Shown piece after piece: positions 1 through 53,524 of a stretch of DNA of 53,524 nucleotides. Positions within the stretch are counted from its first letter, which is position 1. Each line of letters starts with the position of its first letter. Source of the stretch: a virus (taxonomy: Duplodnaviria; Caudoviricetes); IMG/VR virus record IMGVR_UViG_3300013016_000004, positions 1 to 53,524 of that record; one strand, written 5' to 3'. The notes under the pieces were generated by a model. The model made no database searches and was not told the origin of the DNA. It was given only the letters and a program-made list of their open reading frames with translations. The translations under genes and the position numbers were made by a program.

Positions 1-1866
1 ACCGAAAGGATTGAACTGCCGCGAAAACTGATCCCCGTCTTTGCTCCCCCGCGCGGTGAGCTCAGGTATCGGGGGGCCTACGGGGGGCGAGGGTCGGCAA
101 AGTCTTACTCGTTTGCGCTCATGGCTGCGGTGTGGGGCGTCTCGGAGCGGTTGAGAATCCTTTGCACCCGCGAATATCAGAATTCAATCAAAGAGTCGTT
201 CCACGCAGAGCTTAAACAGGCAATCCAGGCGCGGCCCTGGCTCGATGCTCAATACGATGTCGGCGAGAATTATATACGCGGCTACAACGGCACGGAGTTT
301 TTGTTTCGCGGCCTGCGTCACGTCATGGGCTCGATCAAGTCAATGGCGCAGATTGATCTTTGCATTGTCGAAGAAGCAGAAGACGTGCCGGACCATTCGT
401 GGCTGAGCCTTGAACCGACAATCCGCGCGGCCAAGAGCGAAATATGGGTGATCTGGAACCCGCGTGACGAAAACTCTCCGACCGACAAGCGGTTTCGCAA
501 GAACACGCCGCCCCGGTCGAAGATTATCGAGATGAACTGGCGCGACAACCCGCGCTTCCCGGCAGTGCTTGAAGAGCAGCGCCAACACATGCTGGCAACC
601 GATCCCGACCTCTACAACCATGTGTGGGAAGGCGGATACTGGCAGAAAAGTCATTCTCAGGTACTCAATGGCAAGTGGGCGGTTAGGGAATTCACGCCCA
701 AAGACTCCTGGGACGGCCCCTACTACGGCCAAGACTGGGGATTCTCAACCGACCCGGCGGCGCTTGTTAAGTTCTGGCGGCACGACAACCGGCTCTACAT
801 CGAGCATGAAGCCTATGAAACAGGTGTTGAGATTGATGATACGCCCGCGCTCAACGACCGCATCCCCGGCGCAAGAGATCATGTCATCCGGGCAGACAGC
901 GCGCGGCCAGAGATTATCAGCTACATGCAGCAGCACGGTTTCCCGAAGATGGTGGCAGCTCCAAAATGGCCGGGGAGCGTGGAGGATGGCGTTTCATGGC
1001 TTCGCTCTCACACCGAGATTGTTATCCATCCGCGCTGCACGAATGTCGCGGAAGAAGCCAGACTGTGGAGTTATAAGGTCGATCGGCAAACCGGCGACGT
1101 GCTCCCCGTTCTCAAGCCAGGCCACGACCATGCGTTTGACGCGATTCGCTACGGAGCAGCACCGATGATTCAGCGCGGTAAGATCACGGTAACGAGTGAA
1201 AAGCAGGGACTCAAGCCGCTTGCAACCTATCGGCTCGATTCCGGCGTGTGGATCTCGGACGCGCAGGGCAACTTCAGGGTATGGGAAGAGCCGATGCGAT
1301 CTTATGTGGTCGGGGCCACGCTTCAGCGCACAGCGGTTGGCGGCGCGGCTATCCAAGTCATTGACCACGCACAGGGTGAGCAGGTGGCGTGCTGGCAGGG
1401 CGAGGTGGACCCGGAAGCCTTTGCTTCAATCATTGCCGCTGTCTGTCGCAGATACCGCAACGCCTGGGCAGTGGTCGATAACGACGGTGTGGGCGGGGTG
1501 GTGATTTCAGCACTTCTCAAGCAGCACAAGCGCGTTTATGCCGAAGTCCCGCCCGGACATAAGACCGGCAAAACGCCCATTCGCCGTGAGTTTGGCTTCC
1601 ACGCCGAGCGCCACATTGAAAGACTGGTCGATCAACTCAGCGTCGATGCAGCGGCCAAGCGCGACGGCATCAAGGACAAGGACACGCTTACCGAGGTCAA
1701 CAACCTGCGCAAAGACCAGGACGGCAAGATCGCAACCGATGTCGCAACGCCTTGTGAGAGAGCCTGGGCGTACTGCCTTGCCCGTCACGGCTTTGCCACG
1801 CTGCCCAAGCCCCGTACCGATTACAGCGCACCCACAGCCTCAAATGGCTGGGCGGGTCACGTTTAA
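1..1866 (+). CDS. terL: Terminase large subunit (PBSX/Terminase_3-like) with an extra C-terminal degenerate nuclease domain; 5' end at or before the window edge
   Basis: Frame is open from base 1 (TERIELPRKLIPVF..GAYGGRGSAKS Walker A), Walker B CIVEEAE, WNP motif, nuclease motifs YGQDWGF, ADSARP, DHAFDAIRY. Confidence 0.93.
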   Translation, partial: TERIELPRKLIPVFAPPRGELRYRGAYGGRGSAKSYSFALMAAVWGVSERLRILCTREYQNSIKESFHAELKQAIQARPWLDAQYDVGENYIRGYNGTEFLFRGLRHVMGSIKSMAQIDLCIVEEAEDVPDHSWLSLEPTIRAAKSEIWVIWNPRDENSPTDKRFRKNTPPRSKIIEMNWRDNPRFPAVLEEQRQHMLATDPDLYNHVWEGGYWQKSHSQVLNGKWAVREFTPKDSWDGPYYGQDWGFSTDPAALVKFWRHDNRLYIEHEAYETGVEIDDTPALNDRIPGARDHVIRADSARPEIISYMQQHGFPKMVAAPKWPGSVEDGVSWLRSHTEIVIHPRCTNVAEEARLWSYKVDRQTGDVLPVLKPGHDHAFDAIRYGAAPMIQRGKITVTSEKQGLKPLATYRLDSGVWISDAQGNFRVWEEPMRSYVVGATLQRTAVGGAAIQVIDHAQGEQVACWQGEVDPEAFASIIAAVCRRYRNAWAVVDNDGVGGVVISALLKQHKRVYAEVPPGHKTGKTPIRREFGFHAERHIERLVDQLSVDAAAKRDGIKDKDTLTEVNNLRKDQDGKIATDVATPCERAWAYCLARHGFATLPKPRTDYSAPTASNGWAGHV

Positions 1867-1875
1867 GGAGCAACT

Positions 1876-3885
1876 ATGGCTGGACTTATCCTCGTACAAA
1901 CGCCGGAAGAGGTCACGCAGGCACAGACACCACAGCCGCAGATCGAGCGCGAAGCCCCCAATCTCCCGGCGCTGGTCTCACACCTCCACGCACAGTGGGA
2001 GAAAGCCAAACGGCGCAAGATCCACATCGAACACGAGATGCTTGACGCCAAGCGCCAGCGCGAGGGCGAGTATTCGGCGGCAGAGATCGAGATGATCAAG
2101 AAGATCGGCGGCACGGACGCCTTCCGCAATCTCACCGACGTTAAGTGCCGCACCGGGGCAAGTTGGGTGCGCGACATCATTTTTCAGCCCGGTGACAAGC
2201 CATGGGGGTTGGAGCCCACACCCATTCCGGATCTTCCGCAAGACGTGGCGGAGCGGATCAAGGAGCGCGTGCGGCAGATGGCGATTGACCAGGCGGTGAT
2301 TGCCGAGATGCAAAGTGGCGAGCCGGTGGATCTTGCACGCCTCAAGCAAGCCATTGAAGAGCAGGCCGCAGCGGCGATGGAGGAATTGGGCGGCGCGCTG
2401 GTCACGGAGAGCAATAAGCGGGCCGAGCGCATGAGTCAAATCATTGACGATCAGTTGACCGAGGCCAAGTTTGAAGTGGTGGCGGCGCGCTTTATTGACG
2501 ATCTGATGACGTATCACGCCGGGATCCTCAAGGGCCCGGTGACCAGGATGCGGCAGGAACTCAAATGGGAGAATCAGGGCGGGCAGTTTATTCCAACCAC
2601 GCAAGATAGGCCCTATCCTTTCGTTGATCGCACCCACCCCTTGGACTTCTACCCGGTCAATCCCTACGACATTGAGTTTGCAGGTGTGTTTGAGCGCCAC
2701 CGCTGGCATCCGGGGCGGCTTCAGCAGCTTTTGGGCATGGGCGAAGAAGGCGGCTACCGTGATGAAGAGATCCGCACCATTCTTTCTGAGCATAAAGCGG
2801 GTTCTCTTGGCGACTGGCTGTGGACCGACAACGAGCGCGACCACCTCAACAATCTGACCGATGCGGCAGACACGATTGACTGCCTCGAATGCTGGGACGC
2901 GGTGCCGGGACATATGCTCGAAGAGTGGGGCATTGAGGTGGACGACCCGGACAAGCACCACCAGATTCATGCCTTCATGATCGGCAGAAGGTTGATCCGC
3001 CTGATTCTCAATCCGCACCCCTTGGGCAAGCGCCCCTATCATCTGGCCTCTTTCGTCGCAGGCGACACCATTTGGGGCAAAGCGCCGCCGCAACTGCTTA
3101 AAGATTCGCAGAAGGCGGCCAATTCCGTTTACCGCGCAGCGATCAACAACTGTGCAATGGCCTGGGGGCCGATGAGCGAGGTCAACAAGGACCGGCTGGC
3201 TGCGGGAGAGAGCGCACAGATTCACCCGCTCAAGCAGTTTATGACCACCGACGACATGCAGACCGGCCAGCCTGCGGTGCGCCTGACCGATATTCCGTAT
3301 AAGGGCGACGCCATGCTGCAAGCGCTGGCCGAACTTGAGCGGCGCGCAGACGATGAGAGCGGTATTCCCGCTTACGCACACGGCCAGCAGGATGTCGGCG
3401 GCGCAGGCAATACGGCAAGTGGTCTTTCGATGCTGCTCAACATGGCGACAAAAACCATCAAGGACGTGGTGCGCAACATCGATGACGCCATTGAAGGGCT
3501 GATTGAGGGCTTTTTCGTGTGGAACATGGAATTTCACCCCGACCAGAGCGCCAAAGGTGATCTCCGTATTGAGGCCAAGGGCTCAAGTGCGCTGGTAATC
3601 AAGGAACAAATGGCAATTCGCTTGCGGGAGTTTTTGCAGCAGACCGCAAATCCGGTCGATATGCAGATTACAGGGGTCGAGGGCAGAGCCTACGCGCTGC
3701 GTGAATCAGCCAAGGGGCTTAACCTCGAAGCAGACAAGTTGGTTCCCGGCACTCCGACCAACCAGGTCATGAGTCCGCAGCACCAACAGCAACCGTCCCA
3801 GCAACCGCAGACATTAAACCAGGCAGGTGAGCCGGCCGGTGGGCAGGATGCTATGTTGCCGGAAGCGAGGGCGTATGGACAATAA
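1876..3885 (+). CDS. Portal protein
   Basis: 669 aa directly after terL; RPY..G..WG, ADDESGIP, GNTASGLSML and KGD..I.AKG segments typical of podovirus-type portals; AAGGAG RBS. Confidence 0.8.
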   Translation: MAGLILVQTPEEVTQAQTPQPQIEREAPNLPALVSHLHAQWEKAKRRKIHIEHEMLDAKRQREGEYSAAEIEMIKKIGGTDAFRNLTDVKCRTGASWVRDIIFQPGDKPWGLEPTPIPDLPQDVAERIKERVRQMAIDQAVIAEMQSGEPVDLARLKQAIEEQAAAAMEELGGALVTESNKRAERMSQIIDDQLTEAKFEVVAARFIDDLMTYHAGILKGPVTRMRQELKWENQGGQFIPTTQDRPYPFVDRTHPLDFYPVNPYDIEFAGVFERHRWHPGRLQQLLGMGEEGGYRDEEIRTILSEHKAGSLGDWLWTDNERDHLNNLTDAADTIDCLECWDAVPGHMLEEWGIEVDDPDKHHQIHAFMIGRRLIRLILNPHPLGKRPYHLASFVAGDTIWGKAPPQLLKDSQKAANSVYRAAINNCAMAWGPMSEVNKDRLAAGESAQIHPLKQFMTTDDMQTGQPAVRLTDIPYKGDAMLQALAELERRADDESGIPAYAHGQQDVGGAGNTASGLSMLLNMATKTIKDVVRNIDDAIEGLIEGFFVWNMEFHPDQSAKGDLRIEAKGSSALVIKEQMAIRLREFLQQTANPVDMQITGVEGRAYALRESAKGLNLEADKLVPGTPTNQVMSPQHQQQPSQQPQTLNQAGEPAGGQDAMLPEARAYGQ

Positions 3886-4102
3886 TTATTTCGCGCTGGT
3901 TTTTCGCACGCTCGAAGGCAAGAAGGTAGTCGAAGAACTCAAGCGAGAACTTTTCCACCTGGACGCCGTAAGCCGTAAGCTGCGGGGTGAAAGACTGCTT
4001 GAAAACACCATCCGGCGCGACACTTACCGGGAAATCATCGAAAAGTTTAGTCAGTCCGCCGACCCTTCGCGTAACATGGAGGAAAGAAAGGATTGGGCGT
4101 GA
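3875..4102 (+). CDS. Small head-module protein (Bbp19-like)
   Basis: ATG overlaps portal end; VFRTLEGKKVVEELK resembles F.T..G..VL..L small post-portal proteins. Confidence 0.5.
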   Translation: MDNNYFALVFRTLEGKKVVEELKRELFHLDAVSRKLRGERLLENTIRRDTYREIIEKFSQSADPSRNMEERKDWA

Positions 4103-4266
4103 GCGACACCGAAATTTTAGAGATGATCGAGAAGTTTAAAGGCATTCTCGGGCGAGGCAACGGGCAGATGACGATTAACTTCGCCGGCGGGAAGCCAAAG
4201 AACATCAAGGTGTCGATGGATGGCGACGCGCTCTCACAGCAAAAAAGGGTGCGCATAGCCTCCTGA
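4099..4266 (+). CDS. Hypothetical 55-aa protein (MSDTEILEMIEKFKGILGRGNGQMTINFAGGKPKNIK...)
   Basis: GTGA overlap with upstream stop; below the ORF-track length cutoff; translated by hand. Confidence 0.55.
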   Translation: MSDTEILEMIEKFKGILGRGNGQMTINFAGGKPKNIKVSMDGDALSQQKRVRIAS

Positions 4267-4300
4267 TTCTCTGACAACTAAATAACGGGCTTATCTGAAT

Positions 4301-4353
4301 AAGAGGCCGATGCAACGAGTTTCACCGCTCGTTTTGCGTCGGCCTCTTTTTTT
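4301..4353 (+). terminator. Intrinsic terminator before the scaffold leader
   Basis: AAGAGGCCGATGCAA...TTGCGTCGGCCTCTT stem followed by a T-run. Confidence 0.75.
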
Positions 4354-4361
4354 GTTTCATC

Positions 4362-4461
4362 CGGGCGAAATTCCCAACGGCTTTCGACCCGACGCAATAG
4401 CAAACGCGGGATTCCTTTCAAGGCTCTCGCACATCACAGGCGATTCCAAACAAGGCTCGCC
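4362..4461 (+). promoter_or_regulatory. Three tandem related hairpins in the scaffold 5' leader
   Basis: Each reads stem-ATTCC-loop-GGCT-stem (4362-4391, 4406-4430, 4439-4461); GGGAGG RBS follows at once. Confidence 0.65.
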
Positions 4462-4477
4462 GGGAGGACAAACGTCA

Positions 4478-5395
4478 ATGGCACAACTACCTGACGCCGT
4501 ACAACGGCAGATCGAAGAGGCTGAACGGCTCGAAGCAGGCATCAGCGAGGCTCCCGTAGAGGATTCCCCTGAAGAGCAAGCGGATTCCCACGAGGCTCCG
4601 CAAGAGGAAACCCCTGACCCGAAAGATGAGCGCATCTCTGAACTTGAACGAGAGCTTCAGTCGGCGCGTGTCGAACAAGGCCGGGTCAAGACCCTCAACC
4701 AGCAGCTTCGCACGGCACAAGAGCAGATCGAACAGTTGCAGTCCGAAATTGAAACCCTCAAAACCCAAGAACCGCAGGCTCCCGTCTCAAGCGCTAAGCG
4801 CGATGAGTTGGTGGATTCCTACGGCGAGGATCTTGTCAGCTACATGGAAGAGGTGGCAAATGCCCAGGCCGCAAAGCTTCAGGGCGAGATTGACCGACTG
4901 AAGGGCGATACCGGAGAGGTCAGGCAGGCACAGGCCGCAAGTCAGCAGGAACGCTTCTGGTCAAGCCTCAACGCCGCCCATCCCGACTGGCAAAAGATCC
5001 AGGCCACCAAAGAGGGGCAGGACTTTCTTCTGTCGAGCGTGCCCTACGACATGCAGGGGCGCACCTTCGATGATCTGCTGCAAGAGGCCGCAAGATCGCA
5101 CAACGCGCAGGCCGCAATTGACGTGTTCGGTGGCATGAAGCGCCACATCGAGGCCAACAAGAAGGCGTCTCCGCAGGACCGGGCGAAATCCCAGGTCGTT
5201 CCCGGCAAGGGGCCGGGGGGAACGCCGCCGACTCAAAACACCAAGCCGACCTTCACGCAGCGAGAGGTCCATCAAGCCTCACTCGAATACGCCAAGAACC
5301 AGTCGCTTGATATCCCGCAGAAATACGGGGCCAAGACGATTGAAGAGTGGGACGAGATGGTCAACCTGGCAGCACTCGAAGGGCGGCTCAAGTAA
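4478..5395 (+). CDS. Capsid scaffolding protein
   Basis: Acidic, coiled-coil, AHPDW motif, C-terminal AALEGR; between portal and capsid; RBS favours ATG 4478 over 4310. Confidence 0.75.
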   Translation: MAQLPDAVQRQIEEAERLEAGISEAPVEDSPEEQADSHEAPQEETPDPKDERISELERELQSARVEQGRVKTLNQQLRTAQEQIEQLQSEIETLKTQEPQAPVSSAKRDELVDSYGEDLVSYMEEVANAQAAKLQGEIDRLKGDTGEVRQAQAASQQERFWSSLNAAHPDWQKIQATKEGQDFLLSSVPYDMQGRTFDDLLQEAARSHNAQAAIDVFGGMKRHIEANKKASPQDRAKSQVVPGKGPGGTPPTQNTKPTFTQREVHQASLEYAKNQSLDIPQKYGAKTIEEWDEMVNLAALEGRLK

Positions 5396-5408
5396 AGGAT
5401 AACCAGCC

Positions 5409-6392
5409 ATGAGTGTACCTGTTTCCGTACAAAATCCGAGTGCATACGGCTCTGCCGCCTATGCCGACAATTCCGGCCACATGCTTGAGACCGTATTCAG
5501 CGCAAAGACCCTGCGCAATTTCTACGGCTCGACCGCGCTGTGGGACATCTCAAACACCGACTATGAGGGCGAGGCCAAGTTTAACGAAAAGGTCATGATT
5601 CGCCGCGACCCCGATCCGACCTTCACCGAATACACCAAGGGTAAGACGGTGACGTTCGAGGACGCAGAGACCCCGGCCATCGCGCTTGAGATCAACAAGG
5701 CGCAGAGCTTTGCCGTCAAGCTCGACAAGATCGACATGGCGCAGACCAAGCTCAAGCCTCTGGACCGCGCATCTGAAGTGGCCCGCAAGAAAGCCAAACT
5801 CATCATCGAAACCGACGTGTTCAGTGGCGCTTACGCCGGTGCGGACGCGGCCAACATCGGCGCAACCGGTGGCGCGATCTCCGGTAACATCGACTTCGGC
5901 ACCGCCGACGCCCCCCTGACCCTGGTTTCGGCGACCAACCCCGGCGCTGGCGAAGTAAACGTCATCGAGTGGATCACCCGCCTTTCCCAGGGCCTCTACG
6001 AGCAGGAAGTTGAGCTTGACGAGGGCAGCGGCTGGATTCTTCTGCCGCCCAAGATCGCCTCGCTGATTAAGAACTCCGATCTCAAGGACGCCTCGATCAC
6101 CGGCGATGGCAAGTCGATGCTGCGCAACGGTCGGCTCGGCATGATCGACCGCTTTACCCTCTACGTCAATAATCGCGTGCCCATCGTTACAGTTGCGGGC
6201 ACCCCTAATGTTTTGTCCTACCAGGTCATGGCCGGCACCAAGGAAGCCCTGACCTTCGCCATGCAGCTTGAGGACATCAACTATCACGAAAAACTGGAAA
6301 CCACCTTCGGCTCCGGCATCAAGGGTCTGTTCGTGTGGGGTTCCAAAGTCGTGCAGCCCAAGGCGCTGATTACTTCTCGCGTTGCCAAGTAA
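5409..6392 (+). CDS. Major capsid protein
   Basis: 327 aa after scaffold; ISNTDYEGE, NGRLGMIDRFTLY, FG..IKGLFVWG.KVVQP motifs; highly biased codon usage; followed by a terminator. Confidence 0.85.
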   Translation: MSVPVSVQNPSAYGSAAYADNSGHMLETVFSAKTLRNFYGSTALWDISNTDYEGEAKFNEKVMIRRDPDPTFTEYTKGKTVTFEDAETPAIALEINKAQSFAVKLDKIDMAQTKLKPLDRASEVARKKAKLIIETDVFSGAYAGADAANIGATGGAISGNIDFGTADAPLTLVSATNPGAGEVNVIEWITRLSQGLYEQEVELDEGSGWILLPPKIASLIKNSDLKDASITGDGKSMLRNGRLGMIDRFTLYVNNRVPIVTVAGTPNVLSYQVMAGTKEALTFAMQLEDINYHEKLETTFGSGIKGLFVWGSKVVQPKALITSRVAK

Positions 6393-6398
6393 CCAACC

Positions 6399-6422
6399 GG
6401 GGGCGGGAAACCGCCCCCTTTT
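6399..6422 (+). terminator. Intrinsic terminator after the capsid gene
   Basis: GGGGGCGG-GAAA-CCGCCCCC-TTTT. Confidence 0.8.
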
Positions 6423-6439
6423 CCTAAAGGACTCCCAAG

Positions 6440-6784
6440 GTGAACGAATACCTGAAAAACAACGTGACCGGCGTAATTTTCCCTGCCACCGCGCATCTTC
6501 TCAAAAATCGCGGCAACCTCGATCTGTCCTATGCCACCGAAAAAGAGTACCTGGCGCAGATGGGCGGAGAGAAACCGCAGGAAGAGGAGCCCGCAGAGCT
6601 TGACGCCAACCGCATTACCGAGCTTGCAGAAGCCATTGCCACGCTCGACCGCGACAACCCCAAGCATTACCTCGCAGACGGCAAGCCTGATGCGCGCGCG
6701 ATCTCAAGCGTGGTGGGTTCTCGCGTGACCAAGGAAGAGCGCGACCTGGCCTGGGACGCATTCAAAGAGCAGTCGGAGGAATAA
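6440..6784 (+). CDS. Hypothetical head-module protein
   Basis: AAGGA RBS, GTG start; C-terminal DGKPD..AI...VG..VT..ERD.AW segment. Confidence 0.6.
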   Translation: MNEYLKNNVTGVIFPATAHLLKNRGNLDLSYATEKEYLAQMGGEKPQEEEPAELDANRITELAEAIATLDRDNPKHYLADGKPDARAISSVVGSRVTKEERDLAWDAFKEQSEE

Positions 6785-7444
6785 ATGGCAACCATTCTCG
6801 CGCAAACCCTGATTGACCGCTCCCAAACCCTGATTCAAGACCAGTTGGGCACCCGCTGGCCTGCGCCGGAGCTTTTGAACTGGCTCAATGACGGTCAGCG
6901 CGAAGTGGTTCTTCTCAAGCCGGACGCGCACGTTAAAAATGAAGCGGTGCAGATGCAGCCAGGCACCAAGCAAAACATCCCCCCATCAGGCAATGTACTG
7001 ATCGACGTACGGCGCAACATGGGGGCAAACGGTGTGACGCCGGGGAGAGCAATTACCCTGACCGATCGCCGTATTCTCGATGAGCAGCTGCGCGACTGGC
7101 ATTTCGCTGCTGAGAATTCAATCGCTATTCATTACATCTTCGACCCGGCAGATCCCAAGCATTTCTATCTTTACCCGGCCCAACCTTCGCCTGCGCACTA
7201 CGTCGAGTTGATCTACTCCGCAGCGCCCGATGACGTGGTTGATCCGGCAACCGGCACCATCAGCATTGACAATATCTATTCCAATGCGCTGGTGGACTAT
7301 ATCGTTTACCGCGCCTATTCCAAAGACGCCGATTACGCCGCCAACGACGGGCGCGCCAACCAGCATTACAACCGCTTTCTGATCGCGCTTGGCCTCAAGG
7401 CCCAGGGGCAGGACAGCATCTCTCCCGTGAGGCGTGAAGGATGA
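6785..7444 (+). CDS. Head-tail adaptor-like protein
   Basis: RW...ELLNWLNDGQRE and ALVDY..YRAYSKD motifs; position after capsid. Confidence 0.65.
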   Translation: MATILAQTLIDRSQTLIQDQLGTRWPAPELLNWLNDGQREVVLLKPDAHVKNEAVQMQPGTKQNIPPSGNVLIDVRRNMGANGVTPGRAITLTDRRILDEQLRDWHFAAENSIAIHYIFDPADPKHFYLYPAQPSPAHYVELIYSAAPDDVVDPATGTISIDNIYSNALVDYIVYRAYSKDADYAANDGRANQHYNRFLIALGLKAQGQDSISPVRREG

Positions 7445-7755
7445 GTTTAGAAGACCTTGCCGCAGAGCTTGCCCCGGATTTCCCCGGCTGCCCGTTCCCG
7501 ACGCTGATTGCGAAGCTAGAGCAAATTCAGCGTGAACTTGAAAGCCAGGGTATTGAGTACCCGGACGAATTCCCCGAAGCCCTGTCTTTCGGTGCGCGCT
7601 GGAAGCTCTTCTCCATGAACGGGCGGGAGTGGGCCGACCGCACGCAGGCGCAGGACAATTACACGCTCTATCGTGAGGCCAGACACAAGGCCAAGGTCGC
7701 AACCGCTCACGCAGCGCCGGACTACACCGGACGCTCCACGGTGCCTGGATTTTAA
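7441..7755 (+). CDS. Hypothetical virion protein (short adaptor-like)
   Basis: ATGA overlap; PGCP and GA..KL..M.G..W motifs. Confidence 0.5.
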   Translation: MSLEDLAAELAPDFPGCPFPTLIAKLEQIQRELESQGIEYPDEFPEALSFGARWKLFSMNGREWADRTQAQDNYTLYREARHKAKVATAHAAPDYTGRSTVPGF

Positions 7756-7819
7756 CTCAAGCACTTTGAGCAGCGGCCGGGGCAAGTCAGATCAACCCGG
7801 CCCATGGAGGAGAAATCCT

Positions 7820-8134
7820 TTGGGTATCACGTTTGAACCCCTGAAATGCTCCTGCGGGCTAACCTGTTCGTATTTGATCAGGGTTGGCGACGAGCACAAA
7901 AGCGTTGAATCCAGAGACAGGTGGCAGGGAGTAGCCACGGCATATTGCCGCACATCGAGCGACGGACAGCCCTACATTTACATCATGGGCGCTTGCGGAA
8001 AGATGAGGCGCAAAGACTACTTCGCCGTTTTTGACTGGCTGTTTGAGCGAGGTTTTACGCGGATTGAATATGAGCACAAGGGACGGGAGAGGTTTGTGAT
8101 AAGAGAACAGTGGGCAGACAGGAGTAAAGGATGA
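7820..8134 (+). CDS. Hypothetical protein
   Basis: GGAGG RBS and TTG start; stop overlaps next ATG. Confidence 0.5.
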   Translation: MGITFEPLKCSCGLTCSYLIRVGDEHKSVESRDRWQGVATAYCRTSSDGQPYIYIMGACGKMRRKDYFAVFDWLFERGFTRIEYEHKGRERFVIREQWADRSKG

Positions 8135-8580
8135 ACCCAACCCTCAAAAAACTGGCAGACGAGCTATCCGTAGACCCCGAGGTGCGCGGATATGCGGGGA
8201 TGAGCGCGCAGCAGGCGGTGGATGACATCAATGAACCGCGATATCTCGTACTTAGGGAAGCATGGCTCAACGAGCGCACCCTGTTTGCCCTGTTCGGAGC
8301 GGCCCGCGCCACTGAGATCATGGACGGACTGCAAGCGTCTCCCGACAGTCTGAGCCAGCGCGTCTACGGGATGCTGATGGATAGAGGGTCAGGCGGTATT
8401 GATGTGGGACACGCCCAAACTAGAGGTATGGTCGGCAGTTTTGTTTCAAGCGGGCTGGTTACCCAAGCCGAGGCTGACCAGATTCTTGCGCTGGCCGAAA
8501 CGTATCAGAGCCGCGCACAACAAATTGGCTATCAAGAAATCACAGAGCAGATGGTTCTTCGAGTTAGGGAGGAAATGTAA
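8131..8580 (+). CDS. Hypothetical protein
   Basis: Coupled ORF in the structural operon. Confidence 0.6.
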   Translation: MNPTLKKLADELSVDPEVRGYAGMSAQQAVDDINEPRYLVLREAWLNERTLFALFGAARATEIMDGLQASPDSLSQRVYGMLMDRGSGGIDVGHAQTRGMVGSFVSSGLVTQAEADQILALAETYQSRAQQIGYQEITEQMVLRVREEM

Positions 8581-8966
8581 TGGGTGGGTTTACTTTTGGA
8601 TTATGGTCGCAGCTTGGGACAACTCAGGCTATCGCGGCATCGGGGAATTATCTTTTCGGAACTGTTGATAATGCTGGTAAGACCAGCGCGGAGGTCTCCG
8701 TTGTTGCTACGTTCGCCGCAGGGTCCACGACCAGCAGCGCACGAGTACAGATTGAGCGCGATATTGACGGAACGAATTTTGAGTCTATCGGCGCGGCTCC
8801 GTGGTCTGTACCGCTCCCCTTTACTGCTGCAAGCACCCAGACCGAGCGCACTATCTCTGTTCCTGCGGATTTCGTGGGCAAGTTTCGTGTGCGAGTGGTC
8901 AATGACGATATCAACTACGGCTTAACCGGCGTTGCTATCAACGTGCGTCAGAGTACATACGCATGA
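8580..8966 (+). CDS. Hypothetical beta-rich virion protein
   Basis: TAATG coupling; Thr/Ser/Val-rich; SIDGTNF-like IDGTNFE motif. Confidence 0.55.
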   Translation: MGGFTFGLWSQLGTTQAIAASGNYLFGTVDNAGKTSAEVSVVATFAAGSTTSSARVQIERDIDGTNFESIGAAPWSVPLPFTAASTQTERTISVPADFVGKFRVRVVNDDINYGLTGVAINVRQSTYA

Positions 8967-10480
8967 TATTTCGGCCTGACATAAAACCTCCAATGTGGGG
9001 GCCTCCGGATGCTGTGCAGTTTGCTGTGCGGCATAATGCGGAGCGGATGGGGATTGATCTGGGGAAAAGCAGATTATTGATGCCCCTTTGGGAGGGGGGT
9101 GGTTTCCCTGTTGACCTATCTTCAAGAGCGAATCACTTGCAGGGAGCGGGTGTTGGGTGGACTCTTGGAGGGGTATCACCAAGTAATCTATATATCCCGA
9201 ATGAGTCGGTAGTTTCACTGAATGCAGATTTCACTATAATTTGCATAGCTGACATCAACAGTTTGCCAACAGCAAACCATAACATATTTGGTAGTGCAAA
9301 AGATATCAATACTGGATGGACTTTGTTTGTTGACAACGACGACTATGGTGCAAAATACACCAACATACTAGCGTTTGACAGAGGCACAACCCATACAGAC
9401 AGTGGGAGGCCACTTTCTCCTAATAATTCCATAAAAACAGGGAACGACATACTACTGGCAGCTGCCTATAGACATGTAGGCACCACTGCGGATATGTATG
9501 TGGGTGACAACTATAGTCTTGACGGCTTTGATAATGTTGGTGTTCAGTCAGGTGATGGGAAAACCTATATAGGGCCGACAGCATCAGGATTCACAGCAAA
9601 TGCCTTCCCTGGAGTCATAAAGTTTATTGCTGTAGTACAGGAATACTTGTATACTGATGTTATCCTACAGTTCAACCACGAACCCTACGCCCTACTCATG
9701 CCCGTTGCACGCCCGTTTATTTTCGATATGGCGGGGGGAATCTTTGCAATCGACAGTGTATTGCAATCACAGGGCGTGACGGCACCGGCAGTTAATCAAA
9801 AGATTAGCGTCACAATCAGCAGCGTCACACAATCTCAGAGCGTTGACACTCAGACGGCATCACAGATGCACACCGTTAGCCCTGCTAACGTCACACAATC
9901 TCAAAGCGTTGATGCCCAGACGGTAACTCAACTTGTCACACTGTCGCTTGCTGACGTATCGCAGTCACAGACGGTAGAAGCGCCAACCGTTGCACAGACC
10001 CACGGCATGACAACCGACAGTGTATCGCAGGGGCAGACGGCAACGACGCTCACAGCAGCACAGCTACACGAAATAATCACGGCAAACGTCGGACAATCGC
10101 AGACGCTAAACAGCGTCACAGTAACAATCACCGGCGCCCTCGTTATTCACAGCGTCATGCAGTCGCAGAGCGCAGGGAGTGTTTCGCTCGATCAGCTTAT
10201 TGCTCTTGCGGTTGATAGCGTACTACAAGGCCAGACGATAGACGAGCCTTCTTTAGCAACTATCAACCTTATCAACATTGACGACGTTTCGCAGTCGCAA
10301 AGCCTCGGCACTGTGTCTTTGTCGCAGGTCTCCGCGCTGATAATCGACGCAATCAACCAAGGACAGCAGATTGAAAACGTCACCTTTTCTATAGCAAAGG
10401 GCCGCGTCACGGTAACAATCGAGGCCCGCAGCCCGGGAGTTAATTTCAATGCAAGAAAACCAGGAATCACCTTCAATTAA
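8963..10480 (+). CDS. Virion-surface protein: LamG/ConA-like lectin domain plus ~19-aa Gln/Ser/Thr repeat stalk
   Basis: N-terminal LLMPLWEG.G, DFTII, F.G.I motifs; C-terminal repeated (D/S)SV.QSQ.V....(V/L).Q units. Confidence 0.55.
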   Translation: MIFRPDIKPPMWGPPDAVQFAVRHNAERMGIDLGKSRLLMPLWEGGGFPVDLSSRANHLQGAGVGWTLGGVSPSNLYIPNESVVSLNADFTIICIADINSLPTANHNIFGSAKDINTGWTLFVDNDDYGAKYTNILAFDRGTTHTDSGRPLSPNNSIKTGNDILLAAAYRHVGTTADMYVGDNYSLDGFDNVGVQSGDGKTYIGPTASGFTANAFPGVIKFIAVVQEYLYTDVILQFNHEPYALLMPVARPFIFDMAGGIFAIDSVLQSQGVTAPAVNQKISVTISSVTQSQSVDTQTASQMHTVSPANVTQSQSVDAQTVTQLVTLSLADVSQSQTVEAPTVAQTHGMTTDSVSQGQTATTLTAAQLHEIITANVGQSQTLNSVTVTITGALVIHSVMQSQSAGSVSLDQLIALAVDSVLQGQTIDEPSLATINLINIDDVSQSQSLGTVSLSQVSALIIDAINQGQQIENVTFSIAKGRVTVTIEARSPGVNFNARKPGITFN

Positions 10481-10542
10481 GATCCACATTGACGACGTGT
10501 ACCAGGAACTTAACGTAACTACCAGCACGGAGGAAAAAGACG

Positions 10543-10905
10543 ATGGCGAAAAGTGTACCTGCTGCAATCATGGATGCTCTGCTTGATGCGATTGCCGCAT
10601 CTACCCTGCAAACTGTCACGAGCGACGTAACAACGCCGGTAGACCTGACCGGCGCACTCGCTGATGTTGCCATGGCCCCTGCCGACTTCACCAAGGCGGT
10701 TGGCGATGCTGGCGCAGGGAGTCGCAAATTGACGATGGCGGCTAAGTCCGGCGTACTCGTTGACGCGAGCGGAACGCCCAATCACGTTGTGCTCTCAACT
10801 GCCGGGACGATCAACCTTGTGACTACCGCCAGCGGACCAGATCTCACCATAGGATCGAGCGTGGACATGCCGACGTGGAAATATGAACTCGGAGTGCCCG
10901 CGTGA
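10543..10905 (+). CDS. Small virion structural protein
   Basis: GGAGG RBS; GSRKLT.AAKSG...ASGT.NHV motif. Confidence 0.55.
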   Translation: MAKSVPAAIMDALLDAIAASTLQTVTSDVTTPVDLTGALADVAMAPADFTKAVGDAGAGSRKLTMAAKSGVLVDASGTPNHVVLSTAGTINLVTTASGPDLTIGSSVDMPTWKYELGVPA

Positions 10906-11210
10906 TTACGCCAAAGTTCAACCAAGGTGGCACGGGTGTTCTCGATGTTTCATTCCACGACGAAAACGGCACGCCCATTGTTCCCAATAGCGTCACATGG
11001 TCGCTGTATGCGCGCGGGCGGATTGTCAATGAGCGCGAAGAGGTTTCAATCGCTGCGCAGCAAAGCGTTGAAATTGTTTTGTCCGGCGACGACCTGGTTG
11101 GCGGGTGGCAGTGGCTAGAGGTCAAGGCCCGGTATGATTCGTCTGCCGGGTCCGATCTCCCACTGGTTGAGTGGCAGAAAATATCCGTCGAAGAAAGGCC
11201 CGAAAGTTGA
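10902..11210 (+). CDS. Hypothetical protein (BppU-like Ig-fold)
   Basis: VSF.DENG.P..P.SVTWSL pattern; GTGA overlap. Confidence 0.45.
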   Translation: MITPKFNQGGTGVLDVSFHDENGTPIVPNSVTWSLYARGRIVNEREEVSIAAQQSVEIVLSGDDLVGGWQWLEVKARYDSSAGSDLPLVEWQKISVEERPES

Positions 11211-12748
11211 GAATCCACCTCGAAGCCTTTAAGGGGATTGCCCCACGCATTGAGCCGCATCGTCTGGCCGACAACGCGGCACAACAGGCGCAGAACTGCC
11301 TTCTTGATTCGGGCAGCATCCGCCCACTCAAAGACGCCTCGTTTGTAGCCAGCCCCACAAAGGCCGGAACAATCAAGAGCTTGTTCAAGTACGGCGAGTT
11401 CTGGTTCAACTGGATCAACGACGTTTCATGCCTGCGCTCACCGACCAACGACACCGAAGACATGGTGGTTTTCACCGGGGAAGGTGTGCCGAAGCTCACC
11501 TACGCCTCCATTGCGACAGCGGGTGGCGACTATCCAAGCGCAAGCTATGAACTCGGCACGCCAATCCCCACGACCGCGCCGGCCGCAACGGTCGCGGGCG
11601 CCGCATCAGGGGACGACCCAACCGACCGCACCTATTTTGTCACCTTTATCTGCACTTACGCAGGCTTGCAGTTTGAGGGCGCACCCTCTGATCCGAGCAA
11701 CCGCGTCACGGTCAACCCTGGGCAGAGCGTCAACGTCACGCTGCCCTCAACGCCTGCCGGCAACTACATTTTCACGCACAAGGTGATCTACCGCACCGTT
11801 GGCGACACCATCCGGCGCATGGCGACCGTGGCCCACACCGCTACCGATTGGACCGACACCTACGAAACAGGCGATTTAGGCGTCGATCTGGTCACGGACA
11901 ACTGGTATCCGCCGCCCGACGATTTGACCGGCCTGGTCTCTCTGCCCGGAGGTGTTATGGCGGGCATTTCCGGCAAACAGGTCTGCTTCAGCGTACCGTA
12001 TCAGCCGCACGCATGGCCTCCCGACTGGCGAAGGATTGCCCGCGACACGCCGGTTGCCCTTGGCGCGTTTGGCAACACGTTGGTTGTTCTGACTGACGGA
12101 CAACCCGAAGTGGGCGTTGGAACGTCTGACCCGGAAAATCTTTTTCTTGAGCGGGTCGAGATGGATCAGGCGTGTATCGCCCCGCGCGCCGTGGTCGATC
12201 TGGGCTATGTCGTGGCGTTTCCCTCCCCTGACGGGCTTTTTCTGGTCGGCCAGGGCGTAACGCGCAACGCCACAGAACAGATATTTCGCAAGGAGCAGTG
12301 GCAACCGCCCGTCTTTGGCGCGGCGCACGATGAGAAATACTTCGGCTTTCGAGAAAGTGGCGGCTTTATCTTTGACCCGCGCACCGGAGACTGGACCGAG
12401 CACGACATTACCGCCACCGCCGCATGGCGCGACCCTGGCACGGATATGCTCTACGTTGCGACCTCTGACGGAATTATGCAGTGGGAAGGCGGCAGCGCCA
12501 AAACATTCGTCTGGAAATCCAAACTGTTTCGCGTACCGCCGGGGAGCTTCGCCTCGATCCGCGTGGAAGGTGGGCCGGTCACGGTCACTCACTATCAAAA
12601 CGGGATTGAATCGTTCTCCGCAAGTATTCAGGACGAGGTATTAAGGCTTCCTTCAGGCGAGATGGCGCGCAAGCACGAAATCAAACTTGAAGGAAACACA
12701 ACGGTCGATGCCGTCACCATCGGCAGTTCTGTCATGGAGGTCCGCTAG
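11207..12748 (+). CDS. Tail nozzle / stabilisation-like protein
   Basis: F.G.APR..P..L....AQ.A.N N-terminus, FS.PY.PHAWP and WKSK.F motifs; TTGA overlap start. Confidence 0.65.
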   Translation: MRIHLEAFKGIAPRIEPHRLADNAAQQAQNCLLDSGSIRPLKDASFVASPTKAGTIKSLFKYGEFWFNWINDVSCLRSPTNDTEDMVVFTGEGVPKLTYASIATAGGDYPSASYELGTPIPTTAPAATVAGAASGDDPTDRTYFVTFICTYAGLQFEGAPSDPSNRVTVNPGQSVNVTLPSTPAGNYIFTHKVIYRTVGDTIRRMATVAHTATDWTDTYETGDLGVDLVTDNWYPPPDDLTGLVSLPGGVMAGISGKQVCFSVPYQPHAWPPDWRRIARDTPVALGAFGNTLVVLTDGQPEVGVGTSDPENLFLERVEMDQACIAPRAVVDLGYVVAFPSPDGLFLVGQGVTRNATEQIFRKEQWQPPVFGAAHDEKYFGFRESGGFIFDPRTGDWTEHDITATAAWRDPGTDMLYVATSDGIMQWEGGSAKTFVWKSKLFRVPPGSFASIRVEGGPVTVTHYQNGIESFSASIQDEVLRLPSGEMARKHEIKLEGNTTVDAVTIGSSVMEVR

Positions 12749-14860
12749 ATGGCGAAAGTTCAGCGCCCCAGCGCCAGCCCAAGCCTCAACGAGTTGGCAA
12801 AAATCATAAACCAGCTGCGTGTAGCGTTAGACGGTGTTTCGCGCGTTGTGGAGAAAACCAACTCGTCTGTGGTCTCCCTTGAAGAAACGGTTGGAACCGG
12901 CGAAACAGTCTGGAACCCGCCCCCCGCACCGGTTAATCTTGTCGTCTCGGGAGCGTTTAATACCATCTTTTTGACATGGGCCGGGGCTGAGTTTGCCGGG
13001 TATTCGCACACCGAGATTTACCGGGCCGATACGGACAACCTCTCGGAAGCGGTTTTGGTTGGCACCTCCTACCCCACGGTTTATTCCGATACGCCGCCCA
13101 ACTCGTCACTGTCAAAGACTTATTACTACTGGATCAGGTTTGCCAACCGCAACGACCCGCCGACCTTCGGGCCGTTTAACGCCGCTGCCGGAACGCCGGG
13201 CAGTACCGCAGACGATCCAACCTATCTGCTTGAGCTTCTTTTCGAGCGGCTTGGCTATGAGCAGTTCGATTCGGCCTCCGGGGTTTTCCCGGTGCGCGTG
13301 GTTGATGTGCTGCCGGCTCTTCCTGACGTCAAGTGGCCTGAAGGTAGTGCCGCTTACCTGACCACAGACGGAAAACTGTATCGCACGGACGGCACGACCT
13401 GGGATGCAGGCGTTTCCACTGAAGACATTGTGGGCAAGCTCACCGCAGGGCAGATTGCGGCCGGCGCGATTGTCGCGGAGCATATCGGCACAAACGAAGT
13501 CATTGCCAACAGCGCAAACATTAAAGACGGCGTGATCGTCAATGCCAAGATTGCCAACCTTGCGGTGGATAACGCCAAAATCTCCGATCTCTCCGTGGCT
13601 AAATTGCTTGCCGGGGTGATCTCTGCCGCAGGGATCTATCTCGGGGCAGACTCAAGGGTTCACCTCGACGGCCAGAACCAGCGCATTGATGTGCGCGATA
13701 CCAACAACACACTGCGCGTGCGCCTCGGCAATCTCGGCACCGGCTGGGGGCTTGAGATTTACAACTCTGCCGGGCAGACAATTTTAAACTCTGGCGGTGT
13801 GCCCTACAGCGCAGTGGATGGCGGCCCATCTGCCGATGCTGATAACACAGATAGATATCTCGATACAGTCAATCCTAATATGCTCAAGAATCCGGACGCG
13901 GCACTGGGTCATAGTTTTTGGAGCAACACACATAATGCTGGGTTTTACACTAACCCTTATACGGGACAGCGCCACTGGTTTATGACCGCTAGCGTGGCGA
14001 CAACGAAAAGCTATGATTCAGATCTTATTCCCGCAAGGGAAAATGCTACATACACTTTGAGCGCAGAAATGCTTGTGGGGGGGCTTACTCAGGGTGGGTG
14101 GTACTGTGACACCCTTTATTTCGACTCGAATAAAAATCTTATAGGGGAGGGGCCACAGGTCGGGCTAACTTCAGACAGTGAATGGACACGTCTTGCAGCT
14201 TCTGGAATCTCACCGGCAGGAACGGCATATATAATGGTCCGGTTCTTTCTCGGCAATGCAGTAACCCCAAATGCGTCAATCCGTAAAATCAAGCTGGAAG
14301 GTGGCTCAATTGCAACCCGCTTCGTGGGGGAAGAGAATGGGGTTGACTTTACCAGCGCCCAAGCCGGAGCCTTCGCCTACACCAATATTATCGACCCGTC
14401 AAACCGTGCCGACCGCTTGGCGCTCAAGGTGATTGGTGGGGCGTTTATTGATGATATGGCGGTGGATACGCTGCATATTCAAAATAATGCAGTCACAGTT
14501 CCTGTAAGTGCTTTTACTGGTGATATTATTAATGTAGGTACATCAGAAACTACAGTGCAATCTGTTTCAATCAACAGTGAGGGGCAGCCAGTAATAATAA
14601 CCGCAAGTTATATTCAAAAAGCTGGCGGATCTAGTGGAGCTATTGGAGGGTATGTTTATTTATACAGGGGCAGTACATTAATTTATACTTCTATTTCGAT
14701 TGGTGGTTTTTCTGGTTATGAATTTTATGAAGCAATGAATTCATTCACAATTAAAGATAACCCTGTTGGCGCTACAACGTATTATTTAAAAATAAAAGGA
14801 ATAGACAGAGTACAGTATATTTCTAAAATTTGTTTAACAGCGTTAGGAGTAATGAGATAG
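12749..14860 (+). CDS. Tail fibre / host-specificity protein
   Basis: Fn3-like segment (YYYWIRF), I..AKI..L repeats, RVRLG.L motif, carbohydrate-binding-like NMLKNPD..IKLE.G..AT domain, AT-rich C-terminus. Confidence 0.75.
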   Translation: MAKVQRPSASPSLNELAKIINQLRVALDGVSRVVEKTNSSVVSLEETVGTGETVWNPPPAPVNLVVSGAFNTIFLTWAGAEFAGYSHTEIYRADTDNLSEAVLVGTSYPTVYSDTPPNSSLSKTYYYWIRFANRNDPPTFGPFNAAAGTPGSTADDPTYLLELLFERLGYEQFDSASGVFPVRVVDVLPALPDVKWPEGSAAYLTTDGKLYRTDGTTWDAGVSTEDIVGKLTAGQIAAGAIVAEHIGTNEVIANSANIKDGVIVNAKIANLAVDNAKISDLSVAKLLAGVISAAGIYLGADSRVHLDGQNQRIDVRDTNNTLRVRLGNLGTGWGLEIYNSAGQTILNSGGVPYSAVDGGPSADADNTDRYLDTVNPNMLKNPDAALGHSFWSNTHNAGFYTNPYTGQRHWFMTASVATTKSYDSDLIPARENATYTLSAEMLVGGLTQGGWYCDTLYFDSNKNLIGEGPQVGLTSDSEWTRLAASGISPAGTAYIMVRFFLGNAVTPNASIRKIKLEGGSIATRFVGEENGVDFTSAQAGAFAYTNIIDPSNRADRLALKVIGGAFIDDMAVDTLHIQNNAVTVPVSAFTGDIINVGTSETTVQSVSINSEGQPVIITASYIQKAGGSSGAIGGYVYLYRGSTLIYTSISIGGFSGYEFYEAMNSFTIKDNPVGATTYYLKIKGIDRVQYISKICLTALGVMR

Positions 14861-15276
14861 TGATATCTTTAATAGTTTATCAAAACAATATTGAAAGTAA
14901 CGCAAGAAGAATATTACGTAATGTGGATTGTCCTGAATTTTTAGTTGATTCTCAGATAAATAATAATGAGGACTGGATGCTTGGACAAGCCGATGATCTT
15001 ACAAAATACATAGAAATTAATTTAAAAGGGGTTCCGTCAATCACTTCGCGCCCCGAAATGCAACTGACAGCCGACAAGAACGAAATTTCGGCAGATTCAG
15101 CAGACGCTGCGACGATCAGTGGTGTTCCCGAAGGCGCAACTGTTACAAGCGGCGAAGATTCAATGACTATCGAGGATGGCGTTCTTGAGTTCGTCACTGA
15201 CAAGCGGGGCGAGCATGTCTTGAAATTTGAATGCTTCCCGTATATCAACACGGAGGTTGTTATCAATGCGGTTTGA
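14860..15276 (+). CDS. Putative tail fibre-associated protein
   Basis: Coupled to fibre gene; ISGVPEGATV..FPY motif. Confidence 0.55.
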   Translation: MISLIVYQNNIESNARRILRNVDCPEFLVDSQINNNEDWMLGQADDLTKYIEINLKGVPSITSRPEMQLTADKNEISADSADAATISGVPEGATVTSGEDSMTIEDGVLEFVTDKRGEHVLKFECFPYINTEVVINAV

Positions 15277-15691
15277 AAAGATACGCCCGATTGATGACGT
15301 CAGGCGTGAAGTGCGCGACAAACTTCGGCGCGACTTTGACGCGATATGTGAAGGGAGATCGCCCACAAATGGCAAGCCGATCATTGTCGAGTGCGAAGTT
15401 AACGGCACGGTCTATGTCATGAACGCCGGCGAAAAATCCGCAACGCGCATGGATGCAGGAGTCAGAACAGCGCAGGCGCTTGGCGAACTTCACATGATGG
15501 TACGAGATGCTTTTGACGTGGATCACTCCCCGGTGCCGGTTGAAGAGGCCGCAAGCATCCGCAACCAGCAGGCGTCGGACGCACGGCGCTACTGGCTCAG
15601 AAAGTCAGAGATTGTGAGGCAGATCGAGGCGGCAGAGACCGTTAAGGCCCTGCGCGAAATTGACACCAATTTTTACGAGGTGACTCTATGA
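15266..15691 (+). CDS. Putative tail fibre assembly protein (DUF4376-like)
   Basis: GGAGG RBS; C-terminal QIEAAETV.AL.EI motif. Confidence 0.55.
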   Translation: MRFEKIRPIDDVRREVRDKLRRDFDAICEGRSPTNGKPIIVECEVNGTVYVMNAGEKSATRMDAGVRTAQALGELHMMVRDAFDVDHSPVPVEEAASIRNQQASDARRYWLRKSEIVRQIEAAETVKALREIDTNFYEVTL

Positions 15692-15942
15692 ACAAGCCGA
15701 TTGACCAGCGGGCATGGTTTTTAAAAGCCCTTGACGCCCTGAGCCAGTTTGCCAACGTGTGGATTCTGCGCGGGGAGCCCAACGAATGTATCTCCGGCCG
15801 GCAGTGGCGTGAACAGCGGCTGTGGGCGGTCAAATTCATTGACGCGCTTTTCTTCTGGGACAAAGACCACTGCCAGGGTGCGTGGAAGAAGGATAACCGC
15901 TGGGCGGCGCTGAGACTTCGCAACCTCGGGCAACAGCGGTAA
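15688..15942 (+). CDS. Hypothetical phage protein
   Basis: LSQ..N....G.PNE.ISGR and IDALFFW.KDHC motifs, common after fibre genes. Confidence 0.65.
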   Translation: MNKPIDQRAWFLKALDALSQFANVWILRGEPNECISGRQWREQRLWAVKFIDALFFWDKDHCQGAWKKDNRWAALRLRNLGQQR

Positions 15943-15979
15943 GTTTTTGGTCTTTTGCCTGCCGGTGGTATCATGAACC

Positions 15980-16363
15980 ATGCTTAAACCCTACGACATA
16001 CGCCAGAAGTACGATGAAATCCTGCCGCACCTTCTCTATATCCGGGAGCGGTTTAACACCTCATGGCGGCCTGAAGATGTTTATCACGCCTGTCGCAGCG
16101 GTAAATCTCATCTGTGGTTTGCGCCCGATGCCTTTGCCATCGTTGAGCGCTACGAGGATGAGCACAGCGCAGAAGCCGTTTTGTTCGTGTGGATCTCTCA
16201 CGGCGAGGGGATGGCTCAGAATAAATACATGGCGCAGCTTGAAGAGATTGCGCGCGGCGTCGGTGCCAGCCGAATCGAGATGGAGTCTCCGCGCCGGGGG
16301 TTCGAGCGCACCGGCTGGACCGCAAAAAAGATCACCTATTCACGCGAGGTAAGAAATGAGTAG
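15980..16363 (+). CDS. GNAT-like protein preceding the ejection genes
   Basis: LFVWI..G, E.IAR..G..RI...S.R.G...GW motif. Confidence 0.55.
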   Translation: MLKPYDIRQKYDEILPHLLYIRERFNTSWRPEDVYHACRSGKSHLWFAPDAFAIVERYEDEHSAEAVLFVWISHGEGMAQNKYMAQLEEIARGVGASRIEMESPRRGFERTGWTAKKITYSREVRNE

Positions 16364-16943
16364 CAAGCCAAGTAAGCCCAAAGCCACGCCGGAAGAAAAG
16401 GCCATGCGTGAAGAAGCCTCCCGCATGTGGACCGATGTTAAAGAGCGGTTCTGGCCGATAGATGAAAAGCTCACGCAGCGCTCAATGGATGTCTCACGCG
16501 GGCGCGTCTCACGCGAAGAGTCGGCAATGGGGGCTATACCTACCGCATTTAACCCGATGGCACCGGGCGTGGGGCAAAACTTAGGCGCAGCCAACAGCAT
16601 GGCTTCTCGCATTGCGGGCTTGAGGAACAACGAGCAGGACAGGCTTCAGGGCGGCACACTCAACACACTTTCGATCGGGCGCGAGATTAAAGGCTCAGCC
16701 CTGCGAGACACCAGCGCCGCAGCTGGTCTTGCCACCAACGATATGCTTTCTCGCTACAACGCAAAGCAGGCGGTCAACAGCGGCATTCGCCAGGGCGTTG
16801 CACAGATAGGCTCAACCGCTGCAACCGCTGCTATGATGGGGGGTGGTGCGGCCCCCATAGGCTTGCAGCAGGCGACCCCCTACCAGTATCAGGGCGGGCC
16901 GGTGATGGAAGGGGCGTACATGACACGCCCTAACGGGAGGTAG
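16356..16943 (+). CDS. Putative internal virion (ejection) protein
   Basis: Ala/Gly/Gln-rich helical protein; position. Confidence 0.55.
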   Translation: MSSKPSKPKATPEEKAMREEASRMWTDVKERFWPIDEKLTQRSMDVSRGRVSREESAMGAIPTAFNPMAPGVGQNLGAANSMASRIAGLRNNEQDRLQGGTLNTLSIGREIKGSALRDTSAAAGLATNDMLSRYNAKQAVNSGIRQGVAQIGSTAATAAMMGGGAAPIGLQQATPYQYQGGPVMEGAYMTRPNGR

Positions 16944-16946
16944 GCA

Positions 16947-17459
16947 ATGGCACTTGACGCGCTGACCATTTCGCGGGAGAAATTCGACCGCTTCAACGAG
17001 TTCTATCGCCCGATTGAAAATGAGTATATGGCGGGGCTGTTCGACCCGCAACGCCGTGAGCAACAGGTGGGCGAGGCGGTGGACGTAACCCGCAGCGCGT
17101 TCGATCAGCAAGCGCGGGCGCAAAACCAGACGATGGCGCGCTACGGACAGCCGCAGGGTGATATTTCTGACTTCATGCAGCGCAGACGCCGCATTGAGCA
17201 GGCACTAGCTGAGACCTCCAACGCCAACCGCGCGCGCGGGCTCTCAGACGACCGCGACCTGATGGGCGCACAGCAAATCTCCGCAATGGCGCGCGGTCTT
17301 TCCGGGCAAGTCTCAAGTGCCGCAAACCAGGCAGGACAGATGCAGTCGGCGCGCAACAATGCTTATGACCAGGCCAAGGCCCAATACAAGTCTGACATGA
17401 TGGGCATGGGCGGGCAAATGCTTGGCCTTGGGACCGCTGCCGCAATGATGCTTATTTAA
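16947..17459 (+). CDS. Putative internal virion (ejection) protein
   Basis: Helical, hydrophobic Gly-rich C-terminus. Confidence 0.55.
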   Translation: MALDALTISREKFDRFNEFYRPIENEYMAGLFDPQRREQQVGEAVDVTRSAFDQQARAQNQTMARYGQPQGDISDFMQRRRRIEQALAETSNANRARGLSDDRDLMGAQQISAMARGLSGQVSSAANQAGQMQSARNNAYDQAKAQYKSDMMGMGGQMLGLGTAAAMMLI

Positions 17460-17471
17460 CGCGAGGACGAT

Positions 17472-18899
17472 ATGCCACGATACGGAACGCTAGGACTTGT
17501 GCAAGGAATCAACTCTGGTATCAACCAGGGCTTGAATATCGCGCGCTTCAAGCAGGGGCAGCAGCAGTACCAGGACCAGCTTGAACGCCAGCGCCAGCTT
17601 GACCAGATGCGCCAGGAACAGTTCGGGATGCAAAAGACTCAGTTCGGGGCCGACCAGCAGTGGAAGGGTGAGAGCCGCGACCGGCAACGTGAACTGTGGG
17701 AGCGCGACGCCAAAGACTACGAAACCAAGGAGCGTGGCCGCGCATTCTTTTCAATGGGAAATCCGCAGAACCCTGAGACGTTCATGCAAAACCCGCAAGT
17801 GGTTGAATTTCTCAACCAGGACCCGGAGTTTGACAATCTCTTTGGTCCCGGTCGGCAGCTAAGCGGCTTTGTTCCCTTGGAGAAAGACGAGGACGGCAAC
17901 CAGCTTTACGCCGCGCGCCTGCGGGTGCAGGGCGAAGACGGGCAGGAGTATGAAGCGCCCCTGACTCAGAACCGCACCAACGACCCCAACGACGAAGCCC
18001 TTGTCTTCACCGGGCAAGATCTTCTCAATATCGCCGCTTCGCGCTACGGCGTGACCGACCCGGCGGATCTGTTGCAGGAAAACCGCTCACGCGACCGCGC
18101 ACAGTGGGATGACAAACGCGCAATGAGCCGTGCTGAGACCGACGCCGAACGCGCCCTGGGCCTCTACCGCGACAAGCGCGAGATTGACCAGGACTTTGAG
18201 CGGCAAAAACTTGCCATGCAGCCTGCTCCCGATTCCGCTCCGCAGGGAATTGACAAGGAGGATTACGCGCAGTTCAACGACATGATTAAGGGCTCGTTCT
18301 CTTCGGTGCTGCTTGAGAACATGCCTCCCGAATACCGCGATACTCTAGCTGTGACCGGCAAGACACCCAGCTTTGAAGACCTGATTGCCTATGCGCCGCC
18401 GGAGACTGTGGCCGACTTCCAGGCGGCCAACCGCTACGGTGAACAGTTGATGGCCCGAGGGGTTCCGGCTAAAACCGCCGCTGAAGCCTCCATGCGCTAC
18501 CTCGATAAGCTCAACGTCGCGCGCGGACTCTCTCAACTGCCCCCGGACAACCCGCAGGCGGTCGCGGATGTGCGCGAGACCCTATCAAGAATGCCCGAAG
18601 AAGAACGCGCCGAATATCTCTCTATGATGCCCAAAGAGTGGCAAGACGCCATTTCCGGCAGGGGCAGAAAGCCTATCGGTATGCAGTCGGCACACAGCGC
18701 AAACGATTCCGTGGTGGTGCCACGCAATCAGCCCCAAGAGCAAAGACCGCAACCGTCCGGTGTGCCTCAATATCAAGAACCCGTGGTTCACCGGGCTGGC
18801 CTTCCCTCCCTGCCCTGGTCAACGCCCGACCATGACCAGCAGCGCGAACTTGCTTTGCAGCGCGACCGCGAAAACCGCCGCCGTCTCGGACTCCAATAA
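17472..18899 (+). CDS. Putative internal virion (ejection) protein
   Basis: G..QG...G N-terminus, APLT.NRT.DPND motif. Confidence 0.55.
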   Translation: MPRYGTLGLVQGINSGINQGLNIARFKQGQQQYQDQLERQRQLDQMRQEQFGMQKTQFGADQQWKGESRDRQRELWERDAKDYETKERGRAFFSMGNPQNPETFMQNPQVVEFLNQDPEFDNLFGPGRQLSGFVPLEKDEDGNQLYAARLRVQGEDGQEYEAPLTQNRTNDPNDEALVFTGQDLLNIAASRYGVTDPADLLQENRSRDRAQWDDKRAMSRAETDAERALGLYRDKREIDQDFERQKLAMQPAPDSAPQGIDKEDYAQFNDMIKGSFSSVLLENMPPEYRDTLAVTGKTPSFEDLIAYAPPETVADFQAANRYGEQLMARGVPAKTAAEASMRYLDKLNVARGLSQLPPDNPQAVADVRETLSRMPEEERAEYLSMMPKEWQDAISGRGRKPIGMQSAHSANDSVVVPRNQPQEQRPQPSGVPQYQEPVVHRAGLPSLPWSTPDHDQQRELALQRDRENRRRLGLQ

Positions 18900-18913
18900 A
18901 ATAAAGAGGTGCC

Positions 18914-21900
18914 ATGAGCAAGGAACTGCTTTCGGTCATTAACAAATACCGCAACCCGCAACCCGAACCGGAAGAGGTTGAAGACCGCTCAACCGGCGTT
19001 CTCGGAGATACCGGGCGCATGGTGGGCCTTGGCCTTAACCAGCTGGCTGACCTTGGCGGCTTTGTGCTTGAAAAGGCGGGCGCTGAGCGTGCCGGTCAAT
19101 GGGTGCAGGACCGTGCGCAAAACCGCATGGAAGAGCTTGAACTGCAACTGACCCCAGAGCAGCAATCGGCCAACCAGAAGCAGTTTACCCGCACCGCAGA
19201 CGGTGAACTTGGAGTGGGTGAAGCCTGGACCGACCCGCGCTCCTATCTGGGCCTTATGGCGCAATCTGCCCCGTCGATGGCTGCAGGGCTTGGCGTAGGC
19301 AGTGTTCTCTCCAAGGCTGCAACCTGGGCGCTTCGCGGTTCACGCACACTAGGCGCAGCTGTGGGCTATGGGGCCGGTGAAGGCATGGTGGCCGGAGGAC
19401 TTGGCGGCAAAGAGGTGGTTGACGCCATTCGCGGCGCGTCCTACCAGGATCTGGCACAGCTTGAACCTTTTCAGCAAGCCTACCACAGCATTGAAGATGA
19501 AAGCCTCACGCACAAAGAAAAACTCGACCTCGCTCGTGAGAAGGTGGAAACTTCCGCATTCCTTGAAACAGCCGGCAAGACCGGGGCGGTGACGGCCATT
19601 CTTTCGGCACCTTCCGGGGTGATTTTTGACCGGATGCTTCGCGGAATTGGACTAAGTAAGCCTTCCGTGCCGCGCCGCTCCGATGTTCTCAAATACGCCG
19701 CCGCAGAGGGTGCGCAGGGTGGACCCCAGGAAGGCTCAGAAGCCTACTTTTCGGCCAAGGGCATTCAGAAATATGTAGACCCCTCCATCGACCCAACCGA
19801 GAACGTCCTTGAAAGCATGGTGGCAGGCGGCATTGCCGAGGCCGGTATGGGTGTTGGTTTTGGTGGCGGCGCGCACCTTTCCGGACGGAGCAGATACCAA
19901 CAAGCCGCGCAGCGCAAAAGCCAGCTTGAGCAGACCCTGTTCGATGAAAGCGGCCAGGCCAGACGCGATGCCGACCCGCGCGCCGTGCAGGAATATCTTG
20001 ACTTGACCGACGCAATGGAGCAGACCTGGGGGCAGCAGGGCCAGCCCGTCGCCTCCCCTTACCGCCAGCCTCAGACTTCGCCTGACAGTCAACTTGGCGA
20101 GACCATTCCCGGGGAACCGTTCGACCGCTACCGCGCAGGTCTTGAAGGGATGCAGGACGGTGAGACCATCCCCGGCGAAAAGCGCCGCGTGGACGTCCTC
20201 AACCCCGAAGGTGATGTGACCCGCGACCTGGTGGTGCCGCGCCCCCCGCAGATGCCGCAATTTTACGGCGAGGATTTGGGCGACACACAACCCGTTCGCC
20301 GGCCTCTGGGTCTTTTGCCTTCTCCGGTCGAAGACATCGAGGGGCAGTACGCCAATCAACTCCCGTTGCAGGACGTGATCTATCAAGGAGGTCCTATCCC
20401 ACAGAAGTCACCTCGGGGCTATGACCCGCGCGGGAGTTCAGACGACGTTCAGCAGCAGATCAACGCCCCCGGCCAGACGGTCCCGGAACCAGAGCAGACC
20501 AAGGGCGCGCAGATCGACGCCTTTCGCAAGAACAGAAAGCCCGCCGTCCTGTTTACTCCCGGACAGACCGTACCGCGCAGACTTCCCAAGGGCGCAAAAC
20601 TTGCCACGGTGCCGGACGGAACGCTGATGTACCGTGACGAGGCGAGCCTTGAAGCCGCACTTGACGGACGCATGGGCGAGGCGTTGGGCTACGGCATTGA
20701 CCAGAAACCTGTTTCCGAAACCGTTGTGACCGCCCGAGACGACCAGGGCCGCGTGGTGCAGGACGTGTTGACAGACGGACGCCCTGAAGTTCTTGACGCC
20801 GCACAGCAGGCCGCAGGAGAGGGGGGGAGCGTTGAACAAAGAAGCGCGCAGGAGGCGTTGAGCGAGAGAGTCACGACATTGCAGCCAGAGCGCCGGCGGT
20901 TTATCGAGAGCAAGGTGCGCGAACTTGGCAGTGTTGATGCAGTAGACGCGAAGTATCGAGGTAAAGCCCCGGTTGATGCCTACGCCAGAGAGTTCGCCCG
21001 GCAGCAGTTTGGGAGTGAAGCACGGGGAGAAACCAGACCGACCAAACGACCCGCCGAGCTATCGAGATCCGACCAGCGTAACGAGCCTGCGAAAGATCCT
21101 CAAGCAGAGGCAGTCGCCAAGGCCGTTGATGGACGCCGCAATGCCCAAGCCTTTACCGTCACCGACCCGCAGGCTAAGATGGACGGATATGTGTTCGTCA
21201 ATGGTGGCCGGAAGAACGATAAGTGGCAGGTCATTGGTCCAAACGGCAAGCCGCGCCCCGTAAGCCGCACTTTGCTTGAGCGGTTTGATCGGGCGAGGAG
21301 TCAGGGGCAGACGCAACCGTATGTACCTGCCGGACAAAAAACCGGACAAGAAGCCGGACAATTCCCGGACATGGACGAGATGGTGCGCGAAGCGGCCCGC
21401 TGGCGCGGGGCGGCCCTGAACTTTGCAGATACCCTGGACAATCGAGGCAAGATGCGCGTCTCCAAACAGACCACCAAGGGCGACCTCGATGCTTACCTGA
21501 TGCGCCGGTTTGGGATTGATGAGACAGCCGCCCGTGACGTGTCCAACGAACTGACTCGCCGCAATATCCAAGATGACAGGTCCGCCGATCCAGCAGAATA
21601 CGCCGGTGAGCCGTGGGCGAAATCTCAAAAACCCGCCGATCTGCCAAGCACAGACGCGGTTACGGCACAGACGAGGCCAGCAGGACGTACAGACGCCCAA
21701 CGCGCCAACGATGAACGTCTACGCCGTGAGCGCAACAAGGTTAACCCTGAGACAGATGACATTATCCGTGCGATCTCCAAACTCGGTGGCATTGACATGG
21801 AGCAGGCCCGCAGAGAATGGTGGGGCACAGCCATCACCGATGTCTCCAAGGAATTGCGAAAACGACAGGTGTTCGGCAAGCCGGTACTTCGCCGGAAGAA

Positions 21901-24900
21901 TGGCCGCACCCTCGACGGTATGGTTGAAGCCCTGCGGGAATATGACTATCTGCAACCAGATGTAGACGGCAATTACACCATCAACGGAATGCTTGAAGCA
22001 CTCGACAGCGCCATTCGCGGCCAGGACGTGCGCTCAGAGCAGTATCAATACGACGAGAACATTTACGAAGAAGCGCCGCCGCAGCCCGATGTGGATGAAT
22101 ATTTTGCCTTCGATGATGCGGAGCTTGCTGAGGACGGGTATAATGATCTAAGTGACCCTGCGCGTGAAGCCTATGAAACGCTCGCAGAGCAGATGGACGC
22201 TGATTTCCTTGAACGCCTTGCTATCGAATCGGAAGGTTTAAGCGATGCCGAATACTACCAAAAAGCAATCCCCCTTCTCCAAGAGCGCCTTGGACAAGTT
22301 CAACAAGCTGACGCCGCAGGAGCAGGAACAAGTGCTGAAGGTTCTCGCCAAGACGGGAGCCAGAGCGGGCCGCAAAGTGATCGAGGACAAGTCCTAACCG
22401 AGCAGACCGAAGCAGGGGAGCAGACCAAAATGTTTGCCACCCCGCCGACTTTCGGAAAAAGACCGCAGGGACAGAACGCCACGCTTGATGACATGGCGCT
22501 GTATTCCGAACCATTGGAACGTGCAGAAAATGCACGGCAGGGCGATATGTTTGATTCCGCCCCCAATGCCGAAGAGCAGACGACAGAGGCGGCAGGGGAG
22601 GACATTGAAGCTAGAATAGCCGAGGCAGAAAAGAATGGTGTTGCTTTAAGCGATTCTGACAAGAAGAAAATCGTTGAACTGTCAAGGGAGGCAGAGGACC
22701 AGCGGAGAAAAGCGGGAGTGCTTGCCGATACGGACCCGATGAACAAGGGCAACGCCTTTCCTTTAGGTGTCGGCTTCACCAAAATGACAAGACGGAAAGA
22801 AAGGGCCATTGACTCGTCGATAGACAAGGCGACAAAGGCCAACGCTTTGTTCGGCAAGGCTGAATCGGCTGAAAAAAGTATTTCCGCGATGTTGGAGGGC
22901 AAGGGAACCGAATCTGATATTGCGGAAAAGGCGAAGAGAAAAGCAAGAACCCGCCTTGAACTGGCAGCAAAGTTTTCCGGTCTGAGCAAGGGCGATGTCG
23001 TCGGCGGAATGACCGTTGAGCGGGTGAGCAAGGACCGTGACGGATATCCCTCTTCTTTCACCATTTCCGGGAAAGACATCATCAAGGGTGTCAACGACAA
23101 GGTTGATATTGTCCGGGAATTTTTTGGCGGCGACAAGGACGGCTACCGTGAATTAATAAATGAAGTGAGGTCTAAGGCGGGAGAGCAGCCGACAGAGACG
23201 GCAGGAAACGACAGTCCTGAGAGCATTGTGCTGACTGACTCCGAGGCCAAGGAAGGAAGAAGGCTTGAACGACAGATAAAAGCGGCGAAGGCAAGAGGAG
23301 ACGGAGACGCTGTTGATGCCCTTGAAGAAAAGATGGAGGCCAGAAGGCAGAAGATATACCAAAGGGTGAAAAGGGAAAGCAATCAGCCGCAGACGGCTGA
23401 AAGCACAGACACCAAGATTGAGGACTTCGGGGAAAAAATCGGCGGGGCGCGCAAAGACATGACGCCTTCACTCGACAGAACCTTCTCCGATGACGACATT
23501 GCCTCAATGCCGCTGAGCAAGATCTGGCCGACCAAGGAAGTTGACCAGATCGAGGACAACACTCTTGCCGCAATCGCCACGACGATTCGTGCGGAAATCC
23601 CCGCAAAGCCGCGCAAAAGCTACAACGTGGACCGTTGGGTCGAAAAGGTCAAGGCGATCCGGGAGTTGATGCGTCACGCGCAAAGGCTCGGGCGCGATGC
23701 GTTTCTTGAAAAACTGCGGCAGAATTACACCCTCACCAAACTGGCCGACAAGATAGAGACTCTTGAGAACATCGACCGCAAGCATTGGGGGCGCATTGAG
23801 AGTGTTCAGTTTTACCCCGACGCTTTCCAGTACACGGATAATGGAACCGTCAGCAAGCCCATGACCGGGGCCGTGGTAGACAAGCGGCACAAGACCATTG
23901 ACGGCAAAGTGACACCCCAAGAGGTCGCCGAAGAGTTGACCAAAATCCTTGAGGGGCAATCGAGCAACAAGCGCATTCAGTTCGAGGTGCGCGGGCGCAA
24001 AGGCGCATTCTTTATCAACAAGAATGGCGATCCTGAACGCCGCAGGCTTAAAGAGTTCTCCTCTTCGAAAGAAGCCTTCGACTTCCTCAAGGACAACTAC
24101 GAGGACGTTGTGGCGCAGTGGGAGGCGGTCAAGGAGCGCGATAACGTCAAAAAATCAGACGTGCGCAGCAAAGAGAACCGCCCCAGGGCCGGAGCAAACT
24201 ACCGAAACGGCAAGGACGTAACGCCGGAACAGTTTGTCGATGCGTTTGGCTTTCGCGGCGTGGAGTTCGGAAATTGGGTCGGGCAGGGCAAAAACTCAAG
24301 AGAGCGCCAGGGGATGCTCAATCAAGCTTACGATGCCCTGATGGATCTCTCCAACATCGTCGGCATTCCCCCCAAGGCCATATCCTTAAACGGCACCCTT
24401 GGTCTCGGCTTTGGTTCGCGCGGCAGAGGCGCGGCAGCGGCACACTTTGAGCCGGACACTTTAGCGATCAACCTGACCAAGACCCGTGGGGCGGGAAGTC
24501 TTGGGCATGAATGGTTTCACGCTTTGGATAACTATTTCTCCCGCCTGCGGGGTGGAGAGGTCACGCTTCGCCAGGGCATGGGAGCGCAAAACGCCTATCG
24601 GGAAAGCAATTTCATCACCCACCGGCCCGAACCAATGATGGTTCACAAAAGCCAGCGTTCTACACCAATCACCAGGGCGCGGCTGGCTGAATTGCGCAAA
24701 AGCAACCCCGGCAGCGGCTATCTGGCCGAAGAAAACTGGATCGTTGACCCGAACCACAAGCAGGGTGTGAGGCCGGAGGTCGAAAGCACCTTTGCCGAAC
24801 TGGTGAAGGCTCTCGATGAATCGCCCATGCGTGAGCGTTCCGCCAGAAATGACAAGACGGAAAACGGCTATTGGAGCCGCACCCTTGAGCGGGCGGCACG

Positions 24901-27900
24901 GGCTTTTGAAAACTATGTCATCGACAAGATGATGAAGCGCGGCTTTCACAACGACTACCTTGCAAATGTGGTTGGAGAGGCCGACTTCGCAAGAAACCCT
25001 GACCGCTACCCCTATTTGCTCGAAAGTGAGCTTGAACCGATTGCCAAGGCGTTTGACGACCTGTTTTTAACGGTGAAGACCAAAGAAACCGACCAGGGCG
25101 TAGTACTTTATTCAAGGGGCCAGGAAACAGCAACCTCTCTCCCCAAAGACACCCTGCAATCCCACGTCGCAGGCATCGTTAAAAAGTGGAAGGACAACCC
25201 GCCGATCAACGTCGTGCAAAACGAGGGCGAGTTGCCCCAGGCCATCCGCTCTGATATCGCCGAAGCCAACGCAGACGGTGAGGTCCGAGGCGTCTTTCAC
25301 CGAGGCAGCATCTACCTTGTGGCGGACAACCTCACTACCACCGCCCAAGCTGAGGAAGCCCTCTTCCATGAGGCATTGGGTCACTACGGGATGCGCCGCC
25401 TGTTCGGGCCGCAGTTTAACCAGTCAATGGCGAAGCTCTACACCGCCCTCGGCAAAGAAGCGGGCATTCGCAGACTTGCCGAGCAGTACGGCATTGATCT
25501 TAAAGACTACATCGACAACGCAGGGCATCTTTCCGCCACACAGCGAGAACGCATGATGGTTGACGAACTGGTGTCCCATCTTCTCGGCGACAACGTTCAG
25601 CCCAACCTTGTGCAGCGCGTGGTGGGTGCTATCCGCAACGCCATCCGGCGCATGGGCCTTGCGCAGCTGGCCGACTTCAACAACGCGGATCTTCTGCGGC
25701 TGGTGCGTCTTTCGCGTGAGGCTGTGACCAAGGGCAAGCGCGGCAGTGTGATTGTCACGGCGGCCCCTTCAGTGACGGATTTCAACCAACCCCTTCGCGG
25801 GATGCCTGAGAATATTGTACAGATGATGATGGGGTCGGACTTGTCGCGGGCTGGAGGGCCGGCTCGCCTTGCGAACGTACCCTTGCGCCGATTTGAAAAA
25901 GTGCGTGATGAATTTGCCGACTTGTTGGATAGCCGCGATATTCACCACGGGCTCCGAGTCATGTCGCCGCAACAGGTGATGGATGAAGTTGATTGGCTCA
26001 TGCAGTTTTTCAGCAATGACCCTGCGGCACTCACCCAAGCAAAATCATTGTACCGACCTTTGGAGGTTGCATTCGGCAGCCTTGCGCGGCTGGACAAAGG
26101 GGCAGTGTCGCGCGCACAAAAGCCCACCACAAAGGACATTCCAGATCCGGAAGAAACTTTAAGGGGAGAGGCAGTTGAAGCACGCCAAGATGAGAGCGGC
26201 AAGTGGTTTAAGGTGAATAAGCGTGGCGAGTGGGGTTCTGTGCCCTACGAAACCAAAGCAGAGGCAATGGGCACCTTCGACCCGGCAACCCCGGATATCC
26301 GCTATTCACGTTCCCCGGAAGCCCGCGCTATTCGCAACCCGGCGCTTGATACTTTCGACGCAACGCTAAAAAAACTCGAAGACCGCGTGCATAAGGTGCC
26401 GGAAGTCTACGCGCGCAACTTCGGCTACAACTCAACGCTTGGTTCGGTGCGCGAAGCTCTCAACTCTCTGCGCGGCGGCAAGACCGACTGGCGCACCCAG
26501 CTGCTTGACCGCTACAACCCGATCAAGCAAAACCTTGGAGACGCCGCTTACATTGCCCACCGGATGCTCAACAACGCCGGTAACGTGCTTGCCACATGGC
26601 TTGAGCATGGCGGCATTAAATGGGACGGCGGCGCAACCACAGTCACGGGTAAGGGGCAAGGCTTCCTGCGCTGGTACAAGGAATTGGGGCAGGAAAACGG
26701 GCGCAAACTCTTAGCCTGGATTGCGGTACAGCGGGCCAAGAAACTCGAAGCAGAAGGGCGCGAGAACCTTCTAACTAAGCCGCAGCGTGACGAGCTTGAA
26801 GCCTGGATCGGCAACGACCATGACTGGAAGGCCCTGAATGAAAAATTTCAATCCTACAACAGGGAAATCCTCGACCTTGCGCAAGAGTCTGGGCTGATCA
26901 ACGCCGAGGCCCGCAAGACCTGGGAGGATAATTTCTATATCCCCTTCTACCGCGAGGACGGCACGCTTGACGAGGATGCGCTGCACCCGGTTAAAAGCAA
27001 GCGCCATATCTCGGCACAGATCAAGAGGCTCAAAGGCGGCGAGAATAAAATCTCCGACCTTCTGGAAAACACCATGCGCAATTGGGGGCATCTGATCCAG
27101 GAGTCGCAGCGCAATGTGGCGCGGGCCAAGGCGGTTGACGCTGGTCTTGGACTTGGCTTTATCGAAGAGGTCACACCCCCCGAAGCGATCCGCGAATCAA
27201 AGGCGGCGCGGCGTGAAAGCCAGATTGTCTCCTATGCAGTCGATGGCAAGAAACGCTATGTGCGCGTTGAAGATATGGCTTTGTTCAACGCCATGTCTGA
27301 GGTCAATATCGAATATTTCAACGGCCCGGTCATGCGTCTCTTTGGCATGGCGAAAAGGGGCCTGACCTATGGCGCGACCTTCGGGCCGGCGTTCCGCGTA
27401 GCCAACATGATGCGAGACACCTTGCAGACAGCGGTTGTCTCCAAGTCGTTCATGCCGGTTGTCGATACCGTCAAAGGTGCCGTGCAGGTCATGAAAAACT
27501 CCGATGACTACGTTGCCGTCATGGGTTCCGGCGGCGGCTTCGGACAGGGGTATTTGAACGCCAACGACCCCAAGGCCATGAGCCGACAGATCAAAAAGAT
27601 TGCCAAGCGCGAAGGCAACGGCGCAGCAGGGCGCATTCTCGACACCCCGCGCAAGATGCTTGAGTTCTGGGACTATCTTGGTCACGTCTCGGAGATGGCG
27701 GCAAGAACACAGCTTTACACCAACCACCGCCATGCGGGGAAGACGCACGAAGAGGCAGCCTTCTTATCCCGCGACGTGCTTGATTTCGCGCTCTCCGGCG
27801 AATCAAAATCGGTGCGCGCGGCAATCTCCGTGATTCCATTTCTCAATGCCCGCTTTCAGGGCCTGGACCGTATGTATCGCGGCTGGCAGAACGACAAGCG

Positions 27901-28825
27901 CGCTTTCACCTACAAGGGGGCTCTTCTGTCGGCGGCCACCCTGACCCTGTGGGCCGCGTTCAAAGACGACGAGCGCTACAAGGAGCTTGAAGATTGGGAT
28001 AAGTGGACCTATCACCACTTCTGGATTGGCGATATGCACTACCGCATTCCAAAGGCGTTTGAAGTCGGTGCGCTGTTTTCCTCCCTGCCGGAAGCGGCGG
28101 CGGAGGCCATCAGCGGCAACGAGGACGGCGCGTATTTCGGAGAATTTCTGTGGCACACCCTGAGTCAGACCTTCGCCCTGAGTTACCCGGCACTGATGAG
28201 TCCTGCGCTTGAGGTGCAGGCCAACAAGAGCTTTTTCACCGGGCGGCCCATTGAGAACATAGGCGATGAACAAAAGCCCCCCGGCCTGCGCGCTGATCCG
28301 TGGACCTCTGAGACGCTTAAAGCCATTGGCGAGAAATACAACATCAGCCCCAAAAAACTTGAAACCCTGATCCGTGGACATTTCGCAACGCTGGGCATGA
28401 CGATCCTTGGCGTATCTGATATTGCCTACCAGTGGACGCAAACCAACGAGCGGCCAGCCAGGACAATCAACCAATACCCGCTTGTCGGGCGTTTCGTGCG
28501 CGATCCTCTTGGCCGCACCAAGTACGCAACCCGCGTATACGATACATTCAAAGAGATTGATGAGTTGGCGGCAACCATAAACCATTACCGAAAGTCCGGC
28601 GATCTTGAAATGGCGCGCCAGGTGGCAAGTGAAAACCGCGACACGCTTAAATACAAGGCGTTTGCCCAGGCGGTCAAGCGCCAGCTGTCCAATATCCGCA
28701 AATTAGAGCGCGCCATCTGGCAAAACGAGCGGCTGGACGCTGAGCAAAAGCGTGAACGGCTCGACAACCTGACCGAAAGAAAGCGCACCATTTACAAAAA
28801 GGCATACGAGATCCTTGAAAAATAA
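18914..28825 (+). CDS. Large polyvalent ejection protein (LPD1/LPD5-like, zincin-like motifs, LPD38-like C-terminus)
   Basis: 3303 aa; KIEDFGEKIGGARKD, FGFRGVEFGNW, GSLGHEWFHALD, ARAFE, FHEALGHYG, IPFLNA..QG, YRIPKAFE motifs. Confidence 0.8.
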   Translation: MSKELLSVINKYRNPQPEPEEVEDRSTGVLGDTGRMVGLGLNQLADLGGFVLEKAGAERAGQWVQDRAQNRMEELELQLTPEQQSANQKQFTRTADGELGVGEAWTDPRSYLGLMAQSAPSMAAGLGVGSVLSKAATWALRGSRTLGAAVGYGAGEGMVAGGLGGKEVVDAIRGASYQDLAQLEPFQQAYHSIEDESLTHKEKLDLAREKVETSAFLETAGKTGAVTAILSAPSGVIFDRMLRGIGLSKPSVPRRSDVLKYAAAEGAQGGPQEGSEAYFSAKGIQKYVDPSIDPTENVLESMVAGGIAEAGMGVGFGGGAHLSGRSRYQQAAQRKSQLEQTLFDESGQARRDADPRAVQEYLDLTDAMEQTWGQQGQPVASPYRQPQTSPDSQLGETIPGEPFDRYRAGLEGMQDGETIPGEKRRVDVLNPEGDVTRDLVVPRPPQMPQFYGEDLGDTQPVRRPLGLLPSPVEDIEGQYANQLPLQDVIYQGGPIPQKSPRGYDPRGSSDDVQQQINAPGQTVPEPEQTKGAQIDAFRKNRKPAVLFTPGQTVPRRLPKGAKLATVPDGTLMYRDEASLEAALDGRMGEALGYGIDQKPVSETVVTARDDQGRVVQDVLTDGRPEVLDAAQQAAGEGGSVEQRSAQEALSERVTTLQPERRRFIESKVRELGSVDAVDAKYRGKAPVDAYAREFARQQFGSEARGETRPTKRPAELSRSDQRNEPAKDPQAEAVAKAVDGRRNAQAFTVTDPQAKMDGYVFVNGGRKNDKWQVIGPNGKPRPVSRTLLERFDRARSQGQTQPYVPAGQKTGQEAGQFPDMDEMVREAARWRGAALNFADTLDNRGKMRVSKQTTKGDLDAYLMRRFGIDETAARDVSNELTRRNIQDDRSADPAEYAGEPWAKSQKPADLPSTDAVTAQTRPAGRTDAQRANDERLRRERNKVNPETDDIIRAISKLGGIDMEQARREWWGTAITDVSKELRKRQVFGKPVLRRKNGRTLDGMVEALREYDYLQPDVDGNYTINGMLEALDSAIRGQDVRSEQYQYDENIYEEAPPQPDVDEYFAFDDAELAEDGYNDLSDPAREAYETLAEQMDADFLERLAIESEGLSDAEYYQKAIPLLQERLGQVQQADAAGAGTSAEGSRQDGSQSGPQSDRGQVLTEQTEAGEQTKMFATPPTFGKRPQGQNATLDDMALYSEPLERAENARQGDMFDSAPNAEEQTTEAAGEDIEARIAEAEKNGVALSDSDKKKIVELSREAEDQRRKAGVLADTDPMNKGNAFPLGVGFTKMTRRKERAIDSSIDKATKANALFGKAESAEKSISAMLEGKGTESDIAEKAKRKARTRLELAAKFSGLSKGDVVGGMTVERVSKDRDGYPSSFTISGKDIIKGVNDKVDIVREFFGGDKDGYRELINEVRSKAGEQPTETAGNDSPESIVLTDSEAKEGRRLERQIKAAKARGDGDAVDALEEKMEARRQKIYQRVKRESNQPQTAESTDTKIEDFGEKIGGARKDMTPSLDRTFSDDDIASMPLSKIWPTKEVDQIEDNTLAAIATTIRAEIPAKPRKSYNVDRWVEKVKAIRELMRHAQRLGRDAFLEKLRQNYTLTKLADKIETLENIDRKHWGRIESVQFYPDAFQYTDNGTVSKPMTGAVVDKRHKTIDGKVTPQEVAEELTKILEGQSSNKRIQFEVRGRKGAFFINKNGDPERRRLKEFSSSKEAFDFLKDNYEDVVAQWEAVKERDNVKKSDVRSKENRPRAGANYRNGKDVTPEQFVDAFGFRGVEFGNWVGQGKNSRERQGMLNQAYDALMDLSNIVGIPPKAISLNGTLGLGFGSRGRGAAAAHFEPDTLAINLTKTRGAGSLGHEWFHALDNYFSRLRGGEVTLRQGMGAQNAYRESNFITHRPEPMMVHKSQRSTPITRARLAELRKSNPGSGYLAEENWIVDPNHKQGVRPEVESTFAELVKALDESPMRERSARNDKTENGYWSRTLERAARAFENYVIDKMMKRGFHNDYLANVVGEADFARNPDRYPYLLESELEPIAKAFDDLFLTVKTKETDQGVVLYSRGQETATSLPKDTLQSHVAGIVKKWKDNPPINVVQNEGELPQAIRSDIAEANADGEVRGVFHRGSIYLVADNLTTTAQAEEALFHEALGHYGMRRLFGPQFNQSMAKLYTALGKEAGIRRLAEQYGIDLKDYIDNAGHLSATQRERMMVDELVSHLLGDNVQPNLVQRVVGAIRNAIRRMGLAQLADFNNADLLRLVRLSREAVTKGKRGSVIVTAAPSVTDFNQPLRGMPENIVQMMMGSDLSRAGGPARLANVPLRRFEKVRDEFADLLDSRDIHHGLRVMSPQQVMDEVDWLMQFFSNDPAALTQAKSLYRPLEVAFGSLARLDKGAVSRAQKPTTKDIPDPEETLRGEAVEARQDESGKWFKVNKRGEWGSVPYETKAEAMGTFDPATPDIRYSRSPEARAIRNPALDTFDATLKKLEDRVHKVPEVYARNFGYNSTLGSVREALNSLRGGKTDWRTQLLDRYNPIKQNLGDAAYIAHRMLNNAGNVLATWLEHGGIKWDGGATTVTGKGQGFLRWYKELGQENGRKLLAWIAVQRAKKLEAEGRENLLTKPQRDELEAWIGNDHDWKALNEKFQSYNREILDLAQESGLINAEARKTWEDNFYIPFYREDGTLDEDALHPVKSKRHISAQIKRLKGGENKISDLLENTMRNWGHLIQESQRNVARAKAVDAGLGLGFIEEVTPPEAIRESKAARRESQIVSYAVDGKKRYVRVEDMALFNAMSEVNIEYFNGPVMRLFGMAKRGLTYGATFGPAFRVANMMRDTLQTAVVSKSFMPVVDTVKGAVQVMKNSDDYVAVMGSGGGFGQGYLNANDPKAMSRQIKKIAKREGNGAAGRILDTPRKMLEFWDYLGHVSEMAARTQLYTNHRHAGKTHEEAAFLSRDVLDFALSGESKSVRAAISVIPFLNARFQGLDRMYRGWQNDKRAFTYKGALLSAATLTLWAAFKDDERYKELEDWDKWTYHHFWIGDMHYRIPKAFEVGALFSSLPEAAAEAISGNEDGAYFGEFLWHTLSQTFALSYPALMSPALEVQANKSFFTGRPIENIGDEQKPPGLRADPWTSETLKAIGEKYNISPKKLETLIRGHFATLGMTILGVSDIAYQWTQTNERPARTINQYPLVGRFVRDPLGRTKYATRVYDTFKEIDELAATINHYRKSGDLEMARQVASENRDTLKYKAFAQAVKRQLSNIRKLERAIWQNERLDAEQKRERLDNLTERKRTIYKKAYEILEK

Positions 28826-28848
28826 CCTTGGTCGGGTAAAATGAGCAC

Positions 28849-28977
28849 ATGAAAGAAGCGGAAGCCCTCGGGCATATATTTCTGTGGTGCTTTGGCATCA
28901 CGCTCATGATGTTCGGCGGGCTTGTCGGCTTCTGGTGCGGCCTTGCCTTTCTCGCCTGGACCTGTTCTCGCTACTAA
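28849..28977 (+). CDS. 42-aa hydrophobic membrane peptide (MKEAEALGHIFLWCFGITLMMFGGLVGFWCGLAFLAWTCSRY)
   Basis: Translated by hand; preceded by TTGAAA-16-TAAAAT. Confidence 0.45.
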   Translation: MKEAEALGHIFLWCFGITLMMFGGLVGFWCGLAFLAWTCSRY

Positions 28978-29068
28978 CTCCCGCAGAATTAGACAAAAGA
29001 CAGCCTGAAGAAGAAAATGGTTCGTAGATAATTCATATCTGCGGACCATTTTTTTTGCGGGATAGCTT

Positions 29069-29350
29069 ATGTCTGAACAAATGAGCGGGGAGGACATCCC
29101 CAACAGGTGTACCGCCCACTCGGGGATGGATTCAAAACTCTCCGTCAATCTCTTCCTCAACGCCATAGGCACCATCCTTTTAGCCTATATGATTACCCTT
29201 GCCCTCAATATTCAATCTTCGATTTCCGTCAATACCGAAAAGCTCATGGCGATAGAAAAGCGCGTGGATAGGGTCGAACAGGTCAATGACCTTCTGCGCG
29301 AACGCATCAACCGAATTGAGGTGAGGGGCGGCAATGACGTGCGGCCTTAA
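29069..29350 (+). CDS. Single-TM coiled-coil protein (holin/antiholin-like)
   Basis: One hydrophobic helix plus coiled coil at the start of the lysis module. Confidence 0.5.
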   Translation: MSEQMSGEDIPNRCTAHSGMDSKLSVNLFLNAIGTILLAYMITLALNIQSSISVNTEKLMAIEKRVDRVEQVNDLLRERINRIEVRGGNDVRP

Positions 29351-29488
29351 AGTCCTCTGCGGTCAGAAACCCTTTGTGCGCGAGGTGACATGCGGCGGCA
29401 AAATCGTGACCGATGGCAGAGAAGATTCGCCAGATTTTTACTACGAATGCCTTTCCTGCGGCGCAACGTGGAGCGACGGACGCAAGCC

Positions 29489-30037
29489 ATGACCATTATC
29501 CTTGACCCCGGACATGGCGGCGCGGACCCCGGCGCAACACGGGACCACCCGGTCGAAGCCTGGATCTGCCTCAACGTCGCCCTGGCCTGCCGCGATTCCC
29601 TCAAAGGGCATCGTGTGGTCATGACCCGCAACGAGGACGCTTCCACCTCCCTTGCCGCAAGAGTTCTGGCCGCAAAACGCGAAAAGGCAGACCTGTTTGT
29701 CTCGATCCATGCCAACGCCGCAGAAGATACTCGGGCCAGAGGCTTTGAGTGTTTTTGCTACACGGGGAGCCAAAAAGGGCAGTCCTGTGGTGCAAGTCTC
29801 ATCGAAGAATATGCCCGCACATTCCCGCAGCGCACACACCGCACATGGCGACCGAATGAGCCGGTTAAAGAAACCTCAACGCTCTACGTCCTTAAAAACA
29901 CGCCCTGCCCCGCCGTGCTGTTTGAGCTTGGCTTTGTCAGCAACGCAGAAGAACGTATCTGGATGTGCGACGAAGAGACGCAGCAGGAAATGGGGCGCGC
30001 GCTTGCACGGGGGATCAAGCGATGGACTGCCGGGTAA
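29489..30037 (+). CDS. Endolysin, N-acetylmuramoyl-L-alanine amidase (Amidase_3)
   Basis: ILDPGHGG.DPGA, E, FVSIHANA, PAVLFELGFVSN motifs. Confidence 0.92.
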   Translation: MTIILDPGHGGADPGATRDHPVEAWICLNVALACRDSLKGHRVVMTRNEDASTSLAARVLAAKREKADLFVSIHANAAEDTRARGFECFCYTGSQKGQSCGASLIEEYARTFPQRTHRTWRPNEPVKETSTLYVLKNTPCPAVLFELGFVSNAEERIWMCDEETQQEMGRALARGIKRWTAG

Positions 30038-30279
30038 AAAGACAGATTGTTGACATCATCCTTGCCGAAGCCATCCGGCAGGAGCGCGGCGAGTCAGAGC
30101 CGACCAATAATCCGCTGATGGAGATTGTCGCCAACGCTGCCGCGCGCGTCAACGAGATCCAGGGCTACCCGCAGGGCGCGCTTCATGTGCTGGCAACCTT
30201 CTACCAGAACCATGCTGCCATGCGCTGTCTCAAGGCGGTTGCCGGAGAGGAAGAACATTGCGGCACGTGCAACAGGTGA
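30022..30279 (+). CDS. Hypothetical protein
   Basis: ORF overlapping the endolysin end. Confidence 0.45.
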   Translation: MDCRVKRQIVDIILAEAIRQERGESEPTNNPLMEIVANAAARVNEIQGYPQGALHVLATFYQNHAAMRCLKAVAGEEEHCGTCNR

Positions 30280-30346
30280 GCCTTTGCCGGTACAGCCCGA
30301 CCGGAACGTGCGAGGGGAACGAGTCTTTATGCAGGAGGGAAAACCG

Positions 30347-30613
30347 ATGTCTGAATCCGCCGAAAATAGCGCCCACCAAACCATTCACCCAGATCCCGAA
30401 AGGTGGTGGAGACACAGACGTCGGCACAGCTACTTGAGCCTTGCCGGTCTTTTTGCGCTGCCTTTTACCGCATCGGTTCTCGATCCTCAACGGCTCGCCG
30501 TGACGGTGCCTCTCCTGCAAACGCTGGCCTGGGTCTTTTGCGCCGTGGTGATTACCTATGTCGTCTCGGCCACCGGCGAAGACGTCTCTCGCATTCTCGG
30601 GGATAAGAAATGA
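30347..30613 (+). CDS. Putative holin (2 TM)
   Basis: W..RRR..Y followed by two hydrophobic segments and AT.ED; GGAGG RBS; in lysis module. Confidence 0.6.
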   Translation: MSESAENSAHQTIHPDPERWWRHRRRHSYLSLAGLFALPFTASVLDPQRLAVTVPLLQTLAWVFCAVVITYVVSATGEDVSRILGDKK

Positions 30614-31002
30614 TCGGCAACGTCAAACTGCTTGCCGCATCCGGGGCCCTGGTCGCCCTCCTTGCGGGGCTTGCCTACGGGCAATACCACCGCGCTTCAT
30701 CGCTTAAAGAGCAGCGCGACGGGCTGCGGGAAGAGGTGGCCGGTGCCGTGGCTCACGTCGAAGAGCTTGTGGCGCTGCGCGAAGCTGAGCAGGAACTGAT
30801 TGCGCGACGCAACCGTGAAAGGAAGCTGCTTTATGCAGAGGTCAATTCTCTTAAAAAAAATCTCTCCCGCCTTGAAGATCAGGCGTCAATTAGTTGGCGC
30901 AACGCTCGGGTGCCTGATCCTGTGCGCCGGCTGTACCTCGACGGTGAAACCGCAGATCATCCGAATCGCACCGCCGGCGGAACTTCTGACCCCGACGATT
31001 GA
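30610..31002 (+). CDS. i-spanin (Rz-like)
   Basis: N-terminal TM, coiled coil, W....VPDPVRRL. Confidence 0.75.
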   Translation: MIGNVKLLAASGALVALLAGLAYGQYHRASSLKEQRDGLREEVAGAVAHVEELVALREAEQELIARRNRERKLLYAEVNSLKKNLSRLEDQASISWRNARVPDPVRRLYLDGETADHPNRTAGGTSDPDD

Positions 31003-31126
31003 ACCTGAAAGCGAGATCCGCACCAACGAAGAAATGCTCAACCTTCTCTTCGATATGCGCTCTGCCCTGCGCGAGTGCAACGCCGATAAGCGCGCCGTCT
31101 CAGAGTGGGCGCAAGCAAAGGAGTGA
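30833..31126 (+). CDS. o-spanin (Rz1-like lipoprotein)
   Basis: Overlapping alternative frame; lipobox LCAG-C; PPAELL and AL..CN.D motifs. Confidence 0.75.
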   Translation: MQRSILLKKISPALKIRRQLVGATLGCLILCAGCTSTVKPQIIRIAPPAELLTPTIEPESEIRTNEEMLNLLFDMRSALRECNADKRAVSEWAQAKE

Positions 31127-31164
31127 TTATGGCGGCAGGAAGATGCCCGGTGTGTGGCAGTCCC

Positions 31165-31297
31165 TTGACATCCTCCCCTCCCTAAAGGAAGGGGATTCCC
31201 GATCCGGAGACCGAGATGGTTGACGCTTCACAGAAAACAGGCTTCAAGACCCGGAGGTCAGGCGGCGCTTACGTCGTCTCCTATTGCGAGGCTTACG
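31165..31297 (-). ncRNA. omegaRNA-like scaffold retained at the right end of the HNH element
   Basis: GGAG..GTAAG, GTGAAGC and GGAATCCCC hairpin ending TCAA, as in tnpB right-end RNAs; 5' boundary approximate. Confidence 0.55.
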
Positions 31298-31339
31298 GTA
31301 TGTGTTATACTGTAAGTCCATCAGCGATAGGAGATAGAA

Positions 31340-31933
31340 ATGCGACAGTGCTCAAAATGCCAACGAAAACTCAACGACCAGATGTTTACTTCATGGGGGC
31401 GAAACCAGTGCCGGGATTGTCTCAATGCTCTAAGAACGAAGAACAGAAGGAAGAACGGCGTAAAGACTCGGGAACAGCAGCGACTGTACATGCAGGAATA
31501 TCGGAAGAAAAACAAAGACGAGATATTGCAACGCCAAAAAGACTACCGTCGAAACAACGCTATCAAGTGGCTGTGGAAGCAGATGTACAGAAGAAAGGAT
31601 GTCTTAAATATATCAAGGGAAGAATTTTATCGAATCTACGCCGTCCCTCAACAATGCCCAGTGCTTGGTATTCCAATATCATTCGATATGACCAGGGACA
31701 ACTTGCCGTCAGTGGACAGAATAGATTCAAGCCGGCCTTACGAAGTTGGGAATATTTGCATCATGTCATATCGAGCCAACATGATAAAAAGTGTCGGGAG
31801 CGCGGTAGAACACCAGAAAATTGCAGATTGGCTAAATCAGAACGGCTTCGGGGAAATTGCAGGAAAATGTTTCGACTACAAGCACCCGGCCGCCACAACG
31901 GTGCTTTTTGGAAGGGAAAGGAAGCCAATCTGA
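31340..31933 (+). CDS. HNH-type (DRID) homing-endonuclease-like protein
   Basis: N-terminal CxxC..CxxC, basic helix, CPVLGIP, PSVDRIDSSRPY..GN....RAN..K; AGGAG RBS; lower GC. Confidence 0.8.
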   Translation: MRQCSKCQRKLNDQMFTSWGRNQCRDCLNALRTKNRRKNGVKTREQQRLYMQEYRKKNKDEILQRQKDYRRNNAIKWLWKQMYRRKDVLNISREEFYRIYAVPQQCPVLGIPISFDMTRDNLPSVDRIDSSRPYEVGNICIMSYRANMIKSVGSAVEHQKIADWLNQNGFGEIAGKCFDYKHPAATTVLFGRERKPI

Positions 31934-32103
31934 ATTTTGAAAGCGGTTTGCAGGCGCTGCTTCATGCTCACAAGTATGCCATAGTTCTTGTAAACCCACA
32001 ACCACACGAGGAGCGCGCTTTCCTCCCAGGCCTGAACGCCGGGGTCTCCAGCGCGAAGATATGATGAGCGGGCATGTATGCCCTCAATGCAGAGAGAAAA
32101 GCC

Positions 32104-33299
32104 ATGTCCTGGAACGATGACACGGAGCAGGAACTTTTGCGGGTCAAGCGCGCCAACCCCGACTTTGGCTGGCGCAGACTGACCAAGGCGGTCGGCTGCG
32201 GAGAGCGAAAGACCAAGCGCTTCCTTGAACGCTTTGCGGCCGGCAAACACGCCGATGAGCGCCAGGACGAACGCGAGGTGGTCCGGCTTAAACGAAAGCT
32301 CAAGGAGGCCGAAGAACAACTCAAGAAAAATGTGGCATTCAACGCCATTGTCGGCGAACTCAAGAGCGCAAAGCTCAAGCCACCGCAGTGGGTCACGCCC
32401 GAGCGAAGCAGTTCAAACCAGGCCATTGCCTGCGCCTGCCTTGGCGATACGCATTTCGATGAAGTGGTTGACCCGGAGCAGATCGAAGGCTTAAACGCTT
32501 ACAGCCGCGAGATTGCCCTGAAGCGCCTGCAAAAGTATTTTCGCTCCGTGGTGGAGTTGGGCCGTGATTACTTCTCCGGCGTGCAGATCCAGGGGCTATC
32601 GCTCAACCTTCTTGGCGATATTGTCTCCGGAAATATCCACGAAGAGTTGCAGCAGACCAACGAAGCTGGAATCATCGACACATGCCTTTACTGGTCTGAG
32701 CAGCTTGTGGCAGGCATTGAGCAGATGGCCTCTTATTATGGCCGGGTGCATATCGAAGCGGTCGTAGGCAACCACGGACGGCTGAGCAAAAAGCCCGTCG
32801 CTAAAAACAAGGTGCATGACAACTTCGATTACCTGATTTATGCACTGATCGTGCGCCACTTTCGCGGGGCCCCGGAAATCACCATGCGCGCTTCAGGCTG
32901 CTCCGACAGCGACTTTCAGATCTACAATACCCGCTACCGGCTCAACCACGGCGATCAGTTTCGTGGCGGCTCCGGCATTGCCGGGGCGCTCTCCCGCTGC
33001 TGATTGGCGACTCCCGCAAACGCAAACGGGCAATCTCTGCCCACAACCCCTACGACTACCTTGTCATTGGTCACTGGCACCAGACCATTGACCACGGCAG
33101 CATCATCGGCAACGGCACCCTCAAAGGGTATGATGAATACGCTTACGACAAGAATTTCAACTTTGAACCGCCCCAGCAATCGTTCTGGCTCACCGATCCG
33201 CACAAGGGCATTACGCTCAAAGCCCCGGTGCATGTAGTGGACAAGTCCGAGGATTGGGCCATTGAGAAAAAGGAGGTGCCGTCATGGATGGCCGCGTAA
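32104..33299 (+). pseudogene. Calcineurin-like metallophosphoesterase, frameshifted near 32995
   Basis: GDTHFDE, LGDIVSG.IH, VGNHGR, HGD, then GHWHQ and NG.LKGYDEYA in a shifted frame; one extra C restores ALSPLLIGD. Confidence 0.75.
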
Positions 33300-33427
33300 A
33301 ATGTCAGGGACGAACTGAGGTCTATTCCCGTGTCTGTGGCTTCTTTCGCCCTGTGCAGCAGTGGAACGTGGGCAAGAAGGCGGAATACGCAGACCGCAAG
33401 CCCTTTATCGTTGACGCCTGGAAATAG
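33284..33427 (+). CDS. 47-aa stand-alone NrdD C-terminal (glycyl-radical loop) protein
   Basis: MDGRVKCQGRTEVYSRVCGFFRPVQQWNVGKKAEYADRK matches the class III RNR EVYSRV.GY.RPV..WN.GK..E..DR pattern; AGGAGG RBS. Confidence 0.8.
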   Translation: MDGRVKCQGRTEVYSRVCGFFRPVQQWNVGKKAEYADRKPFIVDAWK

Positions 33428-33486
33428 CTTTGCGATAATACCCTCAAGCCGTCTCCCATCTCCGACGCCTCATCTCACTCCCCGAG

Positions 33487-33520
33487 AAAGCCCCGGCCTC
33501 ACCGCTGGGGCTTTTGTTTT
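33487..33520 (+). terminator. Intrinsic terminator ending the late operon
   Basis: AAAGCCCCGGC..GCTGGGGCTTTTGTTTT. Confidence 0.75.
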
Positions 33521-33618
33521 GGGACAATTTGGGTACAATGGGACAAAAATTCTGCGTTTCAACACAATTCAACACGGCTCAACATTTCAAGTCTTTTCAA
33601 CTATTTTTTGATTAGTTA
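33521..33618. repeat. Short direct repeats resembling tyrosine-integrase att arm sites
   Basis: GGGACAA/GGTACAA/GGGACAA and TCAAC(A) x4 in an AT-rich convergence region. Confidence 0.35.
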
Positions 33619-33674
33619 CAGACCTACCCCGTCGGTGATATACGGTTAAATCGCGGCCTATCCCGATGTTATCT
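33619..33674 (+). other. Degenerate attC-like site 0
   Basis: GTCGG(T)GATA...TATCCCGAT pairing, then GTTATCT core; left core is degenerate. Confidence 0.35.
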
Positions 33675-33902
33675 GCAACCTACATGACGCCCGTCACCGT
33701 CTAGTCGTGGCGTCAGACCACCACCAAACAATGACCCAGGTTTAAGGTACCGACACCCGGTCCCATAATCGACGTAGAGAACCAAGCCGGATCGTTCTTT
33801 GTTCGCACGATCATCGGTGTCGTCATAAGGCATTGTTAAAAATCCCACGACAACATAAACGATTAATCCAGACCAAAAGAATATTTTGACCACTTTCCAC
33901 AT
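33669..33902 (-). CDS. Cassette gene: single-TM protein (DUF6440-like)
   Basis: D.TD...RSG..LYVD.GTGC.YL...GGLTPRLD.DG motif; stop codon lies in the GTTA core. Confidence 0.7.
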   Translation of the reverse strand: MWKVVKIFFWSGLIVYVVVGFLTMPYDDTDDRANKERSGLVLYVDYGTGCRYLKPGSLFGGGLTPRLDGDGRHVGCR

Positions 33903-33917
33903 ATGTTCACCTTTCAC

Positions 33918-33976
33918 AGATAACCATGGCGTGCAGTCGGACTACTGCGCACCCGCTGACGCCTGGGGCGTTCAAA
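33918..33976 (+). other. attC-like site 1
   Basis: AGATAAC..GGCGT(G)CAG(T)CGG..CCGCTGACGCC..GTTCAAA with two extrahelical bases. Confidence 0.75.
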
Positions 33977-33991
33977 TGTCTTTGCGCAAAA

Positions 33992-34252
33992 TCAGTCCTC
34001 GATTGTTTCTTCTACATCATCTACGTGCATCTCGATCCCCATGTCGGCCAACTTTCCGTACCCCTCAGCAAATGGCTCAAACTGGTCGCAGAGTCCGCGT
34101 GCTTGCAGTTGTGCTAAATGCTTGAGGTGATCCTCAACGGTGTGAAAAGCGAACATGTAGCTCCGAAAATCAGCCATCCATTCTGGAGTGAACTTCGACT
34201 CGTCGTACTCAATCTCAACATACTGCGTCACAACAACAGTTTTCTTTGCCAT
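33992..34252 (-). CDS. Cassette gene: hypothetical protein
   Basis: AAGGAGG RBS; lies between attC1 and attC2. Confidence 0.7.
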   Translation of the reverse strand: MAKKTVVVTQYVEIEYDESKFTPEWMADFRSYMFAFHTVEDHLKHLAQLQARGLCDQFEPFAEGYGKLADMGIEMHVDDVEETIED

Positions 34253-34293
34253 ATAACCTCCTTTATGGCCGCTTCGCGCCCAGCGCAAAGTCA

Positions 34294-34389
34294 TTTGAAC
34301 CATCCAGTGAAGCGGTTACGCTCGCTGTTCTCGATAGGCTCGCAGGCGCTCCGGCTGTTCTGCGACCCCGGCTATCGCTACCGTTATGC
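34294..34389 (+). other. attC-like site 2 (L boxes degenerate)
   Basis: TTTGAAC...GTTATGC cores, each complementary to the neighbouring cassette end. Confidence 0.55.
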
Positions 34390-34653
34390 GCCACTTGGAA
34401 GCTCTCGGCGCTCGGCAGGATTCTTATAATCAATGTCAGTCCACCACTCTTGTGTGCAGTCGTAACAAGTCCTGTACCCCTCGCCGCAAAGGTCTTTATT
34501 CGCAGACCACGGGCATCCGCATTCTGGACACTCACAGTCATACTCGTAGTGCATTCCTGCCGCGATTGCATCGTCCTCGGTCTTTTCTCGCCGGTCGCGC
34601 CTAACCCCCGCTGCACCGGACTGAACAACGCCATTGCTTATCGAATATTTCAT
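34384..34653 (-). CDS. Cassette gene: CxxC..CxxC zinc-finger protein starting inside attC3
   Basis: CPEC...CYDC; stop codon lies in the GTTA core of attC2. Confidence 0.6.
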   Translation of the reverse strand: MKYSISNGVVQSGAAGVRRDRREKTEDDAIAAGMHYEYDCECPECGCPWSANKDLCGEGYRTCYDCTQEWWTDIDYKNPAERRELPSGA

Positions 34654-34700
34654 TGCGTCTCATCCTTCCCACCGCAGCGCGGTGAGCTAAAACGTTAAAA
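34599..34700 (+). other. attC-like site 3
   Basis: GCCTAAC-ccccg-CT(G)CACCG...CGGTGAG-ctaaaac-GTTAAAA. Confidence 0.8.
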
Positions 34701-34865
34701 ATGCTCTTCTTCTTCCAACTCAACCCGCTCAAACCACACCCCCAAGTGCCTCAACCTCTGCGGAGCGGGAGCCAGGCCACTCTGTACCAACCCTTCACGG
34801 CGCATCCAGGCTACCACGTCCATGCCTTCTATTCGGTCGGCGCGGCCTTTGTTTGGTTTAGCCAT
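34695..34865 (-). CDS. Hypothetical 56-aa protein
   Basis: GGAG RBS; stop codon lies in the GTTA core of attC3. Confidence 0.5.
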   Translation of the reverse strand: MAKPNKGRADRIEGMDVVAWMRREGLVQSGLAPAPQRLRHLGVWFERVELEEEEHF

Positions 34866-35103
34866 CTTGTCTCCACCACTGAAAACAGGATGATTTTTCG
34901 CACCCTGCACACTCAACTTTCCCACTTTTCAACAAGTTAAAGTGCACACTTCCGCAAGAACATACATGCGCTTGGTGGTCGTAAATATCCTCAACTTTTT
35001 TATCGGTCACGATTTCTTTTGGGTTCACATCTTTGCCGCAAAAAACACAGTGAAACCGACATTCGCTGTTGTCTATTCTGTATACTTGGAGTTTCTCGGA
35101 ACA
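34858..35103 (-). pseudogene. 3' part of a Cys-rich zinc-finger gene cut by the tnpB IS
   Basis: CVFC, CSC..CAGC motifs; no own start downstream of the IS right end. Confidence 0.45.
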
Positions 35104-35230
35104 TTGACGTCTCCCCACGGATGAATCCGGGGGATTCCTAATTCGCAGAATCTAGCCCGACTGTGTTTAGACACAGACAGGACTTACGGACTCTCCAAAG
35201 GCTGACACCGCCCGCCCGGCGGCCAAGATG
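35104..35230 (-). ncRNA. omegaRNA of TnpB (overlaps tnpB 3' end and right end)
   Basis: Established tnpB locus architecture; terminal hairpin present; 5' boundary approximate. Confidence 0.6.
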
Positions 35231-36300
35231 TTAATTGCTGCGTTGACGTCCCGATCGTGTTCTGCCTTGCAGTCGGGACACGACCAGCTTCGGACAGAAA
35301 GAGGCAGCTTGTCCATGACAAAGCCACACGCCGAGCATCGCTTGCTCGACGGGTACCACTTGTCGATACCGACAAGTTCTCTGCCGTACCAGCGTGCCTT
35401 GTATTCCAGCTGCCGGACGAACTCCGACCAGCTGGCGTCGGCGATGGATTTGGACAGACAGCCGTTGCGCAGCATGTTCTTGATTGAGAGTGTTTCGAGA
35501 ACGATCGTTTGGTTCTCACGGATCGTCTGGGTTGAGAGTTTATGGAGAAAGTCCCGCCGGGTGTCGGCGATTTTCGCATGAAGCCGGGCGACCTTGACCC
35601 TGGCCTTAGTGCGGTTGCGTGAACCCTTTTTCTTCTTCGCCAGCCGCCTCTGGAGCTTCGCAAGCTTTTTCTCGTTGCGGCGAAAAACGTTCGGAGCAGC
35701 CACCTTCTCGCCCGTGGAGAAAACGGCAAAGTGTGACAGCCCCAGATCGACGCCGACTGCGGCCTCAACTTTTGGAAGAACTGCCACCGCATCGTCGCAC
35801 AGCATAGAGACGAAGTATCTGCCCGCTGCATCCTTGGAGACGGTCACGGTTGTGACCTTGGCCGCCTTGGGGAGAGTGCGGGAGAAGCGAATCTTGAGCG
35901 GCTGCTTCATCTTCGCCAGGGTCAACACCCTGCCATCCCACTTAAAGGCGGAGGACGCATAGGTGGCCGCCTGACGATCATGCTTTGAGCGAAAGGATGG
36001 ATAGCGTGTCCGGCCTGCGAAGAAGTTGCTGAATGCCTGTTGCAGGTGACGAAGGGCTTGCTGGATGGGGACACTTGAGACGTCGTTGAGCCAGGCGTAC
36101 TCGGGGTTTTTCTTGAGCTGTGTCAGTGCCGCAGACGTCTCGTTGTAATCGAGGCGCTCACCCTTCTCAAACCAGGCATCGGTGCGTAGGCGCAGCATGT
36201 GGTTGTAAACGAAACGAGCGCAGCCGAACGTCCGGGACAGGACATCTTCCTGCTCGGGCGTTGGGTAGAAGCGAAATTTGTACGCTCGTTTTATATCCAT
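35167..36300 (-). CDS. tnpB: RNA-guided endonuclease TnpB
   Basis: RAYKFRFYPT, FGCARFVYN, GVDLG, IVLETL, CSAC..CPDC, DRDVNAA; all RuvC acidic residues present. Confidence 0.95.
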   Translation of the reverse strand: MDIKRAYKFRFYPTPEQEDVLSRTFGCARFVYNHMLRLRTDAWFEKGERLDYNETSAALTQLKKNPEYAWLNDVSSVPIQQALRHLQQAFSNFFAGRTRYPSFRSKHDRQAATYASSAFKWDGRVLTLAKMKQPLKIRFSRTLPKAAKVTTVTVSKDAAGRYFVSMLCDDAVAVLPKVEAAVGVDLGLSHFAVFSTGEKVAAPNVFRRNEKKLAKLQRRLAKKKKGSRNRTKARVKVARLHAKIADTRRDFLHKLSTQTIRENQTIVLETLSIKNMLRNGCLSKSIADASWSEFVRQLEYKARWYGRELVGIDKWYPSSKRCSACGFVMDKLPLSVRSWSCPDCKAEHDRDVNAAINILAAGRAVSAFGESVSPVCV

Positions 36301-36394
36301 AGCTTACAGTGTACCGCACTTTCGTGTAAAAACCAAGCCAAAACCTGCGCCTTATATCCCCATAGATGAATCTAGGGGTTTTACGGCGCATCCG

Positions 36395-36479
36395 ATAAAT
36401 CTTTGATTTCTTCCGTCTGGTATTCTTCGCGTAGAGGTTCGAGGTAAACGCCGCCTTTGCCGCAAATGTCACATGCCAT
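36395..36479 (-). pseudogene. 5' part of a CxxC gene (MACDICGK...IKDL) cut by the tnpB IS
   Basis: AAGGAG RBS; frame runs into the IS left end. Confidence 0.55.
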
Positions 36480-36604
36480 ATCTTCTCCTTGTGTCTCATC
36501 GTGCGCGGTTTTTGAGCTACAAACATTGTCTCCCCGCCCCGGCCAAGCGGGACCATCCCGCAACCCATAGCCTATAATCTGCGCCGGAGCGGGGAAGGTG
36601 TTAT

Positions 36605-37456
36605 TTACCATAGCCACATTTGACAGTCAGGCTTGTCTCCTTCATACGCCTTGCCACTAACCCACCAATTCCAAAGATCGTCTACAGTTTCCATTTTTTC
36701 GATCCAGCGATCACCGCCGTCTTTTCGCGGGACACCCTTCCACCGCTCCCAATACGCATCAAATCCCCTTCGCCAGAGCTTTTCATACTTCGGCCACCTG
36801 GCAAAATCTCGGGCCTGTCCTTTCGGTCCGCCCATTGGACAACCGACACAGCCAAGGCGCGTAAACCCTTCATCGTAGAGTGAGCAGTAAGGCATGTTTT
36901 GCTGTTTAATAAATTCCCAAACATCGCGATCCGTCCAGTGAATTATCGGGCAGAGAATCGGACGATGACTTTTGCGGTCAATCGTTACCTCTCGCCACGC
37001 CCCCTTTCGTCGATGGGACTCTTCGGCCCTCACGCCAATGCCTTTAAACGACTCTTTCCCGCCCTGCTCCTTGTAAATCTCGCAACACCAACGCGCAAGC
37101 CTTGTCGGAGGTCCGCAACTTTTATCTGCCATCTTGTGGATGAGGTGCATCTCGGGGTTATTCCACCGAACCTCGGGATATTTCCGCTTGATAAACTGCA
37201 CCAGCTCTGGCGGATCAATCGTCACGTTGTTGTACCAACTGGCATACTTAACGCCTGCCATTTTAAACAGACGCTCCATGACGATCGAATCTTTCCCCCC
37301 GGAGAATGCAACGTAATAGCCCTCTTCAGAAAGTTCCAGCGCCATCGGTTCATAGTGCTGAATCAAATCAATGGCCGTCTTTATTTTCTGCTCAAGCGGT
37401 CGGCTGATCGCGTATTGATAACGGTCTTCTTCTGTTTCCTCAAATAGACCCATCAC
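36605..37456 (-). CDS. PAPS reductase-family protein
   Basis: VAFSGGKDS, RWCC..YKE, GVRAEES.RR, PI..WT..DVW, RLGCVGCP. Confidence 0.9.
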   Translation of the reverse strand: MMGLFEETEEDRYQYAISRPLEQKIKTAIDLIQHYEPMALELSEEGYYVAFSGGKDSIVMERLFKMAGVKYASWYNNVTIDPPELVQFIKRKYPEVRWNNPEMHLIHKMADKSCGPPTRLARWCCEIYKEQGGKESFKGIGVRAEESHRRKGAWREVTIDRKSHRPILCPIIHWTDRDVWEFIKQQNMPYCSLYDEGFTRLGCVGCPMGGPKGQARDFARWPKYEKLWRRGFDAYWERWKGVPRKDGGDRWIEKMETVDDLWNWWVSGKAYEGDKPDCQMWLW

Positions 37457-37635
37457 TTCCCCCTTCCAAACAACTCAGCAAACCCCGGCGGCATCTTCGT
37501 ATTATCCGCCCACCTCCCCAACCGCCGCTTACTCTCACACTCCCCGCACAGATACGCGATGTCTTTACGCAGACGGGCTTTTGTGAGGCTTCCGAGGTGG
37601 GTTCCGCATGCTGTGCAGTGGATTTCACGCGCCAT
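37453..37635 (-). CDS. Small CxxC..CxxC protein
   Basis: CTAC...CGEC; coupled to flanking genes. Confidence 0.55.
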   Translation of the reverse strand: MAREIHCTACGTHLGSLTKARLRKDIAYLCGECESKRRLGRWADNTKMPPGFAELFGRGK

Positions 37636-38371
37636 GCTGGTTCCCCCTTTCGGCCTCAATTATCGCCCTTCCGATCATCTCCGGTATCTGAGGGACTACG
37701 GCGTTTCCGAGGGCACCAATTCGGTCCACCCTGCTGGGTACATCATGACCGTCTCGTAGAACCGGGGGTTGATCTTCCGGCCAGAAAAACCCTCTTTGCA
37801 GAGGACCGAAGGAATACTGCCGTTGTTCCGCTTTCCCTGCGATGGTGGGCATGTACTGTTTTTCCTGTCCTGCGCCACAGGGGTAGGCCACAAGGTAAAA
37901 CCTGTCACGTCGATGTGGCGAACCAAAGGCCAGCGCCGGAAACATGTCCCACTCTGCATCGTACCCGAGGCAGGCCAATCCCCCGAGTAGCCGTCCCATC
38001 CATCGTCCATCAAGGATCTCTGTGGAGTTTTCCAAGATGATGAGTCTCGGTCGAAGTTCACCTGCCAGTCTCTCAACTTCTGACCACAGACCGCTCTTTT
38101 CTCCATCCAGACCTTTACCTGTCCCGCAGATGGCAATGTCCTGGCATGGAAACCCTGCGGTAATAACGTCAACTGGTCCAACGTCAGATCCTTTCAGTGT
38201 TTTTACGTCCTCAAATATCGGCACGTCCGGCCAGTGCTTTTTCAGCACCTTGCGGCAGAACGGGTCGATCTCGCAGAAAGCAACCGTCTGCATCCCGGCG
38301 CGTTCGAGGCCAAGGGAAAACCCGCCGATTCCACTGAACAGGTCGAGGACTTTCAGCTTTTCACGCGCCAT
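37625..38371 (-). CDS. DNA (cytosine-5) methyltransferase, alpha chain
   Basis: DLFSGIGG, GFPCQD, EN, H.R.R, ALGNAVVP motifs. Confidence 0.92.
   Translation of the reverse strand: MAREKLKVLDLFSGIGGFSLGLERAGMQTVAFCEIDPFCRKVLKKHWPDVPIFEDVKTLKGSDVGPVDVITAGFPCQDIAICGTGKGLDGEKSGLWSEVERLAGELRPRLIILENSTEILDGRWMGRLLGGLACLGYDAEWDMFPALAFGSPHRRDRFYLVAYPCGAGQEKQYMPTIAGKAEQRQYSFGPLQRGFFWPEDQPPVLRDGHDVPSRVDRIGALGNAVVPQIPEMIGRAIIEAERGNQHGA
37696..38181 (-). CDS. Nested alternative-frame beta chain of the C5 methyltransferase
   Basis: WKT.Q.SL, WP.SGTM..G, LWPTP.A.D and INPRFYETVMMYPAGWT (motif IX-like). Confidence 0.75.
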   Translation of the reverse strand: MDQLTLLPQGFHARTLPSAGQVKVWMEKRAVCGQKLRDWQVNFDRDSSSWKTPQRSLMDDGWDGYSGDWPASGTMQSGTCFRRWPLVRHIDVTGFTLWPTPVAQDRKNSTCPPSQGKRNNGSIPSVLCKEGFSGRKINPRFYETVMMYPAGWTELVPSETP

Positions 38372-38600
38372 GACAACCTCCCAGACAGTCGCGCAGCAGC
38401 TTCACCGCCATCGCTCCAACCTGAATCGCCTCTTTGCGTGCGTCGGCTTCGTCAAAATTCTGACGGTGAATTTCGCGCTCAAGCTCCGTCACCTCACATT
38501 TCAGGGTGTAGAACCCTTCCACCTTCTCAGCCATCGGCGGGTGCTTTGCGTCGGCGCGATCGAGTTCGTCCAAAATCTCAGCGAAAATTTTAGCAATCAT
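38361..38600 (-). CDS. MazG-like NTP pyrophosphohydrolase-fold protein
   Basis: EL.RA..KHP, E..EL..E, RKEAIQV.AMA motifs. Confidence 0.55.
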   Translation of the reverse strand: MIAKIFAEILDELDRADAKHPPMAEKVEGFYTLKCEVTELEREIHRQNFDEADARKEAIQVGAMAVKLLRDCLGGCHGA

Positions 38601-38704
38601 CGGCCATCTCCAAACTTCATCTCTGAGCTGTTTATTTGTGCCGGTGTAGGCACGTCTATTTATTTTGCAAAAAAATCGAACCAGCGAACGCTCAGCGCTA
38701 AAAT

Positions 38705-39169
38705 TCACCGCTTTCCGCCGCCCGTCACGTCCAAGTGATACGCAGCAATCGCAAACGCCGACCTTTTGTCTGTGCTGCCCTTGAGTTTGTTCAACGGTTC
38801 CCCCTTTTTGTCTCCGCCGAAGCGAAGCAATAGCGCCTGGCGCAACACGGAGTCGCTGATTTTCTGAACCCCGCAGATTGCTTTGGTGTATTCTGGGCGG
38901 TTGTAGATCGTCCAAGGCAGTCCCAAGTCGTCGCAGATTTGCAGAATTCGACCGATCTGGTAGCAGGTGTCAAAGACATTTCTGCCTACCGGCATGCCGT
39001 AGCTCTGGATACCCTCGATTACCACGCGGCATTTACACCCCTTGCGAAAATAGAGCATTGCTTTAAGGTCTTCGTTGTCAACTTTGGCGGCTTCGGCAAC
39101 TGAATAATCTTGGCATACAATCGCATAAGCCGATTGCGTATCCCCTGGATCAATCCCGACAACTATCAA
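38705..39169 (-). CDS. RuvC-like Holliday junction resolvase
   Basis: IVVGIDPG..SAY, VVIE, D..SAFAIA. Confidence 0.7.
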   Translation of the reverse strand: MIVVGIDPGDTQSAYAIVCQDYSVAEAAKVDNEDLKAMLYFRKGCKCRVVIEGIQSYGMPVGRNVFDTCYQIGRILQICDDLGLPWTIYNRPEYTKAICGVQKISDSVLRQALLLRFGGDKKGEPLNKLKGSTDKRSAFAIAAYHLDVTGGGKR

Positions 39170-39298
39170 CTTTGACCTCCTGCAATTTCTCCCACCTCTG
39201 AAACGCCAACTCCCGGTAAAATTCGGCCCTTCGTTTCTCTTCGCGCCAGAGGCGTTCCGTTTCTGCTAACGCGGCTTGAAGTTTGGTTATCTCTTCCA

Positions 39299-39592
39299 TC
39301 ATGCCTCCTTATAGCTCTTTCGGTGCGCGATTATCAGTTCGCGGTGGGCTGAGAAAAACCCGTCGATTGAATCCATTAGACCTGCAGCATCTTTTCTCTC
39401 GAAAAAATCATCCACCTGTCTGGCCGTCTTTAAACACTTGAGATGCAGCGATTCGTTTTGTTTCGCGGCCCATGAAAGCGCCCCGCAGTCCGCAGAGGAA
39501 ACCTTTTCAGCCGCCTCGTTGATTTTCTTTTGCCAATACTCTTGGTCGAATAAATCAGGGTTTATTGTTTGTGCGTATTCGGCAAAATTCAC
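39299..39592 (-). CDS. Hypothetical protein
   Basis: Coupled to the primase-helicase gene. Confidence 0.5.
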   Translation of the reverse strand: MNFAEYAQTINPDLFDQEYWQKKINEAAEKVSSADCGALSWAAKQNESLHLKCLKTARQVDDFFERKDAAGLMDSIDGFFSAHRELIIAHRKSYKEA

Positions 39593-41382
39593 GGCATGTC
39601 CTCCACGAAATTTTTAGAACGGAAGTCGAAAAAAAGCCCATACATGCCCTCGACATCGCTCCCATCCTCTCGGCTTTTTTCGCAAAGAAGTGTCGCGTCA
39701 TACTCTTTTTCAACCTCTTCACGGGTTTTTCCTTTAACCGGAATACCTTCTTTAAAATTTTGAAGATCAATGCGTTTCTGCTTGTTTTTGAAAACACAGA
39801 AAACGTTATCAACCATGTCTGTAAGTGACCCGCTGCCCTTAATATCCATCTTCCCGGGTGGTCTGCTCTCGTCGCTGCCCTTGCGCGAATGAGCGACAAG
39901 GTGAACGTGGGTATTCGTCTGCTTTACGAAATCGCCCAGCGCGTCGATAAAGCTCTTTTGACCGTCATAATCATCGTCTGCAATGCCGCATTTGCTTAGC
40001 GAGTCGATAACAAACTGTGTGATCCCGTAGCGGTGATATGCGTAGCTGAAAACATCCAAGAGCCTGTCTTTTTTTGCCGTCCCAACAAGGTCAAAAATCC
40101 AAACACGGCTGTTGTACCAGTTCATAGCGTCGATGATTTGATCCTTGTTTGGGAAGTTCCCGACAAACTGCTGGACCATGCGTTCAAGGGTTTTCTCAGG
40201 ATGCATCTCGAAAGATGCAATACATGCAATTTGACCCTGTCTCGCCGCTTCCGTTACAAGTTGTCCGAGAAGAATACTTTTTCCGTGACCATTCCAACCT
40301 GTCCAAACAGATACTTCCCCGAGATATGACCTTATCGGTATTTTCTGCCACGGGAAGTCAAAACCAGGACGCTTGCCCGAAGTCGGGTAAAACCGCTCGA
40401 TAACACCGCTGGTGTATTTGCCTGAGCGTTGCAACTCTTCCGGGTCAATCGTTTCTGCGTCAACAAAGCACTGAACAAGCTCTTTTTTGCCTTTAGATTG
40501 AAGGGTCTCGTTTGCGTCCTTGCAGGGCAGATTGACAATCTTACAGCGGTGAAGTCCGAGTCTTTGCGCGACATCCTTGACCGCAATTTGCCCAGCTTCG
40601 TCTTGGTCGAAACAAAGGAATATCTCGGTAAATTGTTCGAGTCGGTCCCAATCGTTTTCAATCCATGAATTTTTAGCCCCGGTGCCTGCACCAAAGGGAA
40701 CCGAAAGTGCTGGAATTTCGCACTCGAACACGCTCATGGCGTCAATCTCACCCTCTGTGATCGCCACAAACTTGTTTCTTGGCGGAACAACCGGCCATCC
40801 CATGAGGCATGGTTCGCAACCAGCTTCTGCCTGCACCACTTTTTTGCCGTCGCTATCTCGGTTAAGATGCAGGTACTTGAGAAAAACTAGGTCTTCTCCA
40901 CGCTTAAACGGGAACACGATCCACGGACCTTTTTTTGATCCCAAAGTTTCAAGCTGCCCGATCTGATAAGCGTTTATACTCTTGTCCGTAAGCCCACGGC
41001 CCTTGAGGTAAGTTTCAACGTCGCTCTGGACTTTTCTTGCTGGAGGCTTCTTCGGCTTTTTGTAGTCCTTGCGCTTCTTCCCAAGAAAAGCAGTGTCGTC
41101 CTCTATCCCGAGCCACTTTTTAGCCTCGGCAATTGCCTCGAAAAGAGCTATCCCCCTGGTCGCTGCCCAAAGGTCAAGCATGTCGCCGGAATCACCCGTC
41201 GCAAAGTCAGACCAGACACCAGCCTTTGACCCGGCAACGCAAATCTTGCAGGAGTCACCCTGCTCACCGGCAACCGACCCGACCTGATATTCTCTCCCGG
41301 CATGTTTGCCATTGGGCAAAAGATATTCAGCGACAGACAAAGCCTGAGCCGACAACTTCTGGCTAATTTCTTTAACTGTCAC
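39589..41382 (-). CDS. Bifunctional primase (TOPRIM)-DnaB-like helicase
   Basis: W.DFATG..GD, ITEGEIDAMS, FDQDEAG, TGWNGHGKS, VIDSL, HLVAHSRK, DIKGSG. Confidence 0.92.
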   Translation of the reverse strand: MTVKEISQKLSAQALSVAEYLLPNGKHAGREYQVGSVAGEQGDSCKICVAGSKAGVWSDFATGDSGDMLDLWAATRGIALFEAIAEAKKWLGIEDDTAFLGKKRKDYKKPKKPPARKVQSDVETYLKGRGLTDKSINAYQIGQLETLGSKKGPWIVFPFKRGEDLVFLKYLHLNRDSDGKKVVQAEAGCEPCLMGWPVVPPRNKFVAITEGEIDAMSVFECEIPALSVPFGAGTGAKNSWIENDWDRLEQFTEIFLCFDQDEAGQIAVKDVAQRLGLHRCKIVNLPCKDANETLQSKGKKELVQCFVDAETIDPEELQRSGKYTSGVIERFYPTSGKRPGFDFPWQKIPIRSYLGEVSVWTGWNGHGKSILLGQLVTEAARQGQIACIASFEMHPEKTLERMVQQFVGNFPNKDQIIDAMNWYNSRVWIFDLVGTAKKDRLLDVFSYAYHRYGITQFVIDSLSKCGIADDDYDGQKSFIDALGDFVKQTNTHVHLVAHSRKGSDESRPPGKMDIKGSGSLTDMVDNVFCVFKNKQKRIDLQNFKEGIPVKGKTREEVEKEYDATLLCEKSREDGSDVEGMYGLFFDFRSKNFVEDMP

Positions 41383-42044
41383 CTCGGCCTCCTTCCATCT
41401 GGCAATGCAAGTCTTTCATTCGGGATAAAATGTTCATCCTCTGCCTCTTTATTTTTTATCCTTGCTTTTGCCCACGGATAAGGTTTCCGGCCGGAACCAG
41501 CTGCTATGAATGCCTCCTTCACAACCTCTAAGCCATAATCATCAACGAGAGAATGAATCTCTACAACAACAGGTCCTGGGGGTGCCAGATTTCTGAAGCA
41601 TTGCCGGTAAAGCTCTATAGCTTCTTTCTTTTCTTCTTCATTCTTTTCATTCTTGTTTGTGGTTATTTGTTGGTTATTTGTTGGTTGTTCGTTGGTTATT
41701 TGTTGGTTATCTTGCTGGTTTGCTCCGCCTTCTTTTTTCTGGTAATCATTGTAATTACATATAGTTATCATGGTGAATTTGTTGGTTGTTTTGCTGGTTA
41801 TTTCTCCGCTATTTTTTAGTTTTTTTAGCGCGCTCCTTACTTGCATCTCTGACAGTCCAGTTTCATCAGAAAGAGCCTTTCTCCCCGTCAAAAACTGTCC
41901 TCTTTCAACTAATATTCCTCGCCACATTTTAGGAGTGTGGTTTGCTGAAATTAACAAGTGGATGAACAGCGTTTTTACCGGTATGTCTGTGTACCATTGC
42001 CAGTCGCGCATCTTCCTGTGTAGCTTTATCCACCCTTCTTCCAT
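41379..42044 (-). CDS. Replication initiator / replisome organiser
   Basis: GWIKLHRK..W.W, RGQF.TGR..L, ITICNY..YQ, NQQ repeat linker. Confidence 0.85.
   Translation of the reverse strand: MEEGWIKLHRKMRDWQWYTDIPVKTLFIHLLISANHTPKMWRGILVERGQFLTGRKALSDETGLSEMQVRSALKKLKNSGEITSKTTNKFTMITICNYNDYQKKEGGANQQDNQQITNEQPTNNQQITTNKNEKNEEEKKEAIELYRQCFRNLAPPGPVVVEIHSLVDDYGLEVVKEAFIAAGSGRKPYPWAKARIKNKEAEDEHFIPNERLALPDGRRPR
41656..41802. repeat. Iteron-like 11-bp repeats (TTGTTGGTTAT), probable replication origin
   Basis: About six tandem copies at 41656-41721 plus two near 41779-41801, inside the initiator gene. Confidence 0.75.
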
Positions 42045-42077
42045 GCACCTTTAACCTTTCTGGTGCCACCCCACCTG

Positions 42078-42130
42078 CTAAACAAAAACCCCCGCCCAGG
42101 TGCGGTGCCGCGCATCCTGAACAGGGGTTT
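42078..42130 (-). terminator. Terminator/attenuator in the initiator leader
   Basis: AAAACCCCTGTTCAGG..CCTGGGCGGGGGTTTTTGTTT on - strand. Confidence 0.55.
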
Positions 42131-42199
42131 TCTCCCGTTTCCGGGATATCCATGATGACGCACTGTTCGGCACAACAACGCATCCTTTATTTCCCCACC

Positions 42200-42229
42200 A
42201 GTATACACAACACTGTGGTTGTAACGCAA
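42200..42229 (-). promoter_or_regulatory. Sigma70-like promoter for the replication genes
   Basis: TTGCGT-18-TATACT on - strand. Confidence 0.55.
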
Positions 42230-42269
42230 GTAAAAACAAGTGTGTTGATTATTGGTAGGCATAAAAATA

Positions 42270-45200
42270 TTACGCTGACCCTTCGCCGATAAAATCAAAC
42301 AGCGTCGGTGCCGTTGCCTCCTGCTCAGCCATCTTTAGATACCCGGCACCGTCTCTGAAATAATCGCTGTTGAGTTCAACGCCGATCCCGTAGCGGCCCA
42401 TTTTAACTGCCGTATAGGGAACGCTCATAAGCCCGCCGAAGGGGTCAAACACGCGGTCGCCTTCGTTGGAATAGCGGTTAATAATTCGCTCGATTATTTC
42501 CAGTTGCAAAGGGCAGACGTGCATCTGCACATTGCGCCTGCGCTGATCGCCGTTAAGGGTGCGCATCCGGTTAATGTCGTCCCACACGTCCATCTGCCAA
42601 CTCCCCGGAGCCACCACCATGAACGACGCCGGCAACCTTCCGTCCTGATCGAGTTTCTTGGCAATTTCAACGTGTTCCTCATACGAGTAAACCGACTTGC
42701 GCGAATGCTCGCGGTAAACCTTCTGCAAGCTGTCCACCGGCAAGGCCTGAAGCTCTGTCTTGGTCAAGAGCCGGTCGCCGCTGGTGCGCCAGAAAGCATG
42801 CGCGTCAAGCTGCCATTGTGCGCGGGTATAGTCGGCCTTGTCCTTAACTACCGGGTCATCGGCATAGGCCCTTGATTTATCCGTGGGGAGTTTACGAAAC
42901 AGCAGGATGTATTCAGGGCACCCGACGCCCATCTTTGAACCGTCCTTGCACTGCTCACTCCATCCAAGCCGGTAGGTTTGATTGTTCTCGCGCACAACGT
43001 CTGTGACCACCGTAATCATGCCGATCTTGCGGAAGCCATGCTTTTGAAAGTGCAGGCTTGTTTCCTCATGGAAGCTGTCACAGGTCGGCATGCCGTCGCC
43101 GGTCGCATTTCCGAACAAGATCCGGTCCTTGACGTGGATTGCTGCAACCCTGCCCGGAGACAAGACCCGGTGCAGATGCGGGGTGAGATAGTCCATCTGT
43201 TGCCAGAAGTGATCGTTGTTTTTCGAGTGTCCGAAGTCGTTATAGCTCGGGGTATATTCGTAATGATTGCTGTTGCCAGATACACAGGTTTGGCCGTTTC
43301 TTCTAACAACCATTGTTCCGTTTGGCACGGTGGCGCACCCTATCATTCCAGAATATTGCTTCCTTTTTGGAATTGATCTTATTTCTGGGAAAATTTGCGT
43401 TGATCCCGTATTAATCACCTTTGTCCCGGTGAGCGCAGCCCGCCATCCTGTCTTTACACATAATTCCTGAAAATCATCCCTCAACCGACGGCTTATCGAG
43501 GCATATGAAGAACCATCTTTTGAGCCGTCACCGTTCATCATTGTGTCCCTTAAAATTGTGAGCAACGACGGGTGAAGGTCCATGACCCATCTTGGTATTT
43601 TTTTATTTCTTGCCCCATGCCCAAATTCCTCTTGAAGGAAATAGGCAAGGTTTCGACACCATACGCTTATTTGGTTTTTACTCAAAGATGGTGGCAATCC
43701 GATTCTGACCATAAGGGCTTCAATGGATTTATATAAACCATTGTTTTTTTCGACACACTGGCCAATAGAGATTCTTCCACCAGCTCGGCCCTTTTCAAAA
43801 CTATCCGCATGGCCTTCAGATAGATACCACCCGGCAAGCCTCATAAAGTCTTTTGTTTCAACCCAATATAGCTGTACGCCATGTCCGTTTCTGATATGGT
43901 CTGGGAGTGGAGGAATATTTATTTTTTTGGGCCTTATGCCTGTTGCCTTTGGTGGAACAAGACACATTTTCCAGCCCCTTAATATTCGGCCATTGCTCTT
44001 TTCGCTTTTTCTTGTTGCGGATTCATATTCGTTCGTGATGTATTCCGCAGATACAATATTGAACTGGTCAAAGTTGAAGGACCTTGGGACTCTTTTGGCA
44101 ACAAACATTCTGTGATTTGGTGTGACAAGAAGGTTGAAAGACCTTCCTGAAAAATGGATCATTTCACCAGAATATCGCTCCCAAACAACGGATGTTGGTT
44201 TTTGGTATTCAAGGCACCCTGACTTTGAAACGGTGGCTATTTCATAGTTGCCAAGCCGTACTTGTTCAAAAGATCTCCATCCGTCTTTTGTCAAAACATC
44301 TGTTTTTTCATCATAACAAAACGGGATTGAGGTATGAATCAGATCAACGCTGTTGTCCGGCATCTGCGATGTTTCAATTACACAATCATTGTTGACTGCG
44401 GTGTATCTTTCGCCTTTAAGTTCCACGCGCTCAACTCCTATTGACCGGGCCAACTTCTCAACCACTGAGGTTGAATTAAGGCCGTACTTTTTGATAATCG
44501 CCAGCATGTTTTCAACCAGGCGGTCGTGCTGGTCCCACTTGTGCAAAAGAGTGTCAAGGATTGCCGTTTCGCTCTCCGTATAAATCACATGGATTTCGAC
44601 TTTGTTCGTTTGCAGAAAGCGATAAATGCGGTGAATGGCTTGCAGAAAGTCGTTGAATTTGTAACCAATACCGAGAAAAATAGCCTTGTGGCAATGGCGC
44701 TGAAAGTTGCACCCGGACCCGCTTAGTTCAGGCTTTGTGGCGAAATACTTAATGCGCCCCTGGCTAAAGTCGATGACGCGGTTTTCTCTCAGGTCAAGAT
44801 CCTGGCTTCCGTAAACCTCCACCACCTGCGGCATGGCTTTTTTAAGCGCATGTCGTTCCGCTTCAAGGTCGTGCCATAGCAAGAAATGATCGTCCGGTGA
44901 TTGAGCGATAATTTCCTTGGCCTTCTCAACGCGGGTAGGGATGCTGTCGCGCTTCTCTTTTGCCGCATCTTTTAGCCCAGCTGCGGCGTTGCGAAACATC
45001 AAGCCTTGCCCGTCTTTTTCTGCACCGGCTCCTGAATGATCGACTTCGACCTTGTGATAAATCACCTCCATCGGTGGCAGATCGTAGCCTTCATCTGGAT
45101 AACCGAGGTCTGAGGGCCTTGTGATAAACAGCGCCCAGGTTGATACCCATAACCAAAACTCCATTTCCTTGTGCGGGTACAGGGTGAGGTTGTTGGCCTT

Positions 45201-45818
45201 GGTCGAATCGCGCTGGAAAAAGCGCGTCAAAGCATGGCCGGTGTCGATAATTTCAAGGTATCCGGCATAGTGGATCAGCTCTTTGTATTTGTTCGGTGAA
45301 GGTGTCGCGGTACAGACAAACTTGTATCTGACGCCGCGAAACTTATCGAGAAAAGTCTGGTAGGTTTTCGAGCCGAACGAGCGCAAGACACTTGCTTCAT
45401 CAAGGCTTGTGGCGGTGAAATACTGCGGGTCAATATCACCGTCGCGCACCCGCTCGTAGTTGGTAATCAGGATGTCTTTTGTAGAGGCTTTGGCTTCGGC
45501 CATCGTCTTGACATATTCGATCTCAATGCCAAGCAACACCTCCGCGTCGTGCTTAAACTCCTGCCGGATTCCAAGCGGGCAGACGATCAGCGCCTTGCCG
45601 CCTTCGCGCTGAATCACAAGGTGAACGCAACAAAGCTGCTGGATGGTTTTGCCAAGGCCAAAAGATTCAAACAGAGCACGCCTGCCGCCCTTGACGGCCC
45701 ATTTAACCGCGTCTCGCTGGTGAGGTTTGAGGATTTCCGGCAGGTCGCTATCATTAACCTCAAAGCCCGTCTCTTCAGCGGTGATTATTTTGTCTTTCAA
45801 AAAATTGATGTAATCCAT
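42270..45818 (-). CDS. SNF2-like helicase / amino-methyltransferase fusion containing an intein
   Basis: FGLGKT, LDEAS, TATPSPN, QAIHRIYRF; TSIPF, HVCPLQ, FDPFGG. Confidence 0.9.
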   Translation of the reverse strand: MDYINFLKDKIITAEETGFEVNDSDLPEILKPHQRDAVKWAVKGGRRALFESFGLGKTIQQLCCVHLVIQREGGKALIVCPLGIRQEFKHDAEVLLGIEIEYVKTMAEAKASTKDILITNYERVRDGDIDPQYFTATSLDEASVLRSFGSKTYQTFLDKFRGVRYKFVCTATPSPNKYKELIHYAGYLEIIDTGHALTRFFQRDSTKANNLTLYPHKEMEFWLWVSTWALFITRPSDLGYPDEGYDLPPMEVIYHKVEVDHSGAGAEKDGQGLMFRNAAAGLKDAAKEKRDSIPTRVEKAKEIIAQSPDDHFLLWHDLEAERHALKKAMPQVVEVYGSQDLDLRENRVIDFSQGRIKYFATKPELSGSGCNFQRHCHKAIFLGIGYKFNDFLQAIHRIYRFLQTNKVEIHVIYTESETAILDTLLHKWDQHDRLVENMLAIIKKYGLNSTSVVEKLARSIGVERVELKGERYTAVNNDCVIETSQMPDNSVDLIHTSIPFCYDEKTDVLTKDGWRSFEQVRLGNYEIATVSKSGCLEYQKPTSVVWERYSGEMIHFSGRSFNLLVTPNHRMFVAKRVPRSFNFDQFNIVSAEYITNEYESATRKSEKSNGRILRGWKMCLVPPKATGIRPKKINIPPLPDHIRNGHGVQLYWVETKDFMRLAGWYLSEGHADSFEKGRAGGRISIGQCVEKNNGLYKSIEALMVRIGLPPSLSKNQISVWCRNLAYFLQEEFGHGARNKKIPRWVMDLHPSLLTILRDTMMNGDGSKDGSSYASISRRLRDDFQELCVKTGWRAALTGTKVINTGSTQIFPEIRSIPKRKQYSGMIGCATVPNGTMVVRRNGQTCVSGNSNHYEYTPSYNDFGHSKNNDHFWQQMDYLTPHLHRVLSPGRVAAIHVKDRILFGNATGDGMPTCDSFHEETSLHFQKHGFRKIGMITVVTDVVRENNQTYRLGWSEQCKDGSKMGVGCPEYILLFRKLPTDKSRAYADDPVVKDKADYTRAQWQLDAHAFWRTSGDRLLTKTELQALPVDSLQKVYREHSRKSVYSYEEHVEIAKKLDQDGRLPASFMVVAPGSWQMDVWDDINRMRTLNGDQRRRNVQMHVCPLQLEIIERIINRYSNEGDRVFDPFGGLMSVPYTAVKMGRYGIGVELNSDYFRDGAGYLKMAEQEATAPTLFDFIGEGSA
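43272..44318 (-). mobile_element. 349-aa intein with LAGLIDADG homing endonuclease
   Basis: Starts CYDEKTDVLTKDGW, block B VTPNHRM, LAGWYLSEG and MMNGDGS, ends VRRNGQTCVSGN then Ser; lower GC. Confidence 0.9.
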
Positions 45819-45821
45819 AAT

Positions 45822-46094
45822 TCAATCCGCCAGATCGAGTTGATATTCATAGATGTTCGTCCCGGACACCCGCCGCCTGCGCACGGTAAAGCCGCCATAG
45901 GCTTGCTTGCGAAAATCACGGAGCCTGGCCGACGCTCCGGCCTCACTTGCATTGCAACTCTTGGCGATCTCTTCCAGGGTGCGCCATTGTCCGTCAGCCA
46001 TAAGCTCGAAGATGTACTTGCGCTGTCCGTGAAAGCGGATAAAGTCTGACTGTCTAAGCTCTGTTTGCACGCGGACCTCCCAAACTTGCCTCAC
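45822..46094 (-). CDS. Winged-HTH-like hypothetical protein (start uncertain)
   Basis: M.DG.WRTL.EI..ASARLRDFRK..YG motif. Confidence 0.6.
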   Translation of the reverse strand: MRQVWEVRVQTELRQSDFIRFHGQRKYIFELMADGQWRTLEEIAKSCNASEAGASARLRDFRKQAYGGFTVRRRRVSGTNIYEYQLDLAD

Positions 46095-46605
46095 CAGGAT
46101 ACGTCATCGTCCCGGCCACACGGCACTGATCGAGCGGGGTGATTTCGTGGCGTATGCGCTCAATTTCGGCGCTGGAATACAGCTTGACCTTGTTTTTCCT
46201 GACGATGCCAGGCGCTGTGTTGATGTTCCAGCCGTTGCGCTCAGAGGGGTGGCCGTGTTCTTTGCACTTGTGGCACAGTTTATATTTGGGCGGCTCAATG
46301 TCGCCCCAAATCCTCACCTCTCGCGTTTCTTTGCATGCGGGAGCGTTGTAGCATTTGACCTTCACTATGCGCTCGCCCTTGGTTCTTTCTGATGCCTCCT
46401 TTTCCTTGTTGTGCCGCCGTTGGTGAATAAATCCGTCTATCTCATTCTCCCTCAGAATCTGGCAAAAACGCACAAAACTCATGCCTTCATCGACGCCAAG
46501 ATCGTAGAAAAGTTCTTTGCGAATACAGCCATTGGCGCGGGCTTGTAGGCTTTCCTTCGGAAGTGATATGATGCAGCCGTTTTTCAATGGAAATTCTACG
46601 TTCAC
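46054..46605 (-). CDS. Hypothetical protein
   Basis: GGAGG RBS; Cys pairs. Confidence 0.5.
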   Translation of the reverse strand: MNVEFPLKNGCIISLPKESLQARANGCIRKELFYDLGVDEGMSFVRFCQILRENEIDGFIHQRRHNKEKEASERTKGERIVKVKCYNAPACKETREVRIWGDIEPPKYKLCHKCKEHGHPSERNGWNINTAPGIVRKNKVKLYSSAEIERIRHEITPLDQCRVAGTMTYPGEASLGGPRANRA

Positions 46606-46616
46606 TGTTCAGCCTC

Positions 46617-46931
46617 CTATTTCAGAATTCCTCGCTCGATTCGGTTGATGATGGTTTCGAGACGGGCGCGATTGAACTCTTCGTCAAGGTAGACGCCAGC
46701 AGGTAGGTCTTCGTATGCTCTTTCGTCAAAACACTTATGGCAGCTAGAACACATATCAGCAGCGGCGTGGTCGTCATCCTTCATCGCCATGCCTGCTCCG
46801 TTTCTGTGGGCTAGAACCGTTGTCTCAGTATTGCCGTTGCAGACTCCCGACAGGCGCATGGTGCATGGTTGCCCCTTGGCGGCGTCGCGGTATTTTTTTG
46901 ACTGCCAGCGTTTTTTCTTCGGGAACATCAT
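46617..46931 (-). CDS. DUF1364/YbcO-like nuclease-fold protein
   Basis: AAKGQPCT.RL.GVC..TTVLAH, CSSCH..FD. Confidence 0.75.
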   Translation of the reverse strand: MMFPKKKRWQSKKYRDAAKGQPCTMRLSGVCNGNTETTVLAHRNGAGMAMKDDDHAAADMCSSCHKCFDERAYEDLPAGVYLDEEFNRARLETIINRIERGILK

Positions 46932-47107
46932 TGCGGCCTCCCATGTACCGGCCAATCACGATTAATGTTTTCCTCGCGGCTTCGGTCTTTCATACATTGC
47001 TTGTGAAGAATGCGGAGGTGACCCTCGATCTTGGCCTCGGCAAAGTGATTGCCGCGCAACTTCCTGCCGCACTCCCAGCAAAAACGGACTCTTGGTTTTT
47101 CGCTCAT
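46928..47107 (-). CDS. Hypothetical 59-aa protein (FCWECGRKL..LHKQC)
   Basis: Translated by hand; ATGA overlaps on both sides. Confidence 0.55.
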   Translation of the reverse strand: MSEKPRVRFCWECGRKLRGNHFAEAKIEGHLRILHKQCMKDRSREENINRDWPVHGRPQ

Positions 47108-47613
47108 GCCGCCATAGCCTCCCGATAAACATCGTCAGGTCGCGGAAGCATAATCCCGAGGCTTGCCGCGACTCGCTCGATTTCGTTTAAAAATTCCGTC
47201 ATCTGGTCAACCGTTGCTTTCGTGGTTGAGGTCAGCACCGTGACCTGCTTCGCCATCGTTTCAGCCTGCGCTTTCATCCCATGCCGGTGCACTTCACGAA
47301 CCGCCTCGATCATGCCCGCATAGTCCGGGTCGTCGCGTTCGTAGATCGGCACCAGGAAGCGGCGTTTGTTGCGTTCGTGGACTTCTTCTTTCGACTCCCC
47401 GAGTTCGGCACCAATGATGGTATTCCAGAGCCACATAAGCCTGTGTTGAGAGGCTGAGCGGTTCTTCTTGTGCGCCACCACCCGCAATTCCATGACCGGC
47501 TCAAGTGGAAGGTTGCGCAAGACTTCAAAGGAGCGTTTGCGGTCGGCTTCGGTGCGCAGGATGATCTTCATTTTTCGACCGTGAAAATTTTCGACGCTTT
47601 TTCTCATGGTCAT
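47104..47613 (-). CDS. NinB-like recombination protein
   Basis: RS..Q..L.W.W, STTK....M.EFL..IE...A..GI.LP. Confidence 0.7.
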   Translation of the reverse strand: MTMRKSVENFHGRKMKIILRTEADRKRSFEVLRNLPLEPVMELRVVAHKKNRSASQHRLMWLWNTIIGAELGESKEEVHERNKRRFLVPIYERDDPDYAGMIEAVREVHRHGMKAQAETMAKQVTVLTSTTKATVDQMTEFLNEIERVAASLGIMLPRPDDVYREAMAA

Positions 47614-47694
47614 TCCTCCTTTATTCGGTACGCGGTGTCCGCAGGGGCCGCGCCTCCCTTGACAAAAGTGGCAGCTGACTTGCCGTGCCAGCAA

Positions 47695-47778
47695 TTAACC
47701 GTAGCCGTCGCCGCCGTCTCCGTCGCCGTAGCCGTCGATGCCGTAGCCGTCGCCGTAGCCGTAGCCGTCGCCGATCAT
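47695..47778 (-). CDS. 27-aa Gly/Asp/Tyr repeat peptide (MIGDGYGYGDGYGIDGYGDGDGGDGYG)
   Basis: GGAGG RBS; TAATG coupling with upstream gene. Confidence 0.55.
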   Translation of the reverse strand: MIGDGYGYGDGYGIDGYGDGDGGDGYG

Positions 47779-48071
47779 TACCAACCTCCGTTCACAGCGA
47801 TTGTCAGGATAGGCCTCGTTTTTACAGTTCCATATTCGTCAAATACTGTTTTTTCGGTCGGGCCGTTCGTAAGCTCCCCAAGCCCTTTTGACGTTCCCCA
47901 CCGACGGATGTTTTTAGCATTATGAATTGTCATGGTTCCGTCTTCGTGCCTTTCGCAGTCTCCGACAAAGACCCATCCGCGATCCGCTGCGACGATCATT
48001 TTTTCGGTCTTGCCTTTGACAACCTGGACGTACTCAACTCCGTTTACCGTAATTTTTCCCGCTTCGTTCAT
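47778..48071 (-). CDS. Hypothetical protein (DUF6948-like)
   Basis: DRGWVFVG, NA.NIRRWGT.KGLGEL..GP. Confidence 0.7.
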   Translation of the reverse strand: MNEAGKITVNGVEYVQVVKGKTEKMIVAADRGWVFVGDCERHEDGTMTIHNAKNIRRWGTSKGLGELTNGPTEKTVFDEYGTVKTRPILTIAVNGGW

Positions 48072-48115
48072 TGTTGTATCTCCTTGTTGTGTTGTTGGGT
48101 TTGAGCGTGACCTGA

Positions 48116-48574
48116 TTACTTCCGGTACTCACGCCATGCGGGGAGCACGGCGAAAGGGATGTCATCGTCCGGATTAAAAGGAGTCTCATCGAATCCGCCG
48201 CCCGATTCATTGGGTTGCTGCGCCGGTCGTTGTTCGCGCTGGCCGTCATCGCGGGCGCCGAGCATCTGCATGTCGCTTAAAACAACTTCGGTCGTGTATT
48301 TGTCCTTCCCGTCTCTGTCTTGCCACTTGCGCGTTGTGAGCTTGCCTTCGATATATACTTGCTTGCCTTTGTGCAAAAAACGCGAACAGACTTCCGCAAG
48401 CCCTCGCCAAGCCACGATGTTGACAAACTCAACCTTCTCCTGCTGCTGTCCGTTGCGGTCCTTGTATCGCTCGTTGCAGGCGATGGAGAAATTACAGACG
48501 GGCGTGTCTCCGGCCAGTCTCAATTCAGGATCGCGGGTAAGATTTCCGATGCCGATCCACTTGTTGACGCTCAT
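48116..48574 (-). CDS. ssb: Single-stranded DNA-binding protein
   Basis: SVNK...IGNL.RDPE, KG.QVYIEG.L.TRKW, DDDIPF. Confidence 0.95.
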   Translation of the reverse strand: MSVNKWIGIGNLTRDPELRLAGDTPVCNFSIACNERYKDRNGQQQEKVEFVNIVAWRGLAEVCSRFLHKGKQVYIEGKLTTRKWQDRDGKDKYTTEVVLSDMQMLGARDDGQREQRPAQQPNESGGGFDETPFNPDDDIPFAVLPAWREYRK

Positions 48575-49290
48575 TGTGCTTTCCTTTCTTCAAGCGCGCC
48601 TTGCAGCACGCCGAGTCCGTGAGTTGAAATCTTGCCGTCCTTGAGGTCTTTCAGCGCAACCTTGCCGCCGCTGTTGGACTTGAGCCAGCCGTCAATGTCG
48701 AGGTCTTTGTCAGCGCAGAAAGCGGTCAGCGTGTCGATGAAATCATCAATGTCGCTTTTCTTAGCGAGGTTCTTTGCCTGGTGTGGGCCATTGCTGCGCG
48801 GTTGCGGCTTTTCGCCTTTCGGCAGCGCCCATGCAGGCAGTTGAGGCGGATCCCATTTCATAGCAGCAAGGTTCTTTTTCGCATCCTTGCCCGCATAGTT
48901 CTGACCGCCGCTGTGGATGTTGGCCCACCCTTGGTCTAGGTCGTAGAGGTAGCGCCCGATTCCCCATTGCACCGCTGCACGCTTCATGGCACCAGAAAGC
49001 CCACCCTTGGTCGCTTCAATCTGGCTCTCCTGCGCCCCGTCCCATTTTGTGACCCACTCGTCACCGATACGGATAGACAGACCGCATAGGAAAGCTCCTG
49101 GAATCTGAGTGTATTCGTTGCGCCAGTTTTCAGGACCGCATACATTGTCGAGCCGGTCTTGAATTGCGCGGTTTGTAACGTATGCGAGTACCTTCGCCCA
49201 CTGCTCACCGTTGCCCTTTGCTCCGCGCTCAGCAATACGCCACTCGATGTCTTCAGCCGGAAATGGCTGTTTAAGTTCCTTTAAGTTCAT
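48571..49290 (-). CDS. Rad52/Sak-family single-strand annealing protein
   Basis: PF...DIEWR, LAYV..RAI..RLD.V.G, KG..S.A.KRAAV.WGIGRYLY. Confidence 0.9.
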   Translation of the reverse strand: MNLKELKQPFPAEDIEWRIAERGAKGNGEQWAKVLAYVTNRAIQDRLDNVCGPENWRNEYTQIPGAFLCGLSIRIGDEWVTKWDGAQESQIEATKGGLSGAMKRAAVQWGIGRYLYDLDQGWANIHSGGQNYAGKDAKKNLAAMKWDPPQLPAWALPKGEKPQPRSNGPHQAKNLAKKSDIDDFIDTLTAFCADKDLDIDGWLKSNSGGKVALKDLKDGKISTHGLGVLQGALEERKAQ

Positions 49291-50066
49291 GCCGCCCTCC
49301 TAAATGCTTCTGCCGGGTCGTAGTTTTTCTGCAACTTCCACAGTGCGAAGGCGTGCTTAAACATCTCCCACCCTCGGTCCAGTTCTTCCGGATCCCAATG
49401 CTTGGCAACCACCAGACCCGGTTCCGTTACGCTGATATAAATATTCACCCCTTCGGCCTGCGACATCCCGAAGCCTTCCCGGTACGCGGCAAGCTGCATG
49501 GCCTGTTCGTCAAAGCCGCTTATCTTGTCGCCGGATGAAAATTCTTTGGTCTTGAAGTCAACCACCACCCCTTCAAGGCTGTGCAGATCGCACTTGCCTC
49601 CATATCCGAGCGGGTGGGAAAAGGACCGCTCAGCCCGCCAATATTCGTAAGGCAGGATGCGGTCAATTGCTTCAAAGGTCGCCTTGACGAAAGGGATGTC
49701 TTGCTCTTCATACGGCAGGCCCAGGAACGCGCACTCAATGCTTGCGTGAATCCGTGTGCCGCGCTCTGCCGCCTGCTTCGCCTGTTCTGCCGCGTCTCGC
49801 TCAACGCGCTTTGCGTAGTCGTCGAGGCTTTCACCATCAATCATCGGCAACGTCAATGCGCTGTGCAGGATGTTGGTCTGCTTCCACCGTTCAAGTCCGG
49901 GTTTCGCCAAAACTTTAAGGATGGTGGTGACTGAAGGCACAAGGCCCATCTTTCTGGCATCCCGCACCGTTGTGGGGCGCATACCGTCGCCCTTGGCTTT
50001 CTTGACCTCATACGCAGGTTTTCCTTCGAGGTCATACCAATGCCCGGCTTCTGTCGCACCCATCAC
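49287..50066 (-). CDS. PD-(D/E)XK exonuclease
   Basis: PSVTTIL, RGT.IH, GYGG..D, VVDFKT, QLAAY. Confidence 0.85.
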   Translation of the reverse strand: MMGATEAGHWYDLEGKPAYEVKKAKGDGMRPTTVRDARKMGLVPSVTTILKVLAKPGLERWKQTNILHSALTLPMIDGESLDDYAKRVERDAAEQAKQAAERGTRIHASIECAFLGLPYEEQDIPFVKATFEAIDRILPYEYWRAERSFSHPLGYGGKCDLHSLEGVVVDFKTKEFSSGDKISGFDEQAMQLAAYREGFGMSQAEGVNIYISVTEPGLVVAKHWDPEELDRGWEMFKHAFALWKLQKNYDPAEAFRRAA

Positions 50067-50344
50067 GCCACCTCCCCACCAAGCTCTTTCATCTCGTTTT
50101 GTATCCGCTCAAGCGTCCGCATATTTTCCGCACGCTTGAGCGCCACAAGATCCGTAGCTGCTAGTTCGTCCTCCGAGCAGATGTTTGTTCCGTAACAAAT
50201 CTCGTAATCCCACAGCCATACACGGATCGGTGAGTTGTGGCGGAATCCGTCGCGGTGACGCTCCGGCTCTGCCTCAACTTTGTAGCAGCGATGTTCCGGC
50301 TTCTCGTTGCGCCATTGCTCTAATTTCTCTATTGTCAATCCCAT
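50063..50344 (-). CDS. Hypothetical protein
   Basis: GGAG RBS; coupled to the exonuclease gene. Confidence 0.5.
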   Translation of the reverse strand: MGLTIEKLEQWRNEKPEHRCYKVEAEPERHRDGFRHNSPIRVWLWDYEICYGTNICSEDELAATDLVALKRAENMRTLERIQNEMKELGGEVA

Positions 50345-50403
50345 CTCCGTAATCCTTTCTGAAAAAACCCCGCCCCCGCCAGGAGGGTGCGTAGGGCGGG
50401 TAA

Positions 50404-50613
50404 TCAATAATCGTATTGCGGCTCCCACCTGTGGCCGCGCTCGGTTTTCGGCTCAGCCCCGCAGCAGACGGACTCCCAATGATGGGCGCGGTAGGTTGCG
50501 ACTGTTCCGCCCGGCCCGTCATAATCAAAAGAGTCGTCAATGCATGTGACCTCGCAGGGCTCGCCGCAGTCTTCGCATATCGCTTCGTGTTCGTTTGCCA
50601 GATAAGCCCTCAT
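50404..50613 (-). CDS. Hypothetical Cys-containing protein
   Basis: GGAGG RBS; CEDC..S.CCGA. Confidence 0.55.
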   Translation of the reverse strand: MRAYLANEHEAICEDCGEPCEVTCIDDSFDYDGPGGTVATYRAHHWESVCCGAEPKTERGHRWEPQYDY

Positions 50614-50683
50614 GCTCACCTCCACATCTGCGCCGCGATCAGCAAAAGCAGTCCGACACACAGCGCCACGCCAAAAACCTGCT

Positions 50684-50839
50684 CTAGCCGATCCATGACA
50701 TGACCTCGTAAGCAAACCAGATCAGACTGGCCAACGCCGCCGCTCCAACCGCGATAAGCACAGCTGTCAGCAGAATGCCAGCTGCACCAGCTGCCTCGAT
50801 CCCGCGAGGCTTCTCGTTATCTACGTCAAGATCAATCAT
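50684..50839 (-). CDS. Small membrane protein
   Basis: Long hydrophobic stretch; ATGA overlap. Confidence 0.45.
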   Translation of the reverse strand: MIDLDVDNEKPRGIEAAGAAGILLTAVLIAVGAAALASLIWFAYEVMSWIG

Positions 50840-50994
50840 GCCTTCCCCCTTTTGATCCCGAGGCGCTTCCACTCGCGCTCCGTGTGCTCGCGCAAAACCT
50901 CCTCGACCTCTTCCCGCAACGACGTTTTTTTCGTCGCCGCGATGACTTTCAGACGCCAGTGCAGGTCGTCTTTGATGTGTAGCGATGCTGTCAT
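50836..50994 (-). CDS. Ribbon-helix-helix (Arc/ParG-like) regulator, 52 aa
   Basis: MTASLHIKDDLHWRLKVIAATKKTSLREEVEEVL; GGAGG RBS; first gene of the leftward operon. Confidence 0.75.
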   Translation of the reverse strand: MTASLHIKDDLHWRLKVIAATKKTSLREEVEEVLREHTEREWKRLGIKRGKA

Positions 50995-51022
50995 TTTTAC
51001 CTCCGTTTTGTGTTGTGATGAA

Positions 51023-51051
51023 ACGATATACCCAACCTCTCAAACTGTCAA
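51023..51051 (-). promoter_or_regulatory. Leftward early promoter
   Basis: TTGACA-17-TATCGT on - strand. Confidence 0.6.
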
Positions 51052-51163
51052 TCGGTATTTTTACCTTTTTATATTTTTATAGTTGACAGGCGAGGGTTTA
51101 CTGATCGGCGATAAACGGTAAAGGATAGGCTTCGGCCTGCGACACTATATCTGCGTAAAAATC

Positions 51164-51194
51164 AAGACGCTCCTGCGGGGGGGCGTCTTTTTTT
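51164..51194 (+). terminator. Intrinsic terminator in the divergence region
   Basis: AAGACGCTCC..GGGGCGTCTT followed by a T-run. Confidence 0.75.
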
Positions 51195-51216
51195 GTGCAA
51201 AAACACGCATTTACCC

Positions 51217-51245
51217 TTGATTGCCAACTTTTCGCGGGGTAGAAT
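51217..51245 (+). promoter_or_regulatory. Rightward promoter
   Basis: TTGATT-17-TAGAAT. Confidence 0.55.
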
Positions 51246-51275
51246 AGACAAACCCGAGACGAAAGGGACGCGCGT

Positions 51276-51683
51276 ATGCAGTCAGTCGCTTTGCAATCCG
51301 AGGGTGTGACCCGAGGGGATGAGCGAGAAGAGATTGAAAAGGATCTGCACTGTCCGCAGATGCCTGGATTTCTCAACTACTGGATGAAGATATGCCTTGA
51401 GCGGCAGAAACTTGGCGGCGGGTGCCGGGGGACCAATTGCCCTTCAGGAAAGCAGGTCAAGGCAATGCTTGAGCGAAAGTATGTCAAGTCGTATTCGTTC
51501 AGGACGTCCGACGAGCTTAAATGCAAATGCGGGGCCCCGGCCCTGGCCGAAGACCTGATGGAGAAATGGGGCGTGGAAGAACCGCGCTGCATTCGCTGCA
51601 ACCGAATGGTGAGGCTGGAACAGAAACGCCGCCGCGCGCGGGAGAGCTACCGGAGGAATCATGGCTGTAAGTCCAGTAAATGA
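51276..51683 (+). CDS. Hypothetical Cys-rich protein
   Basis: ORF after promoter; several Cys pairs. Confidence 0.5.
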   Translation: MQSVALQSEGVTRGDEREEIEKDLHCPQMPGFLNYWMKICLERQKLGGGCRGTNCPSGKQVKAMLERKYVKSYSFRTSDELKCKCGAPALAEDLMEKWGVEEPRCIRCNRMVRLEQKRRRARESYRRNHGCKSSK

Positions 51684-52005
51684 CCCTGTGAACAACCCGA
51701 AGCATTACACCTCTTCGCCCGCTCGTTGTGAATGTGGCCGGCAGATCGAGTGCATCCAAATTACGGAACACATGAGCTTCCCGGTAGGGTCGGCGACAAA
51801 GTATCTATGGCGCGCAGACCTCAAAGACGATCCGATTGAAGACCTGAAAAAAGCCGCATGGTATATCAACCGCGAGATTGCCCGTAGGCAGAAAGGTGGG
51901 TATGTTTCATGGAAGATGCCGACTTTGGATGACATTCGTGCAGATATCAGGCCGACGGAAGACGATACGCGGTCGGTGGTGCTGGACGAGCCGGGGAGAC
52001 AATGA
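51661..52005 (+). CDS. DUF3310 (SaV-like) protein
   Basis: DPVN.P.HY, IECI, KY.WRA..K...EDLKKA.WY. Confidence 0.85.
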   Translation: MAVSPVNDPVNNPKHYTSSPARCECGRQIECIQITEHMSFPVGSATKYLWRADLKDDPIEDLKKAAWYINREIARRQKGGYVSWKMPTLDDIRADIRPTEDDTRSVVLDEPGRQ

Positions 52006-52283
52006 ATAGCGATGAGATTACAAAGGTTCTAGGTTGCACGTGGAGAAGAGCCCGCGCCCCATCCTCCGACACTCTTCTTGATCTCAAAAAACGTGACCGA
52101 ATCGCCGCGCAATGCCGTGGGAAGAAAAGACACGCGACGTCAGACGGCGCAAAAGTTGAAGCGAAGATGGCAGATGCTTTCCTTGATATTTACTTCTGTG
52201 AACACTGCGGATATTACCATGTTGGCAAGAATAGAGAGCGACACAAGGTTGTGCAGAAAAGGCGGCGGAAAACTAAGAAGTGA
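52002..52283 (+). CDS. Hypothetical protein
   Basis: C.GK.R, Y.C..CG.YHVG motif. Confidence 0.6.
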   Translation: MNSDEITKVLGCTWRRARAPSSDTLLDLKKRDRIAAQCRGKKRHATSDGAKVEAKMADAFLDIYFCEHCGYYHVGKNRERHKVVQKRRRKTKK

Positions 52284-52361
52284 TTGACGCGCCATGCCTC
52301 TGATGCAAGCACACTTTGGCGCGTAGTTTCAATGGGCGCAATTTTAAGTGAGGGACGAATT

Positions 52362-52562
52362 ATGAACGAAGAGAGAATGCTGAAATGGTTTGAGTTTGGA
52401 CACCTGCCGGAACATCTTCAAACTGTTTCTTCAGGCTTTCATGAGCTGGCGTGTTCAATGTGCGCCCTGGTGGACTCCGGGCCTGAGCGCACCGTTGCGT
52501 TGCGTAAACTGCTAGAAGCAAAAGACGCAGCCGTGCGTGCGAAGCTGAACCCAGGATGCTGA
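52362..52562 (+). CDS. Small helical-hairpin phage protein
   Basis: F...HLP.HLQ.VS..F..LA and GPERTVALRKLLEAKDAAVRA. Confidence 0.7.
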   Translation: MNEERMLKWFEFGHLPEHLQTVSSGFHELACSMCALVDSGPERTVALRKLLEAKDAAVRAKLNPGC

Positions 52563-52598
52563 TCGAACGTAGGATGCAGCACACGACTGGAGGCAGGC

Positions 52599-52901
52599 AT
52601 GAGCGGTAAGGTTATCGCCCTGGACGAGAAACGCAACTCCGGCCCCTACCTAAGCGCATGGGCCGAATGCGGGCACTGTGGGCACGGCTGGGCGGCGGTT
52701 TCCCCCATTGGTGTCATCAGAGGGCTTGAGTGTCCAAGCTGTGGCATCCCGGCCGGCCACATTTCAGTTGAGATTGAACCTGATGAAGGAATCAGCCTCT
52801 ACACCTGCCAGTGTGGGAGCCAGACATATTTCGCAAGGCCGGATGGTGTTATGTGCCGGAGTTGTGGCATTGTTCATGCCTACGACGCGCTGGATGAGTG
52901 A
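52599..52901 (+). CDS. Double zinc-ribbon protein
   Basis: CGHC, CPSC, CQC, CRSC; GGAGG RBS. Confidence 0.65.
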   Translation: MSGKVIALDEKRNSGPYLSAWAECGHCGHGWAAVSPIGVIRGLECPSCGIPAGHISVEIEPDEGISLYTCQCGSQTYFARPDGVMCRSCGIVHAYDALDE

Positions 52902-53012
52902 ACAACGCACCAAGCAGTAAAAAGCCCCGGTGAGTGCCGGGGAGACCCTCCCATCTTTCTTCCATCCCCCGCAGAATTTCACCTTTTCCCCACAGTTGCA
53001 GATAATTAGAGC

Positions 53013-53524
53013 ATGAGCCAGAAACTTACACAAAAGCAGGAACTGTTTTGTCTTGCGTATGTCGAGACGGGTAATGCGAGCGAAGCCTACCGGCGTGCGT
53101 ATAACGCTGAGAATATGGTTGAAGCTACGGTGTGGCGCAGAGCCTGCGAATTGATGGACAACAGCAAGGTTAAGGCAAGGATAGCGGAGCTCAGGGCTGC
53201 TGTGAGTAAGCGCGCTGAGGTTGATGCCTCTTATGTCCTCCACCGCCTCAAGTCTATTGACGAGATGGACATTGGCGACATCTTGAACGACGACTGGACG
53301 CTCAAGCCCCTGAGTGAGTGGCCCAAGACCTGGCGCACCTATCTTTCATCGTTTGACGTGCAGGAGGTGCGCGCAGGACAGAGCGACCCGGAGAACGCGA
53401 TTGCCTTTCTGAAGAAGATCAAATGGCCGGACAAGCTAAAAAATATTGAGTTGCTTGGCAAGCATGTTGCCGTCAACGCTTTCAAGGAGGCCGTCGATCA
53501 CACAAGTTCTGACCGCTCGATGAC
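53013..53524 (+). CDS. terS: Terminase small subunit (runs off the window end)
   Basis: Translated by hand: LT.KQE.FC..Y..TGNASEAYRRAY, KP..EWP, KIKWPDK.K..ELLGKH, DHTSSD.SM. Confidence 0.92.
   Translation, partial: MSQKLTQKQELFCLAYVETGNASEAYRRAYNAENMVEATVWRRACELMDNSKVKARIAELRAAVSKRAEVDASYVLHRLKSIDEMDIGDILNDDWTLKPLSEWPKTWRTYLSSFDVQEVRAGQSDPENAIAFLKKIKWPDKLKNIELLGKHVAVNAFKEAVDHTSSDRSM

Follow-up and report, generated by a model that had tools for sequence, protein, structure and literature searches.

A phage IS200/IS605-family element in which an HNH endonuclease gene replaces tnpB and the omegaRNA scaffold is kept

Cas12 descends from TnpB elements, whose persistence is under active study. 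The closest described relatives of the locus reported here are TnpB-only insertion sequences (ISs) of the IS608 type, of which L155 is the nearest; another is resident in the same phage (35104-36394). They share with our element the subterminal hairpins, a tetranucleotide target, a TCAA right end, a seamless empty site, a left-end promoter, and a right-end omegaRNA scaffold. They keep tnpB, whereas our element has a foreign, inverted nuclease gene with its own promoter.

Phages have a known class of HNH homing endonuclease genes that are free-standing. Like them, the gene described here is small, has its own promoter, occurs as present and absent alleles, and has apparently moved between related backbones, but here the displaced gene is itself part of a transposon. 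IshB is an HNH-containing OMEGA protein of IS200/IS605, and both IscB and IshB place an HNH nuclease and an omegaRNA between IS200/IS605 ends. These proteins differ in their RuvC/PLMP domains and in a HEARO RNA upstream of the ORF, whereas our element has a TnpB-type RNA at its right end and a nuclease of a PacI-like clade. IscB is described as an HNH-bearing OMEGA nuclease of IS200/IS605 in PMC13565253. PATEs, which are non-autonomous IS200/IS605 derivatives, likewise rely on TnpA in trans and often carry an omegaRNA proposed to depend on TnpB in trans, according to the Meers et al. 2023 preprint. They have no protein gene, whereas our element has an intact, conserved 197-aa nuclease gene. 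IStrons, in which a group I intron is combined with an IS605 TnpB element, also have a second selfish element sharing IS605 ends with guide-RNA machinery, but there the intron coexists with tnpB, and here the nuclease gene replaces it. At the level of literature listings and abstracts, we found no description of an HNH gene replacing tnpB.

Boundaries, target, and natural empty site

The window, that is, the whole stretch of DNA analyzed, is a complete 53.5-kb phage record. It contains, in a single copy, an 899-nt element of the IS200/IS605 family, which is a discrete insertion into a phage gene and is derived from a TnpB-only IS. The element and its immediate surroundings comprise:

31165-32063, minus strand: whole element, non-autonomous, IS200/IS605 family (IS608-like); exactly skipped in contigs, with ends homologous to multi-copy TnpB ISs
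32064-32067, minus strand: target TCAT (ATGA on the plus strand), 5' of the left end
31129-31164, plus strand: 5' part (12 codons) of an interrupted small zinc-ribbon ORF
32064-32119, plus strand: 3' part (18 codons and stop) of the same ORF; the two parts are joined in empty-site contigs

Read on the minus strand, with a slash at each boundary, the left end is TCAT/CATATC (32063) and the right end is GGGGAGGATGTCAA/GGGAC (31165). In contigs from three of the four public runs examined (X3, X7, and X11, from three studies), position 31164 is joined directly to 32064, with exactly 899 nt missing. The interior of the element is also present in these three runs, so filled and exactly empty sites both occur naturally. 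The empty-site contigs place the 12 codons before the element (MAAGRCPVCGSP) in frame with the 18 codons after it (MSGHVCPQCREKSHVLER), producing a CxxC...CxxC ORF; precise removal thus restores the zinc-ribbon ORF, as the original prediction from sequence had stated.

Insertion 3' of a short specific target with a seamless empty site, and with neither target duplication nor inverted terminal repeats, is characteristic of IS200/IS605 elements and is what we observe here. This IS clade targets TCAT: in L046, one TnpB IS is present in three copies that differ in their flanks and all read TCAT/CAGATTCC, and the same target is found at L002, L003, L058, and L155. Subterminal imperfect hairpins are predicted at both ends on one strand, as in IS608, and have homologues at the ends of TnpB ISs. 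By folding energy neither hairpin was better than shuffled sequences (z of -0.75 and -0.40), and we accept them as real because of their homology and the empty site. The IS605-type ends, TCAT target, and TCAA terminus that had been proposed are thereby confirmed. No match was obtained by blastn in GenBank phages, and single-protein scans of viral contigs with the HNH protein and the neighboring exonuclease-like gene found no uninterrupted locus in a related phage.

Y1 TnpA (PF01797) was absent from the whole 53.5-kb record; the control was detected in 6 of 14 genomes. This absence bears on autonomy and not on family membership, because a missing TnpA is usual in non-autonomous members (Meers et al.).

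Retained IS parts and the inverted cassette

An oppositely oriented cassette, which has its own promoter and encodes a PacI-like HNH protein, takes the place of tnpB in this element; the left end and its promoter, the right end, and the omegaRNA scaffold in its entirety remain intact. Running from the left end to beyond the right end, the parts are:

32014-32055, minus strand: left-end nested imperfect hairpin (outer stem GCGCTG/AGCGCG, inner stem CCC.GGC/GCC.GGG), by DNA fold and alignment to the L155 left end
31973-32001, minus strand: promoter-like TTGTGG-17-CATACT, formerly driving tnpB; aligns with the L155 promoter region and is absent from the consensus-scan list
31955-31965, minus strand: tnpB start remnant ATGAAGCAGCG (MKQR), aligned with L155 tnpB (MKQRWSFRCYPTPEQE); the likeness stops after codon 4
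31282-31954, plus strand: inverted HNH cassette of ~670 nt replacing the body of tnpB; likeness to a TnpB sibling and to covariance model R1 stops at 31281, and likeness to L155 stops after 31955
31340-31933, plus strand: HNH-type (His-Me finger, PacI-like) endonuclease gene, 197 aa, by PHROG, profile, Foldseek, VIA-align, and AF2
31290-31319, plus strand: inverted repeat GGCTTACGG-N11-CTGTAAGTCC in the HNH leader; also in L002, L004, L008, and L010, degenerate in L003
31284-31311, plus strand: promoter-like site for the HNH gene, TTGCGA-16-TATACT, its -10 preceded by TG, by consensus scan
31165-31281, minus strand: complete TnpB-type omegaRNA scaffold, 117 nt, by R1 and by helices kept among HNH-bearing elements
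31174-31195, minus strand: right-end hairpin CCCCTTCC-TTTA-GGGAGGGG, followed by GAGGATGTCAA, which ends in TCAA at 31165
31145-31164, minus strand: flank; putative guide, should transcription of the omegaRNA continue past the right end; placed by position and analogy with TnpB elements (Meers et al.)

The left end, the promoter, and the first four tnpB codons (MKQR) match L155, a TnpB-bearing relative, and the left-end hairpin also resembles the left ends of L003, L058, and L046. The remnant ATG at 31965 lies 98 nt inside the left end, behind the TTGTGG-17-CATACT site. A tnpB-like stub, MKQRLQTAFK, had been predicted behind CATACT; its ATG, promoter, and MKQR align with L155, but only ATGAAGCAGCG is demonstrably tnpB-derived, and the remainder of the stub ORF runs antisense through conserved HNH coding sequence. 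The left-end promoter now likewise reads antisense through the HNH gene. All of tnpB has been lost except the first 4 codons and roughly the last 8, the latter overlapping the omegaRNA, and tblastn found no TnpB within the element.

The right end was assessed with R1, an omegaRNA covariance model of 136 positions trained only on TnpB-bearing elements (n = 9). The top match of the model was 31165-31281 (minus strand), with 83.6 bits, an E value of 1.1e-21, and alignment over positions 1-136 of 136. The omegaRNA-like stretch noted earlier as ~130 nt is thus a scaffold of about 117 nt. Across five HNH-bearing elements, 88.4% of 69 pair cells in the omegaRNA helices were paired, versus 70.4% in shuffles (0 of 500 reached the observed value), and 9 of 14 pairs had changed on both sides. 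One stem-1 pair of our element is non-canonical, and the folding energy of the scaffold is not above that of shuffles. No Rfam family reached its gathering score anywhere in the 53.5-kb window, the HEARO/IscB RNA included.

The cassette junction on the right-end side falls at 31281/31282, and that on the left-end side at ~31954, approximate to roughly 20 nt. The interior is, as predicted, an opposite-strand HNH gene, and its 197-aa start is supported by full-length homologues. The promoter consensus scan found 2 sites against 0.8 expected; L002 has TTGACA-17-TACACT at the position equivalent to the HNH promoter. A half-site of the leader repeat resembles the GTAAG box at the 5' end of the omegaRNA.

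A TnpB-bearing sibling with nearly the same scaffold is found in the same samples. In X3 and X7, contigs of 147 nt differ from 31165-31281 at 1 position (116 of 117 identical), and a separate X7 contig matches as far as 31281 and then continues with sequence reading like the 3' end of L155 tnpB. At the sample level, the sibling scaffold co-occurs with the HNH element. The resident intact IS lies ~4 kb away on the minus strand (35104-36394; TnpB at 35167-36300; target TTAT), and its scaffold scores 39.3 bits on R1, versus 83.6 for the HNH element. The phage has no cognate TnpB for the HNH element.

The HNH protein and related chimeras

The PHROG matches of the HNH protein are endonuclease VII, endonuclease, and HNH families; Pfam gave no HNH family at E ≤ 0.1, and NCBIfam gave none. 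All structural matches are weak (Z below 8). The best is PacI (PDB 3ldy and 3m7k) by profile (E 0.0058), Foldseek (E 1.9e-3, probability 0.99), and VIA-align (Z 5.8, rmsd 5.2, 102 aligned), and the two proteins share the motif DR.D..GY..N....N.iK. The AF2 model (pLDDT 93.4) has strands at 123-127 and 139-143 followed by a helix at 144-152. Among 62 sequences, R127, Y134, N138, N147, and K150 are invariant and D126 is nearly so; the canonical first His gives way to another residue (DR.D), a change also seen in the PacI alignment. The protein differs from PacI in having an N-terminal zinc ribbon, long basic helices, and a conserved C-terminal tail (L.FGR....I), in its mobile-element setting, and in having no methylase partner. 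Pfam found no RuvC or PLMP-type domain in it, and its best VIA-align match to an IscB HNH reached a Z of only 3.6. We regard this compact PacI-like enzyme as a candidate site-specific nuclease.

Structure modeling predicts a homodimer, with an ipSAE of 0.80 versus 0.00 for the best control, at least 98% of contacts agreeing between runs, and a partner pLDDT of at least 79. Of 30 solved pairs, 20 attain this mark, as does 1 of 23 single chains. PacI is a solved dimer, so the predicted homodimer may reflect no more than likeness to it.

The wider HNH family is large and mostly viral (9765 proteins at E ≤ 0.001); the species-genome collection had one distant match only, with 41% identity over 68 residues. 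All nine metagenome loci with at least 47% HNH identity, representing five distinct elements, have IS ends and an omegaRNA, as does L027. Among 18 loci with more distant homologues, none combined IS ends with an omegaRNA, and all 18 had the gene free-standing. The subfamily bearing the L.FGR....I tail was found only inside IS ends, in six of six distinct elements. The search for the same ends with an HNH gene elsewhere thus yielded five further distinct elements, so the arrangement is not a one-off. The HNH-bearing elements lie at different targets (TCAT, TTAC, and TCAC) and in different contexts, and the HNH ORF is intact in all seven copies read. The related copy L008 has lost its left-end hairpin. 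Conversion appears rare, because none of the 123 further matches to the right-end motif in viral contigs carries an HNH gene of this subfamily.

Four elements (L003, L004, L008/9, and L010) carry the cassette in direct orientation, and two, ours and L002, carry it inverted. With direct orientation the HNH mRNA would extend into the omegaRNA; in the two inverted elements the gene is on the strand opposite the RNA. Whatever its orientation and IS backbone, the cassette always adjoins the 5' box of the omegaRNA (conserved GGAG..GTAAG, at the 3' end of tnpB), and TnpB-bearing and HNH-bearing elements share ends, with junctions at this box. The junctions on the left-end side differ, falling at the promoter (L003, L004), at codon 4 (our element), or at codon 51 (L002, which retains 51 tnpB codons at the stub position), so that one simple homing event is insufficient for all loci. 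Only 2 of 12 inner branches of the HNH subfamily tree are supported, and for this reason the tree fits repeated transfer and co-divergence alike.

Unrelated HNH genes occur in comparable positions. At L058 such a gene sits in the tnpB position, fused to the TnpB C terminus; the backbones of L003 and L058 are nearly identical, and their HNH genes are different. Another (NUMOD4 and HNH_3), at L105, adjoins a tnpB 3' remnant and omegaRNA, with no left end seen. L128 and L117 were excluded from the counts, as their HNH-like ORFs near a right end had no clear left end or junction; L130, in which an ORF lies between a TnpB N terminus and a TnpB C terminus, was not counted, the ORF being HNH-like by motif only, with no family match. 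L059, L097, and L143 have a TnpB C-terminal remnant only, beside neighbors that carry no family name. We also dropped the idea that tnpB generally lies between two GTAAG boxes, as only 1 of 36 distinct full elements had GTAAG in the 45 nt preceding the start of tnpB.

How the HNH gene may relate to the element

In the reading that we propose, to which we give a probability of about 0.5, the IS is non-autonomous, depending on TnpA and possibly also on TnpB supplied in trans, and the gene that has displaced its tnpB encodes an HNH nuclease of the homing type, guided by protein. The element would be moved by Y1 TnpA supplied in trans, and among the options originally raised, HNH cargo on TnpA-mobilized ends fits best, given a polymorphism precise at the IS ends in a phage without TnpA. 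A sibling IS that shares the scaffold might supply a TnpB able to load the omegaRNA and flank of our element, which would then remain protected from loss; the TnpB-bearing sibling in the same samples makes this second option, an RNA guiding TnpB in trans, plausible. The HNH protein would be a dimeric, protein-guided nuclease and a selfish passenger, spreading by displacing tnpB in related ISs. Its cut site is probably at or near the GGAG..GTAAG box; we propose this target because the cassette adjoins the box in both orientations and in different backbones, and the proposal draws on junction positions. The element would then be a parasite of TnpB elements, keeping their cis-acting parts and discarding the trans-acting gene.

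Passenger genes are known in IS elements, and the HNH gene could have landed in tnpB by accident, with no functional link to the IS, riding on TnpA-mobilized ends and serving the phage or itself in some other way, such as by cutting competing phage genomes. The size and mostly viral nature of the wider family, the free-standing state of its more distant members, and the single copy in this phage all suit such an accident. It fits poorly with the confinement of the tail-bearing subfamily to IS ends, with the constant position beside the omegaRNA 5' box, and with unrelated HNH genes in the tnpB position (L058) or adjoining the same box (L105), and we consider it possible but doubtful. It is unlikely that the element is instead a dead relic, immobile since the HNH gene disrupted tnpB, with the filled/empty polymorphism reflecting one old insertion. 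The phage does lack TnpA and a cognate TnpB, the L008 copy lacks its left-end hairpin, and a stem-1 pair in our element is non-canonical; but the element retains undamaged both of its ends, the left-end promoter, and the full scaffold, with a score at least that of TnpB-bearing elements, the 116/117-identical sibling scaffold argues for a recent event, and intact HNH ORFs in elements at varied targets and contexts also speak against decay.

A further option in the original prediction was that the HNH protein took over the retention role of TnpB, cutting the empty site through the omegaRNA or by recognizing the rejoined target. The omegaRNA is fully kept beside the HNH gene in all elements, the clade-specific C-terminal tail and the basic N-terminal helical region have no assigned role, the HNH mRNA would continue into the omegaRNA where the cassette is direct, and an HNH-bearing OMEGA nuclease exists in IscB (PMC13565253). 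Set against this, the protein resembles a PacI-like dimer, has no RuvC or PLMP-like domain, and is unrelated to IscB beyond the HNH fold; its N-terminal region is common to free-standing homologues without omegaRNA, and its gene is opposite to the RNA in our element and L002. Moreover, a protein-only enzyme could not recognize the differing empty sites of different insertions. With the family mostly free-standing in phages, this option found no support, and we judge it very improbable. Nothing indicates that the HNH protein is RNA guided, and the caution to that effect given at the outset stands. We accord only the slightest credence to the specific idea that the tail-bearing PacI-like clade is dedicated to TnpB-type omegaRNA elements as their partner, cutting the vacated site with the retained omegaRNA as its guide or cofactor; if true, an RNA-directed nuclease for transposon retention would have arisen independently and without RuvC.

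The locus has consequences for how TnpB elements persist. Replacement of tnpB by an HNH gene with the omegaRNA end kept, the core of the original prediction, is borne out by homology, the covariance model, and the natural empty site. The ends and guide-RNA scaffold of a TnpB element, its cis parts, can persist after the nuclease gene is lost, and HNH genes from at least two unrelated families have repeatedly occupied the tnpB slot. In several environments, one such HNH/IS chimera segregates as a live insertion polymorphism. It offers a natural test case for possible use of omegaRNAs in trans, for possible parasitism of transposons by homing endonucleases, which parasitize phage genes, and for the DNA box that would be targeted at the tnpB/omegaRNA boundary.

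Ends, insertion site and surroundings of the element

Read on the (-) strand, the element begins at position 32063 as TCAT followed by CATATCTTCGCGC... and ends at position 31165 as ...GGAATCCCCTTCCTTTAGGGAGGGGAGGATGTCAA followed by GGGAC. It interrupts an ORF whose 12 codons before and 18 codons after the element share one frame and together form a CxxC...CxxC mini-ORF. Contigs with the exact empty site, 31164 joined to 32064, occur in three of four public DNA metagenome runs (X3, X7, and X11, from three studies), and the element interior is likewise present in these three; in X3, a 787-nt piece spans 31252-32038 with 2 differences. These contigs skip exactly 899 nt, so the boundaries deduced in the original prediction are real, and the site is polymorphic in nature. 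Many run contigs share with the element no more than its terminal hairpin, or its left end and ATGA, and differ in their flanks, which indicates that ISs with these ends have additional copies.

The phage record (IMG/VR, 53,524 bp, rated 100% complete) holds one copy of the element, and a search of the whole record found no TnpA. A single 3303-aa ORF occupies 18914-28825 (+), upstream of the lysis genes. The features around and within the element are as follows.

29390-30037, Amidase_3 lysis gene, near the element
30800-31126, Rz1-like LysC lysis gene, near the element
31284-31311, promoter-like TTGCGA-16-TATACT of the HNH gene
31290-31319, conserved inverted repeat CTTAC-N11-18-GTAAG, between the -10 and the HNH start codon (also in L002, L004, L008, and L010)
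31340-31933, (+), HNH ORF, its start preceded at 6 nt by GGAG
32074-33003, exonuclease-like gene (PHROG 284), after the element
35104-36394, (-), resident intact TnpB-only IS, 1291 nt, TTAT target, right end ..GACGTCAA
35167-36300, (-), TnpB of that IS (OrfB_IS605, Cas12f1-like TNB domain, and HTH_OrfB matches), ~4 kb downstream of the element

The resident IS apparently lies within a second short Cys-rich ORF, with MACDICGKGG... on its upstream side.

The database calls the HNH gene in a shorter, 147-aa form, but the 197-aa length is supported by homologues that align over 97-98% of the query. Searches of Pfam and NCBIfam gave no name for it, and its PHROG matches are endonuclease VII (5.4e-16), endonuclease (9.1e-16), and HNH endonuclease (8.2e-9). 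The family is large and mostly viral: 9765 representatives match at E<=0.001, of which 8 reach E<=1e-30. A 62-sequence profile matched the restriction enzyme PacI (E 0.0058), aligning the motif DR.D..GY..N....N.iK. The AF2 model is confident (pLDDT 93.4). Its top Foldseek match is again PacI (E 1.9e-3, prob 0.99), and so is its top VIA-align match among all representatives (Z 5.8, rmsd 5.2, 102 aligned), with other HNH domains next. These matches are singly weak and mutually consistent. A homodimer was predicted with an ipSAE of 0.80 (best control, 0.00). Of 30 solved pairs, 20 attain this mark, as does 1 of 23 single chains. Agreement in contacts between runs was at least 98%, with partner pLDDT of at least 79. 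PacI is itself a solved dimer, so the predicted pairing may reflect likeness to PacI only.

TnpB-bearing relatives and the omegaRNA end

Viral contigs commonly carry the right-end motif GGAATCC-hairpin-GGAGGATGTCAA, which occurs in at least 118 stretches. We classed 123 right-end matches, apart from the window and three metagenome loci. Among the matches listed, a full TnpB lay just upstream in the same orientation at 47, a partial TnpB match (mostly divergent TnpBs) at 26, and a TnpB farther off at 2; 6 were cut off by the sequence end, and at 42 no TnpB match was present (the sequence upstream is 1300 nt or longer in 20 of these and shorter in 22). One viral contig, L046, carries three copies of one TnpB IS, all with TCAT followed by CAGATTCC; since their flanks differ, TCAT is the target of this IS clade. 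Their right ends are at 2879, 7557, and 10153, within ~7.3 kb.

The nearest TnpB-bearing relative among the matches listed is L155 (1305 nt), whose left end, promoter, and tnpB start align to window 32063-31955 and whose last 60 nt are ~92% identical to the window's right end. The predicted tnpB-like stub is thus present, but it is tnpB-derived for four codons only: similarity stops after ATGAAGCAGCG (MKQR), where L155 reads MKQRWSFRCYPTPEQE. At the right-end side, the cassette junction is 31281/31282. A TnpB sibling IS with essentially the same scaffold lives in the same samples, because 147-nt contigs in X3 and X7 match 31165-31281 with one difference and a separate X7 contig matches up to 31281 and then runs into sequence that, on the (-) strand, is like the tnpB 3' end of L155. 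The last 35 nt (terminal hairpin) of L002, an HNH element, are identical to those of the TnpB ISs L052 and L112, whereas the remaining scaffold differs, which suggests modular exchange of end hairpins.

We aligned the stretch that runs from the GGAG..GTAAG box through the right end in nine TnpB-bearing elements, leaving out all HNH-bearing ones. In this alignment RNAalifold gave a long-range stem and a terminal hairpin, and 10 of 14 pairs show compensatory changes. The covariance model built from this alignment (R1), run over 23 sources, placed HNH-bearing elements in its top four matches, each at full model length: the window at 31165-31281 (83.6 bits, E 1.1e-21), bearing out the proposed omegaRNA-like right end, then L002 (82.2), L008 (81.5), and L004 (80.2). 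TnpB elements outside the training set scored 27-74 bits, and the resident IS 39.3. Among five HNH-bearing elements, standard pairs fill 88.4% of 69 pair cells (shuffle mean 70.4%, reached by 0 of 500; slid controls, 48-57%), and 9 of 14 pairs have changes on both sides; this alignment was fitted to R1, and the base changes may predate the HNH. The pairing shows no decay, without demonstrating selection since the swap.

HNH genes in the tnpB slot of other elements

A metagenome scan for the HNH protein returned 24 loci, nine with 47-55% identity over about the full length; L027, a viral locus, coincides with L007. These nine and L027 make up five distinct elements, all five between IS ends with an omegaRNA, so the arrangement is not a one-off. 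Their R1 scores were 82.2 (L002), 32.5 (L003), 80.2 (L004-7/L027), 81.5/29.1 (L008/L009, the latter cut by a contig end), and 16.1 (L010). At the 18 loci where the homologue is more distant (L011-L026, L028, L029), R1 gave no match at E<=0.1. L008 and L009 encode HNH proteins with 95% identity. A left-end hairpin with a TCAC target is present in L009; unrelated sequence replaces that hairpin in L008, making L008 a left-end-truncated copy in another context.

IS-associated HNH proteins share a C-terminal tail, L.FGR....I, that free-standing ones lack, and in one representative (P0041) the HNH reads on into a TnpB-like tail. The HNH gene is oriented as tnpB in L003, L004, L008/9, and L010 and inverted in the window and L002. 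Behind its HNH gene, in antisense orientation, L002 keeps 51 tnpB codons that share 57% identity with the window's TnpB. One cassette end always adjoins the GGAG..GTAAG box where the omegaRNA starts; the other junction varies. The half-site of the CTTAC-N11-18-GTAAG repeat upstream of each HNH start resembles this box, and the repeat may serve as an operator, as a hairpin in the mRNA, or as the site of the enzyme. Its flanking bases co-vary in some loci.

Three further loci hold other genes in this position.

L058, 5123-6158, (+), IS with TCAT, whose 11-codon tnpB stub precedes a 252-aa ORF
L105, about 11554-12400, (-), NUMOD4 + HNH_3 gene adjoining what remains of a tnpB 3' end and a complete omegaRNA (68.2 bits with R1)
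L130, about 3046-4033, (+), TnpB N-terminal 95 codons, a 186-aa ORF, a TnpB C-terminal remnant, and a right end

The left end and omegaRNA of L058, the latter following the ORF, are nearly identical to those of L003. In its ORF, an HTH + HNH protein is continued in frame by the C-terminal ~55 residues of TnpB (the zinc-finger/RuvC-III C terminus); the ORF matches PHROG HNH/endonuclease VII and the Pfam TNB domain and is a natural HNH-TnpB chimera. For L105, the part seen covers the HNH gene, tnpB remnant, and right side. A small ribbon-helix-helix-like ORF (MAKERLNLRIEVGRLDKL...) just upstream of the L105 HNH gene, on the other strand, is reminiscent of the Arc proteins that a 2026 preprint names for IS605 elements. 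The L130 ORF is HNH-like by motif only, with no family match.

Proposed mobilization and possible role of the HNH protein

Its ends, its target, and its seamless empty site place the element in the IS200/IS605 family; its gene content sets it apart from TnpB elements. It is not a palindrome-associated transposable element (PATE), because it encodes a protein, and it has no likeness to IscB/IshB beyond the HNH fold. The literature searched gave no account of HNH genes taking the place of tnpB while the omegaRNA is retained.

The element is a precise IS605-type insertion with tnpB replaced and its cis parts intact, in a phage without TnpA, and the arrangement recurs. That the HNH is a plain passenger is an unlikely reading, a dead relic is distinctly less probable, and functional replacement of TnpB by the HNH is the most doubtful. 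We favor, at a probability of about 0.5, a joint reading in which TnpA supplied in trans would mobilize the element, a sibling TnpB may protect it by using its omegaRNA, and the HNH would act as a protein-guided, homing-type nuclease that displaced tnpB. The resident TnpB IS would be a poor helper, since it uses a TTAT target and has a scaffold of a different subtype. Use of TnpB in trans by omegaRNA-bearing PATEs was proposed before, by Meers et al.

Follow-up and report, generated by a model that had tools for sequence, protein, structure and literature searches.

A probable integrase-less array of inverted integron-type gene cassettes at the 3' end of a phage operon

Results

Organization of the locus

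The window, that is, the whole stretch of DNA analyzed here, spans positions 1-53,524 (53,524 nt) of the phage record IMGVR_UViG_3300013016_000004 (Duplodnaviria; Caudoviricetes). A leftward operon has at its 3' end four small - strand genes, designated gA, gB, gC and gD. On the evidence presented below, the interval 33668-34700, at the 3' end of the leftward early operon, very probably consists of three integron-type gene cassettes without an integrase (a CALIN), measuring 302, 413 and 311 bp and located between a conserved flank and gD. Successive G|TT positions bound the cassettes, each of which contains an attC (59, 96 or 102 nt) and a single small gene lying antisense to the top strand of that attC. 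The features of the locus, as interpreted here, are the following.

33601..33668, + strand: conserved flank (the earlier "site 1", 33619-33675), with the G of the initial G|TT as its last base; homology to the partial relatives L106 and L110
33669..33970, + strand: cassette 1, 302 bp between successive G|TT positions, with gA antisense; start GTTATCT against R'' AGATAAC, 7/7
33669..33902, - strand: gA, 77 aa, with a hydrophobic N-terminal segment; the TTA in the GTTA core serves as its TAA stop
33918..33976, + strand: site 2, putative attC of cassette 1, 59 nt; carries the gA 5' UTR on the other strand
33971..34383, + strand: cassette 2, 413 bp, with gB antisense; start GTTCAAA against R'' TTTGAAC, 7/7
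33992..34252, - strand: gB, 86 aa, acidic small phage protein; phrog_19384 at 4.3e-23
33963..33987, + strand: left arm of a 25-nt inverted repeat around gB (partner 34283-34307), extending the R-box complementarity of cassette 2
34294..34389, + strand: site 3, putative attC of cassette 2, 96 nt and degenerate, retaining R'' and AACCA without L-box pairing
34384..34694, + strand: cassette 3, 311 bp, with gC antisense; start GTTATGC against R'' GCCTAAC, 6/7
34384..34653, - strand: gC, 89 aa, Cys-rich; its first 17-18 codons and RBS lie inside site 4
34599..34700, + strand: site 4, putative attC of cassette 3, 102 nt; its R' GTTAAAA contains the gD stop
34695..34865, - strand: gD, 56 aa, conserved gene on the operon side of the array

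The cassette genes fall in phage protein families (phrog_14094, phrog_19384, phrog_7314 and phrog_19515). The gA product matches PF20037 (DUF6440) at 1.5e-6 and phrog_14094 at 1.2e-11, and a tblastn search with gB retrieved 21 phage records, among them Vibrio phage VP882 and phages of Caulobacter and Brevundimonas, at 33-54% identity; gC has no Pfam or PHROG match. The gB relatives found in IMG/VR and metagenome contigs are just 48-51% identical and occur in unrelated contexts, no relative of the neighboring exonuclease gene was found, and a blastn search of the region against INPHARED phages gave no match. A TnpB gene is located 470 bp away from the array.

The sequence-only reading of this DNA had described four attC-like sites bounding three single-gene units. 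The three units stand, whereas site 1 is not attC-like, matching neither of the two models used below, and site 3 is degenerate. All six octamers that it had paired between unit starts and downstream sites were located at the positions it gave: GTTATCTG (33668) with CAGATAAC (33917), GTTCAAAT (33970) with ATTTGAAC (34293), and, with one mismatch, GTTATGCG (34383) with CGCCTAAC (34598). Two further corrections apply to that account: CGCCTAAC falls within the gC reading frame, and the gB octamer pair is part of the 25-nt inverted repeat. The arms of this repeat agree at 21/25 positions overall and at 17/18 in the core, and the window holds 2 such matches against 0.15 expected. Its interpretation as a dif/Xer-like or invertase site was dropped for want of an internal dyad.

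The placement of three stop codons inside the GTTA core was likewise confirmed, TTA being the stop of gA (33669-33671), gC (34384-34386) and gD (34695-34697). The stop codons of gA and gC are thus made from the first bases of their own cassettes; gB ends in a TGA (33992-33994) that is not part of a GTTA. On the mRNA strand the attC constitutes the 5' UTR and RBS of the gene, and for gC also its first codons. An Rfam search over 33000-37000 returned 0 matches (E up to 1), a scan for promoters and terminators did no better than on shuffled sequence and placed none of them in the spacers, and the RNA fold of the gB unit yielded a z of -0.16.

Complementarity between cassette starts and attC ends

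In a cassette that was once circular, R'' of the attC is expected to pair with the first bases of the same cassette, a relationship referred to here as the own-start rule. The rule was evaluated on nine single-gene cassettes, three each from the window, L106 and L110. R'' agrees with its own cassette's start at 34/36 variable positions and with the adjacent core (R') at 10/36, and a value as high as the former was reached in 0 of 100,000 permutations; seven cassettes match at 7/7 and two at 6/7. The earlier claim that the two cores of one site are unlike each other while R'' is complementary to its own cassette's start therefore holds (34/36 versus 10/36). Ten more cassettes from six further phage contigs agree at 34/40 positions, and another contig with an attC array, L017, contributes two further perfect pairs. 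The exceptions are one 2,038-bp unit of L106, which is off the rule, and one pair in L013 (0/4). Judged from these sequences, own-start pairing is the footprint of circular intermediates.

Within the window alone, such pairs are less telling. Perfect 8-mer inverted pairs at comparable spacing number 314, and seven of the perfect pairs (150-450 nt spacing, 53.5 kb) start with GTT, two of them in the array. The within-window case against chance is consequently modest; with the relatives included it becomes overwhelming.

Covariance models, folding and polarity of the sites

Two covariance models were used to search for attC sites. The first, R1, was built in-house from 28 bacterial attC sites; it recovered 11/11 held-out bacterial attC at 34.3-57.4 bits, with off-array noise of at most 11.1 bits. 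Contrary to what an attC reading of the window would predict, R1 remained at noise level there: site 4, the best of the window, scored 9.5 bits (E 2.7) and site 2 scored 3.6 bits, with no match at sites 1 and 3. In other phages the same model scored 31.1 and 24.8 bits in L106, 14.4 in L110, 31.3 in L014 and 30.5 in L017, and ORF85 of L106, which has the same layout as gC, lies inside the 24.8-bit attC. The second model, R2, was derived from 21 attC sites of other phages, with the sites of the window and their homologues excluded. Over the 53.5 kb and both strands it ranked 34599-34700 first (21.3 bits, E 0.0044) and 33918-33976 second (20.7 bits, E 0.0062), these E-values coming from a shortened calibration. 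Both matches, to sites 4 and 2 respectively, are full length and end exactly as predicted; site 3 gave a partial match only (34294-34333, 9.9 bits, E 3.4), and the conserved flank 33601-33668 matched neither model. R1 and R2 are not fully independent, since the training sites of R2 were chosen using R1. The sites of the window would probably not reach the threshold of a bacterial attC model, and the R2 matches place sites 2 and 4 in an attC family common to at least eight other phage contigs. A CALIN is defined by two or more neighboring attC sites that have no integron integrase in their vicinity; sites 2 and 4, the two supported by R2, are 623 nt apart in a complete record without IntI.

In the alignment of phage attC sites the L-box helix is 95.2% paired, and 5/5 pairs change on both sides. 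The L boxes read CGT-G-CAG / CTGACG in site 2 and GCT-G-CACC / GGTGAGC in site 4, so that each of these L''/L' helices has one extrahelical base; site 3 has no such helix. In the window the top strand bulges a G, versus C in the bacterial consensus. At 59, 96 and 102 nt here, and 58-132 nt once L106 and L110 are counted in, the sites fit the usual attC range of 57-141 bp. The sites of the window fold weakly. Single strands in the array gave z values from -1.09 to +0.96, no better than shuffles, and site 3 folds as two side-by-side hairpins. With their own R' restored, the nine sites of the window, L106 and L110 spanned top-strand z values of -2.98 to +0.75, compared with 42 genuine attC sites whose values lay between -11.4 and -2.3, with a median of -5.0. 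The 31-bit site of L106 folds weakly too (z -0.4 top, -1.7 bottom).

The sequence-only reading had put the attC top strand on + and the genes on -, and the two lines of evidence agree with it, the attC model matching the + strand and the protein families the - strand. Across the phage contigs the attC matches were opposite to the gene strand in 16/16 and 9/9 cases in two scans, and likewise in L106, L110 and L017. The polarity of the model was verified on aadA1 of plasmid R100, where the model strand is the aadA1 sense strand; hence the phage genes are truly inverted relative to attC. In the canonical cassette the ORF reads along the attC top strand and attC follows it on the 3' side, an arrangement that does not occur in the window.

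Cassette differences between related phages

Comparison with related phages bore out the expectation of precise indels at G|TT. Between L106 and the window, entire cassettes are present or absent, and the breakpoints fall within GTT: in L106 the gA cassette directly follows gD and TAAC, the 724-bp block of gB and gC is lacking, its junction lying inside a common CGTT, and approximately 2.7 kb of extra units are found between the GTTA of gA and the conserved flank. The stretch 33668-33976 and L106 3927-4235 share 91% identity, but have different neighbors on both sides; gD, by comparison, is ~73-75% identical to that of L106 and 70% identical to that of L110. In both relatives gD is followed immediately after TAAC by a different cassette. 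At the other end, the conserved flank is 76% identical to L106 6975-7045 and 90% identical to L110 5103-5172, and a different first cassette abuts it in both, which makes 33601-33668 a candidate primary insertion or attI-like site. In addition, contigs from two wastewater runs of different studies depart from the window exactly after the GTT at 33970-33972 (side 37-42). Together with the own-start rule and the attC model matches in relatives and window, these breaks support the earlier claim that the cassettes were once circular, with crossover at G|TT.

Not all rearrangements follow this pattern. A block move between L106 and L110 (L106 4958-6208) has breakpoints away from G|TT, and two other indels close to the array (31164/32064 and 36607/37466) have no GTT at the joint. 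The junction of an excised gA circle (33970 joined to 33669) was not seen in contigs, which cannot show rare forms, and no excised circle, host or IntI was seen. In L119, a distant gD-like match, attC scores went no higher than 10.9 bits. The 18-mer that opens the gB cassette was found at six IMG/VR loci, none similar to the genes of the window, and an 18-mer from the flank only in the contig of L110 and in one unrelated AT-rich contig, L111. One of the six loci is L017, in which the 18-mer lies away from a cassette boundary. In X8, a joint 33634->34691 has a side of just 23 letters and an undefined middle, and is too weak for use; a 331-nt X8 contig spans 33980-34310, and 34472-34688 is uncovered, a gap that proves nothing.

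Search for recombinases

The absence of an encoded IntI was confirmed: the record contains none, nor any tyrosine recombinase (TIGR02249 and PF00589, 0 matches). Among the eight array-bearing phage records, none encodes an integron integrase above the TIGR02249 cut-off, and three have no tyrosine recombinase match at all. Neither a serine recombinase nor a Y1 transposase was detected in the three records searched for them. In L017 a tyrosine recombinase fragment adjoins the array. The arrangement of a complete integron, with intI, attI and Pc beside the array, is not present.

Discussion

Alternative origins of the array

The array could be passive cargo, part of an integron array gained from a bacterial chromosome by illegitimate recombination, the sites of which are now inert in the phage. 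The decayed appearance of the attC sites in the window and the recombinase fragment beside the L017 array are compatible with such an origin. A bacterial source would nevertheless have to account for cassette genes that belong to phage protein families and are all co-oriented with the phage operon, for the lack of similarity of cassette DNA and proteins to 80 bacterial integron loci, and for the contrast between a conserved flank and gD and the differing cassettes between them in the window, L106 and L110. The gA cassette, moreover, is more alike between two phages than its flanks are. We consider this origin unlikely.

It is also improbable that the units are moved by a system other than IntI, be it an unrecognized phage enzyme, single-strand annealing between similar spacers, comparable to the PeSL shuffling of T4-type phages, or IS200/IS605-like transposition beside TAAC. 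Such a system would fit the weak hairpins, the proximity of the TnpB gene and the reuse of attC 3' halves, with GCCCCAGG..CAGCGGGTGCG occurring after four different left sequences. The own-start rule, however, demands a fixed crossover in a 7-nt core without flanking homology, and the sites fit bacterial attC models with correct bulge and polarity. Y1 transposases and serine recombinases are absent from the three records searched for them, and 3/8 records are without any tyrosine recombinase match; IS200/IS605-like transposition was dropped for lack of a Y1 transposase.

Chance combined with a stop-codon artefact, in which GTTA merely reflects a TAA stop with a C after it, the octamers pair at random and the spacers are unremarkable intergenic sequence, was initially favored on account of the abundance of inverted pairs, the coincidence of three of the four GTTA with stop codons, the shuffle-like folds and the noise-level R1 scores, but is now extremely improbable, being refuted by the own-start rule and the exactly ending R2 matches, with the relatives decisive: the rule recurs in independent cassettes on other contigs, the L106 breaks are precise and at GTT, and the TAAC stop context is found in ~4/65 other predicted genes versus 3/4 here. 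The observation is not a product of chance.

Relationship to known systems

Integrons are regarded as bacterial devices. With bacterial arrays, whether class 1 or sedentary chromosomal, the phage cassettes have in common the G|TT crossover; an R'' complementary to the first bases of its cassette; R boxes and, at sites 2 and 4, L boxes with a bulge; attC size; and promoterless single-gene units. They differ in the absence of intI, attI and Pc, in their antisense ORFs, in predicted transcription from a phage operon that runs against the polarity of the array, and in a variable loop that is long, unstructured and coding. Reverse-oriented cassettes of chromosomal integrons are a minority, mostly toxin-antitoxin cassettes with their own promoters. 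These share the antisense ORF, whereas here inversion is the rule, applying to 9/9 single-gene cassettes of three phages and to every attC match in six further contigs. Since every gene is antisense to attC in 9/9 phage contigs, the phage cassettes constitute a population distinct from the bacterial one. PeSL shuffling in T4-type phages, which proceeds by homologous recombination between promoter/stem-loop repeats, is alike in its small accessory genes, plastic region, repeated motifs and exchange of units without a dedicated phage integrase; the array described here, by contrast, has attC-like sites and a crossover confined to G|TT.

The existence of attC clusters in phages is already known. 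They were reported only in 2023, as rare finds, by Qi, Rajabal, Ghaly, Tetu and Gillings (PMC9892861), whose text describes attC clusters without integrase in phage genomes, virulent ones included. According to that text, IntegronFinder identified integron parts in 21 of 10,705 NCBI phage genomes, 17 of them CALINs; IntI1 recombined 5/6 phage attC sites assayed, at G|TT; and cassette exchange via bacterial integrases was proposed. The likeness lies in attC arrays without IntI in phage genomes. As far as the text of that report goes, the present case differs in that all genes are antisense to attC, attC takes in an RBS or the 5' end of a coding sequence, and relatives differ by whole cassettes. 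The report gives the typical cassette direction for two phages and its text has no "opposite", "reverse" or "shuffl", although its supplementary tables may bear on orientation. Within those bounds, what appears to be new is the embedding of a uniformly inverted array in an operon, together with phage-to-phage differences at the level of cassettes. A first cassette may have entered by a route analogous to attG, in which IntI inserts cassettes outside att sites in bacterial genomes, as the account of Loot et al. describes (bioRxiv 10.1101/2022.09.11.507474); such insertion could bring a cassette into a non-att site of a phage, to be expressed from a nearby promoter.

Implications for phage gene content

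The reading favored here is that of integron-type cassettes recombined at G|TT. In its broader form, environmental phages would hold their own pool of reverse-oriented cassettes, which a bacterial Pc would not transcribe and which the counter-running phage operon would express, and would swap them via a borrowed host integrase, with the flank 33601-33668 serving as an attI-like site. This extension is tentative, and we rate it at somewhat under even chances. In the favored reading itself, the infected host cell would provide the recombinase, an integron integrase, and the cassette genes would be transcribed by read-through of the phage operon. The apparent decay of site 3 suggests that gB and gC may move only as a pair. 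The accessory genes swapped in the broader scheme would include PAPS-reductase-like genes and small zinc-finger proteins.

Beyond the 2023 report, the recombination footprint at G|TT is traced here cassette by cassette in phage genomes, and related phages are found to differ by whole cassettes. Standard attC models can miss such arrays where the loop is coding. Phage arrays of this kind represent a new, testable source for the origin of cassettes, and, if a host integrase does act on them, phages would diversify their own accessory, perhaps counter-defence, genes with a bacterial adaptation system.

Organization of the cassette array

The window comprises a complete IMG/VR virus record (53,524 bases), in which structural genes occupy the + strand up to ~33,430 and a long leftward operon runs on the - strand from ~53,240 down to 33,669. 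The cassette array lies at the 3' end of this operon and adjoins the terminator (33487-33514) that ends the convergent + strand genes.

Features of the array region
33619-33675, site 1, a conserved flank that is not attC-like
33669-33902, -, gA, DUF6440, phrog_14094
33918-33976, attC-like site 2
33992-34252, -, gB, phrog_19384
34294-34389, site 3, degenerate attC
34384-34653, -, gC, Cys-rich, no family
34599-34700, attC-like site 4
34695-34865, -, gD, operon-side neighbour
beyond gD, -, gE, then a TnpB gene, then a PAPS-reductase-like gene

All six octamers that the sequence-only reading had placed at the cassette ends are present at their positions, CGCCTAAC falling within the reading frame of gC, and a TAA stop codon followed by C, read in reverse complement, accounts for three of the four GTTA cores, as proposed there. 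The gB octamer pair forms the centre of a longer, 25-nt inverted repeat (33963-33987 / 34283-34307) with 21/25 positions complementary overall and 17/18 in the core; the complementarity of R boxes usually spans 7 bases, and no other cassette examined is alike. The first 18 bases of the gB cassette recur exactly in an array-bearing contig (L017, 9343-9360) with no recognisable cassette boundary there, which may be due to chance: ~3.5 random matches were estimated for all IMG/VR, from an assumed collection size, and 6 were found. The stretch from the convergent terminator to the array's conserved flank contains four TCAAC/CAAC motifs (33557-33601) at intervals of ~10-17 nt.

Cassette boundaries and related phages

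A covariance model of bacterial attC sites (R1) was derived by using IntI1 of plasmid R100 to fetch 80 bacterial integron loci, from which 42 attC sites were extracted and 28 aligned. The R and L helices of this alignment were 92.6% paired, a value reached by none of 500 shuffles. The model found all 11 held-out sites (34.3-57.4 bits), with off-array noise of at most 11.1 bits, and detected 12 array sites overlooked by the initial extraction. Applied to the window, R1 left the proposed attC sites at noise level: its best match was exactly site 4, but with only 9.5 bits (E 2.7), site 2 obtained 3.6 bits, sites 1 and 3 had no score, and the window outside the array gave at most 8.8 bits.

On evidence from the window only, the octamers were at first attributed to chance, because R1 was weak there, because perfect 8-mer inverted pairs are common (314 in the window at array spacing, 7 of them starting with GTT and 2 of those 7 in the array), and because none of the four sites folded better than shuffles on either strand (z -1.09 to +0.96). 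An Rfam search and a promoter/terminator scan yielded nothing. The attribution to chance was overturned by two partial phage relatives, L106, retrieved by a gA search, and L110, retrieved through gD.

In nine single-gene cassettes of the window, L106 and L110, the inverse core R'' can pair with the seven bases that open the same cassette, at 7/7 positions in seven cassettes and 6/7 in two. At the variable positions, R'' matches its own start in 34/36 cases and the adjacent core R' in 10/36, and 0 of 100,000 permutations reached 34/36. This pattern is the signature classically left by cassettes that have a circular intermediate and a crossover at G|TT. The rule extends to 10 cassettes of further array-bearing contigs (34/40 positions), with two additional perfect pairs in L017, and holds for a PAPS-reductase cassette of phage locus L014 (GTTCTAA / TTAGAAC, perfect).

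Differences of whole cassettes with breaks at G|TT, for which the sequence-only reading proposed to compare related phages, were observed. Window positions 33668-33976, the gA unit from GTT to GTT, share 91% identity with L106, versus 75% for gD and 76% for the flank (33601-33671); no other match to the L106 record occurs in 19 kb of the window. In L106 the gA cassette directly follows the TAAC of gD, and the 724-bp block of gB and gC is missing, with the junction inside the CGTT common to window 33969-72 and 34693-96. Between the GTTA of gA and the conserved flank, L106 has ~2.7 kb of extra units, both junctions being at GTTA, and in L110 the interval from this flank to gD holds three other cassettes. 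As a control, two other indels near the array in public contigs (31164/32064 and 36607/37466) have no GTT at the joint. Exceptions to the cassette rule include a 2,038-bp unit of L106 and a block (L106 4958-6208) situated on opposite sides of gD in L106 and L110, with breakpoints off G|TT. The 2,038-bp unit contains an ORF (4734-5240, -) resembling, by eye, the zinc-finger N-terminus of ISL3-type transposases. Public contigs from two wastewater studies depart from the window exactly after GTT 33970-33972 and resume at 33599 after 8 other letters; the joint at 33972 shows this crossover point in a further context, which may be a tandem, a circle or another genome.

attC sites across phages

R1 identified two sites in L106, at 31.1 (E 4e-6) and 24.8 bits, and one in L110 at 14.4 bits, all on the strand opposite the genes. 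Among true negatives, scores did not exceed 11.2 bits in 70 kb from seven unrelated loci, or 10.9 bits in L119, a distant gD-like match. Fourteen loci from phages having only a PAPS-reductase homologue in common were meant as negative controls, but the R1 scan revealed arrays among them, with a match at E<=0.01 in 5/14. Matches were obtained in L014 (five, 15.9-31.3 bits), L011 (29.2), L013 (23.4), L016 (23.3), L004 (20.6 and 18.6) and L008 (17.1), and all 16 matches at E<=2 were on the strand opposite the PAPS gene. Six of the 14 had none (L003, L005, L006, L009 and L010 at E<=10; L012 at E<=2). L017 scored 30.5, 28.6 and 21.7 bits.

A second model (R2) was built from 21 phage attC sites, leaving out those of the window and their L106 and L110 homologues. 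In its alignment, whose rows were chosen with R1, the L helix is 95.2% paired and 5/5 pairs covary. On the window, R2 ranked site 4 (34599-34700) first at 21.3 bits (E 0.0044) and site 2 (33918-33976) second at 20.7 bits (E 0.0062), the E-values being rough; both matches are full length, on the + strand, with ends as the own-start rule predicts. The same model upheld site 3 only as a partial match of 9.9 bits, and this site looks dead. Folding of the window's sites is poor, also when each is given back its own R'.

Other features of the record

Homologues of the window's PAPS-reductase-like gene (36605-37456) are inverted integron cassettes in other phages, with an attC match just upstream in L014 (5907-6938), L011 (5919-5979), L008 (214-274) and L007 (5885-5942). 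The window's own copy has no attC; three other studies yielded contigs that lack it, joined at 36607->37466 and not at G|TT. At a distance of 470 bp from the array, the TnpB (IS605 OrfB) gene (35167-36300) encodes a 377-aa protein that Pfam shows to be complete, no TnpA was found in the record, and many short, high-depth joints of public contigs fall inside the gene, as expected for a repeated element. Contigs of three other studies skip an 899-bp segment (31165-32063; joint 31164->32064) whose ORF at 31340-31933 (197 aa, Cys-rich N-terminus) is possibly a homing-endonuclease-like gene. Contigs of three other studies also have one extra C after 32992; the exonuclease-like frame 32074-33003 ends soon after that position and reading goes on in another frame, pointing to a frameshift or a faulty assembly of the record.

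Recombinase, gene orientation and relation to known phage arrays

As the sequence-only reading held for IntI, the window encodes no tyrosine recombinase; no serine recombinase or Y1 transposase was found in it either. Among eight array-bearing records, none reached the integron-integrase cut-off; an ordinary phage integrase, whole or fragmentary, occurs in five and is absent from three. Since no integron integrase was found in these records, the simplest enzyme for the array would be a host IntI acting in trans. In L017 (4379-5454), a 137-aa ORF covers just the catalytic C-terminal part of a tyrosine recombinase (PF00589, 30.3 bits); its top NCBIfam name is integron integrase, but with 18.4 bits only. 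It lies ~230 nt from the array's first G|TT, on the opposite strand. Because this placement is the geometry of intI in integrons, the fragment may be a decayed integrase.

One training attC in R100 lies on the sense strand of aadA1, right after its stop codon. The strand reported by the model hence corresponds to sense in a canonical cassette, and the inversion of the phage genes relative to attC, as had been claimed, is real. On the mRNA strand each attC forms a 5' UTR, and the attC loop contains the RBS and first codons of gC, and likewise those of ORF85 in L106 and X3 in L110.

Clusters of attC sites without an integrase (CALINs) have been reported in phages, with 17 in 10,705 genomes, and IntI1 recombined 5/6 phage attC sites; the text of that report, supplementary tables aside, mentions neither inverted ORFs nor shuffling of cassettes between phages (Qi et al. 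2023, PMC9892861). Our literature search revealed no further publication on attC arrays in phages. The window carries a genuine array of integron-type cassettes that lacks an integrase, and while phage attC arrays as such are already known, the reverse-oriented, operon-embedded form of this one appears to be new.
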